The notes beneath the pieces were generated by a model. The model was not told the DNA's origin, did no database searches, and was given only the letters and a program-made list of their open reading frames with translations. The position numbers and the translations under genes are program-made. Shown piece after piece: positions 1 to 64,000 of a stretch of 64,000 bases of DNA (position 1 is its first letter; every line of letters begins with the position of its first letter). This stretch comes from Macrostomum lignano (Eukaryota): assembly GCA_002269645.1 (NCBI GenBank), contig NIVC01000892.1:186001-250000 (forward strand), read 5' to 3'.

Positions 1-797
1 GGCAACCAGAGACGAGACGATTGAGAGGCCGGCAACCAGAGACGAGACGATTGAGGCCGGCAACCAGAGACGAGACGATTGAGAGGCCGACAAGCAGAGA
101 CGAGATGATTGAGAGGCCGGCAACCAGAGACGAGACGATTGAGGCCGGCAACCAGAGACGAGACGATTGAGGCCGGCAACCAGAGACGAGACGATTGAGA
201 GGCCGACAAGCAGAGACGAGATGATTGAGAGGCCGGCAACCAGAGACGAGACGATTGAGGCCGGCAACCAGAGATGAGATGATTGAGAGGCCGGCAACCA
301 GAGAGGAGACGATTGAGAGGCCGGTAGACGAGACGATTGAGAAGCCGGCAAGCAGAGACGAGACGATTGAGGCCGGCAACCAGAGAGGAGACGATTGAGA
401 GGCCGGTAGACGAGACGATTGAGAAGCCGGCAAGCAGAGACGAGACGATTGAGGCCGGCAACCAGAGAGGAGACGATTGAGAGGCCGGTAGACGAGACGA
501 TTGAGAAGCCGGCAAGCAGAGACGAGACGATTGAGAGGCCGGCAACGAGACGATTGAGAGGCCGGTAGACGAGACGATTGAGAAGCCGGCAAGCAGAGAC
601 GAGACGATTGAGAGGCCGGCAACGAGACGATTGAGAAGCCGGCAAGCAGAGACGAGACGATTGAGAGGCCGGCAACGAGACGATTGAGAGGCCGGCAAGC
701 AGAGACGAGACGATTGAGAGGCCGGCAACGAGACGATTGAGAGGCCGGTAGACGAGACGATTGAGAAGCCGGCAAGCAGAGACGAGACGATTGAGAG
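1..797. repeat. Minisatellite, 28-31 bp variant units (GGCAACCAGAGACGAGACGATTGAGAGGCC)
   Basis: Direct tandem units with several length variants; runs off the left edge and abuts the BEL/Pao fragment at ~797. Confidence 0.95.
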
Positions 798-2897
798 CGC
801 TATGGGCTGCAGTGTCTCACTTGCATCAAAAGGTTAGAAGCTGCTCTTTCTCGTAATTTTAAATCTCAGGCGAGTTCGCCTCCCACTCAGTCGCAGCAAC
901 CTCAAGTCAAGCTCCCTAAGCTGCAGGTTCCCACGTTCGATGGGCAGGTTTCAACATGGCAATCATTTTGGGATCAATTCGATTCCTCGATCAATTCAAA
1001 CACCTCACTTTCTGAAATTGACAAGTTTAATTATCTCGTGGCCTCTCTATCTGAGGCGGCAAAGTCATGCATTAGAGGCCTGGCTATCACTGCTGACAAC
1101 TATTCCACTGCGGTGGATATTCTAAAAGAGCGCTTTGGCAAACCCGAGGTGGTTGTCAAGGAGTTAATGCATAAAATCTCGGAGCTCCGCCTGTCTGATG
1201 CATCCCTGCGCTCTCTGCAGCAATTTCACGATGACATTTCTGCTGCCATGCGTAGCCTGAACGCTCAGGGTGTCTCTGCCAATTCTTACGAGTCACTTTT
1301 GGTTCCATCGCTGATGAGCAAGTGCCCATCAGCCTTCCGGTTAGAGCTCCTGAGAGCCGCGCAAATGCAGGGATCGGACATTAATTCACTGGAGAGCCTC
1401 TTGCGATCGCTAAAGCAGGAAATTACGGTTCGCGAAAGTGCTGGGCAAGGGCAGTTCCTGAGTTCGAAAGAGTCGACGAAGTCCTCATCACCTGCTGGCT
1501 CTAGCAGTAGCAAAGCTTCTCCACGGCATTCGTCTGTCTCGACTCTGGTGACACTTCAGCCGAAGGCGTCCAAACAGGCCTCTTCGAAGATCTTCTGCAC
1601 CTACTGCAAAGGCTCACACTCGTCTGAGTCCTGTACCAACCTCGTTTCCGCTGATCAGAGACGGGCCTTTCTTGCGTCTGAGAAGCGCTGCTTTAGGTGC
1701 TTGCGCCTGGGACATTTGGCACCTCAATGCAAAGATCCGAGACCATGTCGGGGCTGCTCAGGTAGACACCATGTCAGCATCTGCATTAAAAATTCACAGG
1801 CAGGCAGGGAGTCAGATAAGCCATCCACGTCCGCCAAGAAACCAGCTTCGCCGCCGAATCAGTGCTTAGCATCTGTGACAGAGTCTTTTGCCTTCACAAT
1901 GTTCATTTCTGACAATCCGGCAGTGGCTCTGCCCGTTGCCAAAGCCATTTTGCTCAGCACAGATGGTCGCCGGGAAATGATGGTGCGTGTTCTGTTTGAC
2001 ACGGCCAGTAATCGCAGCTACATTCGTCAGGACATTTGTGACCTGCTGGGCATTCAGGCGAATTCACTGGAACGGCTTAACGTCTCGTCGTTTGCTGGAA
2101 ACAGCACGGCTCTGCAGTCTGGTAGTGCTAACATCGCATTACGCAAAATGGATTCTTTCGAAGTGATCCAGATTCGTACAAATATCGTCGAGACAATATG
2201 TCAACCACAACATTCAGTCAAAGTGACAGGGTTCGAACACCTGCACTCTCTAGATTTAGCGGATCCATACGATCCTCGGGATCAGCACACGCCTATATCT
2301 ATTCTAATAGGCTCAGACTTCTATTACCAAATCGTGGGTGACACGGTAGTGCGTGGAGACTCTGGCCCAGTGGCCATCTCATCAAAGCTGGGGTTTCTAT
2401 TATGCGGCCCCCTCGCTACTGGCATCAACAATACATGTAGTGCTAGTATAGGCAACTCGATCGAGTCTAGTGTTCCCAATGAGGACACCTGCGCTTTAGC
2501 TCTATGCTGCTCAGTTTGCGAGAATATCTCACTGGACGCTTCACACACACGAGACATTTCGACTCTCTGGAAATTAGAGTCTATTGGGGTCCTAGATGAT
2601 CCGGGCCCCAACTCGGAGTCCTCGTTTCATTGCAATCCTCAGCTTCGGGATGGACGCTATTCCGTCCAGCTACCATGGTCTCTGCCAAAAGAGTCCATTA
2701 TGCTCACTGACCACTTTGATTTGTCTTTTCGGCGACTGATATCGACCAGACGTCAACTGGAACGCGATCAGACTAAGCTGGCCCAGTGCGAAGCCATCAT
2801 CGCAGAGCAAGAGGCTCTTGGCATCATTGAGAGAGTCCCTGTTAGTAACTCTAGTAGTAGCCTGATTCACTATCTTCCTCACAGCTGTATCTCCTAG
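795..2897 (+). mobile_element. BEL/Pao LTR-retrotransposon gag-protease fragment, truncated just before the RT core
   Basis: Frame open from 795: VKLPKLQVPTFDG..W..FWDQF (DUF1759-type gag), Cys/His knuckles CTYCKGSHSSESC, CFRCLRLGHLAPQC and CRGCSGRHHVSIC, protease LFDTASNRSYI, LGFLLCGP, LWKLESIG, RYSVQLPW; ends at IHYLPH. Confidence 0.92.
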
Positions 2898-3694
2898 CAG
2901 TTCCAAGCGAGCAATGGATAGATTCAGCAGCGGCGCAACGCGAGACTTAGCCATGAGGAGCACGGTGTCGACGGCGCCATCGTCAGATGCAACACGCGCG
3001 TAGATGCGTGCCTCAATATACTGAGCTTCGAATTGAACACCTCGAGATACGCAGCCGCCTCAGCGACTTCGACTTCTCTCTGCAAACCCCTGTCCAACAG
3101 CACTTGCACTTTGCCGACCGCTTTAGTAACGCTAGACCGAATGCCCGCCCGTTTCCGGACAGCAGCTGCCAATTCATCTTCTGAGAGAACCATGATTGAG
3201 ATGCGAACGACAACGAGAACACAGAGAAAACCGGCAGCGAGAATCCCGACTAAAGAACGTCTAAGCGACCAAACGGAGACAAAGGTGGAAAAGAGAGGAC
3301 AAGAGGGCAGGAGACAAACTACGAGTAGTATGCGAATAGAAAAAAGAACATCGAAAAAACAAGCACATAGAGTCAATCTACCGCAAGCCGTGCAGAGTCA
3401 GAAGCCAGCAGCACCGGCTCGAATCTAGATGAGAGCCCCTGGTTCCAGAACGTCACGAAGTTGGCCCGTGCTATGATGTGAAATCAGGTGTGGTCGAGCG
3501 GAGACCGTGACCGCCACGGCAGAAGCCGGTTGAACCAGGAGCGAGCCACTGTCGAGTGCAGACGGCTAGAACAGCGAACTGCAGAGAATGTTGAGCTGGG
3601 CCGGAGTTGAGGTCGAGTTTGGCTAGTCGAACTGAGCTTCTAATGCTAGATTTTGAGCCAGGTTGAATTCTTCAGTAATTTACATTGGGCGCCA
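2890..3694 (-). mobile_element. BEL/Pao 5' leader, gag N-terminus and fused RNase H fragment, inverted relative to 795-2897
   Basis: ATG at 3193: MVLSEDELAAAVRKRAGIRSSVTK.. jumps at ~3013 into ARIYARVASDDGAVDTVLLMAKSRVAPLLNLSIARLELLG, the Pao RNase H signature AKSRVAP..SI.RLEL. PBS TGGCGCCCAA at 3694-3685. Confidence 0.85.
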
Positions 3695-4009
3695 TGTAGA
3701 GAAAATAAGACTAAAAACACTAGAACTAAATTAGATGTTAAATTGAATACTAAGATACGCCAGTAAGTGGGCGCAGGGCCCAAACAAGTATATTTATATG
3801 ACTAATTTAGAGGGGGGTTGACTCCAGATAATAAGGAGAGGGGTGAAGTGCGCGACTGAAGAGAGAGGCGAGAATGGAGAACCAATCAGAAGGCAGCAAG
3901 GGAGAGAGAGAGATAAGAATAACAAGATTGAGCTAGACAGAGAGAGAGAAAACGGAGTAAACAGAGACAATTGAAGGTGAACTAAGAAATGACTAGGAAA
4001 GTCGCGACA
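3695..4009 (-). mobile_element. Probable 5' LTR of the BEL/Pao element
   Basis: Reads TGT...ACA on the minus strand, contains TATAAATA, and is followed directly by a PBS matching the tRNA-Lys 3' end (TGGCGCCCAA). No second copy in the window; the 4009 boundary is inferred. Confidence 0.6.
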
Positions 4010-4213
4010 GTCCGAGGATTATCCTCCAAGAAAATTCAGAATTGAATTTTAATCATTTTCCATTATAGAACTGAAGTTCAATTATTTAACCTGTGACGCA
4101 TCGTAATATATTCTTTAATTTGCTTCTCATCAAGCTTTTTATTTGCTTATCTTATTTGCTTCATAAGCTCATGTTGGCTAGATTAGCAACTAGCCTCTCA
4201 CAATCTGATGAAA

Positions 4214-6292
4214 CTAGAGGCTAATCTGATAGTACAGCACCGGGTGGCCGTCTTGGCTGAGGATGGCCGATACTGCGGACTCGCTAGCATCTGTCGTCAG
4301 GGTGGTCAGCTTCCTAGGATCACCGGGTGCACTGCCAAGACTCGCTTGAGGTCTTCGAAAGCTTTTTGATGCTCCAGGCCCCATGCACACAAAGCTGGAC
4401 TTCTGACTCCGCAAAGCTGTCAAGGGCTCAATCCTCTCCGAATAGGCCTGGATGTAGCGCGCATAATAGTTGGTTAACCCGAGGAATGACTCCAGCTCCT
4501 TCCTCGGCGTAGGCGGCTTGATTTTCTGGATCTTCTCCACCAGCTTCTTGTCTGGCCGAACTCCATCCGCTGCGATGCGATATCCCAGGAAGCAGATCTC
4601 ATGAAGTGCTTCGAAAGACGCACTTTTCATGGTTGATTTCCATGCCGGCCTCTTTGAGGGTGCTGAGCAAATGCTTTACTTTGGCGTCCAGCTCACCTGT
4701 CTGAGCGCCCACGCAAACTTCCTCTTGATAGATCACCATGTTCGACACCGCGTCGCCAATGGTGGCCTTCATGGCTGCCTGAAGTTGGGCACTGGCTGTC
4801 TTGACACCGTAGGGGATTCTCGTCCAACGCAGCAGGCCGATCGGCGTATTGATTGTGAGCACTTCCCTTGCGTTCTCATCCAGCTCGATCTGGTTGTGGG
4901 AGTTTGTCAAGTCGACGGTGGCGAAGTGGTTCATCCCGGACTCAATATGTTGGGCAGCGGGAAGGAGTCAGCGCATATTTTGGGATTGACTCCCACCTTG
5001 TACTCCGAGCAGATTCGCTGATCATTGTTCGGTTTGCGCGCGACCACAATTGGTGAGGCCCACCGGCTGCCTCCGGGTGGTACAGGCTCCAGAATCCCCC
5101 TCTGCACCATCTTCCGCAGCTTCTCGATGACCAGCGGCTTCATGTGGATCGGTACCTGACGGGCCTCGAAATAGCTTGGCTGCGCATTCTCTTTCAAGAC
5201 TATCCGAGCCCTGAAGTCCCGCAGCTGATGGCAGGCTGATGGTTGGTGGCAACTCCGTCGAGCTTGAAGTCCAAATCATCGGTGCCCAGCAGTCCATGGT
5301 TCTTCTTGCATGCGGCCACAGTAACCTCGATGCAGGCAACTCTGTCGCTGAGCTCTACCACCGCCAAGAAGCAACCGAAGGTCTTGATGACAGACCCATC
5401 GAACTGGCGAAGCTGCCTGGGACACCGCTTGAGCCGAGGTTCACCCAAGGCTTTCCAAAAGTTCTTGGGGATGATGCTGGCGTCTGATCCGGAATCGAGC
5501 TGCATTGTCAGGAGCTTACCGTCCAGCTTCACATTCTTGATGCTGCTCGTCTTGATCTTATTCGTGCTGCTGACGGTGAAGACTGGGCTGCGAGCCAGGT
5601 TGCCTTCCGGTTCCTCAAGCCTGCCAACTTGTTCTGGGCGCTGCTTTTTCACACAGCTGCTGGGGCTTACTACTCAGTTGGGGTGCTGGAGCTGGTCGAT
5701 GACTGTTTGACCTGATCGGAGCTGCTGTACTGCTGGATGAGCTCCAGCTGTTGAACATATTCGACGCAGGTATCCAGCTTCACAGCTGTGGCAGCGCTCT
5801 GGATGAACTCGAGAAACTTGGCCCGATGCTTCACGTTGTGCAGTCCGCTGATCAGCATCGTCTGAATGAGCTCGTCCTCGGCAGTCTGATGGCAGCCCTC
5901 AGCGTTCAGTTTGCTGAATTCGCAGTACCTGGAGGCATCCGTGAGACGCTGCGCAAATTTCTGGCTCGATTCACCAGTCTCTTGCCGAAGTGCCATGAAT
6001 CTGGATCTCTCCACAGTGACCAGCCTTTTCTTGGGTGCCATCTTCTCCATGATCAGGTTGCGAATGTGCGAATGTCAGCGAAATCCATATTCTCCAGTTC
6101 CTTGGGCTGCACCATGACAGACACTCTGCGGACTGCCTCGACTCCCGCCTTGAACAGGAAGAGGTCAGTAATCTGGCGATCTTCATTGGAGTCCGTCAGC
6201 TTCTTGCTTCGACTGAGTGCGGCGAAACTCCTGAGCCATGCCTCAGTCATGGCTGGATCGTTTAGTGGCAGGTCACTTGCTTACGACGCCAT
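4214..6292 (-). mobile_element. Decayed Ty3/gypsy retrotransposon: gag, protease, RT and start of RNase H; no integrase
   Basis: Frameshifted pieces: gag (ERSRFMALRQETGES..FAQRL), protease LDSGSDASII, RT WASPIVVARK, PYGVKTA, YQEE (YxDD mutated), FLGY, LESFLGLTNYY, RNase H TTDASESAVSAILSQ. PBS-like TGGCGTCGTAAG at 6291. Confidence 0.92.
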
Positions 6293-6505
6293 TGTTGTGC
6301 CGTGAAGTTGGCATAAATTAAGAAACTCAAGGTTTATTTTAACTAGCAAGTAGCCTATATTTAATAATGACCCGAGCGGGAGCTGAGAGAACATCGAAAT
6401 AGAGTCACGTGATGACAATTAATTACGTACAAGTACATGGAAGCTTAGTGGTATGGCGAAGGGAGAGGAAAGAATGGTGTGCACGTACGATGCACATACA
6501 CAACA
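6293..6505 (-). mobile_element. 5' LTR of the gypsy element (213 bp)
   Basis: Perfect 7-bp inverted termini TGTTGTG...CACAACA, one base from the PBS. No 3' LTR found. Confidence 0.8.
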
Positions 6506-7130
6506 TAAGTTAGTTAGTTAGTCAGTGCCTCCGGCAGCACAGTAGCCAAATCCCTAATCCCAAGATTAGCTGATTTCTACCTTCGAAAGTTTTGTTTGCT
6601 TAAATCTGTACGTCGCTGTTTTATCACGTAGCTGTAGGAGGCAGCCACTGGACTACAGTCATGAGCTTTGTTCTCCTAATTGATTACCTGCATGACCGCG
6701 TCTCTAAAATGAATACGCAGACACATTGCAAAAGATTGGTTTAACCTGAGTTGTTCTAAAAATTTCAAATTGGAATGCAGGCTGGGATGAATTGAAAAAG
6801 GCGGGAAATTTTTAATTAAATAAAATGTCTGCGAGAGACAGGCTTTGTCTTGCTATTTGTTAAGTCAATTGTTATAAATGGCATTTCTTTTATAACCTTG
6901 CGATGAAATACAGTAGCTACAGTTTCGTGCAAGTGTCAATTCTACTTCTATCTAATAAACAATTCTAAGTTTCTAAGTTTCTGCGTATCTTCAAAAATAT
7001 ATATAAGGTCTGGTTTAACTAGCTACATGACAACCCGCCTGTAATAAGTAGTTCACAAAGAGTCGGTATGCTTATGAAACCATTTGTCAATTGTTTTTTC
7101 TGCATGTATTATAGATGCAGTTAACTAATG

Positions 7131-7522
7131 GTCAGTCGGTAGTCAGTCGGTAGTCAGTCGGTAGTCAGTCGGTAGCCAGTCGGTAGTCAGTCGGTAGCCA
7201 GTCGGTAGCCAGTCGGTAGTCAGTCGGTAGTCAGTCGGTAGCCAGTCGGTAGCCAGTCGGTAGTCAGTCGGTAGTCAGTCGGTAGCCAGTCGGTAGCCAG
7301 TCGGTAGTCAGTCGGTAGCCAGTCGGTAGCCAGTCGGTAGCCAGTCGGTAGCCAGTCGGTAGCCAGTCGGTAGCCAGTCGGTAGCCAGTCGGTAGTCAGT
7401 CAGTAGTCAGTCGGTAGTCAGTCGGTAGTCAGTCGGTAGCCAGTCGGTAGTCAGTCGGTAGCCAGTCGGTAGTCAGTCGGTAGTCAGTCGGTAGCCAGTC
7501 GGTAGCCAGTCGGTAGCCAGTC
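7131..7522. repeat. 11-bp satellite (GGTAGTCAGTC/GGTAGCCAGTC) just 3' of the gene A stop codon
   Basis: About 35 direct units; same family as 20745-21338. Confidence 0.95.
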
Positions 7523-7527
7523 TCACA

Positions 7528-10500
7528 CTAGCTCTGAGGCACGGTGATTCCGGCTGAAGTCTGCATCGCAGTCTCCATATCGTCAACCTTGCTTGGGCCG
7601 TGTTTGATCAGCATGAAGATCTGGAATAATGTTAATCGTTGATTTCAACCGACAAAGTATATTTTCCAAGACATTCACAAGCATCACCGCAAGATCGGTC
7701 CTCGCACCTTGCTGCCAAACACCAGAATCAGGGTGGTACTTGAGCAGATTATGATGCAGCTGGCAATGAGCGACACTTTCAGATCCTGACTCGACGAGGG
7801 CAGAGCGAACAGAATGACCACACCGATGAGACCCATGACGGTGGTGTTGTACACGCACACTCCGATCTTCTTCGAGTCGTTGAGCGCTTCCACCTGCACC
7901 GTGCGAGTCTCCCAGGCAAAGAACAGCGCGAACAGCAGCAGAAAACCTTTGACTCCAAGTTCGGAGGCAATCCAAATTGTCATGTTGTTGCAGGTGCATA
8001 CATCGATTGTCGATCGAATGAGAGTTCCGTCTTCAGTTTCCTAGAATTTATTGTTTCAGGCATTGTTCGGAACGTTGGTTAATATGAAAATAAAATGGCT
8101 CTTCTGATACTTTTAATTCACTGCCATTGACACAATTTTTCAGCAAAAGTTTTGAATACTTTTTGAATACCGGATGCTGTGGCACAAAATCAAGCTGTCA
8201 AGACACCCGTAAGAGTCCACACCCATATGCCTTTACTCACAACGGAGGGCAGAGAGACACTCTCCACTGTCAGCGGATCGATGATTCCCCAAGCGATTAG
8301 CAGGACAATATCAGTGGCCAGGACTAGCAGGATAACTGCAAACAGATGCGAATCCTTGATGGCCTGGGGAAAGAGACGAAAATTCGAGCTAAGTTGTTTG
8401 CAAAAACGGCACAGGGGATTGATTCGTGCGATATTAACTGTTACCTTAATCAGCTTCTCGCGTACGTCTGTCTATAGAACTTCCCAATGTAAACCCTTTT
8501 TATTGCGATTTCTAAAACTGTTTCTCTATGATTACTAGATTTAGTGCCTATTTTATTATTGCATTAGTTGCCGATATGTATCGAAAGTAAACTTTTTCAG
8601 AGCAAATTTTGGATATATTTTTGTAACCATCCAAGGATCAAGATCATCGTAAATTTGGACGAGTTGAGAAGATGTCGATGTTCGTCTTTACAGGCTCTGA
8701 TTATACTCGTAAAAATGTAATGTTGTAAATAATTGTGGTCACATTTGGAGTCGAGCCCTGGACCTCCTGATTTCAACAACCACGCTTAATAGAGTAAATC
8801 GGGAACATAAAAAGCCCTACTAACAGACCGGCAGCTAAGCTCACCACCCTGCGCAGCTTCACGTTGGTGAAGATGCGGTGCACTCGCCACGTCTTGGCCA
8901 GCATGGCGCCGAACGCGGCCGAGTAGCCAATGGTGAGCAGAGCCGTTTGAGTCCAGCACAGACCGGTGCTCACTGCCCAGTGCGAGTTCACCGCCATCAC
9001 AATGCAGGACGCGTAGCACATCAGACAGCCAGCGCCGATCACGTTGTTCACGAGGGGACTGCTCATCTTGATGAGGCGAAGCTCTCTATAGTGGAAGTTC
9101 ACAGCCACTGTTGCTATGGAAACGGCGATGCCGATGGAGGAGGCTGAGGTGAGTGCGATAGTTCCGGCTTCGCTCAGCTGCAGCTGCCTAGTGAGCAGCT
9201 CGGGAGCGTCCACCGGAGGTGAGCCGCCTGAAATTTACACACACGGTTAATAACTGATCTCATGTTTTCCTGTTCTCTTGTTTGAGTCCATTGATTCTGA
9301 TAGATTCTACAACTTTTCTTCAATTTATTCAAGTTCTCGCATAGACTTAACCGATTCCTTACCTGCGAACCAAAATTTAGCGGTCCAGTTCAACACGTTT
9401 TCTATCGGGTCGTATGTGCCAACCAGGTGCCTGGATAGGTCTGCGGGAATATACAAGTTACAAGTGGAACTTCTGTGAGGTACGACAAGCCACTCCGTGC
9501 GCGATATGAGTTCATCGGTGCTGCGAAATTGAAATATTCATTCAACAGTGAAATGTGACATTCTAAATTTAAAACTCTTCCGCTTCAAAGAGCAATAGGA
9601 GTATGTTTTATGAATAAAAAGGGCTGAAAAAACGAACTCTGGCATGGTAACCCACAGCCAAGCTCACTTCTCAGCTGATAGATCATCACCACAGAGGTTC
9701 GGTCACCGTTGCTGTCAAACACGACTCGACCCTGCATTGAGAAGAGGCGGTTGAGCTGCCGTGAGCTCGCAGACTGACCGTCAAAGTAAAAAAACGCAGA
9801 TAAAAAAGCTAAACTAACAGAGAGACCAATAAAGTCCAGCTTCAAAATGTTCCTCATCAGCTCAGCTTTGAACGATGAGTTGCCCAGCTGCATCTCATCT
9901 GAGTAGTTCCACGACTGCAGCGTCTGATTCAGCGCGAGGGCCGCCGACATCACGGAGTCGAAGCGAAGGTCGAAACCGCTAATCGTTTTCATTCTGGCGT
10001 CCGCGAGTCTGGCGGGGTACTCGATGAGGAACTGGCGGTACAGCTCTGGGAGAGTCTGCGGACAGTTACGGGAAGGGAGTCGTCTGCAGGCCCCTACAGC
10101 TGTGGGAGAGTCCGCAGGACAAATGAATCAAGGATCAGCTCATACCTTTCCAGCAGGTCCAATCCTTGTCTCAATCAGCGCAGGGTCCATCACTGCCGTG
10201 TCCGTCTCGATGGAGCCCTCCATACTCTCTGCTCTGTCGGAGTCTGGGCAGGAGCCCTCGATTTGGGCGGTGGTGAATGGCAGACCCACTTGGATCCAAA
10301 AGTACTTCGGACCGTAGGCGCCCAGTTGTTTGAGCTGAAGATCGATTAGTGCAGGTTTGGAGGTCACGATTATATCACGAGAACTACAAGCTTGTAGCTA
10401 ATCGCCAAGAATTGATAGTATTATCCAAATGCTTGAAACTCATATGGAAAACCCTGTCTATCACAAACCTTTAAGTATAAGCCGTATATTTTTAAGGAAA

Positions 10501-13500
10501 CTTACAACGCATTCGAAGCGCTTGTCCGGATCTTCCGTGCCTCCAACGCGAACGATGATGAAAATTCTGATGTCGCTTTGCTTGAAAAGTTATTGCGGCG
10601 CAGGGAATACTTGGCATTTATTATATATAACTTTTTGCAGCCCATTTGGGCTTGCGCGCATTTAATTTAATCCAAGATATGTTTGTCAAAGTAATGGAGC
10701 TTTTGTCTATGGTAGCAAGGCTGGCACATCGGCATTTAATTTGGTCCAACAAGCATCGATTTGGTCCATTAGGTTCATTTGCAGCTCAGTCCCAGAATTG
10801 TGGACCATATGCTGGGCAGTTGAACGAATGCCATTGGCTTGTGATCGAAGCACTCGACAGAGGTGAACACCCAAAGGACATTGCAAGGTTGCTGAATGTA
10901 AAAGAAAAGGTGGTTTACAGCATCCATCAGGATGTTGAAACTCTTTCGCAGGCAATCTCTGCCGGCAATCGCCAAGGCAAGTTGCTCGAGAGCCTCAGGT
11001 CCAACTGCTACTCGATGCAGTTGAGACGAACCCTTTGTTGACGTTGCCGAAATGCAGCAGAAGTTAAAAGAACAGTTCCAGTTGGTTATCAGATTTCGAC
11101 TATCAGCAGAGCTCTGGAAAAGCGACTGAAAATTGTTGGTAGAGACGCTGACATTCCAGCGGTGCGCAACAACCTGCAGAGGGTTGTGAGAAGGCAAGAG
11201 TTTGTCCAATGGCTCACGAGTGCTTCGACCAAATGGATGCTTGTTGGGCCAAATTAAATGCCGATGTGCCAGCCTTGCTAACATAGACAAAAGCTCCGTT
11301 ACTTTGGCAAACGTATCTTGGATTAAATTAAATGCGCGTAAGCCCAAATGGGCTGCAAAATGCTATACTACAACATAGCAAATTAGTAAAATAAGCTATT
11401 GGCGTTGAATTCTTACCAATAGGTTTCTAATAGCATTAGTTGGATCGCTGCTGTAGATCATTTTCTGATACGAGGTCAGATTGTTAGCAATCAGAGCCGC
11501 CTCGAGTTTCAGAGCCACCTGATTTGTTTAAAAGAATTCTGTGAGAATTTTCATGACGGCTCTAATAACAATGATTCAAGGCATGCATGACCCTTCTCAA
11601 GTCAAAGTGGTTTAGCTGTCGATGAGAACTCAGAGCTCCTTTCGAACCGTGCCGCAATAGGACCTGGCCTGCGATTCCTGGACTCAAGTTTTTAATTCGT
11701 TAGAGTCAGGGGGCTGAGTGCACCCTGGCGCACTTAAAGCGACATTGTCCATCCAACCAGACTGCAATTTTGAAAACTAAAAGTAAAAAAACTTTTTTTT
11801 CGAAAACTTCTGTTTCATTAGGAGAAATTTTTGAGCATTGAGGAGCATTGTGCACAGTGCTATCGATCCAATGGCATATGCTATTCTGTTAACCAGCTGC
11901 ATGGGGTAAAATTTCTCACTGGGTAGGCCACCGCGAAGTCTGACGCAATGAAGCCGAACTTTTTCCAGCCAAATTTTTTGATAATTTTTACAGTCGGCTC
12001 AACAAACAGACTGCTGGCGATTGGCATTCGAACGTAGTAGGGGTAGAGGGACTTGTCACTCAGCAGTGGCGACGTGTTTGAGAAGCCGATCTGAAAATAG
12101 AAAGTTTATAAGGATGTTACAATTTGGTCAGAGGCTGTTTTCATGGTTGGTCAGATAAATTTACCAAGATTGGTCAAATAATGTCGTCAATATTGGTCAG
12201 ATAATGATTGGTCAGAGTGTGCCATCAATATTGATCAGAGAGTGCCATTAATATTGGTCAGAGATTTTCATCAATATTGGTCAGAGAAAATAATCAATAT
12301 TGGTCACAGATTTTCATCAGTATTAGTCAGAGAGTGCCATCAATATTGGTCAGAGAGTGCCATCAATATTGGTCAGAGAGTGCCATCAATATTAGTCAGA
12401 GAGTGCCATCAATATTGGTCAGAGAGTGCCATCAATATTAGTCAGAGAGTACCATCAATATTGGTCAGAGAGTGCCATCAGTATTGGTCAGAGATTTTCA
12501 TCAATATTGGTCAGAGAGTGCCATCAATATTGGTCAGAGAGTGCCATCAATATTGGTCAGAGAGTGCCATCAATATTGGTCAGAGAGTGCCATCAATATT
12601 GGTCAGAGAGTGCCATCAATATTGGTCAGAGAGTGCCATCAATATTGGTCAGAGAGTGCCATCAATATTGGTCAGAGAGTGCCATCAGTATTGGTCAGAG
12701 ATTTTCATCAATATTGGTCAGAGAGTGCCATCAGTATTGGTCAGAGAGTGCCATCAATATTGGTCAGAGAGTGCCATCAATATTAGTCAGAGAGTGCCAT
12801 CAGTATTGGTCAGAGAGTGCCATCAATATTGGTCAGAGAGTGCCATCAATATTGGTCAGAGAGTGCCATCAGTATTGGTCAGAGATTTTCATCAATATTG
12901 GTCAGAGAGTGCCATCAATATTAGTCAGAGAGTGCCATCAATATTGGTCAGAGAGTGCCATCAATATTAGTCAGAGAGTGCCATCAATATTGGTCAGAGA
13001 GTGCCATCAATATTGGTCAGAGAATGTCATCAATATTGGTCAGAGAGTGCCATCAGTATAGGTCAGAGATTTTCATCAATATTGGTCAGAGAGTGCCATC
13101 AATATTGGTCAGAGAGTGCCATCAGTATTGGTCAGAGATTTTCATCAATATTGGTCAGAGAGTGCCATCAGTATTGGTCAGAGAGTGCCATCAATATTGG
13201 TCAGAGAGTGCCATCAATATTGGTCAGAGAGTGCCATCAATATTGGTCAGAGAGTGCCATCAATATTAGTCAGAGAGTGCCATCAATATTGGTCAGAGAG
13301 TGCCATCAATATTGGTCAGAGAATGTCATCAATATTGGTCAGAGAGTGCCATCAGTATAGGTCAGAGATTTTCATCAATATTGGTCAGAGAGTGCCATCA
13401 ATATTGGTCAGAGAGTGCCATCAATATTGGTCAGAGAGTGCCATCAATATTGGTCAGAGAGTGCCATCAATATTGGTCAGAGAGTGCCATCAATATTGGT

Positions 13501-14076
13501 CAGAGAGTGCCATCAATATTGGTCAGAGAGTGCCATCAATATTGGCCAGAGAGTGCCATCAGTATTGGTCAGATAACAACAGCACTACTCACCTGAGGCA
13601 GGTAGTAGTATTGCAGAATATCCGCCACAATTTGAGATTGGTGCGAGAACGAGGCGCCCAGCAGCAGAGCTTTGTTGGGAGGCTGCAGGTAGCCGTCAAT
13701 CAGTGCTTTGGCGGCGCTGCCAGTTTTGTCCTGAAATTTCGGGATTACAATTTGAAATCGAATTTCCTCGAAAAAGACCAGTTGGTTGGGGTACTGAGCG
13801 GGACTGAAGGAGGAGACACACTGAGAAGAAACAGACGAGGAGCTTAAAAAACGGACTACTCACTTCCTCAGCAATCTCCAGAGTGTAGATCATCTCGAAG
13901 GCCGGGAACAGGTGGCTGATATTGTTGGTGATGTACCTGAAGCTGAAATTCAAATAATCCGGGTCGGTGACGAAGCCGGTGGCGCTGGAACTGATGCAAA
14001 GCACGTTCACCACTTGGCGTCCAGCAGCTGCCCCGAATGAGGCTAGCAGGAGCAGAATGAGCATTCGATTCGACAT
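7528..14076 (-). CDS. GABA-B receptor-like class C GPCR, paralog A (~732 aa, 13 exons)
   Basis: Exons 14076-13864, 13730-13593, 12090-11920, 11518-11417, 10580-10506, 10334-10146, 10055-9819, 9731-9668, 9440-9363, 9227-8845, 8363-8241, 8040-7708, 7620-7528; all GT-AG, phases consistent, no internal stop. Signal peptide, Venus-flytrap domain, GGSPPVD linker without Cys-rich domain, GABA-B-type 7TM ([24 protein letters not shown]...ALNDSK.IG..VYN). Confidence 0.9.
8570..8790. repeat. Intron-10 unit shared by both paralogs: one copy in A, two in B (~22470-22710, ~22765-22995)
   Basis: Shared GATATGTATCGAAAGTAAA ... GGACCTCCTGATTTCAA; the minus strand carries a B-box-like GGTTCGAGCCC/GGTTCGAATGC in B, possibly a tRNA-derived relic. 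Confidence 0.5.
10628..11365 (+). mobile_element. Non-autonomous Tc1/IS630-type DNA transposon, ~135-bp TIRs, in intron 4 of gene A
   Basis: 10630-10765 is an imperfect inverted copy of 11228-11363; TA-containing flanks; internal frameshifted HTH pieces VIEALDRGEHPKDIARLLNVKEKVVYSI and LLDAVETNPLLT..ISTISRAL; no DDE domain. Confidence 0.75.
12130..13572. repeat. 23-bp minisatellite (ATTGGTCAGAGAGTGCCATCAAT) filling intron 2 of gene A
   Basis: About 60 units, degenerate at the left edge; source of the spurious ECHQYWSES ORFs. Confidence 0.97.
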
Positions 14077-14204
14077 TTTTGATAAGCTCCCCTCGGGAAA
14101 GATGCCACCCTCGGAACCGGCCCGCTCCGTCAGTTCCTTTTGTAGTTTATGCACACACCTGCCTTGCTTCCTTCAGCCAATGGCCTTGTCCGCTCGTCCC
14201 ATGC

Positions 14205-19020
<4,816 letters not shown>

Positions 19021-19524
19021 AATGTGTTTGTTTGTTCCGAGTTCCCGTTAGACAATCAGCCAGCGAGTTTTCATTTGAAGAATTCCGCAACCGGCGTTAT
19101 TTCTGGGATAATAAGGGATAAAAGAAAATTAGACCTGACTGATTTCGTCCAGATCTGACACAAATCGAGAAAGTAATCATAAAGGCAGCCAGATCGAGTC
19201 AGGTGGTGAAGCAGCTCCTGCCAAATTAATAGACTGAATCTGAATGGACAAGAAGTCATAAAACTTCTAATTTCAGGTGACCAACAACACCTGCTCAAAT
19301 CATGCTGCAAATTGTGTCGCGATTAAAAGGTGAAAATAATGAAAATATACGACCAAGAAATAGAAAATGACAGGAAGATGAAGAGTAGCTCAGCTGAAAT
19401 CCGGGCCTGAGCTGAAAGATGGAGAAGCCTCTAATTTTCTTGCATGGATCTCCGCTTCGCTCTCATTCTCTGGGAATTGAAGATTCGATGCAATAACAGG
19501 TATCGGAAAACTTCAGCTAAAGAG

Positions 19525-20357
19525 ATTGCTAATCTAGCTAACCTCATAGATAAATAATAGAATGTATTGCTAATCTATAGCCAACATCACAGATGAAGGA
19601 ATAGAATGGATTGCTAATCTATAGCCAACATCACAGATGAAGGAATAGAATGGATTGCTAATCTAGCCAACCTCATAGATAAATAATAGAATGTATTGCT
19701 AATCTATAGCCAACATCACAGATGAAGGAATAGAATGGATTGCTATATAGCCAACCTCATAGATAAATAATAGAATGTATTGCTAATCTAGCCAACATCA
19801 CGGATGACGGAATAGAATGGATTGCTAATCTATAGCCAACATCACGGATGAAGGAATAGAATGGATTGCTAATCTAGCCAACATCACGGATGAAGGAATA
19901 GAGTGGATTGCTAATCTAGCCAACATCACGGATGAAGGAATAGAATGGATTGCTAATCTAGCCAACATCACCAATGAAAGAATAGAATGGATTGCTAATC
20001 TAGCCAACATCATGGAATAATGGAATAGAATGGATTGCTAATCTAGCCAACATCACGGATGAAGGAATAGAATGGATTGCTAATCTAGCCAACATCACGG
20101 ATGAAGGAATAGAACGGATTGCTAATCTAGCCAACATCACGGATGAAGGAATAGAATGGATTGCTAATCTAGCCAACATCACGGATGAAGGAATAGAATG
20201 GATTGCTAATCTAGCCAACATCACGGATGAAGGAAGAGAATGGATTGCTAATCTAGCCAACATCACGGATGAAGGAATACAATGGATTGCTAATCTAGCC
20301 AACATCACGGATGAAGGAATACAATGGATTGCTAATCTAGCCAACATCACGGATGAA
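19525..20357. repeat. 42-bp minisatellite (GCTAATCTAGCCAACATCACGGATGAAGGAATAGAATGGATT)
   Basis: About 19 units; same family at 29942-30519 and inverted at 43405-43600. Confidence 0.95.
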
Positions 20358-20744
20358 GGATAATATGATTTTTCTGGATAGATTTCTGCGAGTAAGTCAG
20401 TCCGGTAGTTTCGTACGCAGACGCACTGGCACCCGTAAAAAAGAAAGGAATCACACCATTCTCGCTACAAGCCTAGCATGCTTTGCTTGCAGATCAGATA
20501 AATAAATACTCGTTCGAGGGTGGAGGATTAGAGCGGCATGAAGAACACTCTATTTTTTCTGAAAAAAACTTCTTTGTTAAATGGACGTGTTTGACAACAC
20601 TGCGCTAAACTAAAGACTGGAAGCTTTAACTCAACGATTCATTGGATCATTCATCCCGTGGCTGATTTTTGCAAATATAAAGCTAGAAAATGTTGTGTTT
20701 CCTGTACTGTTGCGAGGTTATTGTGAGCTGTTTATTCGGTAGGT

Positions 20745-21338
20745 AGACAGTCAGTAGACAGTCGGAAGCCAGCCGGTAGCCAGCCGGTAGTCAGTCGGTA
20801 GTCAGTCGGTAGTCAGTCGGTAGTCAGTCGGTAGCCAGCCGGTAGTCAGTCGGTAGTCAGTCGGTAGCCAGCCCGTAGTCAGTCGGTAGTCAGTCGGTAG
20901 TCAGTCGGTAGTCAGTCGGTAGTCAGTCGGTAGTCAGTCGGTAGTCAGTCGGTAGCCAGCCGGTAGTCAGTCGGTAGTCAGTCGGTAGCCAGCCCGTAGT
21001 CAGTCGGTAGTCAGTCGGTAGCCAGCCCGTAGTCAGTCGGTTGTCAGTCGGTAGTCAGTCGGTAGTCAGTCGGTAGTCAGTCGGTAGTCAGTCGGTAGCC
21101 AGCCGGTAGTCAGTCGGTAGTCAGTCGGTAGCCAGCCCGTAGTCAGTCGGTTGTCAGTCGGTAGTCAGTCGGTAGTCAGTCGGTAGTCAGTCGGTAGTCA
21201 GTCGGTAGTCAGTCGGTAGTCAGTTGGCAGTCAGTCGGTAGTCAGTCGGTTGTCAGTCGGTAGTCAGTCGGTAGTCAGTCGGTAGCCAGCCGGTAGTCAG
21301 TCGGTAGACAGTCGGTAGACAGTCAGTAGTCAGTCGGC
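20745..21338. repeat. 11-bp satellite in the presumed 3' UTR of gene B
   Basis: About 54 units of GGTAGTCAGTC between the stop (21349) and AATAAA (minus, 20736-20731). Confidence 0.95.
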
Positions 21339-21348
21339 AAGCTGCATT

Positions 21349-24300
21349 CTAGCTCAGGGGCACCACAATGCCACCAGGGTTACGCATTGCACTTTCATTA
21401 TCTCCAACCCTGGCTGGCCCGCGCTTAATTAGCATGAAGATCTGGAATTGTATTAATAAGTAGTTTGTGAGTTGATAAAAGACATCTTCAAATGTGTGAC
21501 TCATGATTGATATACACGCGGTTACCACACCTTGCTGCCAAACACCAGAATCAGGGTGGTACTTGAGCAGATTATGATGCAGCTGGCAATGAGCGACACT
21601 TTCAGATCCTGACTCGACGAGGGCAGAGCGAACAGAATGACCACACCGATGAGACCCATGACGGTGGTGTTGTACACGCACACTCCGATCTTCTTCGAGT
21701 CGTTGAGCGCTTCCACCTGCACCGTGCGAGTCTCCCAGGCAAAGAACAGCGCGAACAGCAGTAGAAGTCCTGAAGTTTTGAGCAAAAATCACTCTTTAAA
21801 ACTGCTCAAAGTTTTTAACCAATAATTTCGATTGCAAACCTTTGATTCCGAGTTCAACACCAATCCAAATTGTCATGTTGTTGCAGCTGCATTCGTCAAT
21901 TACGGTCTTCAGTAGAGTTCCGGCTTCTGTTTCCTGGAAAGTGTTTAATATTCTTGTTTTAATTTTTTAAACGATTTTTTGACTTAATGATTACTAACAG
22001 TAGGCAATGTCGCTATATGAAAATCGACAGCCTAAATAAACTGACCACGGCTGGTAGAAAGAATCGTTGAAATGTCATCGGATCGAAGATGGCCCAGGTG
22101 ACCAGCAGAGCGACATCGGTGGCCAGGACTAGCAGGATTACGGCGAACAGGTGTGAATCCTTGATGGTCTGCGAATGTAAAATAATCAAGTTGAGTTAAA
22201 TTAATGGGTTTCCCACCGAGATTCTCCCAACAAGATTCTCTCTTTGAGCTTATTTGAGCTTATGCTCACTCATTTAACTGATGATTATGATTACAAATTC
22301 ATAAACCCTGGTGGCAGCAATCTAGCAATTGCATTAGGGATTAGTAAATGTGTTCTGAGTGAAGTAATAATCATAAGCTACCAATCGACAGACTCTAGCA
22401 CCCTGCCGTTATACACAATCCTTAGCAGCAATTATTTCTAGCTAATAAGTTAGTGGCTCATTATAAATACCGTATCACTTGCCGATATGTATCGAAAATA
22501 AACTTTATAATGTGTAGTATTAGTTGAATTTTATCTGGTAATCCAATAAATCTTTGGGCATCGCCTTTTGAAACATTGTCGAAGAATTTAACTGAAATCT
22601 TGGTCTTTTGGGCTTTAATTCTATAATTGTTTGCTGCAAATTATTGTAGTCGCTGTGGGGCTCGAACCTCGGACCTCCTGATTTCAAGAACCACGTGATT
22701 CCTTTCTGCTACGATGGCCCTCTTGAAACGGAGTGAACTTTTACTATGACTTTGTATCACTTGCAGATATGTATCGAAAGTAAAGTGTTGCTAGGTAAGT
22801 TATCAGTTGAATTTAATCAGGGAATTTTATGTATCATTGCGCTAGGCCTATCGGCACATTGTTGATGACTTTTTAGTTTGCCATTGTTTGCACTTTTCAA
22901 CATAAAAACATTGGCATTCTGGGCTGTAAACAATTGTGACCGCATTCGCATTCGAACCCTGGACCTCCTGATTTCAAGAATCACGTGATTCCTCTGCGCC
23001 ACAACGGCCGTTTCGCGACGGAGTGACTCTGGAACATAAAAGCCCTACTAACAGACCGGCAGCTAAGCTCACCACCCTGCGCAGCTTCACGTTGGTGAAG
23101 ATGCGGTGCACTCGCCACGTCTTGGCCAGCATGGCGCCGAACGCGGCCGAGTAGCCAATGGTGAGCAGAGCCGTTTGAGTCCAGCACAGACCGGTGCTCA
23201 CTGCCCAGTGCGAGTTCACCGCCATCACAATGCAGGACGCGTAGCACATCAGACAGCCAGCGCCGATCACGTTGTTCACGAGGGGACTGCTCATCTTGAT
23301 GAGGCGAAGCTCTCTATAGTGGAAGTTCACAGCCACTGTCGCTATGGAAACGGCGATGCCAATGGAGGAGGCTGAGGTGATGGCAATTGCTCCGGATCTG
23401 CTCAGCTGCAGCTGCCTAGTGAGCAGCTCGGGAGCGTCCACCGGAGGTGAGCCGCCTGCAGTTAGCCATCCGGTATGGACTGTTGGATTTCGAGCTGTTT
23501 TAATGCTAACAAGACAAATCAATCTCACTTGCGAACCAGAGATTGGCATGAGTCCAGTTTGCCGCATTAGCAATGGGGTCGTACAGTCCGACCAGGTGCC
23601 GCGTCAGATCTAATGAGGTACATAAAGATTGAGCTGATATTCAACCATACGCATGTACTCAGCAACATTGAAAAGTCGCCACTCTATGCGCCAGTGAGCA
23701 ATTTCTCTTGGACTGTTCTGAATTTGATTTTGTAATTGATTTTTCAAGCTTATTGAGGTAAAGTTTTTTTGGATTTTTCTACTAACACTGTCGACAATCG
23801 AGAAGATTAACGGGAAGGTTAATAGTTGAGCAGCCACCACGTATAATGATACGTATCCATGCAGACATGCCCAGACACACAGTCGCGCAGGTATGCATAA
23901 AGTCACACGAAAGCTCGAAGCTGATTTCGAGTAGCTCGAAATCAAACCGTTGCTACACCAAGATATGGATTCTCTTCTGAGCTTCCCCAAATGTCAACAC
24001 GTGTAAGAGAAAGGTAACAAATAATTCTATGTTGTTTAGTGTAAGCTGTTGTACTTCTCAGCTGGTAGATCATCACCACAGAGGTTCGGTCACCGTTGCT
24101 GTCAAACACGACTCGACCCTGCATTGAGAAGAGGCGGTTGAGCTGCCGTGAGCTCACAGACTGACCGTCAAGGTAAAAAAACGCAGAAGAAAAAGCAAAA
24201 CTAACAGAGAGACCGATAAAGTCCAGCTTCAAAATGTTCCTCATCAGCTCAGCTTTGAACGATGAGTTGCCCAGCTGCATCTCATCTGAGTAGTTCCACG

Positions 24301-27300
24301 ACTGCAGCGTCTGATTCAGCGCGAGGGCCGCCGACATCACGGAGTCGAAGCGAAGGTCGAAACCGCGAATCGTCTTCATCACAGCGTTCGCGCTTCTGCC
24401 GGGGTACTCGATGAGGAATTGGCGGTACAGCTCTGGGAGAGTCTGCGGACAGTTGCGGGAAGGGAGTCGTCTGCAAGTCTCTGATGTTGCACTGCACGGC
24501 CCTACAGCTCTGGGAGTCTGCAGGACAAAAATCAAGGATCAGCTCATACCTTTCCAGCTGGTCCAATCCTTGTCTCAACCAGCGCAGGGTCCATCACCGC
24601 CGTGTCCATCTCGATGGAGCCCTCCAGACTCTCTGCTCTGTCGGAATCTGGGCATGAGCCCTCAACAATGTTTTGGGTATCTGTCAGGCCCACTTGAATC
24701 CAAAAGTATTTTGAGCCATAAGCTCTCAGGCGCTTCAGCTGCGGGTCGACGATGCCGTGACACTTATTGAAAGCAAATATAACGTTCTGTCATTATAAAG
24801 TTCGAGGGGAAGTATGGATAGTATAGAAACTAAACGAGGAAGGTAATCGATTGAAAATTAGGAAATGTGTTTCATTTCTATTTTATGACTATTTGGTGCC
24901 TCTAAGCGACGGCAGTGGAGTAGGGTTGCTCGTGCCAGTCTATACTTGCTTTTACATCGCTCGTGCCACTAGCGAGGCCAGAGGAGTGGGGTGGGTGCAT
25001 AATTGGTTTGACTATACTATGTCACGTGCCTCTCGCGAGGGCAGAGGAGTGGGGTGGGTGCATAATTGGTTCGACTATACTATGTCACGTGCCTCTCGCG
25101 AGGGCAGAGGAGTGGGGTAGGTGCATAATTGCTTTGACTAGACTATGTCGCGTGCCTATCGCGAGGGTAGAAGAGTGGGGTGGGCGCATAATTGCTTTGA
25201 CTAGACCATGTCGCGTGCCTATCGCGAGGGTAGAAGAGTGGGGTGGGTTCATCAGCCAGCCTACACTGTACGAGTATATTTGGTTTGGCTAGACTATATC
25301 GCGTGCCTCTCGCGAGGGCAGAGGAATGGGGTGGGTGCATCAGCCAGCCTGGTTTAGCTGTGGAGTGCTGTGTGAGTTGAAAACTTTTTGATAAGTTTCT
25401 TTTTCAATCTCACAGTCACAGCTATAGAACTTCTACTTACAACGCAATCAAACCGCTTGCCCGGTTCCTCCAGAATGGCCACACGTACGATAATAAAAAT
25501 CCGGATATCATTTTCCTGTAAAATATGAATTTTTTCTTTACTTGAAGCTCCAATTTACTGTTTTTTTCTAATCGAAACAGTCTTAATTCCTTACCAACAG
25601 GTTGGTTATAGCATTGGTTGCGTCGCCGCTATAGATCATTTTCTGATACGAGGTCAGGTTATTTGCCTTCAATTCCGCTTCCAATTGTAGGGTGACCTCA
25701 AAAATAATTTAGTATATGAATTTCACATATGAACTCATACTGATGTTAAAAAAATTGCATTGAATTCTATTTTTCAAATTAACCCTTACCGGATAGACCA
25801 CTTCAAAGGAGGAGGTGACTAAGCCGAACTTTTTCCAGCCGAATTTCTTTATAATGTTTACCACCGGCTTGACAAAAATACTGTTAGCAATGGGCAGTCT
25901 AACATAGTAGGGGTACAGTGACTTGTCACTTAACAGTGGAGACGTGTTTGAGTAGCCAATCTGCAAATGTTCAATGAGTCGTACGCTGTTTGTAAGACAA
26001 TTTAAGACAAACCGTTTTACCGCTCTACTCACTTCAGGTAGGTAGTAGTACTGTCCAATGTCGGCCAAGATTTGCGATTGATGAGAGAATGAGGCACCCA
26101 GCAGCAAAGCTTTGTTGGGAGGCTGCAGGTAGCCATCGATCAGGGCTTTGGCGGCGCTGCCAGTTTTGCCCTGGTATTGGGCGATTGAATTAAATCTTAG
26201 TTCTAAATTAAATCTAAATCTAAGAAGCTGCTTTCACACAAAAACTGCTTTTATTCGACCTTTGTCGTGTCTTCCAAAAGAGGAGAATAAATTAGAGAAG
26301 AAGAGAAAAAGGATAGGAGAGGAGAGGAGAGGAGATGAGATGAGAGGAGAGAAGAGGAGAGGAGAGGAGAGGAGAGGAGAGGAGAGGAGAGGAGAGGAGA
26401 GGAGAGGAGAGGAGAGGAGAGGAGAGGAGAGAAGTGGAGAGGAGAGGAGAAAAGAAGAGAGTAGAGGAGAGGAGAGGATAGAAGAGAGGAGGGCAGGAGA
26501 GGAGAGGAGAGGAGAGGAGAGGAGAGGAGAGAAGAGGAAAGGAGGGGAGAGGAGAGGAGAGTAGAGGAGAGGAGAGGAGAGAAGTGGAGAGGAGAGGAGA
26601 AAAGAAGAGAGTAGAGGAGAGGAGAGTAGAGGAGAGGAGAGGAGAGAAGTGGAGAGGAGAGGAGAAAAGAAGAGAGTAGAGGAGAGGAGAGTAGAGGAGA
26701 GGAGAGGAGAGAAGTGGAGAGGAGAGGAGAAAAGAAGAGAGTAGAGGAGAGGAGAGGATAGAAGAGAGGAGGGCAGGAGAGGAGAGGAGAGGAGAGGAGA
26801 GGAGAGGAGAGAAGAGGAGAGGAGGGGAGAGGAGAGGAGAGGAGAGGAGAGGATAGAAGAGAGGAGGGCAGGAGAGAAGTGGAGAGGAGAGGAGAGGAGA
26901 GTAGAGGAGAGGAGAGGAGAGTAGAGGAGAGGAGAGGAGAGGAGAAAAGAAGAGAGTAGAGGAGAGGAGAGGAGAGGAGAGGATAGAAGAGAGGAGGGCA
27001 GGAGAGGAGAGGAGAGAAGAGGAGAGGAGGGGAGAGGAGAGGAGAGGAGAGGAGAGGATAGAAGAAAGGAGGGGAGAGGAGAGGAGAGGAGAGGATAGAA
27101 GAGAGGAGGGCAGGAGAGGAGAGGAGAGGAGAGGAGAGGAGAGGAGAGGAGAGGAGAGGAGAGGAGAGGAGAGGAGAGGAGAGGAGAGGAGAGGAGAGGA
27201 GAGGAGAGGAGAGGAGAGGAGAGGAGAGGAGAGGAGAGGAGAGGAGAGGAGATGAGAGGAGAGGAGAGGAGAGGAGAGGATAGAAGAGAGGAGGGCAGGA

Positions 27301-27791
27301 GAGGAGAGGAGAGCAGAGGATATAAAAGAGCAGAGGAGAGGAGAGGAGAGGAGAGGAGGGGAGAGGAGAGGAGAGGAGAGGAAAGGAGAGGAGAGGAGAG
27401 GAGATGAGAGCAGAGGATATAAACGAGAAGAGGTGAAGATAGAAGAGAGGAGAGGAGAGGAGATGAGAGCAGAGGATATAAACGAGAAGAGGTGAAGATA
27501 GAAGAGAGGAGAGCATAGGAGAGGTGACACCAAACGAAAGCTCCAAAGCCAGTCACTTACTCCATCAACCATCTGCATTGTGTAGCTGAGCTGAAACTTG
27601 GGAAACAGGTCACTTATATTATTATTGACGTATTGAAAGCTGTACTTCAAGATGTCTTGGTCCACTTCGAATACAGGCGAATTCGAGTTGATGCAGAGGA
27701 TATGGATTGTCTGCCGGCCCGCTGCCTCAGCCGCGGGGCAAAGAAGCAGAGCAAGAAGCAACAGCTGTAGGCAAAGGATTAGCCTGACCAT
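21349..27791 (-). CDS. GABA-B receptor-like class C GPCR, paralog B (~739 aa, 14 exons)
   Basis: Exons 27791-27561, 26170-26033, 25960-25790, 25696-25595, 25515-25441, 24738-24550, 24442-24206, 24118-24055, 23609-23529, 23455-23073, 22168-22046, 21933-21840, 21769-21531, 21441-21349; GT-AG, collinear with paralog A, open throughout. TATA-like TTATAAAA ~60 nt upstream of the ATG. Confidence 0.9.
24955..25350. repeat. 63-bp minisatellite in intron 5 of gene B
   Basis: GCGAGG anchor recurs at 24972, 25035, 25098, 25161 and 25224 (63-bp spacing), then 25312. Confidence 0.9.
26316..27515. repeat. (GAGGA)n polypurine microsatellite in intron 1 of gene B
   Basis: Direct inspection; source of the spurious LLSSP/RRGEE ORFs. 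Confidence 0.97.
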
Positions 27792-28107
27792 TTTCCGTTG
27801 TTTCAGAATAATTCCGAAATGATGCGGGGATTTGAGCACCTGCAGCATGTTTTATAAGCTGCCTGCCGGCCAGTGGGGAGCAGGTGGTCTCATTGCAGCG
27901 ATTTTCTCTGGCTGCTTTTCTGCTTGCTTTAATTTTCTTTAATTTCAGTTTTCTCTTTGCCGCAGCCACCCTCTTCTCTCTATTTTTTAATTGTTGCCTC
28001 AGTCACCGTTCCTCCATCTCTACTTCCGCTTCACCTTATGCCTTGACTTCCACTGCACCTGTCACCTCGCCTTCTCCCTCGAAATGCCACCTGCCTTCAT
28101 GTTATGG

Positions 28108-28740
28108 ACTAAAGTCTAGCTGGCGTAGACTAAACTCCAGCTGGCATGGACTAAACTCCAGGGCATAGACTGAACTCCAGCTGGCATAGACTAAAACTCC
28201 AGCTGGCATAGACTGAACTCCAGCTGGCATAGACTAAACTCCAGCTGGCATAGACAAACTCCAGCTGGCATAGACTAAACTCCAGCTGGCATAGACTAAA
28301 CTCCAGCTGGCATAGACTGAACTCCAGCTGGCATAGACTAAACTCCAGCTGGCATAGACGAACTCCAGCTGGCATAGACTAAACTCCAGCTGGCATAGAC
28401 TAAAACTCCAGCTGGCATAGACTAAACTCCAGCTGGCATAGACTAAACTCCAGCTGGCATAGACTAAACTCCAGCTGGCATAGACTAAACTCCAGCTGGC
28501 ATAGACTAAACTCCAGCTGGCATGGACTAAACTCCAGGGCATAGACTGAACTCCAGCTGGCATAGACTAAAACTCCAGCTGGCATAGACTAAACTCCAGC
28601 TGGCATAGACTAAACTCCAGCTGGCATAGACTAAACTCCAGCTGGCATAGACTGAACTCCAGCTGACATGGACTAAACTCCAGCTGGCATAGACTAAACT
28701 CCAGCTGGCAAAGACTAAACTCTAGCTGGCATAGACTAAA
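28108..28740. repeat. 21-bp minisatellite (CCAGCTGGCATAGACTAAACT) upstream of gene B
   Basis: About 30 units, most containing CAGCTG. Confidence 0.95.
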
Positions 28741-29547
28741 AATCGGAGTGACACAGTGAAATACAAACATATTAATATTTTTACTTCTCGCAACCTCATC
28801 AGTTAATTATTGTAGCAATTTTATCCTCTTTCCCCTTTCGCAATCATCTTCCTCGCACTCAAGAAAAATTGTTGATGCAGAGCTTCGCGCGGCAGCTGAA
28901 AAACAGCTGAGCTGACATTTTAATTAATCAAGACAGCGAGTCAAAAAACGTACAAAAGCAACTGATAAATTCTGTATTTTAATATATATTGAATAATTAC
29001 CGCAGTAAAATAATGTATAAATGTGCAAGTTAGTGCAAACAATATTAAATTCATTATAGTTTAATTTGGTGAGGTTTTTACTTTGCTACTACTGCTAGCT
29101 AGTAGGGAAGCGAGCACATATTTTCCCGTAATTAAGGATATCAAAATATACAAAGTCATGCACAATATTTAGAAAATATACACTCGTAAATTGAGGCTTA
29201 CTGTTCGAAATACGCAAAATCAACGAGAGAATACAAAAATCGAAGCAAAAATTATAAGAAAAAAATCAGAATAAAAATAATGCAACTACTACTTCATTTT
29301 GTTTAAATGAATTCAGCAACCAAATAAATCCGCATATTTCAACTTACAGTAGCAGAAAATCACTAGCTAGCTAAATTCCCGAGAAAATTTCATTTATCTT
29401 TGCGCCGTTACAAGAAACAATTTAAATCTGTGGGAAAGTTTCATTCTCAAGCAATTATAAAGATTATTTAAAGTGCTCCTAAGCCTCCTAAATGTTACAG
29501 CCAGCTGTCATTATGTAGCCAATTGCCAATAGAGATATGTGCAAAAA

Positions 29548-32500
29548 CTAGCGCTGATATCCGTGATGCTGTGGACACTGCACGTTCCTGGCACCAGGCA
29601 GGGACACCCGCCTCCGGCTGCCAGGGCGCGCGGCCGCAGCTGCCCCCGCAGCCGCCAGAGGCGATGACGTCATGTGCAGGCTGATCATGGCCGGCCGGTG
29701 CTGCTGATTGGCTGCAGAAATCGGCAGCGGCGGCCGGGTGGAGCTGCTGACGGTCACGGTGGGGTGGCTGGCAGTCTGGGCGATCTCCTGCTGATGCTGA
29801 TGACGGGGAGCTGCTGGCTGATGCTGCGGCGACTCATCGTCAATGGTTGCAGCATCTGCGGCTGCGTGATTGGCGTGCACCTGCTGCTGGGACAGATTCC
29901 ACTCCAGCTGGTAGGTTTGCCGCTCTTCTGGGGCTGCGAAAGGAGAATGGATTGCTAATCTATTATTGCTAATCCAGCCAAAATCACGGATGAAGAAATA
30001 GAATGGATTGCTAATCTAGCCAAAATCACGGATAAAGGAATAGAATGGATTGCTAATCTAGCCAAAATCACGGATAAAGGAATAGAATGGATTGCTAATC
30101 TAGCCAAAATCACGGATAAAGGAATAGAATGGATTGCTAATCTAGCCAACATCACGGATGAAGGAATAGAATGGATTGCTAATCTAGCCAACATCACGGA
30201 TGAAGGAATAGAATGGATTGCTAATCTAGCCAACATCACGGATGAAGGAATAGAATGGATTGCTAATCTAGCCAACATCACGGATGAAGGAATAGAATGG
30301 ATTGCTAATCTAGCCAACATCATGGATGAAGGAATAGAATGGATTGCTAATCTAGCCAAAATCATGGATTAAAGGAATAGAATGGATTGCTAATCTAGCC
30401 AAAATCATGGATTAAAGGAATAGAATGGATTGCTAATCTAGCCAAAATCATGGATTAAAGGAATAGAATGGATTGCTAATCTAGCCAAAATCATGGATTA
30501 AAGGAATAGAATGGATTGCCAGTCTCACCAATATGCACGGGCACTGAGTGTGCAGGGTAGGACGGTGACGCGCTGTTCAATCGCCGATTCGCTTGTCGCA
30601 GGCCGCCCACTCGGGCGCCTCGAAAGTGCCTGGATGCCAGCAGGCGTCCTGTCGTTGCTGGCAGTAGTTTTTAACAAAATATCATTAAATATCATATTAA
30701 ATATCAATTTTTTAAAGTTTGTTATATTTTGGGATTTAATTTAAACAAAGTGTAATTTTTTACATTGTAAACGTGATTGAGTTTGGTGACTGACTTTTGT
30801 TATAAAAATACATTCGATTTTTGCTTTCAAAGAATAAAATTTCCGTGTTTTTGCTTTAAAGGCGTAATTATTTATAGCTAATATTTTATAGCTGATAAGA
30901 GAAATATTTAAGAATTTCCCTTTTGCTGGCTGTATGCTTCTCTGCCATTTAATAATAAGCTTTAAATAGATTATTTTATAAAACTTTAATGCTCTCATAT
31001 TTATGTTTAGACAAGCTTAGTTTTAACAAATTTAAAGTGCTGGCCTCGCGTGATTTAAACAAAAAAAGCATTAAAAAGTTTAACCGAGTTAAACCACATT
31101 AATTTAAAAGTAAAAAAACTAATGAAGGCAGCTTGCACTAAAATAATAAACTGCACTCTAAACCGGTGTTACAAATTTTGCAGCTATAGGAATTCGTGAG
31201 CACGATTAATTAAAAGTGACACAATTTGTACCGTACACTCGTTTTGTGCAAAGTGAACAAGCTGTTTTGTAAAAGTCAAACTAAAGTTGGAAGAAAAAGT
31301 GGCACTGTTAAGTAAACAAACCTGTTTTGATGTTTGAGGCTTGACAGTCCAGATGTAAATTTATTTGATATTTATTCATGTCTATTTGCTTTAACTTTAA
31401 TTTTCTACTCTTTATTTTCAATTCAAATTTATTAAAATATGGCGACATTCTAACAGATGAAAATATATTTCCGGTAATTTTTTTTTCAAAATCACAGAAT
31501 TAATTCAATTTGTAGAGCTACTAGTCGATACCCGAATTTCGGGAATTTTCGGGAACACAATCCGTCTGGTTTTGTTGATCTTTTCGGCTGGAATCGAAGG
31601 CGTGCATCATACTGCGTTATGTAAATGTGCGCATGAATCTACTGTTAGTAGTTGCAAGTAGCAAAGGAATCAAATATGAGCACAGTATAACAGAGAAATA
31701 CTAATTTTGGTAATATTTTGTTAAAGAAGTCTACGCAAAATCACTCAAAACTTGACTGAAAATACAAGTAATATTAGCGTAAGAGACAGGTGTTAAACTG
31801 CCAAGGCATTTAAAAAAAGCCTGCAAAAAGCAGTCAATACATCAATCAATCAATCAACCCAGGAGAAGGCACGGGCTCCCCTGAATGGTTCACTCTTCTC
31901 CCTCTAGCCTCGGGGAGGTTTATGATTTGTACCCGGGGGTGGTGGGCGGTCGGCCCCAGCATGGTAGCCACGGCTCTAGGCCTTCGGGCCACCCCTAATG
32001 GGCTGGAGTCTATCAAACCTGGTTTTTGGGCACGGGCTTCCTGACTGGTATGTCGTTCCGCTGTCACTGTCCCCCGGGGAGGTTTGGTTTTTTTGATTCA
32101 GCCCTGTACAGTCCTCTATAGTCTAACTTGGCTTTAAGTGTACATTAGTACACTCCCTAGTAGGAAACTCATTTAGTCTAGTGGCGTAAGAGCCTATTTC
32201 AATGGCTGAGGCGCCGGATCACTTATCTTAGTTAGTTAGTTAGTCAATACATCAATCAATCAATCAACCAAACTCTTAATCAACGGATCAATCAAACAGT
32301 CAATTGATCGATCAATAAATCACTGAAAATAACAATAAATCAATCATACAACGAATCAATTAATCAATCAATCAATCAATGAATCTACAAATCAATTAAT
32401 CTATCAATCAATCAATCAACCAATCAATCAACCAATCAATCAACCAATCAATCAACCAATCAATCAACCAATCAATCAACCAATCAATCAACCAATCAAT

Positions 32501-32596
32501 CAACCAATCAATCAACCAATCAATCAATCAACCATCAGTTAATCAATCAATAAATCAATAAATAAATCAATCAATAAATAAATAAATAAATAAATA

Positions 32597-32634
<38 letters not shown>

Positions 32635-35600
32635 CCAGTTAATAAATGAGTCATTGCAGTAGTTTTTCTCGCTCTGTCAAGCCATTAACTAATCAGTGAT
32701 TAATCAAATTTGTCAAAAAAATCCCCAGAACTCTTACCCTGATCAGTCTGAGGCGAAGCGGCGGTCTCGCGTCCCGCAGTTGTTCCGGAGCTGGAGCCAC
32801 CGGCGATGAGGTTGGTGGACGAAGATCGCTTGTGCAGCAGGTGCAGCTGAGACTGCGGCTGCTGCTGAGGCCGACTCTGACCGCTAGTCGCTGCCAATGT
32901 CGAGGTGTCTTCCAGAGAGACGGCTCGACTGAACTGTCCAGGTTCCAGAAGTCTCTGTTCGCTTTCTAAATAAATAAAAGAAAAAAGCCAAGAATGACAA
33001 AGAATATAGCTATGCTAATTAAAAAATCTAAAAAGCAGTAGCTCAGCTACTCGTAAGCTATTTTAATATTCAGCAACAAAAACAAACAAAATCAGCAAAC
33101 AAAACAATATAATTAGCTACTGAAAGTAGTAGGTTGGAATGATTTTTTATTTGTTTGGCTGATTTAACTGAGCGGCGCTATTAAATTGATAAGGCCGAAG
33201 GGCTACCAATCGAATCTAAGGTTAAACAAAATTTTACCAGGTTAAAAACTAAAACTGCTACTTTTGTTCAAGAAGTAAAAGTTGCTTGAGAGTCTGGGGA
33301 TAGGAATTGAGAGTCTCTAGAGATCAGGATTGAGAGTCTCTAAAGGTCAAGATTGAGAGTCTCTAAAGATCAAGATTGAGGGTCTCTAGAGATCAGGATT
33401 GAGAGTCTCTAGAGATCGGGATTGAGAGTCTCTAAAGGTCAAGATTGAGAGTCTCTAAAGATCAAGATTAAGGGTCTCTAGAGATCAGGATTGAGAGTCT
33501 CTAGAGATCAGGATTGAGAGTCTCTAGAGATTAGGATTGAGAGTCTCTAGAGATCAGGATTGAGAGTCTCTAGAGATCGGGATTGAGAGTCTCTAAAGGT
33601 CAAGATTGAGAGTCTCTAAAGATCAAGATTTAGGGTCTCTAGAGATCAGGATTGAGAGTCTCTAGAGATCAGGATTGAGAGTCTTTAGAGATTAGGATTG
33701 AGAGTCTCTAGAGATCAGGATTGAGAGTCTCTAGAGATCAGGATTGAGAGTCTCTAGAGATCAGGATTGAGAGTCTCTAGAGATCAGGATTGAGGGTCTC
33801 TAGAGATCAGGATTGAGAGTCTCTAGAGATCAGGATTGAGAGTCTCTAGAGATCAGGATTGAGAGTCTCTAGAGATTAGGATTGAGAGTCTCTAGAGATC
33901 AGGATTGAGAGTCTCTAGAGATCAGGATTGAGAGTCTCTAGAGATCAGGATTGAGAGTCTCTAGAGATCAGGATTGAGGGTCTCTAGAGATCAGGATTGA
34001 GAGTCTCTAGAGATCAGGATTGAGAGTCTCTAGAGATCAGGATTGAGAGTCTCTAGAGATCAGGATTGAGAGTCTCTAGAGATCAGGATTGAGAGTCTCT
34101 AGAGATTAGGATTGAGAGTCTCTAGAGATCAGGATTGAGGGTCTCTAGAGATCAGGATTGAGAGTCTCTAGAGATCAGGATTGAGAGTCTCTAGAGATCA
34201 GGATTGAGAGTCTCTAGAGATTAGGATTGAGAGTCTCTAGAGATCAGGATTGAGAGTCTCTAGAGATCAGGATTGAGAGTCTCTAGAGATCAGGATGGAG
34301 TCTCTGGAGATTAAAATTGAGAACTTAAAGTAAATTTTCATTAAAAAAGAATTGAAAATTATTCAATCTTTTCAATACTAACAAAATTTTGAGCAATCAA
34401 AACGCATTCTAAATTTGAGTACTGTATGCATAGATATGCTAGCAGATCGTACTCAAGTAAAGCGCCCACAGAAAGGCCTGAACAGTAAGCACAAACGCGA
34501 TTAGCTGTCTAATGAGTTATATTTTGTTTAATGCATTCAACAGCCACCAATCAACTGTTGATAAATCAATTATAGGCTGATACCTCGCGCAGCCAGCAGA
34601 TATTCAATTGTCTCCAACGTGTAGTTATTGGCTACAGCGTTCGATCTCTGGTAGCTGTAAATTCTCAGCAGATTCGACGCGTCTTAAGGTGGGACAAGTA
34701 AAGGGCAGAGCATTTCTCAATGACAGCTGGTCACTTTTCAAGTCATTGTGCGTAAGGTCGAAAGAGTTATTTGGCTAATTGTGTTGGGAATTGGGAGTAG
34801 AAGGAGTTTGTAAAGAAGCCGCGTCGTGTTAGACATTATGCGGATTCTTCACCCACCCCACTCCCCGGCTGTAACCCTGGATTCCTTACCCGAACCAGTC
34901 CCCGGCTCTCCGCTGCGCCTCTGGATTCCTCACCCACCACGCCCCCCCGCTGCAACCTTGACTGCTCACCCACCCCACTCTCTGCCCCCGCTACACCCCG
35001 CTGCACCCCTGGATTCCTCACCAACCCCACTCCACCTAGATTCATCACCCTCCCCACTCCCCGGCCATCAGCTAAAACCCTGGATTCCTCACCCACCCCA
35101 CTCCCCGGCCATCCGCTAAAACCCTGGATTCCTCACCCACCCCACTCCCCGGCCATCCGCTAAAACCCTGGATTCCTCACCCACCCCACACTTCCCGGCC
35201 ATCCGCTAAAACCCTGGATTCCTCACCCACCCCACTCCCCGGCCATCCGCTAAAACCCTGGATTCCTCACCCACCCCACACTTCCCGGCCATCCGCTAAA
35301 ACCCTGGATTCCTCACCCACCCCACTCCCCGGCCATCCGCTAAAACCCTGGATTCCTCACCCACCCCACACTTCCCGGCCATCCGCTAAAACCCTGGATT
35401 CCTCACCCACCCCACTTCCTGGCCATCCGCTAATACCTTGAATTGCTCACCAACCCACTCCGGAGGAAAATTTTGTAACAGCAGAAGCAAGAAAACTCAG
35501 CACAGCACATGTACACTAAAAGTGCACGGGCACTCACCACCAGGCAATGTCCGGGTCTGCTGCTGCTGTCCAGCGATTCTCTCGAAATCCGCCAGCTGAT

Positions 35601-38600
35601 GGTGCCTGGCGCACAGAGACTGAGTCACTGATTGAGCATCCTGAGTTCCGCCTGCTGCCGCCAGCTGAGCTGTCGAAGAGACTTCGGCTGTGTCTGGATC
35701 AACCGGCTGGTTGGGAGTGGGCAGAACCGGTTGCAGATTGGGATCGGAGACCACGCTCTGTGGAAACGAGAAGATAAAAAAACTAGTTTGTTCCGAATTG
35801 CTAATATAACTGCCGTCAGACCGATGAAAACATATGTTAGACAGCTACTATCATCTGTTGGACAGATAAAAACACCTTTTGGACAGGTGCCATTACCTGT
35901 TATACGAAAAGCCGCATACACGAGTATGAAAAGCAATCAAACCTTGAGTCGAATAGGTGGCCCGGCTCTCTCCACTGTTCCCTTCGGCTGTCTGGCAGCT
36001 CCAGCCATCGACGATGCAGACCGGGTGACGACGCCCGAGCCAGCGGAAGTTGCGGATGCCGTCGTTGCAACCGCGGCGGAGGCTGAAGAGGAAGTCTTCG
36101 ATGGAGCGCTGAGAACGGCTGGCTTGCTTTTGTTCGGTTTTGCACCGCCGGATGCTCCAGCGTTGTGAGGGCACATCTGTCAGAGTATCATAACAATCGA
36201 GTCTTCAAGTGAATTTAAATCTTCGTCACCAGCGAGCATGTTGCGCTAAATTTACAATGGAAATAAATATATGCTTGAAAATGTTTCTACGCTCGTAACA
36301 GTCGAAAGGTAATCATTAGACTGATAAGAAACCAAATCTTTCACTGCCACTCCATACCTTTACCCGACACTTGCACCGCCACTCCCGTACCTCAGTTTTC
36401 TCCACTTCACTCCGACACTCTGTACCCCAATTTTCTCACCCACCACCTCACTCCGCCACTATGTATCCCAGTTTTCTCACCCACCACCTCACTCCGCCAC
36501 TATGTATCCCAGTTTTCTCACCCACCACCTCACTCCGCCACTCTGTACCCCAGTTTTCTCACCCAACACCTCACTCCGCCACTCTGTACCCCAGTTTTCT
36601 CACCCACCACCTCACTCCGCCACTCTGTACCCCAGTTTTCTCACCCACCACCTCACTCCGCCACTCTGTACCCCAGTTTTCTCATCCACCACCTCACTCC
36701 GCCACTCTGTACCCCAGTTTTCTCACCCACCACCTCACTCCGCCACTATGTCTATTTCTCACCCCAGTTTTCTCGTCCACCAGTCATTCCGCTACTGTAA
36801 ATCAAAGTTTTCCGACAGGCATCGTCACGTTTTCGCCAGTCCTAATAATACGTATATGTCTCTAAGTACAGTTAAATAAATATCTAGCAGTACACATTGA
36901 CAGCAAGCACGAGTAGTTTTTAGTTTACGACTTTTCTATGAGCTAGTACAAAGCAAACATACATAATTCACCTCATCGGCAAGATCAATAAAAAGTTAAT
37001 ATTAGTTACGAAAATTGCAGGCAGATAACGTAATTGATAACTTTTAAACGCGCACTTCTTATCAATTCAATTTTCTGAATATCCGCTAATTAATAATCAG
37101 ATAATGCTAATAATGCATTTGGACAAAACAAAATTTGCATAATATCAATCAGTGATAAGGCCAGATTTAAAAAAATTGAATGAGTAAGAGACTTTATATA
37201 TTCTACTCAAACAATAACAATACAATAACGTTATAATTTGGCTGTTAGTAGTACTATTAGTAGCATTAATGTGCTAGCCAGCGCACAATATACGAGCTAG
37301 AAACGTACTGCATTGCCACATGTGTCGCAGAACAACTGCTTTTTGGCGCCTGTTGTGGCCTAAAATATTTTTATTGACAACTTAGCGTTGAATAGTGCTA
37401 CTAGTTGAATAGCAGTATATTCAGATCACGGAAACTAAACTAGAAGACGCTACACTTGCAAATCGCGCTACAAACTTCACTGGAGGCCGTCTCAGCTTCT
37501 GAACTTCTGGACTGCAAAATCGAGCAAGTAGGCCTTTGGCCCAAGGTCGATTCGCTAGTTGGCATATAGCGGGTGTACCAGCTTAAGCTTGAGCAGTTTA
37601 ATTGATTGTTATTTGGCACTCTTACGCCCCTGGATTCCTCAACAACCTCACCAAGATTAAAAATAGGCTACAGATACTAATATGTCACTCTCAGTTAAAT
37701 TTATGAAAAAGTACTCCCTTTTCAGTAGTTTGAATGCGCAGTATGACTAAAATTGCCTTTTCTTCCTCGGGGTTTGTGGCCTCAGGAGCGTATGGGGTTA
37801 AGAATAAATAGGCAAGTATTTAGCTCGTAACTCGACGTACACAAGACGGACGAAACTCAGCCTAGGGTGCAGGCCCACTCTAGCTCAGCCAATGAGAGAG
37901 CAGTAAGGAGAGAGGTTAAATTAGGACGGACGAAACTCTGCCTAGGGTGCAGGCCCACTCTAGCTCAACCAATGAGAGAGCAGCAAGGAGAGAGGTCAAA
38001 CTGTTTATAGGCCTTTAGCTGGGGGCTGGGCCGGTGCCACGCCTTTTCTCTCTTACTCACTATGCACATTATTCTGTAAATAATTTCGAGTTCGGGGCGT
38101 AGGTGTGGGAAAGGAGTTAATTAAACTGTTTCAATATTCATCTGAACATCCGTTATATAAGCTTAAACATGTTAGTCAAGCTCGGACATCACGCACAATA
38201 ACAAAGACCTGAGCGCGATGTAAACACAGACTAATTTTTATTTTATGCAGCTTACCGGTCGCCTCTCGGCGGGCGATGATGCTGGCACACAGTCTGAATG
38301 GGGCTGCAAAAATGCAAATGTTTTGCAGTTGCTAATCTGCTTTTTTAGATAAGCTACAAGCAAAATTGTATTGGATTCAGTGCTTGACGGGTTAAAAATT
38401 GCTGGTGAATTGAAGTGGAACGGTTGCGGGTAAGCATGATGAATTGAAGTCTAGTAACACCTGTTACCTGAAAAAATTTACCTGTTACACAGTGAGCGTC
38501 ACCTGTTACACAGTGAGTACCACCTGTTACACAGTGAGTACCACCTGTTACACAGTGAGCGTCACCTGTTACACAGTGAGTACCACCTGTTACACAGTGA

Positions 38601-40308
38601 GTACCACCTGTTACACAGTGAGCGTCACCTGTTACACAGTGAGCATCACCTGTTATACAGTGAGAATCACCTGTTACACAGTGAGTACCACCTGTCAAAA
38701 AACTGATTAGAAGCAACCACCCGCGGCTGTTCAACACACCAAAATGAGTGCAATAATTGGCTGCACCAGTCGTTCAAAGCAATGCTTCATCAGCGAAATA
38801 TTCAGCACTGTCACTCACTGGCTTTGCCGGTTTGCCAGCCTTGGCGGCGGCGGCAGCCGCGGTTCGCTCCTTTCTCGATCGTCTCTGTCGAACCTTGCGA
38901 CGCTCCTGTTGCGACATCTGCGACTTCATGAACTCGTAGTGCACCGGCAGGCCATTGGATGCCGAGCTGTCCGAGCCGCCGTCCGAGCTTTCCACGTCTT
39001 CGTCCGAGATCTCGGCCAAGCTCAGCTCGTCAACGCTAACTACGTTGGGACAGCGACCGCTGCGCTGTAGGTTGACAAGAAGTTGCTCCTTCAATTTGTG
39101 CTCTACTTGCAGTAGTATCTCCTCGTTCTGAAATATTTGGCCCATTTGGGCGCGATGTTAACTCTGGTGAGTGTAAAAACGTTGCATCGCCAATACATTT
39201 TTTAATTGCTTATAATATAAAGAAGCGCGTGCAGTTTTAATATAAGGCTGATGAAATATTTGTTCAGGTTTACTATTAGATACTATATTAATAAATTGCC
39301 GTGGCATAGAAACGCAAAATATAGGCGGATATCAGATTGGAAAGGAGCTAGCAGTACATCTTTGAGATACTGTAAAGAATGGAAAGTTTTTTATTGAAGG
39401 CTAACCTTTAAGCTAATAAACTGTAATTTAGATGATTCCTCACTCACTGGGTTTCTCTCACTCACCACCCCATTCCGCCATTGTGTATCACATTTTCTCT
39501 CCTACGCAACCACCCCATTCTGCACTCTGCACCCCAGCTTTCTCGCCCACCACCCCACTCCGCCACTCCGTACCCCAGTTTTCTCAGCCACCACCCCACT
39601 CCGCCACTCGGTACACCAGTTTTCCCACCCACCACCCCACTCCGCCACTCCGTACCCCAGTTTTCTCACCCACCACCCCACTCCGCCCACTCTGTACCCC
39701 AGTTTTCTCACCCACCACATCATCCACCACCTCATTATGTTACACTGATTCTATAAAATTGTCCATGGTATTCCACAGTGTTACTCTCCCATTACTTAGT
39801 ATTGTGCTTGCAATTTAGTTTAGTAATTTAGTTAATTAACATAATGCAAAAGGGACAACAAGGTTGATAGTTGTTTACAAGTTCGTGAACCTGTACAAAA
39901 AAGCAGTGGGTGATTGGTATTCAAAGCAATATAATTGAAAATAAGTTTAAATGGGTGCGAAAAATTTAATAAAATCGCGTGACTGTGTACGGTGGTCAAA
40001 ACAGTTAATGTGAAAGCTAAAAAAGCGTTCGTATTTTTTATATACCTATTTAAGACAGAGTAAAGTAACTGATGGGGGAACTCTCCTCTATTGGAAACAA
40101 TAGGATTGTGCAAACAGAGAACGAGTGCAAAATAAAAGTGCATTTCAAACGTGCAAATTACCAGTTTTTATCACGTCCAGAATGGTATTCATTTTTTCCA
40201 AATGTTGCATAAAAAGTATGAGAAAATGATAAGCTTTTTATTTCATTAATATTTAAAGAACTAAATGCTTCCGCGGTTTGCAAATTACGAATTGTTTGAC
40301 AGATAGAT

Positions 40309-40359
<51 letters not shown>

Positions 40360-43300
40360 TAGATAGACAGATAGATAGCCCAGAATGGCTAATTGCACTA
40401 TTTAATTGCGCTATAGGCAATAATGGTCTCGCAATTCCAAAGCGTGCGGTCAACAAATGAGCACAATTCACTGCGCGGTAAGCAGTGAGCAGAGTTTTAT
40501 TGACGCTGTCTGCCGGACTGCCTGCCCACACACTCACGGAGAGGCTCTCATTAGAAATTGTTTGTCCCCGTCAAAAGAATGAGCGACCGTGGCCAGCTTG
40601 GGTAAAAGAATTATAAAAATTTGACCCGCTTCTAAAAATAAACTTTCTTACAAATAGAATTTTCTATCTCGTTCAGCTGCGCCGCCAGTCCCCGCCACAT
40701 TAGTGGCTGGGAAACGCAGGAGAAAGCTTTTATCATTCTTTCTTTCTGTTGTTAAGCCACTTTAACAAGCCGTCTGCAGATAGGACAAGTTCTACTCTGA
40801 GTGGATACTGCTGCAGATGCAATAGTTTGCAGTATAGGAATCTACGATAGATCTACTATATGAGTACATGAATATTAATTAATCGTTAATAACAGGGTAG
40901 CAGAATTAGCACTTCGATGAGGCACTAGGGTGTGATAATGAGGGGTTGCAAAATCTGGTCAATTTTATGTAACACCAAGTTGAATGAATAGATTAAAAAT
41001 TTATAAAGGGTGTTACAGGTAGAGGAAGAAAAGGGTGCGAATTAGGGTGAGAAAGCGGTAGAGAAAGGAGAGACGAAGGTAGAGACGAAGGGAGACAAAA
41101 AGGGAGACAAGAAGGGAGACAAGAAGGGAGACAAGAAGGGAGACAAGAAGGGAGACAAGAATGGAGACAAGAAGGGAGACAAGAAGGGAGACAAGAAGGG
41201 AGACAAGAAGGGAGACAAGAAGGGAGACAAGAAGGGAGACAAGAAGGGAGACAAGAATGGAGACAAGAAGGGAGACAAGAAGGGAGACAAGAAGGGAGAC
41301 AAGAAGGGAGACAAGAAGGGAGACAAGAAGCGAGACAAGAAGGGAGACAAGAAGGGAGACAAGAAGCGAGACAAGAAGGGAGACAAGAAGGGAGACAAGA
41401 ATGGAGACAAGAAGGGAGACAAGAAGGGAGACAAGAAGGGAGACAAGAAGGGAGACAAGAATGGAGACAAGAAGGGAGACAAGAAGGGAGACAAGAAGGG
41501 AGACAAGAAGGGAGACAAGAAGGGAGACAAGAAGGGAGACAAGAAGGGAGACAAGTAGGCAGACAAGAAGGGAGACTGGAAGGAAGAGAAGAGAGAAGCA
41601 GGGAGAGATTATCGTATAAGAGTATATTTCAGGAGTGATATGGGAAGTTAGGCAGCCCAATTCCCAGTAAGGAGTCAAGCAGGCGCTGACCTTAGCCGGG
41701 CTGGGGTCAAAGTAGTCCAACAGAGTGTCGCAGAAGTGCGCCCCCATTGCCTCGAGGTGCCTGCAGTTGAAGTGTTGGCCTTTCAGCCTGCTCAGAGTGG
41801 ATCCGCAGAACGTGGCCTCCATGGTGAAGGAATTCCTGACGCCCAGATTGTACATAACGATGCGCCCGGTGCCCTCTTTAGATTTCTGCATTTTGAATTT
41901 GCAATACTCGAAGCAGAACTTGTCCGGCGAGTTCTTGCTGAGCATCGCGGGAAAAACTCGCTCCAGCAGGCGGTCCCGATCTTCGCGAGCGTCCCGATCT
42001 TCGCAGCCGTAGATAAAGACATTCTGGCGTCTGGAGTGGCCGTGCAGATCGCAGTAGAGTGCCACTTCTCTGCTGGCTTGCAGCTTCTTGACCAGCTCGA
42101 CGATGGCGTACACGGCCGGGAAGGAGTCCTTCAGCACCGTCTTGTAGTTGCGGTTGAGGTCTCGGCCGGTCAGGGAGCACCGGTAGTTGCCGACGATGAC
42201 GCCGTCAGGGTTGATCATCGGCACCACCTTGAAGGTGAAGTTGTCGCGCAGCAGGCGGGCATCGGCGCTGTCACCGGTGATGAAGTCCAGGAAGCCCTTC
42301 ATCATCCAGCTGGCGTTGGACTCGCCGGGATGCACGCGGGAGGTGATCAGGATTACCTGAGGATGATTCGGGTTGGCCAGAGTTAATGGGATATTTGAGG
42401 CATTGAGGCTTGGGATTCACGTGGAGAGACTTTGATTTGCTACTTATAAACAGACCTATTGATTACAGGTAGACAGAGCTGTAATCTTCGATTACAGGTA
42501 GAGAAACCTATTGGTTACAGGTAGACAGAACTATTGGTTACAGGTAGACAGAACTATTAGTTACAGGTAGACAGACCTATTCATTACAGGTAGACAAAAC
42601 TATTGGTTACAGGTAGACAGAACTATTGGTTACAGGTAGACAGACCTATTCATTACAGGTAGACAGAACTATTGGTTACAGGTAGACAGGCCTATTGGTT
42701 ACAGGTAGACAGATTCATTGATAACGGCTAGACAGACTCATCGATTACAGATAGACAGACTAGTCGATTACAGGTAGACAGACTCAGCGATTACAGGTAG
42801 ACAGACTCAGCGATTACAGGTAGAGAGATTCATTAATTACAGGCATATAGACTAGTGATAGACCTAGTGATTAAGGTGGCACTAAATTAAAATTTTATTA
42901 TCATCAAGAGATTCAGCAGAGAAAACGGTAAGGACAGAACGGACTTTTATCTCCTCTCACCTTTTTCTGCGGACCAGACTGAGGAGGCTGTCTCCAGCCC
43001 GAGGCTGTGGCAGCGCCACCTGGAGCAGGTAGAGCTGCTGAGTCATCTGTGAGCTGCTGCTGCTGCTGCTGCTGAGTTTGAGTTGGCCCGGTGCCAATGG
43101 TGAGCAGGTGAACTGCATTGCCAGCCAGGGAGCGGCAGAGGACCCGCTGCTTGCAGAACTGCGATTTCACAGGATCGTCCTGGAGTTTCTGTAGATAGTC
43201 TACCAGATCCGAGTAGGTGTAAGGATAACAGTGAGCAAAGTACACCGTGTCCTCAGAATGCTCGAACCTGATCTGCCAAGTTAGCGAGTAGAAGTACTTG

Positions 43301-46300
43301 TCCCCGGCTGCGGTTGGGTACCTGTGGGAGATGGATGGCTTCCATGATGATTTATAATCGGCTCCGAATCAAACATTTTGTCGCCTGGTTTTTATCGCCC
43401 TTTAATCTGAGATTTTGGCTAGATTAGCAATCCATTCTATTCCTTCATCTGTGATGTTGGCTAGATTAGCAAGCCATTTTATTCCTTCATCTGTGATGTT
43501 GGCTAGATTAGCAATCCATTCCATTCCTTCATCTGTTATGTTGGCTAGATTAGCAATCCATTTTATTCCTTCAATCTGAGATTTGGGCTAGATTAGCAAT
43601 CTATCTCGCACAATAACCGCTTATACAGACTGTCCAATAGTAGACAGGATGCACTGACCCCAGGAAATACATCAGCCCTATAAAGTTAAGCTGCAGACAC
43701 CACAAGGCAAACATGAGTAGTATATATTCGTATCTCATGCCAAAAAGTCGAACATTATTTCGCGCACTTCCTTTCTCGGCTGCAGGTAAATAGGCTGCTA
43801 AGGTGGACCCGCCTTGCCTGCACTCGTCTAACTGGTTGCCATGCTAGCTAGCTGTGTCACGCGCAGCGAATTAACTATTAATGAAGCACCGGCGACAGGA
43901 CGTAGCCATGACAGCAGCGCGCGATTCTACTGGGCCTGTTGGCTGTTCTGTTCACTAAAATATCTGTGCAATATTCATACCAATGCCCTGACCCACAGTG
44001 CCATTTCATTTGAGAAGAGTGCCATTTCATCTGAGAAGAGTGCCATTTCATTTGAGAAGAGCGCCATTTCATCTGAGAAGAGTGCCATTTCATTTGAGAA
44101 GAGCGCCATTTCATTTGAGAAGAGTGCCATTTCATTTGAGAAGAGCGCCATTTCATCTGAGAAGAGGAGTCCCGGCTATACTAAAAGGCGGCGCCCTTTG
44201 AGGCACTAGCAACGCCTTTGACAGGTGGCGCATGCAATCAACTCACCGCTTGTTACTCCTAAAGTACTTGATGTTGCCGCCGCAGCGCCGCCAACCGACG
44301 CCCTTGTCAGCCGCGGCTCTCTCGCTGTACATCAGCGGTCGAAGCCCTTCGTTGTACAGACTGGCGGACTGCGTTGTTTTTTCAGGAGAAATTTACGGGG
44401 GAAGTCAGTAGAGCACTCAGAGAGACTGGGACTAACTTCATCCCTACCCTTGACAGTTGCCAGGAAGCTGAAGTACACACGCAGCACCAATACTTCATCA
44501 TTTCCTTTGATAGCACAGTAGACTGGGGAGGGGGCACTGGGTTAGATTTTCTTTGTTACAATTGCCAGACAATGAGTGGGAAGCGTTTTTAGAATGCACT
44601 TTTCCTTACTATTAGGTTGACTACTATTAATGAGCTTTGAGTCTAAGGAGAGAACTTGGTTGAGAGATAGGTGAAAGATTTTGTGATTACAGGTAGACAG
44701 ACCTATCGATTACAGGTAGAGAGACCTATCGATTACAGGTAGAGAGACTTATCGATTACAGGTAGAGAGACCTATCGATTACAGGTAGAGAGACCTATCT
44801 ATTACAGGTAGAGAGACCTATCTATTACAGGTAGAGAGACCTATCGATTACAGGTAGAGAGACCTATCGATTACAGGTAGAGAGACCTATCTATTACAGG
44901 TAGAGAGACCTATCTATTACAGATAGACCTATCGATTACAGGTAGAGAGACCTATCGATTACAGGTAGAGAGACCTATCGATTACAGGTAGAGAGACCTA
45001 TCGATTACAGGTAGACAGACTCTTCTATTACAGGTAGAGAGACCTCTCGATTACAGGTAGAGAGACCTATCGATTACAGGTAGAGAGACCTATCGATTAC
45101 AGGTAGAGAGACCTATCGATTACAGGTAGAGAGACCTATCGATTACAGGTAAAGAGACCTATCGATTACAGGTAGAGAGACCTATCGATTACAGGTAGAC
45201 AGACTCTTCTATTACAGGTAGAGAGACCTATCTATTACAGGTAGAGAGACCTATCGATTACAGGTAGACAGACTCTTCAATTACAGGTGGAGAGACCTAT
45301 CTATTACAGGTAGAGAGACCTATCTATTACAGGTAGAGAGACCTATCGATTACAGGTAGAGAGACCTATCGATTACAGGTAGAGAGACCTATCGATTACA
45401 GGTAGAGAGACCTATCTATTACATGTAGAGAGACCTATCTATTACAGGTAGAGAGACCTATCGATTACAGGTAGAGAGACCTATCGATTACAGGTAGAGA
45501 GACCTATCTATTACATGTAGAGAGACCTATCTATTACAGGTAGAGAGACCTATCGATTACAGGTAGAGACCCATCGATTACAGGTAGACAGACTCTTCAA
45601 TTACAGGTAGAGAGACCTATCGATTACAGGTAGAGAGACCTATCGATTACAGGTAGAGAGACCTATCTATTACATGTAGAGAGACCTATCTATTACAGGT
45701 AGAGAGACCTATCGATTACAGGTAGAGACCCATCGATTACAGGTAGACAGACTCTTCAATTACAGGTAGAGAGACCTATCGATTACAGGTAGAGAGACCT
45801 ATCTATTACAGGTAGAGAGACCTATCGATTACAGGTAGAGACCCATCGATTACAGGTAGACAGACTCTTCAATTACAGGTAGAGAGACCTATCGATTACA
45901 GGTAGACAGACCTATCGATTACAGGTAGAGAGACCTATCGATTACAGGTAGAGAGACCTATCAATTACAGAGGTAGAATGACCTATCGATTACAGGTTGA
46001 CAGACTCTTCAATTACAGGTAGAGAGACCTATCGATTACAGGTAGAGAGACCTATCGATTACAGGTAGAGAGACCTATCGATTACAGGTAGAGAGACCTA
46101 TCGATTACAGGTAGAGAGACCTATCAATTACAGAGGTAGAATGACCTATCGATTACAGGTTGACAGACTCTTCAATTACAGGTAGAGAGACCTATCGATT
46201 ACAGGTAGAGAGACCTATCGATTACAGGTAGAGAGACCTATCTATTACAGGTAGAGAGACCTATCGACGGTTAAACACAAACTACGAGAATTCGCAACCA

Positions 46301-49300
46301 ATTATTCTGACAAAATTGACTGTGAAGGAAGAAATAACTGCAACTCACCTTATAAAAGTTGACCAAAGTGAATCGGTACAGCTGCCCCGGCCTGGTGTTG
46401 GACACGCGAAAGTAGAACCACTGCGTGTGCTTGGATGTGTACAAATCAGTTCTTAGCCACAGCTCGTATTCTGTCGGGGCTCTGGAAAATTTTTTTCAGG
46501 CAGTGGATTTACTGGGCCGTCATTGACTGGTGGGGAATGGGGTCACTGATTGGGTGGAGGTGGGGGGTCACTGATTGGGGGGGGGGAATTGGGTCACTGA
46601 TTAAGTGGGAATGGGGTCACTGACTGGGTGGGGGAATGGGGTCACTAATTTCGTGGGGAATGGAGTCACTGACTGGGTGGGGGAATGGGGTCACTGATTG
46701 GGTGGGGGATGGGGCACTGATTGGGCGGGAGAATGGGGTCACCGATTAAGTGGGGAATGGGGTCACTGACTGGGTGGAGTGGAGTCACTGACTGGGTGGG
46801 GAATGGGGTCACTGATACTAGGTAGGATGGTTCACTGATACTAATAGAAGGGTCACTAATACTAATGGATGGGGTTACTTACGGCTGACAGGATCTGGTC
46901 ACTTGATGGGGTCAGTGATATTAAATTATTGTACTTTATTAAAACTAAGCGAACTTTTTTACAACGCAACAGACTACAGACTTCGTAGAACATGCATGAA
47001 GGGCCATACAGTCACGCTTGCATTTCTCACGCTCGTAGCGTGAGCGACCCTTGGGCTCAAATCTTTTTGCTTCAACTTCTCACTCCAGTCAGTACACAAA
47101 GTAATTATCTATTATAATTGGCTGTCGCACCTCCAGGGGCTCGTTTCTTTGTTTAACTAGGCACTGGGCTGAGCAAATTAATAAGTGTCAGCATATTCTA
47201 GTCTAGCCAATTATTTGTGCAAATCTGAGTTTAATTAGCAATTTCGGTTGAAGCAATTAATTCTGTTTTTATTTCAACTCCAAATTGAATGTAAATTAGC
47301 GGCTTGTTTGATGTTTGTATGATGAAAACCATTATGCGATTTTGGTCTAGAGAACAAAATCTGTGTGTGTACTACGAGCTAGTAAGTACTTTTGTCATAT
47401 CTGTCTGGTTTGTGAGTACTGGCAGATTAAATCTCAAATTACTATAGCTTTTATTGGTCATGCTAAAAATGTCTAGTTAGGCCGTATGCACAATGATTCA
47501 GTGATTCAGTGACTCAAGGATTCAGTGACTCAAGGATTCAGTGACTCAAGGATTCAATAATTCAGTGACTCAAGGATTCAATGATTCAGTGACTCAAGGA
47601 TTCAGTGACTCAAGGATTCAACGATTCAGTGACTCAAGGATTCAATGACTCAAGGATTCAATGATTCAGTGACTCAAGGATTCAGTGACTCAAGGATTCA
47701 ATGATTCAGTGACTCAAGGATTCAGTGACTCAAGGATTCAATAATTCAGTGACTCAAGGATTCAATAATTCAGTGACTCAAAGATTCAATGATTCAGTGA
47801 CTCAAGGATTCAATATTGACTCAAGGATTCAATAATTCAGTGACTCAAGGATTCAATAATTCAGTGACTCAAAGATTCAATGATTCAGTGACTTAAGGAT
47901 TCAGTGACTCAAGGATTCAATGATTCAGTGACTCAATGATTCAATGATTCAGTGACTCAAGGATTCAATGATTCAGTGACTCAAGAATTCAGTGACTCAA
48001 GGATTCAGTGACTCAATGATTCAGTGACACAAAAATTCAATGACTCTATGATTCAATTATTCAATTACTCAATGGCTCAATGACTCAATGGCTAAATAAT
48101 TAAGAGACTCAATGATCAAGAAACCTAACGACATAACTACGAGTATTTAATTACTCAATAACTCAATGATTTAATGGCTCAATGCTTCAATGATTTAATG
48201 ACTCTGTGGTTAGATAACTCAAGGACTCAATGACAATAACTCAAGCACATTTCTCTTACACTTGATATGCTTTACGCAGATTTCCGCATTCAAATCGTGA
48301 CTCAAATTGCAGAGTATCGTCCGTCTCGCTCTCTAGCCGGGCCTGACAGGTGCTCAGCGTTTTTGCTCCCCCGATTCTAGACTTGATGAACTGGAATAGC
48401 AAAACAATGACTATTACAGCACAGTAAGGCAATTTGTTTTGTTAATTTAAGTACACAATGTACTTACAAATGGAGAGATGACCGGTTCGTAGCTGAATAC
48501 TAAACGGCCACCGCCCTCTTCGCCTAAGATTGTGGGACTGGGTTCGAATCCGGCTGTAAATTGTGGATGAAATAATAGACTCTATAGTTAGATTAAAGTA
48601 CATCTAGTCTTTATTTTGTACTTTCTCTGGCTTACTGGGATGATTAAACGGTTCTGGTCCTGGATTGTCGTAAATATGAGTCACTCGTTCTGGTAGCACT
48701 TCCAGTTCGATCGGCCTGATGATTTTTTTAGAACTTGTAACTTTAACAGATGATCTGGATTATAACAAATTTAATTTCTTTACTTTCAAATGATTTTTAA
48801 CACTCACCATTTCGGCGGATGGAATCCCGGGTCTGGGGCAATGCTGAACAGTGCTCTTGGCTCCTTAAGTTTGGTAATCTGAAGGATTGAAAGAACAGAG
48901 AAGGGAGTGAGAGTTGCGACCTCAGAAGGATCGAGTGAGAGTTTGTAGCGTATTCACTAATATTATAAAAGTATTGCAGCTAGCGTACGTATTATAACTA
49001 CTGTATTCTAGAAACTTCCGCGTAAACACGCACTTTCCATATTTGGCATTTTGAATTCCCGCGCACCCCCTTTCTAGAAACTGCTTCTCGAACTTTCCGG
49101 ATTCCGGAATGTTCTTTTAACACATATATAAATATACAGCACCCTAACGCGCAATTATTCAATTCCCTCTTCTTTTCCGCACGGAAAACAATCAAAGCAA
49201 AAACCAAAACAAACGAACCACCGCGTTTCACGCCTCAATTATTTTCGCAATTCTACAAGTTCATATGACACAGTAGAGTCGCATCGGGTAACTTACCACT

Positions 49301-49571
49301 TTTCCATCGTTGACATTATAGACAACCTGGTTACTATTAAGCTCCTTCTCAGGTCCTGGTGGCGTTCGCTCTATAGTGTGGCATTAGGATATGTTTGTAG
49401 TATGTATATCAAGTATAAATTGATTTTTATTAAGTTAATCTCACCTTTACTCTTTAATGCCTCATTGAGATAATCATCCTCAAATCCATATTCTTTGTAG
49501 TCTGGCTGCACCTCCTGATCTTGCCAGCTGTCCAGGCCCTTAAGGCGTTTTTCATTTTTTCCTATAATCAT
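29548..49571 (-). CDS. AGBL2/AGBL3: Cytosolic carboxypeptidase / tubulin deglutamylase, CCP2/CCP3 type (M14D), ~1118 aa, 16 exons
   Basis: Exons 49571-49445, 49370-49297, 48878-48808, 48715-48636, 48553-48468, 48390-48260, 46481-46349, 44368-44247, 43321-42961, 42356-41691, 39127-38819, 36176-35943, 35757-35538, 32965-32738, 30657-30529, 29933-29548 (3357 nt, in frame). Motifs [85 protein letters not shown]. The low-complexity C-terminal exons and the start codon are less certain. Confidence 0.88.
29942..30519. repeat. 42-bp minisatellite making up almost all of the last intron of the carboxypeptidase gene
   Basis: Intron 30528-29934; the array starts within ~10 nt of each splice site. Confidence 0.95.
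31860..32241 (+). mobile_element. SINE-like or 5'-truncated retro-insertion with (TTAG)n tail and 28-bp TSD
   Basis: AGTCAATACATCAATCAATCAATCAACC at 31832-31859 and 32242-32269; GC-rich 382-bp body ending TTAGTTAGTTAGTT. Confidence 0.75.
32270..32640. repeat. (TCAA)n/(CCAATCAATCAA)n/(AAAT)n microsatellite
   Basis: Direct inspection. Confidence 0.9.
33300..34310. repeat. 23-bp minisatellite (GAGATCAGGATTGAGAGTCTCTA)
   Basis: About 43 units; unit junctions form the palindrome TCTCTAGAGA. Confidence 0.96.
34850..35460. repeat. 44-45 bp C-rich minisatellite (CCCCACTCCCCGGCCATCCGCTAAAACCCTGGATTCCTCACCCA)
   Basis: Regular from ~35050, degenerate to the left. Confidence 0.9.
36372..36790. repeat. 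41-bp C-rich minisatellite (CCCCAGTTTTCTCACCCACCACCTCACTCCGCCACTCTGTA)
   Basis: About 10 units; same family at 39470-39735. Confidence 0.93.
37775..38200 (+). mobile_element. Possible solo LTR with an internal ~70-bp duplication
   Basis: Starts TGTGG; direct repeat GACGGACGAAACTC..CCAATGAGAGAGCAG..GGAGAGAGG at ~37846 and ~37925; TATA-like TTTATA at ~38004. No TSD found; right boundary uncertain. Confidence 0.3.
38480..38695. repeat. 21-bp minisatellite (CACCTGTTACACAGTGAGTAC)
   Basis: About 10 units. Confidence 0.93.
39470..39735. repeat. 41-bp C-rich minisatellite, second locus
   Basis: Matches the 36372-36790 unit. Confidence 0.88.
40308..40378. repeat. (GATA)n microsatellite
   Basis: Direct inspection. 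Confidence 0.93.
41075..41577. repeat. 12-bp minisatellite (GGAGACAAGAAG)
   Basis: About 41 units in the intron after the catalytic exon; gives the LLVS/ETRR ORFs. Confidence 0.96.
42450..42850. repeat. 23-bp minisatellite (TTACAGGTAGACAGAACTATTGG), degenerate
   Basis: Same family as 44683-46266. Confidence 0.88.
43405..43600. repeat. 42-bp minisatellite family, inverted copy
   Basis: TGATGTTGGCTAGATTAGCAATCCATTCTATTCCTTCATC is the reverse complement of the 19525/29942 unit; 4-5 units. Confidence 0.88.
43996..44165. repeat. 21-bp minisatellite (AGTGCCATTTCATTTGAGAAG)
   Basis: 8 units. Confidence 0.93.
44683..46266. repeat. 23-bp minisatellite (GATTACAGGTAGAGAGACCTATC)
   Basis: About 68 units with higher-order variant blocks. 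Confidence 0.97.
46520..46920. repeat. ~25-bp G-rich minisatellite (GGGGTCACTGACTGGGTGGGGAAT)
   Basis: Degenerate direct units. Confidence 0.85.
47495..48235. repeat. 16/24-bp minisatellite (TCAGTGACTCAAGGAT +/- TCAATGAT)
   Basis: Regular to ~48030, then degenerate. Confidence 0.93.
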
Positions 49572-52069
49572 AATTTAGAAAATCCAGTTGTTATTAAGAA
49601 TTTTAATTAATGCTTGCAAAGTATAGAAATGAAGTTTTGCACACAAAATACCTGTGTAGTAACCATAGTGTTGAAGATGCTTTCGCATAAAATTATCATA
49701 TGGACTCTGTAAAGACAAGGTTAAAACGAATCGATTGAGAGATTTTCTGTCTGATTAAACTGAACTGCTAAAAATCTTTAAGAATACACTGCATTGAAAA
49801 TATTAAGAGAAAGTTAATTTTGAAAGCCAATGTTTTCAGATAGCTTTATATACATGCTATTGCATCTAAAGGAAAGTGTTGCAAAAATTCACAAAAATAA
49901 GGTAAACAGAAATACCTTAAAATTTTAAGGTATGCTTATTTTAACAGATTTTCAGCTCCAAATTAGAGTTTAATTTTCAGAGTACACTTGCATGTTTACC
50001 ATTGAAAAAAGTTTATTTAAAAGGTGGGTTTGTATTTAGGATTTAAAGCCCAGAAGCCAATACTAAAACATTAGAATAGCACTGTAACATATTTCAACTA
50101 AAAAAAATTAATCAGCATACGTCATTTGAGTAGTCGTAAAACTTCGTCCCACTTTGTGAATCGTATTGGCGTGATGGGACAAACATCGCAAAGTAGATCG
50201 ATAGTTTTCTTTCGTTTAGGTCATTTAGACCGTTGTTTTATTATGATAAACAGGTTGAAAATTCATTAAGTAGCACCAAATATTTTACAAAGCCTAAAAT
50301 GGAACCGATTTTTCTGAACAGAAGATAAAAATAGAGGTCTAGGGCCTACTGTCAAGGATTTCACCATCCAGAAGTAAATATGCCTTCTTAAAATTAAATC
50401 GAAAGCATGAATTCTTATGTAAACTCTTTTTCTCTTAAACATTATAAAACCAATCAAATTCAAATGTAACAAAAAGATTTTAAAATGTCTTTCATTTAAT
50501 AAAATCCACAAATAGTGTGTGGATAAGAAAATTTCAATTTGTTTTTGTTTTACTCTAATAGTTGACACCTCGGATCCGTTTACGTTAAAAATAGCCATAC
50601 ATAAAAGTTCCTTCACACCGCCGTCAAATTAATAACCATTATAAATCCCACAATTGAAATGCAACGTGGCGAAAAAGTATGACCACGCTAAAATTGGCGC
50701 CACTTGCTCCCTTGATGGCCAGTATGAACGATTGGGAGCTCGAGCTTGTTGCATTGGCTGAATACTTGGTGTATATTGATTTGGCCGATCAGATGCAATC
50801 ATTAAATGTGAACAAAGCTTTTTAAGGGCAGTTTACATTACCTGCAGGTGGATATAACTCTATGGGGTCATTGATTGCTCAAATCAATGTGAAATTTGTG
50901 CAGGGGCCATTTGACCAGCAGAATATTGAGGGTTTAGGGTTTAGAATTAATTTGAACTGGGCGCGTTTAGTACACAACTTTTAGTACCCTATTTTGAAAA
51001 AACTCCCTTAATTTTTCTTAAAACAAGTGGAACAGATCAATTCAGACACTGCAGCAGATTTACACTGTATAAGGATGGTTTAATTGTCTTTTGATTTCTG
51101 CTCAAGCAAAATGTACAAAATGTACAAAATGTACAATAAAATAGTTAGACTCCATCTTCTGGCTCTAATTAAAAAAGGGTTGGCGTAGAGAAATCGAGAC
51201 CAAATGCTTCAGGCTCCATTCTAGAGCACTATCGTCCGGCCGTATAGATCGGAGATATGGCCCGAAATGCTAAAAGTGGTCGGGCTTTCGGCTCCAAAAA
51301 ATATGAAGAGATAGACTCCAAATTTAGCTTCAAATGAAGCGTTGACGTAGATAAATTGGGATCCGGGTTTCGGGCTCCATTTTGACTCTTTTAAGTTCAC
51401 ATACCCAGCGCTCACTTCTGCTACTGAGTCAATTGTCTTTACAGTCTTCCCATGTTTTCTACTGCTACATGTATACTCTTAACTCACTACTCTCATACTG
51501 CGAGATACTGACGAGGGAAGTCTTTTATTATTTCTTATTTTGTGTCGTCGAAGAAACTTCACAGCCAGCTTAAATGACGGGCTTACGGCAGATACATGTA
51601 TTAACTACATGTAGCTAAGAGATCCACATTACACATTATAGACTCAAACCTTATTTAGAACTTTTCTGCAAGTCTTTCATGTAACATTGCTGTGTTAAAG
51701 TTTTAATATATTACTATTTAATTAAGATACTCTCTATTGGCTATTAATTCGACACTATCAAATTTCAAAATGTCTTCGTGTGTTGATTGAGTTTGCTAGT
51801 TAGATATTTTTAAAATGCAACTTCAGTGTTTAATTGTGATAAACACTTTTACAATCTTAAGCCCGATTGTTGTGTCAATTTCGACAAGAAATGTCTACCA
51901 AATCACATCTTACTGTGTCAGCAAAAGCTACATGTAGGCTCCGCTAATCTCTTAGTGCTATACACTTATACTCAGCAACATTGAAAAGTCGCCACTCTAT
52001 GTAAGCGCAAGTGAGCAATTTCTCTTGGACTATTCTGAAATAAAAAGATACGAGAAAACTGAGGCGTAG

Positions 52070-52990
<921 letters not shown>

Positions 52991-54267
52991 AATGCTATTA
53001 AGGGCCAACCCCCAAGGCACAGTGAAGTGTACATGCCTAACGATAAATAAAGCATTTGTCGCAGAACAGACGCTGAAGCAACTGTCTGTAGAAAAATATT
53101 TTTAAAGCAACCTGCCTCTCCGGTTATAAAAGATATTACTGAACCGGTCTGCATTAATTTTATTAGAATAATCCTTACGCACTACTGTTACTAGAAATGC
53201 AAATAAATGCTTACATGTAAAAGTAACTTTTTGAGTAAACATCTTTCAAAGTGAAACTTATACAGCTTATACAAATTTCTTTCAGCAACGTATATACAAC
53301 GATGCTAAGTATAAAAAACCCCAGGGAATGCACAGCCACTGAGGTACTTGTAAGGGGTTGGGTTAAGCTTACAGTATGCAAGGATGTTTTCTTGTAGGTG
53401 AAAAACCGTCTCATTAAGCCTTGGTGCGCTCGTAAGTTTAATTGAAATCTGACCTCGCAAAACCAACCACTTCAGAATGGAATTATATACAACAAATAAC
53501 GATGCGATATGTAATAACTGCGACTATAGTCAATAGCTTTTGAAGCAGCTAGCAATTCATAGCTATCAAAAGCCTTTCGGTCTCAGAGCCAGAGGTCCCG
53601 CATTGATTGTTGCGCCCTGCATGGAATATGCCAGCAACAATTTCCTCATTTTGCTCGTTCTATCAACACGGACTACTTAAGTAGATATATACGTTACTTA
53701 AGTCGTCTTTGTCTATCAACTAGCTGCTATCAAACAGCTATTCCTCTCCTCTCTTACTGTCGCAGCTCGACGTCCCCTCTCTACCCTCCGTTTAAGCTGT
53801 TAGGGGCAGCGCAGCAAAAACGGCATCACCAGTTTCACTCCACAGCGGGCTTCACAAGCCCTGGCCCTCATCCAGCCATCATCAATCTGCTGCTGCATGG
53901 ACGGACCATGGAGGAAAGAATAGGAGGGAAGATCTCGGGAAAACCAGAGAAGACCAGAGCTTTTGGGAACTTCAAAAATTGGGGTACCCATATTTGTCTA
54001 TTGGGGTAGGGGGGGGGGAGCACGGCCCCCCGTTGCCCCACCGTGACCCCATCCTACGAGCTAACTTTCTGAACGAAAAGCTTTATGAACATCAATAGAC
54101 CTATAAGAAAGGCACAACATATCAAAAGATGAACATTGAGTCTGCATCTTCTCGAAAGCAAAAACATTTCTTGTGCTGAAAAATGAAAACTTCCTATCTC
54201 CGTCGCGTATTATTCGGCGATAGCCAGCCTTCTTAACGTTTTCTAAGAAACGTAGATTCCCAGTCAG

Positions 54268-55054
54268 CTAAGTATGCTTCTTCACAAATTGGAATTTAGC
54301 GTAGAAATGCAGCGGAATCTCGTGCGTCTTCGACAGCCCAGGCACCCGGTAGTCGGCCAGGGTGTTGTTCCAGAACCGCTCGACCATGCACTGCAGTGCC
54401 AGCCGTTGGAAATTATAGTAGAACTTGTTGACAAAGAACTCCGGCCTCTCATTCATAGCCGGCAGGTCTTTGATGCCCCAGATGCAGATCTGGCGCACAG
54501 CTTTGCCGGAGAGGCAGGGATAGCCGAACACGCCGAACAGCCAGTTCTTGTAGCGATTGAGAAACGGCTGCTTTACGTTGTCCGTCTTTAGGCCGGTCAG
54601 GTCTGCGCCAGGCACTTTGAGCACGTCCGGGTTGTGATTCAGCGAGGCAAATAAGGTCTCATCCGGGCACGGCCAGCTGCCGTGTTTTCTCAGGTGCTCA
54701 ATGATCTGCCGCCCAACGCTCGAGAATACGTACTCAACGAATCCTCTGGTGGCGGTGATGTGCACCGAGCCTTTGTACCACTGGATCTCTTTTTTACTGC
54801 CGTCGGGCAGTTGAACCGAAGGCTGCGGCGTTCCTCTGTACGTGCCGGCGTTCTCCAGGTTGTTTGCTCCGTTCAACGATTTGAGAATTCTAACGAGTTC
54901 GCGCATAGTGCGCAGCGGGTACTCCTGGCCTACCAGGTTGATGAAGTAACGCCATTTTTTGCTCATCTCCAGCAGGCGCTTCATGCAATACAGGTCGGCC
55001 TTTAGCACCGTGAACGTTCCCCACAGAGTATTCAATAATGGAAGAGTTTCAAAA
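54268..55054 (-). CDS. Core-2/I-branching beta-1,6-N-acetylglucosaminyltransferase (GT14, GCNT-like), terminal exon only
   Basis: Open ~260 codons: WGTFTVLKADLYCM, WRYFINLVGQEYPL, YKGS, PDETLFASL, RYKNW, C.SGKAVRQICIWG, FVNKF. Probable phase-2 acceptor ctaaag at 55056-55055; upstream exons not found. Confidence 0.82.
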
Positions 55055-55224
55055 CTTTAGAGTATTTTCTACTGTTTTTAGCTGTTTTTACTGTCTATAT
55101 CAGTTTTAGAGCAACTACCCTATTATTACTACTTCTAGGGAAGAGTTTGAAAATTTTATGTCGGCTTGATGCTTCGTAATGTTTAGTTTTTTAGTCTCAT
55201 CTATCGGTAATTCGAAAAATAGTT

Positions 55225-55947
55225 GAGCGCGCCCAGCGACAATTAACTGGACAAGCTAGTTGCTGTTGCGGCGAGTGTCGGCCTAGTGGTCAGCGTGCCG
55301 GACGACATCGAGGCTGCGATTTTGTGCGGAGGCGCTGGTGGACAGGCGACAGAGCTTCCGCGTTGTCAGCAGTTTGTTTACCTTGGCGGTCTGGTTCCCG
55401 GCGTCCGCGAGGATTTGCGGCGTCGCCGCGGGCTTTCCTGGGCTGCCTTTCGTTCTGTGAGGGCCGTCCTGCAGTCCGAGGCCTTACCCGACCGCCAGAG
55501 GGCGGCGTTGTTCCAGGCCGTGATCGAGACCGTCCTGCTGTACAACGCCGAGACCTGGACGCTGACGGAGTCACTCGAGAAACAAGTTGACGCGGCGCAT
55601 GCTGGCCTGCTGGCTCAAGATCGGCTACGAGCGAGTGACCAAAGCGGCTTTGTATCACCGCGCGCCGGCCTGGTCCGTCCAAGAGACCTGTTGCGCCGTC
55701 GTTGACTCCAGCTGGCAGGCCACATCATCTGCGCCGAGTCGTACTGCCCACAGCCGGTGCAGGAGGTGCTGCTGCTATCGCTGCAGGCACCCTACCGGTG
55801 GGGGCAGACCCGCACTCGGCGTTTCGTCGACTGCCTGCTGGCCGAAGCCTGGCGCCTTGGATTCGGCCGGCGGCGTGGCGTTCCTTTACAACCTTGCGCT
55901 GAGACGCGCCCTGTGACGCTGAACGCGTATTCTGTTGTTGTTGTTAT
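55225..55947 (+). mobile_element. 5'-truncated RTE-clade LINE (RT C-terminus) with (TTG)n tail
   Basis: FVYLGG, DLRRRRGLSWAAF, VLLYNAETWTLT, then QLAGHIICAES and PYRWGQ in shifted frames; tail TCTGTTGTTGTTGTT. Confidence 0.8.
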
Positions 55948-55948
55948 G

Positions 55949-56890
55949 CTTCTGGTACTCTTATTATAGAGAAAAAACATAAGCAGCTTTGATTCCATAG
56001 CGATGTCTGAACTCCGACACGAGGGCCTTCTTCTTAAGCTCAAAGACTCGAGTCAGGACGATCCTCTGGACGCTGTCCAGGCGTCAGTTCAGCGGTGATC
56101 TCTGGTCATTTCGGGTTGCAAGTCGCCGTCACTAACAGATCCGGCTTGCCGAACTTTTAAACGTACGTCATGGCGTCCTGGAGACGCTCCATCAGATATC
56201 GCGGTCCGCGGTATCCTGTTGGTCGGTTCGTATCATGATCTTGCTGGCGCAATACTTCATGGGAGACAGTTTGCGGCCATTGGTCATGCAAAGCTCGGGA
56301 TGCCAGCCGCTCTCTCTGTTCGGAAACAGAAGCACGGTCGAGTACTCCAGCGGATCGTATGTTCTGTGCGTCTCAGAAATGCTTCACCTTCACGCAGTTG
56401 GATGACTAAATGTCGCAGCTGTTCGGTGCTAGCTCAGCATCCCCTACAACAAGGATTCCCACCTCGTTCGCCGTGGGCAGATTGTACCGCCTGAATGTGA
56501 GCAGAAATGGTGTTTAAACTACAAAGTGTAATTTAACATACTAAGTGTATTTTAATGTTACAGAAATAACAAATTTTTGAATAATAAGACTATACGAAAT
56601 TATCTATGCTTGAAGAATGCAGCTTACCGAATGTATTCACCAGCCGGGCGTCGATCTGGGTGAATCACGATACGAGCATCTCACAGCTGAGGATCTTTGC
56701 TGATTCGCTGCGATACAGCCAGCAGACTCCGCCCATACGAATTGCACTCATGAAGCAATTCTTGCAGCAACTGCAGAAGCTCAGGCTTCATCTTTTGGCT
56801 GAGGCTGAGGCGGCTTTCAAGCTCGCGATCCAAAAGTACACCTGCCAGCCCTTAGGAGTACTGGAAGCATTAGCCATGAGCGGCTAGGTA
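55949..56890 (-). mobile_element. Helitron Rep-domain pseudogene with a 137-nt GT-AG intron
   Basis: LLQELLHECNSY..IVIHPDRRPAGEYIR|RYNLPTANEVGILVVGD, ISETHRTYDPLEY..LLFP...GWH, GPRYLMERLQDAMTYV*KFGKPDLLVTATCNP, RPEDRP..RVFELK, EYQK; multiple stops and frameshifts; intron 56627-56491. Confidence 0.85.
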
Positions 56891-57479
56891 GATACTTTTC
56901 ATTTTACAGCACAAAAATTGTCATTGCTTTCGATAGGAGGCAGACCTATAGTGCATGTTCAAATTTTGATATGTTTTGTATTTCTTATAGCTCTATTGAT
57001 GAAAGCTTTTCGTTTGAAAAATTAGGTTTCTATGTTAATTTTTTATTCTAGGCTCGTACGTACAATTGTACAAGTCCTGTGACTAAAAACCATTAAAATG
57101 GCACGGCTCGGCTCTTTGGTTTTATGAATCTATTTTGTCATTCTTAGCTTGACTGTGTAACAATATGTGTAACAGTCAAGATCCATAAGATGGTTATGGT
57201 AAAATAGATCCATAAAATCAAGAGTAGAGCTGTGCCATGCATTTTTATGATTTGTAGGTACAGGAAATGTAGGTAGAATAAACAATCGCATAGAATTCTA
57301 ATTTTCTCTACGCAAAGCTTTTTATGAATATCAATAGAACAATAAACGCCCAACATATCGAAAGATGAACATTGAGTCTGCCTCCTATCGAAAGAAATGA
57401 AAATTTTTGTGTTAGTCCATAAATCGAGAGGCAAAGTCCAGGGACGGATTGATAGCGATGTACAGTTAAAATTACAGAA

Positions 57480-58100
57480 TGTACAGTCAGTGCCCCCTCC
57501 CTAAAAGAACACGGAGAACATGGCCCGCGCCACTGCGTTGGAGTTATGTGTTGAGGCTGGGGGAATGCGCTTTAATGTACAACGCTTCAAGTATCTGCAG
57601 TTTGGAGTCAAATGAGCATTGGTCAATGACTTTGAAGCGCTCTTCGGGTTTGCAGTTGGAGCAACTATTCCATTCTAAGAAATGGTTTTGGATACCCGAC
57701 GGTTTCAGCCAGTGCTCCCTGATTCTAGTGTGCAGGTGCCTTTTAGTTTTCCCCACGTATAGGAGACGCTCTGGTCATCAGAGCAGTTGAATTGATAAAC
57801 GACACCAGCACGAAGAGCTGGTTTAACACGTGACTTCAACCAACCGACAAAGTTGCCAACCTTAGCAGAACAAAAGATGACGCGGATGTTGCAACTAAGC
57901 GAGTTGCGGAACAATTTGCAGATTTTATTTTTGAAAAGTTGAGAAGGATAGCCAAAGAAAGGGAGGACAAGAGTTGGTTCGTTGAGATCGATGGGATCGG
58001 CTTTAGCGCTAGGCTGATTGACAATTTTCTCAGTGACGAATTTGTGAATGCGAGTATGGATAAACGCACGAGGATAACCATTTTGCTGAAACATTTCAAC
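57480..58100 (-). mobile_element. Penelope-like element remnant: RT thumb plus GIY-YIG endonuclease
   Basis: NGYP..FI, LVLPF, GVVYQFNC..(frameshift)YVGKTKRHLHTRIREH, ILEALYIK..PSLN. Confidence 0.88.
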
Positions 58101-58188
58101 AATTATGTACTTAATTATTGATTAAATTTACACCCAAAAATTTCGTATTTATTCACTTCCGATCTCTACTAGAAGATGCACACTGTTC

Positions 58189-58228
58189 GAGCCCGAAGAT
58201 GCACACTGTTGTGCGAAACACGTCGTTT
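58189..58228 (+). ncRNA. Degenerate minimal type I hammerhead ribozyme motif
   Basis: CCGAAGA(T) - stem II GCACA/CTGT/TGTGC - GAAA - AC AC GT C; weak stem I (GAGC/GTTT); one core change (CUGA to CCGA); adjacent to the Penelope-like ORF. Confidence 0.55.
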
Positions 58229-59639
58229 AACTTCATTAATGTTTATTTTCGCTTCTCTCTTCATCTTACCTTGATAAATTCTAAATCGACGCTTAATGCT
58301 TATGGTATACACTACGAGTATATGCACAGGTAAAGGTAACAAGCTACACTGTATTAAAGGCACGATATAATTTTTACTGTTGTAAAAATGTCATTGAGAC
58401 CAATTACTTGTACTTGATCTGCATATCTATTAGCCATTATTGTAGGCATTTGTAACCTTCACACCAAAAGTAACTATTCTAAATTTAGCATCAACTTTTG
58501 TTATATTTTTTCAACTTTAAATTTTATTCAGAAGTGTCATAAATGTATTAACTTGAGCTTGTCGCGATTATGAATTTGCATTGCTACGTAGAAGTACATG
58601 TAAGGATGCATGGAGAACCATTAGAGTTGTTAATCTGGGAGAGTTGTCTGGGAGAGTTTAGTTTTTTAGTCGTGGCTTTTAGCTACATGTAGTCACCGCG
58701 TTTTAGGCTCAAAGTTTATTATAGTTGGTGATTGCTTGACGTCAAACCTGCTGGCTGTTGAGCTTGGAGCACAAAAATATGTGCGCTAAAATACATGTAT
58801 TTGCTAATTTTTGAACTTTCAAAGATAGCTTAAAAAATTAATGAAAAACGAGCAATGTACAGCTGCACAGATATACATGTAATACACAGAGATTTCGTAA
58901 ATATGTAATGCTGCATTCATGTCAATCCCATTCTACACTATTAATCACTAGTTGAGTTCGTGCCAATTTACATGATTAGCCAGTCGGGCGCTGGGCTGTG
59001 AGAGCATTTGAATTTTACACATTCACATCGCTTTTTCTTCTATTGCTCTCGAGTCTCGGATATCTACCATCTATATAAAAATGATATACAGATCCTTAGC
59101 CAGACTTCTGTATAAAACCAATGGTATTCCTCACTGACAACGGCCAACAGCAAAGTTTCTAAGCTAAATCACAGCTTAGAAAAGCAGCTAAAACAAGTAC
59201 AATAAAGCAGCAAAGCAATAAAAAATGATGTCAGTTTTTTAGCGCCAGGTGCCATTCCAAGCAAAACTGATACCAAAAGCCTGGATCGATCGATCTTAAG
59301 CAACAATATCCATGCTAGCTATTCACCAAACTTTTAGATAATCGCGAGGACTTCTTGATAAATCCGACTGGTCGCTCGCTGATGATGCAGCTTCGTGAAG
59401 CTTAACAGTTGGTATCCAGCTTCCATTGGTAAGATGTGATGGCAAGGGCCATCATCTCCAACCAAGTGCTAGAAACTTTAAAATAACCTCAGATCGACCA
59501 ATTTTACCTCCAGAAATGTATGTCCATTGTTTGACATTACCGGAAGAAGCTAAGTTAAAACAGGGCTTGTCCGAAATCGCCGGCCTGCTTCTTGCAATCG
59601 TTGACTGCAATCAACTCTGAGCGGTCAAGAGCTATCAAT

Positions 59640-59666
59640 AGCAACAACAACAACAACAACATCAAT

Positions 59667-59739
<73 letters not shown>

Positions 59740-59740
59740 C
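59640..59740. repeat. (CAA)n microsatellite
   Basis: Direct inspection. Confidence 0.95.
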
Positions 59741-60124
59741 GGTTAAGCGATCTCCCGCCACTAACTACGTACATACACAAACATTAGGGAAGTGGCTAGT
59801 TTAGCTGAAAGGGTAAAGTATGAGGGAGCGACTGGATGGGAAGCGAATAAATGTTGGTGAATAGGAGGTTGATAGTTGTTCAGAGAATCCAATACTTAAA
59901 CAAACAAGAAACCCGGATGTGGTCTTGAAGTTCTGGCAGTGGTACGATACCAAGTAGAAGGTAAACAATGGTAGCCGATAGCAACAAAAAATACACTGAA
60001 TCAGATCAAAGTCTCCCAAGGAGCTCCTCAAGGCCTGCAGTTGACGAAACGCCGAGTACGGAATTACGAGCTATATGCATGTCCTCTCCAGTAGGATGTC
60101 TGTCTGTGTCCAGTTTTAATAAAG

Positions 60125-61207
60125 CTACAAGTGGGTCACGGCGTCGATAGTTGATGTGTACACACTGGAAGATGCTTGCGTCGCTTGGTTCTCCTCAGCA
60201 GCAGTGGAAGCAGCGGCAGTGGCGTCGGCGCTCGGTCGATGGCGACTGGCGATGCCAGCACCATCGCTGGCGCTACGCGAAGCAAGCCCTCGATGGCCGG
60301 TGATACGTCTGAACAGGTGCGTTCCAAAGTAAATAAACGGATTAGCCAGACTATTGGCAGCGGTCAACAGGTACACCAGAATGTTGACTACTTCGCTTTC
60401 AGTGTAGTATTTCTGAATGTTATCGTCCAGTAAGCGCAGTCCACCATCGATGAACCAGAGTACGTTGGGAAAAGCTTGCGTCAGAACGAACACGATGCTA
60501 TTAGCTAGCATGATTTTCGTGAAACTCCTGGCCGCTGCGCTGAATGTTCGACAAGAGGTTCGCTTTCTGCACAGCTCTCTCAGGATCAGGCCGTAGAACA
60601 CTGTCATGGACACTAGCGGCAGAATAAAAGCGGCCAGTATCCAAACGTAGAACTGGATTGTGAAGAACAATCGCCAGTGCACGATAACGTAGTCGCTTTT
60701 CCTAGTCGGGTCGCAGTTTCCGTCAACTAAGACTGGCGGCAGGCACCAAGGCAGCGAGGCTAGAGCGCTGGCCAGGACGCACGCGCCAATACCGAGCAGA
60801 ACAGTTCGCATCTTCAGGAATTTGTAGCGCATCGGCTGGCACACGGCCACGTATCTCTCGCAGGCCACCAGGCACAGGTTGAACACGGACCAGAGGAACA
60901 GGCACCAGAACAGCATGCCAGTGTAGGCCACATTGCACAGAAACAGATCCAACGGTAGCCAACCAGACAGAGGTAAATTGTTCCAGTCCTGCAGCTGGTA
61001 GAGCAGAGCGGCTGTGAACACGCTCAGGTCGAACCAGGCCTGCAGTCTGTACAGAGCCAACGGTAACCGGCTGGTGACTCGATTGCACACCAGGTAGACG
61101 AATAACAGCAGGTTGAGCAGGATGCCCAGCGCGTTCACTGGCACGTAGATTAGGCGAGTGGGCAACGAACTTGTTGAGTTGTCAGTCGTAGAAATTTCTA
61201 GCGACAT
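60125..61207 (-). CDS. Intronless rhodopsin-family (class A) GPCR, ~360 aa, orphan
   Basis: Seven hydrophobic segments, LGILLNLLL, CNV (TM3 Cys), VACERYVAVCQP, ECL2 Cys, FILPLV.M..FY, NSLANPFIY; ATG at 61207 (the track start at 61210 is GTG). Confidence 0.9.
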   Translation of the reverse strand: MSLEISTTDNSTSSLPTRLIYVPVNALGILLNLLLFVYLVCNRVTSRLPLALYRLQAWFDLSVFTAALLYQLQDWNNLPLSGWLPLDLFLCNVAYTGMLFWCLFLWSVFNLCLVACERYVAVCQPMRYKFLKMRTVLLGIGACVLASALASLPWCLPPVLVDGNCDPTRKSDYVIVHWRLFFTIQFYVWILAAFILPLVSMTVFYGLILRELCRKRTSCRTFSAAARSFTKIMLANSIVFVLTQAFPNVLWFIDGGLRLLDDNIQKYYTESEVVNILVYLLTAANSLANPFIYFGTHLFRRITGHRGLASRSASDGAGIASRHRPSADATAAASTAAEENQATQASSSVYTSTIDAVTHL

Positions 61208-61429
61208 CACATGCGATATTCAATTAGCAGATTCATACATTTCATACAGTTCATACATTTTCCCCTGCTTTTTTAAAGCTAGTGGTAAATTGCTCACCAA
61301 AATTTCTGCTAGCCAATCAGAAGCCTCACGCTGAACATATGAGCTACTCCGTTATTGAGCAGCTATAGTTTTAGATAAGCAACCTGCATCAGAAGCCTTT
61401 ATGCCTGCGCTTTAAACCGTTCTCTCCTA

Positions 61430-61900
61430 CGAGCTTCGATCACCGAAAGCATGAAAATACGCTGACCTAATTCAATGACAATGTACCCTGGCGTATGAGC
61501 TTCGATCACCGAAAGCATGAAAATACGTTGAACTAATTCAATGACAATGTACCCTGGCGTATGAGCTTCGATCACCGAAAGCATGAAAATACGCTGACCT
61601 AATTCAATGACAATGTACCCTAGCGTATGAGCTTCGATAACCGAAAGCATGAAAATACGTTGAACTAATTCAATGACAATGTACCCTGGCGTATGAGCTT
61701 CGATAACCGAAAGCATGAAAATACGTTGACCTAATTCAATGACAATGTACCCTAGCGTATGAGCTTCGATCACCGAAAGCATGAAAATACGTTGAACTAA
61801 TTCAATGACAATGTACCCTGGCGTATGAGCTTTCATCATAGAAAGCATGGAAACATGTTGGCCGAATTCAATGACAATGTACCCTTGCCGGATGAGCTTG
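61430..61900. repeat. 66-bp minisatellite upstream of the class A GPCR
   Basis: About 7 units of GAGCTTCGATCACCGAAAGCATGAAAATACG...GTACCCTGGCGTAT. Confidence 0.93.
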
Positions 61901-62354
61901 AACGATATTTTTATTACTCTAATAAGATCGAGCTCATAATGCAAATCCTTTTTAGTTAGCCTTGAAATCTTTACAGTCGTTATATGCATCATATATGTTG
62001 CCTATGTAGTGTATTAATAAGCAATACGAGCGTATCTGCAGGAATAATAAAAACCCACTGAAAATCTCCTCCAAAGTGCTGTATTTTGTGTTTACTTCGC
62101 TGAGCAAGAGCAGTGTCAGTGGTAATAAATCAACGTAATTATCCTTTGATTGGCTCGGGCAGGCTTTTGACGAAAATGGACCGACCAGCAGTAAACAGGA
62201 TCTGTTTTCGCTTCACTAGAACCAATTTGACTAGTAAATACGCATTACATACTACTCGATAATTCTGCCTAATGGTTAAAACATCTATAGAATAGATTTG
62301 ATACATGTACTTATTTAAGCAGTCTAGCTTCATATTCTTCGTCACATCACTACT

Positions 62355-62825
62355 GCATGCTATCTGCACACTATCTGCACACTATCTGCACACTATCTGC
62401 ACACCATCTGCAAAATATCTGCACACCATCTGCACACCATCTGCACACTATCTGCACACCATCTGCACACCGTCTGCACACTATCTTCACACCGTCTGCA
62501 CACTATCTGCACACCATCTGCACACCATCTGCACACTATCTGCACACCATCTGCACACTAATCTGCACATTATCTGCACACCATCTGCACACCATCTGCA
62601 CACTATCTGCACACCATCTGCACATTGTCTGCACACTATTTGCACACTATCTGGACACTATCTGCACACCATCTGCACACCGTCTGCACACAGTCTGCAC
62701 ACTATCTGCACACCATCTGCACACCGTCTGCGCACCGTCTGCACACTATATGCACACTATCTGCACGCTATCTACACCTTATCTGTACGCTATCTGCACG
62801 CGAGTTGCACACTATCTGCATACAC
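62355..62825. repeat. 11-bp minisatellite (ATCTGCACACY)
   Basis: About 42 units; source of the spurious HTICT ORFs. Confidence 0.95.
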
Positions 62826-63629
62826 GTACTATTTGAAAACTATTAACACACTACTGCAAAAGCAATCTTTATGAAACTAGAGGCATAGGGAAATGAGACT
62901 ATAGATGCACTGAAGAATGAAACTAGATGCTTTTGGGAATGAAAGTTCATAAAATTAAAGTAAAATTCTCTGTCTAAAGAACGAATTTCATTCTGTCAGA
63001 ATGGCGTAGATGAAACGGGTCTTTTGGAATCGAATCAATCACTAAGGAATCGAATTCTGCATGAAAGTTCGGCGAAAATCATTCGCAGTTGCAATTATTC
63101 ATAGAAAAATGACAAAGAAAGACAAAACGACAAAGAATCGAGTCTAGCTATTGATCTCAGAATCTGCAGGTGAGGTGTCGAATTACTCGTTTCAGCTCCT
63201 TCTATCAGTATTCGATAGATTTTTAGAGAATAAAAATGACGTATCCAAGCAGCTATAGGATTGAATAATTAAATTTCGAATTTGACCAATCAGGTTGTAT
63301 CGAATTTAAACAAATTTAATATATAAATTGCATCTCAGTTCTTTGTTAAAATGCTACTTTGCCGACAATTTGAACTGGAATTTTTCAGAACGGAGAATTG
63401 CGAAAGAGCAGTACAGCACTAAAGTCTGCCAGGTAAGAAGCAATCTACAATTGCTTGACAGCAATCTGACGAATGAATATTGGCGAATTCAATAAACCTC
63501 TTCTTCTGCCTCTAAATAGCAGAATGACATGATTAAAATATTTGCAGAAAACTGAGTAGCTTTGAAGCAATTGAATTCGAAGCAATTAGTAAAATTAAAA
63601 TAGCTAAACCAAACAAGTTTCAGAACATA

Positions 63630-63983
63630 GAGCCGTTATGGACCAGAGACATTGTGGATTGAGCAGTGATGGACCAAAGACATTGTGGATTTGAGCAGTG
63701 ATGGACCAAAGACATTGTGGATTGAGCAGTGATGGACCAAAGACATTGTTGATTGAGCAGTGATAGACCAAAGACATTGTGGATTTGAGCAGTGATGGAC
63801 CAAAGACATTGTGGATTGAGCAGTGATGGACCAAATACATTGTTGATTGAGCAGTAATGAACCAAAGACACTGTGGATTCAGCAGTAATGAACCAAAGAC
63901 ACTGTGGATTCAGCAGTGATGAACCAAATACAATGTGGATTGAGCAGTGCTGGACCAAAGACATTGTGGATTGAGCAGTGCTG
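63630..63983. repeat. 31-32 bp minisatellite (GAGCAGTGATGGACCAAAGACATTGTGGATT)
   Basis: About 11 units. Confidence 0.93.
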
Positions 63984-64000
63984 ATACCTGTATCGAAGCT

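Follow-up and report, generated by a model that had tools for sequence, protein, structure and literature searches.

Two neighbouring genes within the analysed stretch of Macrostomum lignano DNA (64 kb, called here the window) encode receptors of class C, and the question raised by this locus is what kind of receptors they are: the canonical GABA-B pair of a flatworm, sensors of amino acids, decaying duplicates, or members of a separate subfamily. Both genes are located on the minus strand, and through manual modelling each was assembled as a complete, multi-exon, uninterrupted open reading frame with GT..AG introns. Copy A (14076→7528) comprises 13 exons and encodes 732 aa; exons 1-7 are located at 14076-13864, 13730-13593, 12090-11920, 11518-11417, 10580-10506, 10334-10146 and 10055-9819, and exons 8-13 at 9731-9668, 9440-9363, 9227-8845, 8363-8241, 8040-7708 and 7620-7528. 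Copy B (27791→21349) comprises 14 exons and encodes 739 aa, with exons 1-7 at 27791-27561, 26170-26033, 25960-25790, 25696-25595, 25515-25441, 24738-24550 and 24442-24206, and exons 8-14 at 24118-24055, 23609-23529, 23455-23073, 22168-22046, 21933-21840, 21769-21531 and 21441-21349. The last exon of each gene includes the stop codon TAG. The first-pass annotation had described two intact paralogs at 7528-27791; these limits are exact, as the stop codon of copy A ends at 7528 and translation of copy B (MVRLIL...) starts with an ATG at 27791, and the description holds for both genes, for copy B with a 70-nt intron spliced out. A second in-frame ATG of copy B lies 57 nt upstream of this position, at 27848. 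A third copy was searched for within the 64-kb window and none was found.

The 70-nt intron (21770-21839, minus strand, GTTTGC...CTTCAG) is present only in copy B, where it splits the TM6 exon between GIKG and LLLLF; the corresponding exon of copy A is unbroken. The copy B reading frame shifts if this segment stays unspliced and is intact only with its removal. This extra intron and the weak donor of copy B intron 8 (GTACAA) speak for the reading that, in a genome rich in repeats and recently duplicated, at least one of the two copies has lost its function or is decaying. The same segment is found at 98.5% identity in the Mlig_3_7 assembly (locus L001), where the open reading frame P0002 spans the junction. 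The window shares about 96% nucleotide identity with the Mlig_3_7 contig NIVC01001840.1, on which P0002 and P0001 are likewise arranged in tandem. Annotation of Mlig_3_7 is based on RNA-seq-guided transcripts (PMC5730564). Copy A is 98.9% identical to the transcript-derived P0001 (BOX15_Mlig033412g1; ungapped, residues 271-732), and copy B is 97.0% identical to P0002 (BOX15_Mlig020444g1; ungapped, residues 277-739). The deposited ORFs of this sister locus are 5'-truncated, which could be taken as a further sign of decay; against it, they possess junctions and a stop codon identical to those of A and B. A literature search on Mlig033412, Mlig020444 and Macrostomum class C or GABA-B receptors returned nothing specific.

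The duplicates are old, under purifying selection, and partly homogenised by recent gene conversion. The conversion tract (minus strand; 8845-10055 in copy A, 23073-24442 in copy B) covers exons 7, 8 and 10 together with intron 7. Its exons are 95-98% identical at the nucleotide level and intron 7 is 94% identical; the divergent exons (1-6, 9, 11, 13) reach 56-85%. The tract is patchy, because exon 9 inside its span is divergent. Among the introns only intron 7, of equal length in both copies, was used, since global alignment overstates the identity where the two introns of a pair differ strongly in length. The value of dS is 0.07 in the tract and about 1.25 (saturated) in the divergent exons, over which dN/dS amounts to 0.15. 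Such a ratio at saturated dS in unconverted exons argues against decay, and so do the full-length reading frames, with no stop or frameshift across the 13-14 exons of either copy.

Repeats lie next to both genes and in their introns. An 11-bp-period satellite (7133-7522, no strand assigned) begins 6 nt after the copy A stop, and a second block (20742-21337) is located just after the copy B stop; this common stop-then-satellite layout suggests that the gene end is older than the duplication. A (TCTA)n microsatellite with repeated higher-order blocks occupies about 4.8 kb of the intergenic region (14206-19021, no strand assigned). Satellites and an inverted-repeat element of 141 nt have enlarged the introns, which may again be counted in favour of decay, as may the replacement of a TM7 proline by serine in both copies. 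The latter also occurs in the paralogue P0028 (LVFGSK); the change is therefore ancient within the family and does not reflect recent decay. On this balance, we consider it very unlikely that either copy is non-functional.

The encoded proteins are alike in construction, each beginning with a signal peptide, continuing with a Venus flytrap and a 7TM domain, and ending in a tail of 30 residues. Pfam analysis assigned ANF_receptor to residues 51-395 (8e-35) and 7tm_3 to residues 438-702 (2e-49) of copy A, and to residues 53-401 (1e-33) and 446-709 (3e-49) of copy B, respectively; NCD3G, Sushi and GBR2_CC gave no match in either protein, even at E<=1. The linker between flytrap and 7TM is about 35 aa long, without the nine-Cys (NCD3G) domain. 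Thus, a flytrap joined directly to a GABA-B-type 7TM, with neither Cys-rich domain nor sushi repeats, was described correctly from the outset. GABBR2 (PDB 7C7Q, chain B) is built in the same way, its flytrap being fused straight to the 7TM, in contrast to the mGluRs, which carry the Cys-rich domain. With flytrap and 7tm_3 in one chain and the GABA-B subunits as the nearest solved relatives over both domains, A and B present the class C architecture of GABA-B type.

The tail merits separate attention, as the first-pass annotation had given it about 30 aa and no coiled coil. It measures 30 aa after the TM7 motif VFGSK in both copies; the last exon of copy A (7528-7620, minus strand) encodes IFMLIKHGPSKVDDMETAMQTSAGITVPQS and the stop, and its copy B equivalent lies at 21349-21441. 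In GABBR2, by comparison, a coiled coil is part of a tail of about 200 aa. No heptad stretch was found in the A and B tails with a crude heuristic of our own, which is indicative only, here as in the relatives, and no RxR ER-retention motif was seen in them by eye; in both respects they differ from GABBR1. The Pfam model GBR2_CC matched none of 21 family members and is uninformative for this family, because relatives with obvious heptads also remained unmatched. A hidden downstream exon was sought as well: when the tails of 19 homologues were compared with the window by tblastn, the TM7 exon alone was recovered, and blastn between the two 3' flanks recovered the shared 11-bp satellite only. 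The transcript-derived ORFs of the near-identical sister locus have their stop at this codon too, and thus nothing points to a longer last exon with a coiled coil. The absence of the coiled coil therefore stands, but it is not special to A and B, as about half of the orphan GABA-B-like relatives checked are also without a heptad stretch.

The placement of the two proteins within the family depends on the domain considered. Over the full length (residues ~72-723), the best solved-structure matches are GB2 (7e-87) and GB1 (4e-75), and mGluRs match the 7TM only (1e-27). When the flytrap is searched alone, GB1 (3e-29) beats GB2 (2e-23). Mean distances from copy A follow the same division; they are 1.62 to GB1 and 2.07 to GB2 for the flytrap, and 1.20 to GB2 and 1.62 to GB1 for the 7TM. 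In each subunit the flytrap is thus most like GB1 and the 7TM most like GB2. Such matches would suit a canonical GABA-B receptor of flatworms, with one GB1 and one GB2 subunit, fast-evolving and deprived of the coiled coil. No bona fide GABA-B GPCR came up in published surveys of the parasitic flatworms Fasciola and Schistosoma and the planarian Schmidtea (PMC6114109, PMC3261222), so that a divergent one could have been overlooked. In addition, the flatworm branch is long, so that artefacts are possible, and a highly derived GB2 or GB1 co-orthologue might be concealed in it.

The phylogeny was examined by neighbour joining of 119 sequences with 200 bootstraps, the representative homologue search having been queried with the deposited partial ORF P0001. 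A and B group together (100%) outside three clades: (i) pan-bilaterian GB2 (94%), with vertebrate, insect, nematode, rotifer, brachiopod, mollusc and echinoderm members; (ii) vertebrate GB1 (100%); (iii) GB3 (100%), including P0142 (millipede, 'subtype 3A') and P0136 (urchin), whose tails of 325-449 aa with heptad stretches are unlike those of A and B. They are placed on a long branch amid orphan "GABA-B-like" receptors, with bootstrap values of 17-38 for the position within these. Separate trees of the flytrap and the 7TM, proposed at first pass as the check on the family assignment, gave an orphan-only sister group in 93 and 82 of 100 bootstraps, respectively, and in the bootstraps of neither domain did A and B nest within a canonical clade or group as orthologues of GABBR1 or GABBR2. 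Judged from these trees, A and B are orthologues of neither GB1, GB2 nor arthropod-type GB3.

Other observations point in the same direction. The closest relative of each copy is the other one (81% aa identity), and as they share an identical pocket triad and a nearly identical 7TM, there is no asymmetry of the GB1/GB2 style. Four of the six GABA contacts are lost, as described below. All matches above 45% identity in the databases searched come from M. lignano, where there are at least six further paralogues (P0028, P0029, P0037, P0159, P0091 and P0022). Among these databases, the subfamily is expanded only in Macrostomum lignano, so that the lineage-specific class C subfamily postulated earlier is borne out. 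We accordingly give the canonical reading very little weight. The paralogue P0022 is named 'protein kinase domain-containing', which brought a link to Venus kinase receptors into consideration; by eye its sequence resembles a garbled, fused gene model, and the link was set aside.

The nearest relatives outside Macrostomum (about 30-38% identity) are orphan 'GABA-B subunit 1/2-like' receptors of invertebrate deuterostomes, lophotrochozoans and cnidarians, such as Ptychodera XP_070537750, Branchiostoma XP_019615198 and Pocillopora P0008. These proteins of 750-800 aa share the architecture of A and B; many keep the Ser/Ser/Thr triad of the pocket, several are without a heptad tail, and the lobe-I motif of a coral receptor, IGFSNSSPLLSSK, is nearly identical to that of the flatworm copies. 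They differ from A and B in their longer tails (50-120 aa) and the retained TM7 proline, and their relationship to them is weakly resolved.

The ligand pocket was compared through a HMMER alignment to 4mqe_A and a MAFFT table including 1ewk, 4mqe and 7c7q. In copy A, S121-N122-T123 (12073-12081, minus strand) align with S186/A187/T188 of mGluR1 and G151/S152/S153 of GB1b, and the partner S100 (13644-13646, minus strand) aligns with mGluR1 S165 and GB1b S130. Copy B carries the same lobe-I motif as S127-N128-T129 (25943-25951, minus strand), with the partner S106 at 26084-26086. The Ser/Ser/Thr carboxylate triad (equivalents of S165, S186 and T188) is therefore kept in A and B, and also in the paralogue P0029; the Ser/Thr pair reported at first pass (mGluR1 S165/T188, GB1b S130/S153) is part of it. 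The lobe-I peptide quoted there is that of copy A (exons 2-3), the copy B variant reading ..GQYYYLPE at this place. The reported IAS/IAN is likewise correct: P140-I-A-S143 of copy A (12013-12024, minus strand; PIASS) corresponds to P146..N149 of copy B (25883-25894, minus strand; PIANS), the proline falling on the H170 site of GB1b and S143 on the D208 site of mGluR1.

Beyond the triad, the pocket departs from both models. At S130, S153, H170, Y250, W278 and E349 (GB1b numbering of Geng et al. 2013, mapped via 4mqe_A), which we take to be the GABA contacts, A and B have S, T, P, T/L, L and G. The flytrap of GABBR1b (PDB 4MQE/4MS3 series), the best match for that of A and B alone, thus shares S130 with them and finds its S153 replaced by Thr; four contacts are lost, whereas vertebrate GB1 representatives keep 5 or 6 of the six. 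In GABBR2 a proline occupies the S130-equivalent position and there is no ligand site; A and B have Ser there. Of the mGluR1 contacts, D208 is changed to S/N, Y236 to V, D318 to T and K409 to G, the equivalences in lobe II resting on sequence alignment only. It is unlikely, as far as these residues indicate, that the ligand is GABA bound in the usual way.

These substitutions also bear on the proposal, developed from the first-pass annotation, that A and B are chemosensory L-amino-acid receptors with an mGluR-like pocket, pairing as an A/B heterodimer without a coiled coil; the annotation itself had spoken of amino acids or other small metabolites, and of chemosensation and pairing as possibilities. 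The rat mGluR1 flytrap (PDB 1EWK) does share the lobe-I motif PQI.(Y/F)S.TS..LSDK with A and B, and the equivalents of S165, S186 and T188 are retained in A, B and P0029. The similarity of the flytraps covers some 100 lobe-I residues and no more (E about 1e-9). The Ser/Thr pair is a generic carboxylate clamp of class C receptors and periplasmic binding proteins, and it is equally present in GB1. A and B have S/N, V, T and G in place of the mGluR1 residues that hold the alpha-amino and distal groups, and lack the Asp that P0032 and the two closest Ptychodera/Saccoglossus sequences retain at the D208-equivalent. The term 'mGluR-like amino-acid pocket' was thus an overstatement, because the mGluR-specific contacts are changed and the clamp is generic. 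A lineage-specific expansion with tandem arrangement, as often met in chemoreceptor families, and slight differences in the pocket lining (S vs N at the D208-equivalent, T vs L at the Y250-equivalent) fit a chemosensory pair. Yet dN/dS of 0.15, a whole-exon average, does not point to diversifying selection of the kind usual in chemoreceptors; the gene conversion that homogenises both copies argues against specialised partner roles, and tandem position is expected in a locally expanding family, so that it is no proof of pairing. Taken together, we regard this proposal as unlikely, though less so than the canonical reading or decay.

The 7TM domain follows GB2. Exons 10-12 of copy A (7708-9227, minus strand) encode a GB2-like ICL2 (VKLRRVAIKD), the TM6 motif FAWETR and the TM7 end VFGSK. 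The basic ICL2 and FAWETR align with GB2 and not with GB1. GB2-type ICL2 and TM6 motifs are linked to G-protein coupling. The GABBR2 motifs KMSSP, AKTWRVH.IF.NVK...IKD, FLAWETR and ALNDSK are very similar in A and B, and the GABBR1 motifs KIWW, LEPWKL, FLAYETK and KINDHR are absent from them. One departure concerns the conserved class C PK motif of TM7 (FxPKxY-type), in which the near-universal proline is replaced by serine, so that the PK of GABBR2 reads SK; VFGSK occurs in A, B and P0028, in contrast to VF[V/I]PK in all other aligned relatives. This change could impair or alter activation.

As a whole, the explanation that we consider probable is that A and B are tandem paralogues of an orphan GABA-B-type class C subfamily expanded in Macrostomum, both apparently functional, with the following mode of action. 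Each subunit would unite a potentially ligand-competent flytrap with a 7TM of the GB2 type, in the style of G-protein coupling, unlike the GB1/GB2 division of labour. Since the two would be combined in each subunit, the receptor would most likely be a class C dimer (homodimer or A/B mix) formed via flytrap and TM interfaces, and it would do without the checkpoint that coiled coil and ER retention provide in canonical GABA-B receptors. A similar case is offered by GPR156, which, like arthropod GABA-B-R3 and like A and B, belongs to the GABA-B family and is neither GB1 nor GB2, and whose structures match copy A over the 7TM only. GPR156 signals as a homodimer, so that no GB1 partner is needed for a GB-type 7TM to work. 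Given that the carboxylate triad is kept and the other GABA and alpha-amino-acid contacts are changed, the likeliest ligand would be a small carboxylate-bearing molecule other than GABA bound as in GB1 or an L-amino acid bound as in mGluRs.

With these genes, GABA-B-type class C receptors are documented in a free-living flatworm that branches early, in the form of a private, expanded orphan subfamily. A GB1-like flytrap and a GB2-like 7TM in one chain, without a trafficking tail, make the family a convenient natural test of the origin of the GB1/GB2 division of labour and of the need for the coiled coil. Transgenesis and RNAi are available in M. lignano, which puts these questions within experimental reach. 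A more far-reaching and, in our opinion, doubtful idea is that a basal flatworm lineage turned the GABA-B scaffold into expanded, self-sufficient receptors (binding and coupling in each subunit, no checkpoint, an altered TM7 switch) which would sense non-GABA environmental or metabolic carboxylates. If true, invertebrates would have in them an equivalent, derived from GABA-B, of the chemosensory class C receptors V2R/T1R of vertebrates, and the ancestral GABA-B receptor, still undivided, would have a living model; otherwise, the locus adds one further lineage-specific orphan receptor pair to a known receptor class. Both genes are already present in the databases as hypothetical proteins.

Through analysis of the minus strand of the window, one multi-exon gene has been identified in two head-to-tail copies, copy A (14076→7528, 13 exons, 732 aa) and copy B (27791→21349, 14 exons, 739 aa); no third copy occurs in the 64-kb window. 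Exon ends were placed using conserved peptides as anchors, after which the flanking splice signals were read. All introns are of the GT..AG type, the donor of copy B intron 8 being weak (GTACAA), and both ORFs are free of stops and frameshifts. The limits proposed in the first-pass annotation, 7528 and 27791, are exact, corresponding to the stop codon of A and the start codon of B; copy B has a second in-frame ATG at 27848. An extra intron of copy B (21839-21770, minus strand, 70 nt, GT..AG, beginning GTTTGC) lies within the TM6-coding exon, between GIKG and LLLLF, and shifts the frame if retained. It is absent from A, where 7950-7960 is the coding sequence GGTTTTCTG; the tandem paralogues differ here by the gain or loss of one intron.

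The only Pfam domains in A and B are a Venus flytrap (ANF_receptor) and a seven-transmembrane domain (7TM, 7tm_3), with no match to NCD3G, Sushi or GBR2_CC even at E<=1. The architecture first described, a flytrap and 7TM with a short tail (30 aa) and no Cys-rich domain or sushi repeats, is confirmed. When all PDB chains were searched, the best matches were the GABA-B subunits GB2 (7e-87) and GB1 (4e-75), with both domains covered; mGluR chains matched only the 7TM (~1e-27) and a stretch of about 100 residues of lobe I.

The closest proteins to A and B are the M. lignano hypothetical proteins BOX15_Mlig033412g1 (P0001) and BOX15_Mlig020444g1 (P0002), respectively, as which the pair is already deposited. 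Their genes lie in tandem on contig NIVC01001840.1 of the Mlig_3_7 assembly, which is ~96% identical to the window in nucleotide sequence. Blocks at least 95% identical make up ~180 Mb of that assembly, and the gene models in its GenBank record are ORFs called by TransDecoder on StringTie/TACO transcripts built with RNA-seq guidance (PMC5730564). Identity is 98.9% for copy A to P0001 and 97.0% for copy B to P0002, each gapless over ~462 residues; therefore, the transcript-derived ORFs share the junctions of exons 6-13, including that of the extra intron of B, which has a 98.5% identical counterpart in NIVC01001840.1. A longer last exon encoding a coiled coil was not found: the transcript-derived ORFs end at the same codons as A and B (VPQS and VPLS before the stop), and tblastn with 19 homologue tails gave no match to a downstream tail exon. 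The same 11-bp satellite begins within a few bases 3' of both copies. These ORFs of the sister locus are indirect evidence that A and B are expressed and lack a longer last exon.

Protein identity between A and B is 81%, distributed as a mosaic. Exons 7, 8, 10, most of 12 and intron 7 show 93-98% nucleotide identity between the copies, and the other exons 56-85%. By the Nei-Gojobori method, dS is 0.07 in exons 7, 8 and 10 versus ~1.25 in the divergent exons (1-6, 9, 11, 13), where dN is 0.19 and dN/dS 0.15. This indicates an old duplication with purifying selection on both copies, overlaid by recent patchy gene conversion (A 8845-10055, B 23073-24442, minus strand). P0002 carries the A-type ARLADARM and LSEAGTIALT; copy B reads GRSANAVM at the former and also differs at the latter. 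Since the conversion boundaries differ between the window and its ~96% identical sister locus, conversion appears to be ongoing. That A and B are pseudogenes is unlikely in view of the intact ORFs, the dN/dS of 0.15 and the transcript-derived ORFs at the sister locus.

When P0001 was searched exhaustively with HMMER against 1.84 billion cluster representatives, identity above 45% was confined to M. lignano proteins (P0028, P0029, P0037, P0159, P0091); P0022, a further relative from this species, came from a separate search. Below these, identity drops to at most 38%, the matches being “GABA-B subunit 1/2-like” proteins of amphioxus, hemichordates, annelids, echinoderms, molluscs and corals. 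A neighbour-joining tree (119 sequences, 608 columns, Kimura distances, 200 bootstraps, NCD3G-bearing outgroup) pairs A with B at 100% and places them outside the GB2 (94%), vertebrate GB1 (100%) and GB3 (100%) clades. By name, the GB2 clade includes vertebrate, insect, nematode, nematomorph, rotifer, brachiopod, mollusc, hemichordate and echinoderm members. The position of A and B among the orphan lineages has bootstrap values of 17-38%. Separate analysis of the two domains, proposed in the first-pass annotation, gave the same answer: the sister group was orphan-only in 93/100 bootstraps for the flytrap and 82/100 for the 7TM, and in neither did the pair ever nest within a canonical clade. 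A and B are thus not GABBR1 or GABBR2 orthologues by neighbour-joining, in which the flatworm branch is long.

The flytrap of copy A has a mean distance of 1.62 to GB1 and 2.07 to GB2, and its 7TM of 1.20 to GB2 and 1.62 to GB1; therefore, the protein resembles GB1 in its extracellular part and GB2 in its membrane part, a combination shared by the orphan relatives. ICL2, TM6 (FAWETR) and ECL3 (ALNDSK) fit the GB2/orphan pattern and do not follow that of GB1 (KIWW, LEPWKL, FLAYETK, KINDHR). TM7 ends in VFGSK, where all other aligned relatives except the paralogue P0028 have VF[V/I]PK, so that Ser at the position of the almost invariant Pro in the PK motif of class C receptors (A 7711-7713, B 21534-21536) is a family trait. 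The tail behind TM7, 30 aa in each copy, is the shortest of the set compared; no heptad pattern was detected in it with a crude score of our own, and no RxR motif was seen by eye. By the same score, canonical GB2 and GB3 have a coiled-coil-like stretch, as does roughly half of the orphan set; the remainder have tails of 50-63 aa without one, e.g. P0008 (coral), P0013 (Solemya), P0015 (Glandiceps), P0021 (Lytechinus) and P0033 (Lamellibrachia). The absence of the coiled coil noted earlier is thus genuine, but A and B are not alone in it.

The ligand pocket was mapped through a HMMER alignment to the GB1b flytrap 4mqe_A (chain index + 47 = GB1b numbering), followed by a MAFFT L-INS-i alignment including 4mqe, GB2 (7c7q_B) and rat mGluR1 (1ewk), the sequence used for the latter being 100% identical to the PDB chain. 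Retained in A, B and P0029 are: (i) Ser at GB1b S130/mGluR1 S165 (A S100, B S106); (ii) Ser at mGluR1 S186; (iii) Thr at GB1b S153/mGluR1 T188 (A T123, B T129). Replaced are GB1b H170 (by P), Y250 (T in A, L in B), W278 (L) and E349, equivalent to mGluR1 K409 (G), together with mGluR1 D208 (S in A, N in B), Y236 (V) and D318 (T). In the same alignment, vertebrate GB1 representatives retain 5/6 or 6/6 GABA contacts. The residue-level reading of the first-pass annotation is correct, but the retained part is only a generic carboxylate clamp also found in GB1, and the residues that, by alignment, would give the site an mGluR-like or GABA-like character have been lost. As both copies keep the clamp, there is no division into binding and non-binding subunits in the manner of GB1/GB2. 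A canonical GABA-B receptor is unlikely, given the position outside the GB1 and GB2 clades, the lost GABA contacts and the clamp in both copies. For Fasciola, Schistosoma and Schmidtea, earlier surveys of flatworm GPCRs had reported no bona fide receptor of the GABA-B type (PMC6114109, PMC3261222).

On balance, A and B are best read as tandem members of an orphan branch of the GABA-B-type class C receptors that has expanded in Macrostomum, a family on which our literature search found no paper. Every subunit looks capable of ligand binding and G protein coupling, and the receptor would probably work as a dimer that does not use the trafficking checkpoint of GB1/GB2. Judging from the pocket residues, a small molecule bearing a carboxylate is the probable ligand; GABA bound as in GB1, or an L-amino acid bound as in mGluRs, is unlikely. 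The chemosensory role suggested earlier, as well as obligatory A/B pairing, is possible but unsupported.

Intron 4 of copy A contains a ~740-bp insertion (10626-11367) whose terminal inverted repeats (141 nt, 460 nt apart) are 94% complementary; it carries mirrored ORFs starting MGLRAFNLIQD without a Pfam match and resembles a foldback or MITE-type element. Intron 4 of B, versus that of A, has only 79 nt. Very large simple-repeat arrays occupy 14206-19021, 12207-13573, 26310-27476, 19524-20360 and 28107-28600. Among these are a (TCTA)n array of 4.8 kb with repeated higher-order blocks between A and B, a 23-bp minisatellite filling intron 2 of A, an (AGGAG)n array of ~1.2 kb filling intron 1 of B, and 42-bp and 21-bp minisatellites. 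A gag-like ORF of 700 aa (795-2894, plus strand) with DUF1759, as in BEL/Pao elements, and broken pol pieces (4217-6074, minus strand; aspartyl protease, reverse transcriptase, RNase H) are retrotransposon remains. The minus strand also carries an M14 zinc carboxypeptidase gene (~41016-43368), whose last open frame enters a (CTT/CCT)-type repeat, an ORF with a Core-2/I-branching glycosyltransferase domain (54271-55056), and a single-exon rhodopsin-family (7tm_1) GPCR ORF of 364 aa (60128-61219), ~32 kb upstream of copy B and unrelated to the class C pair.
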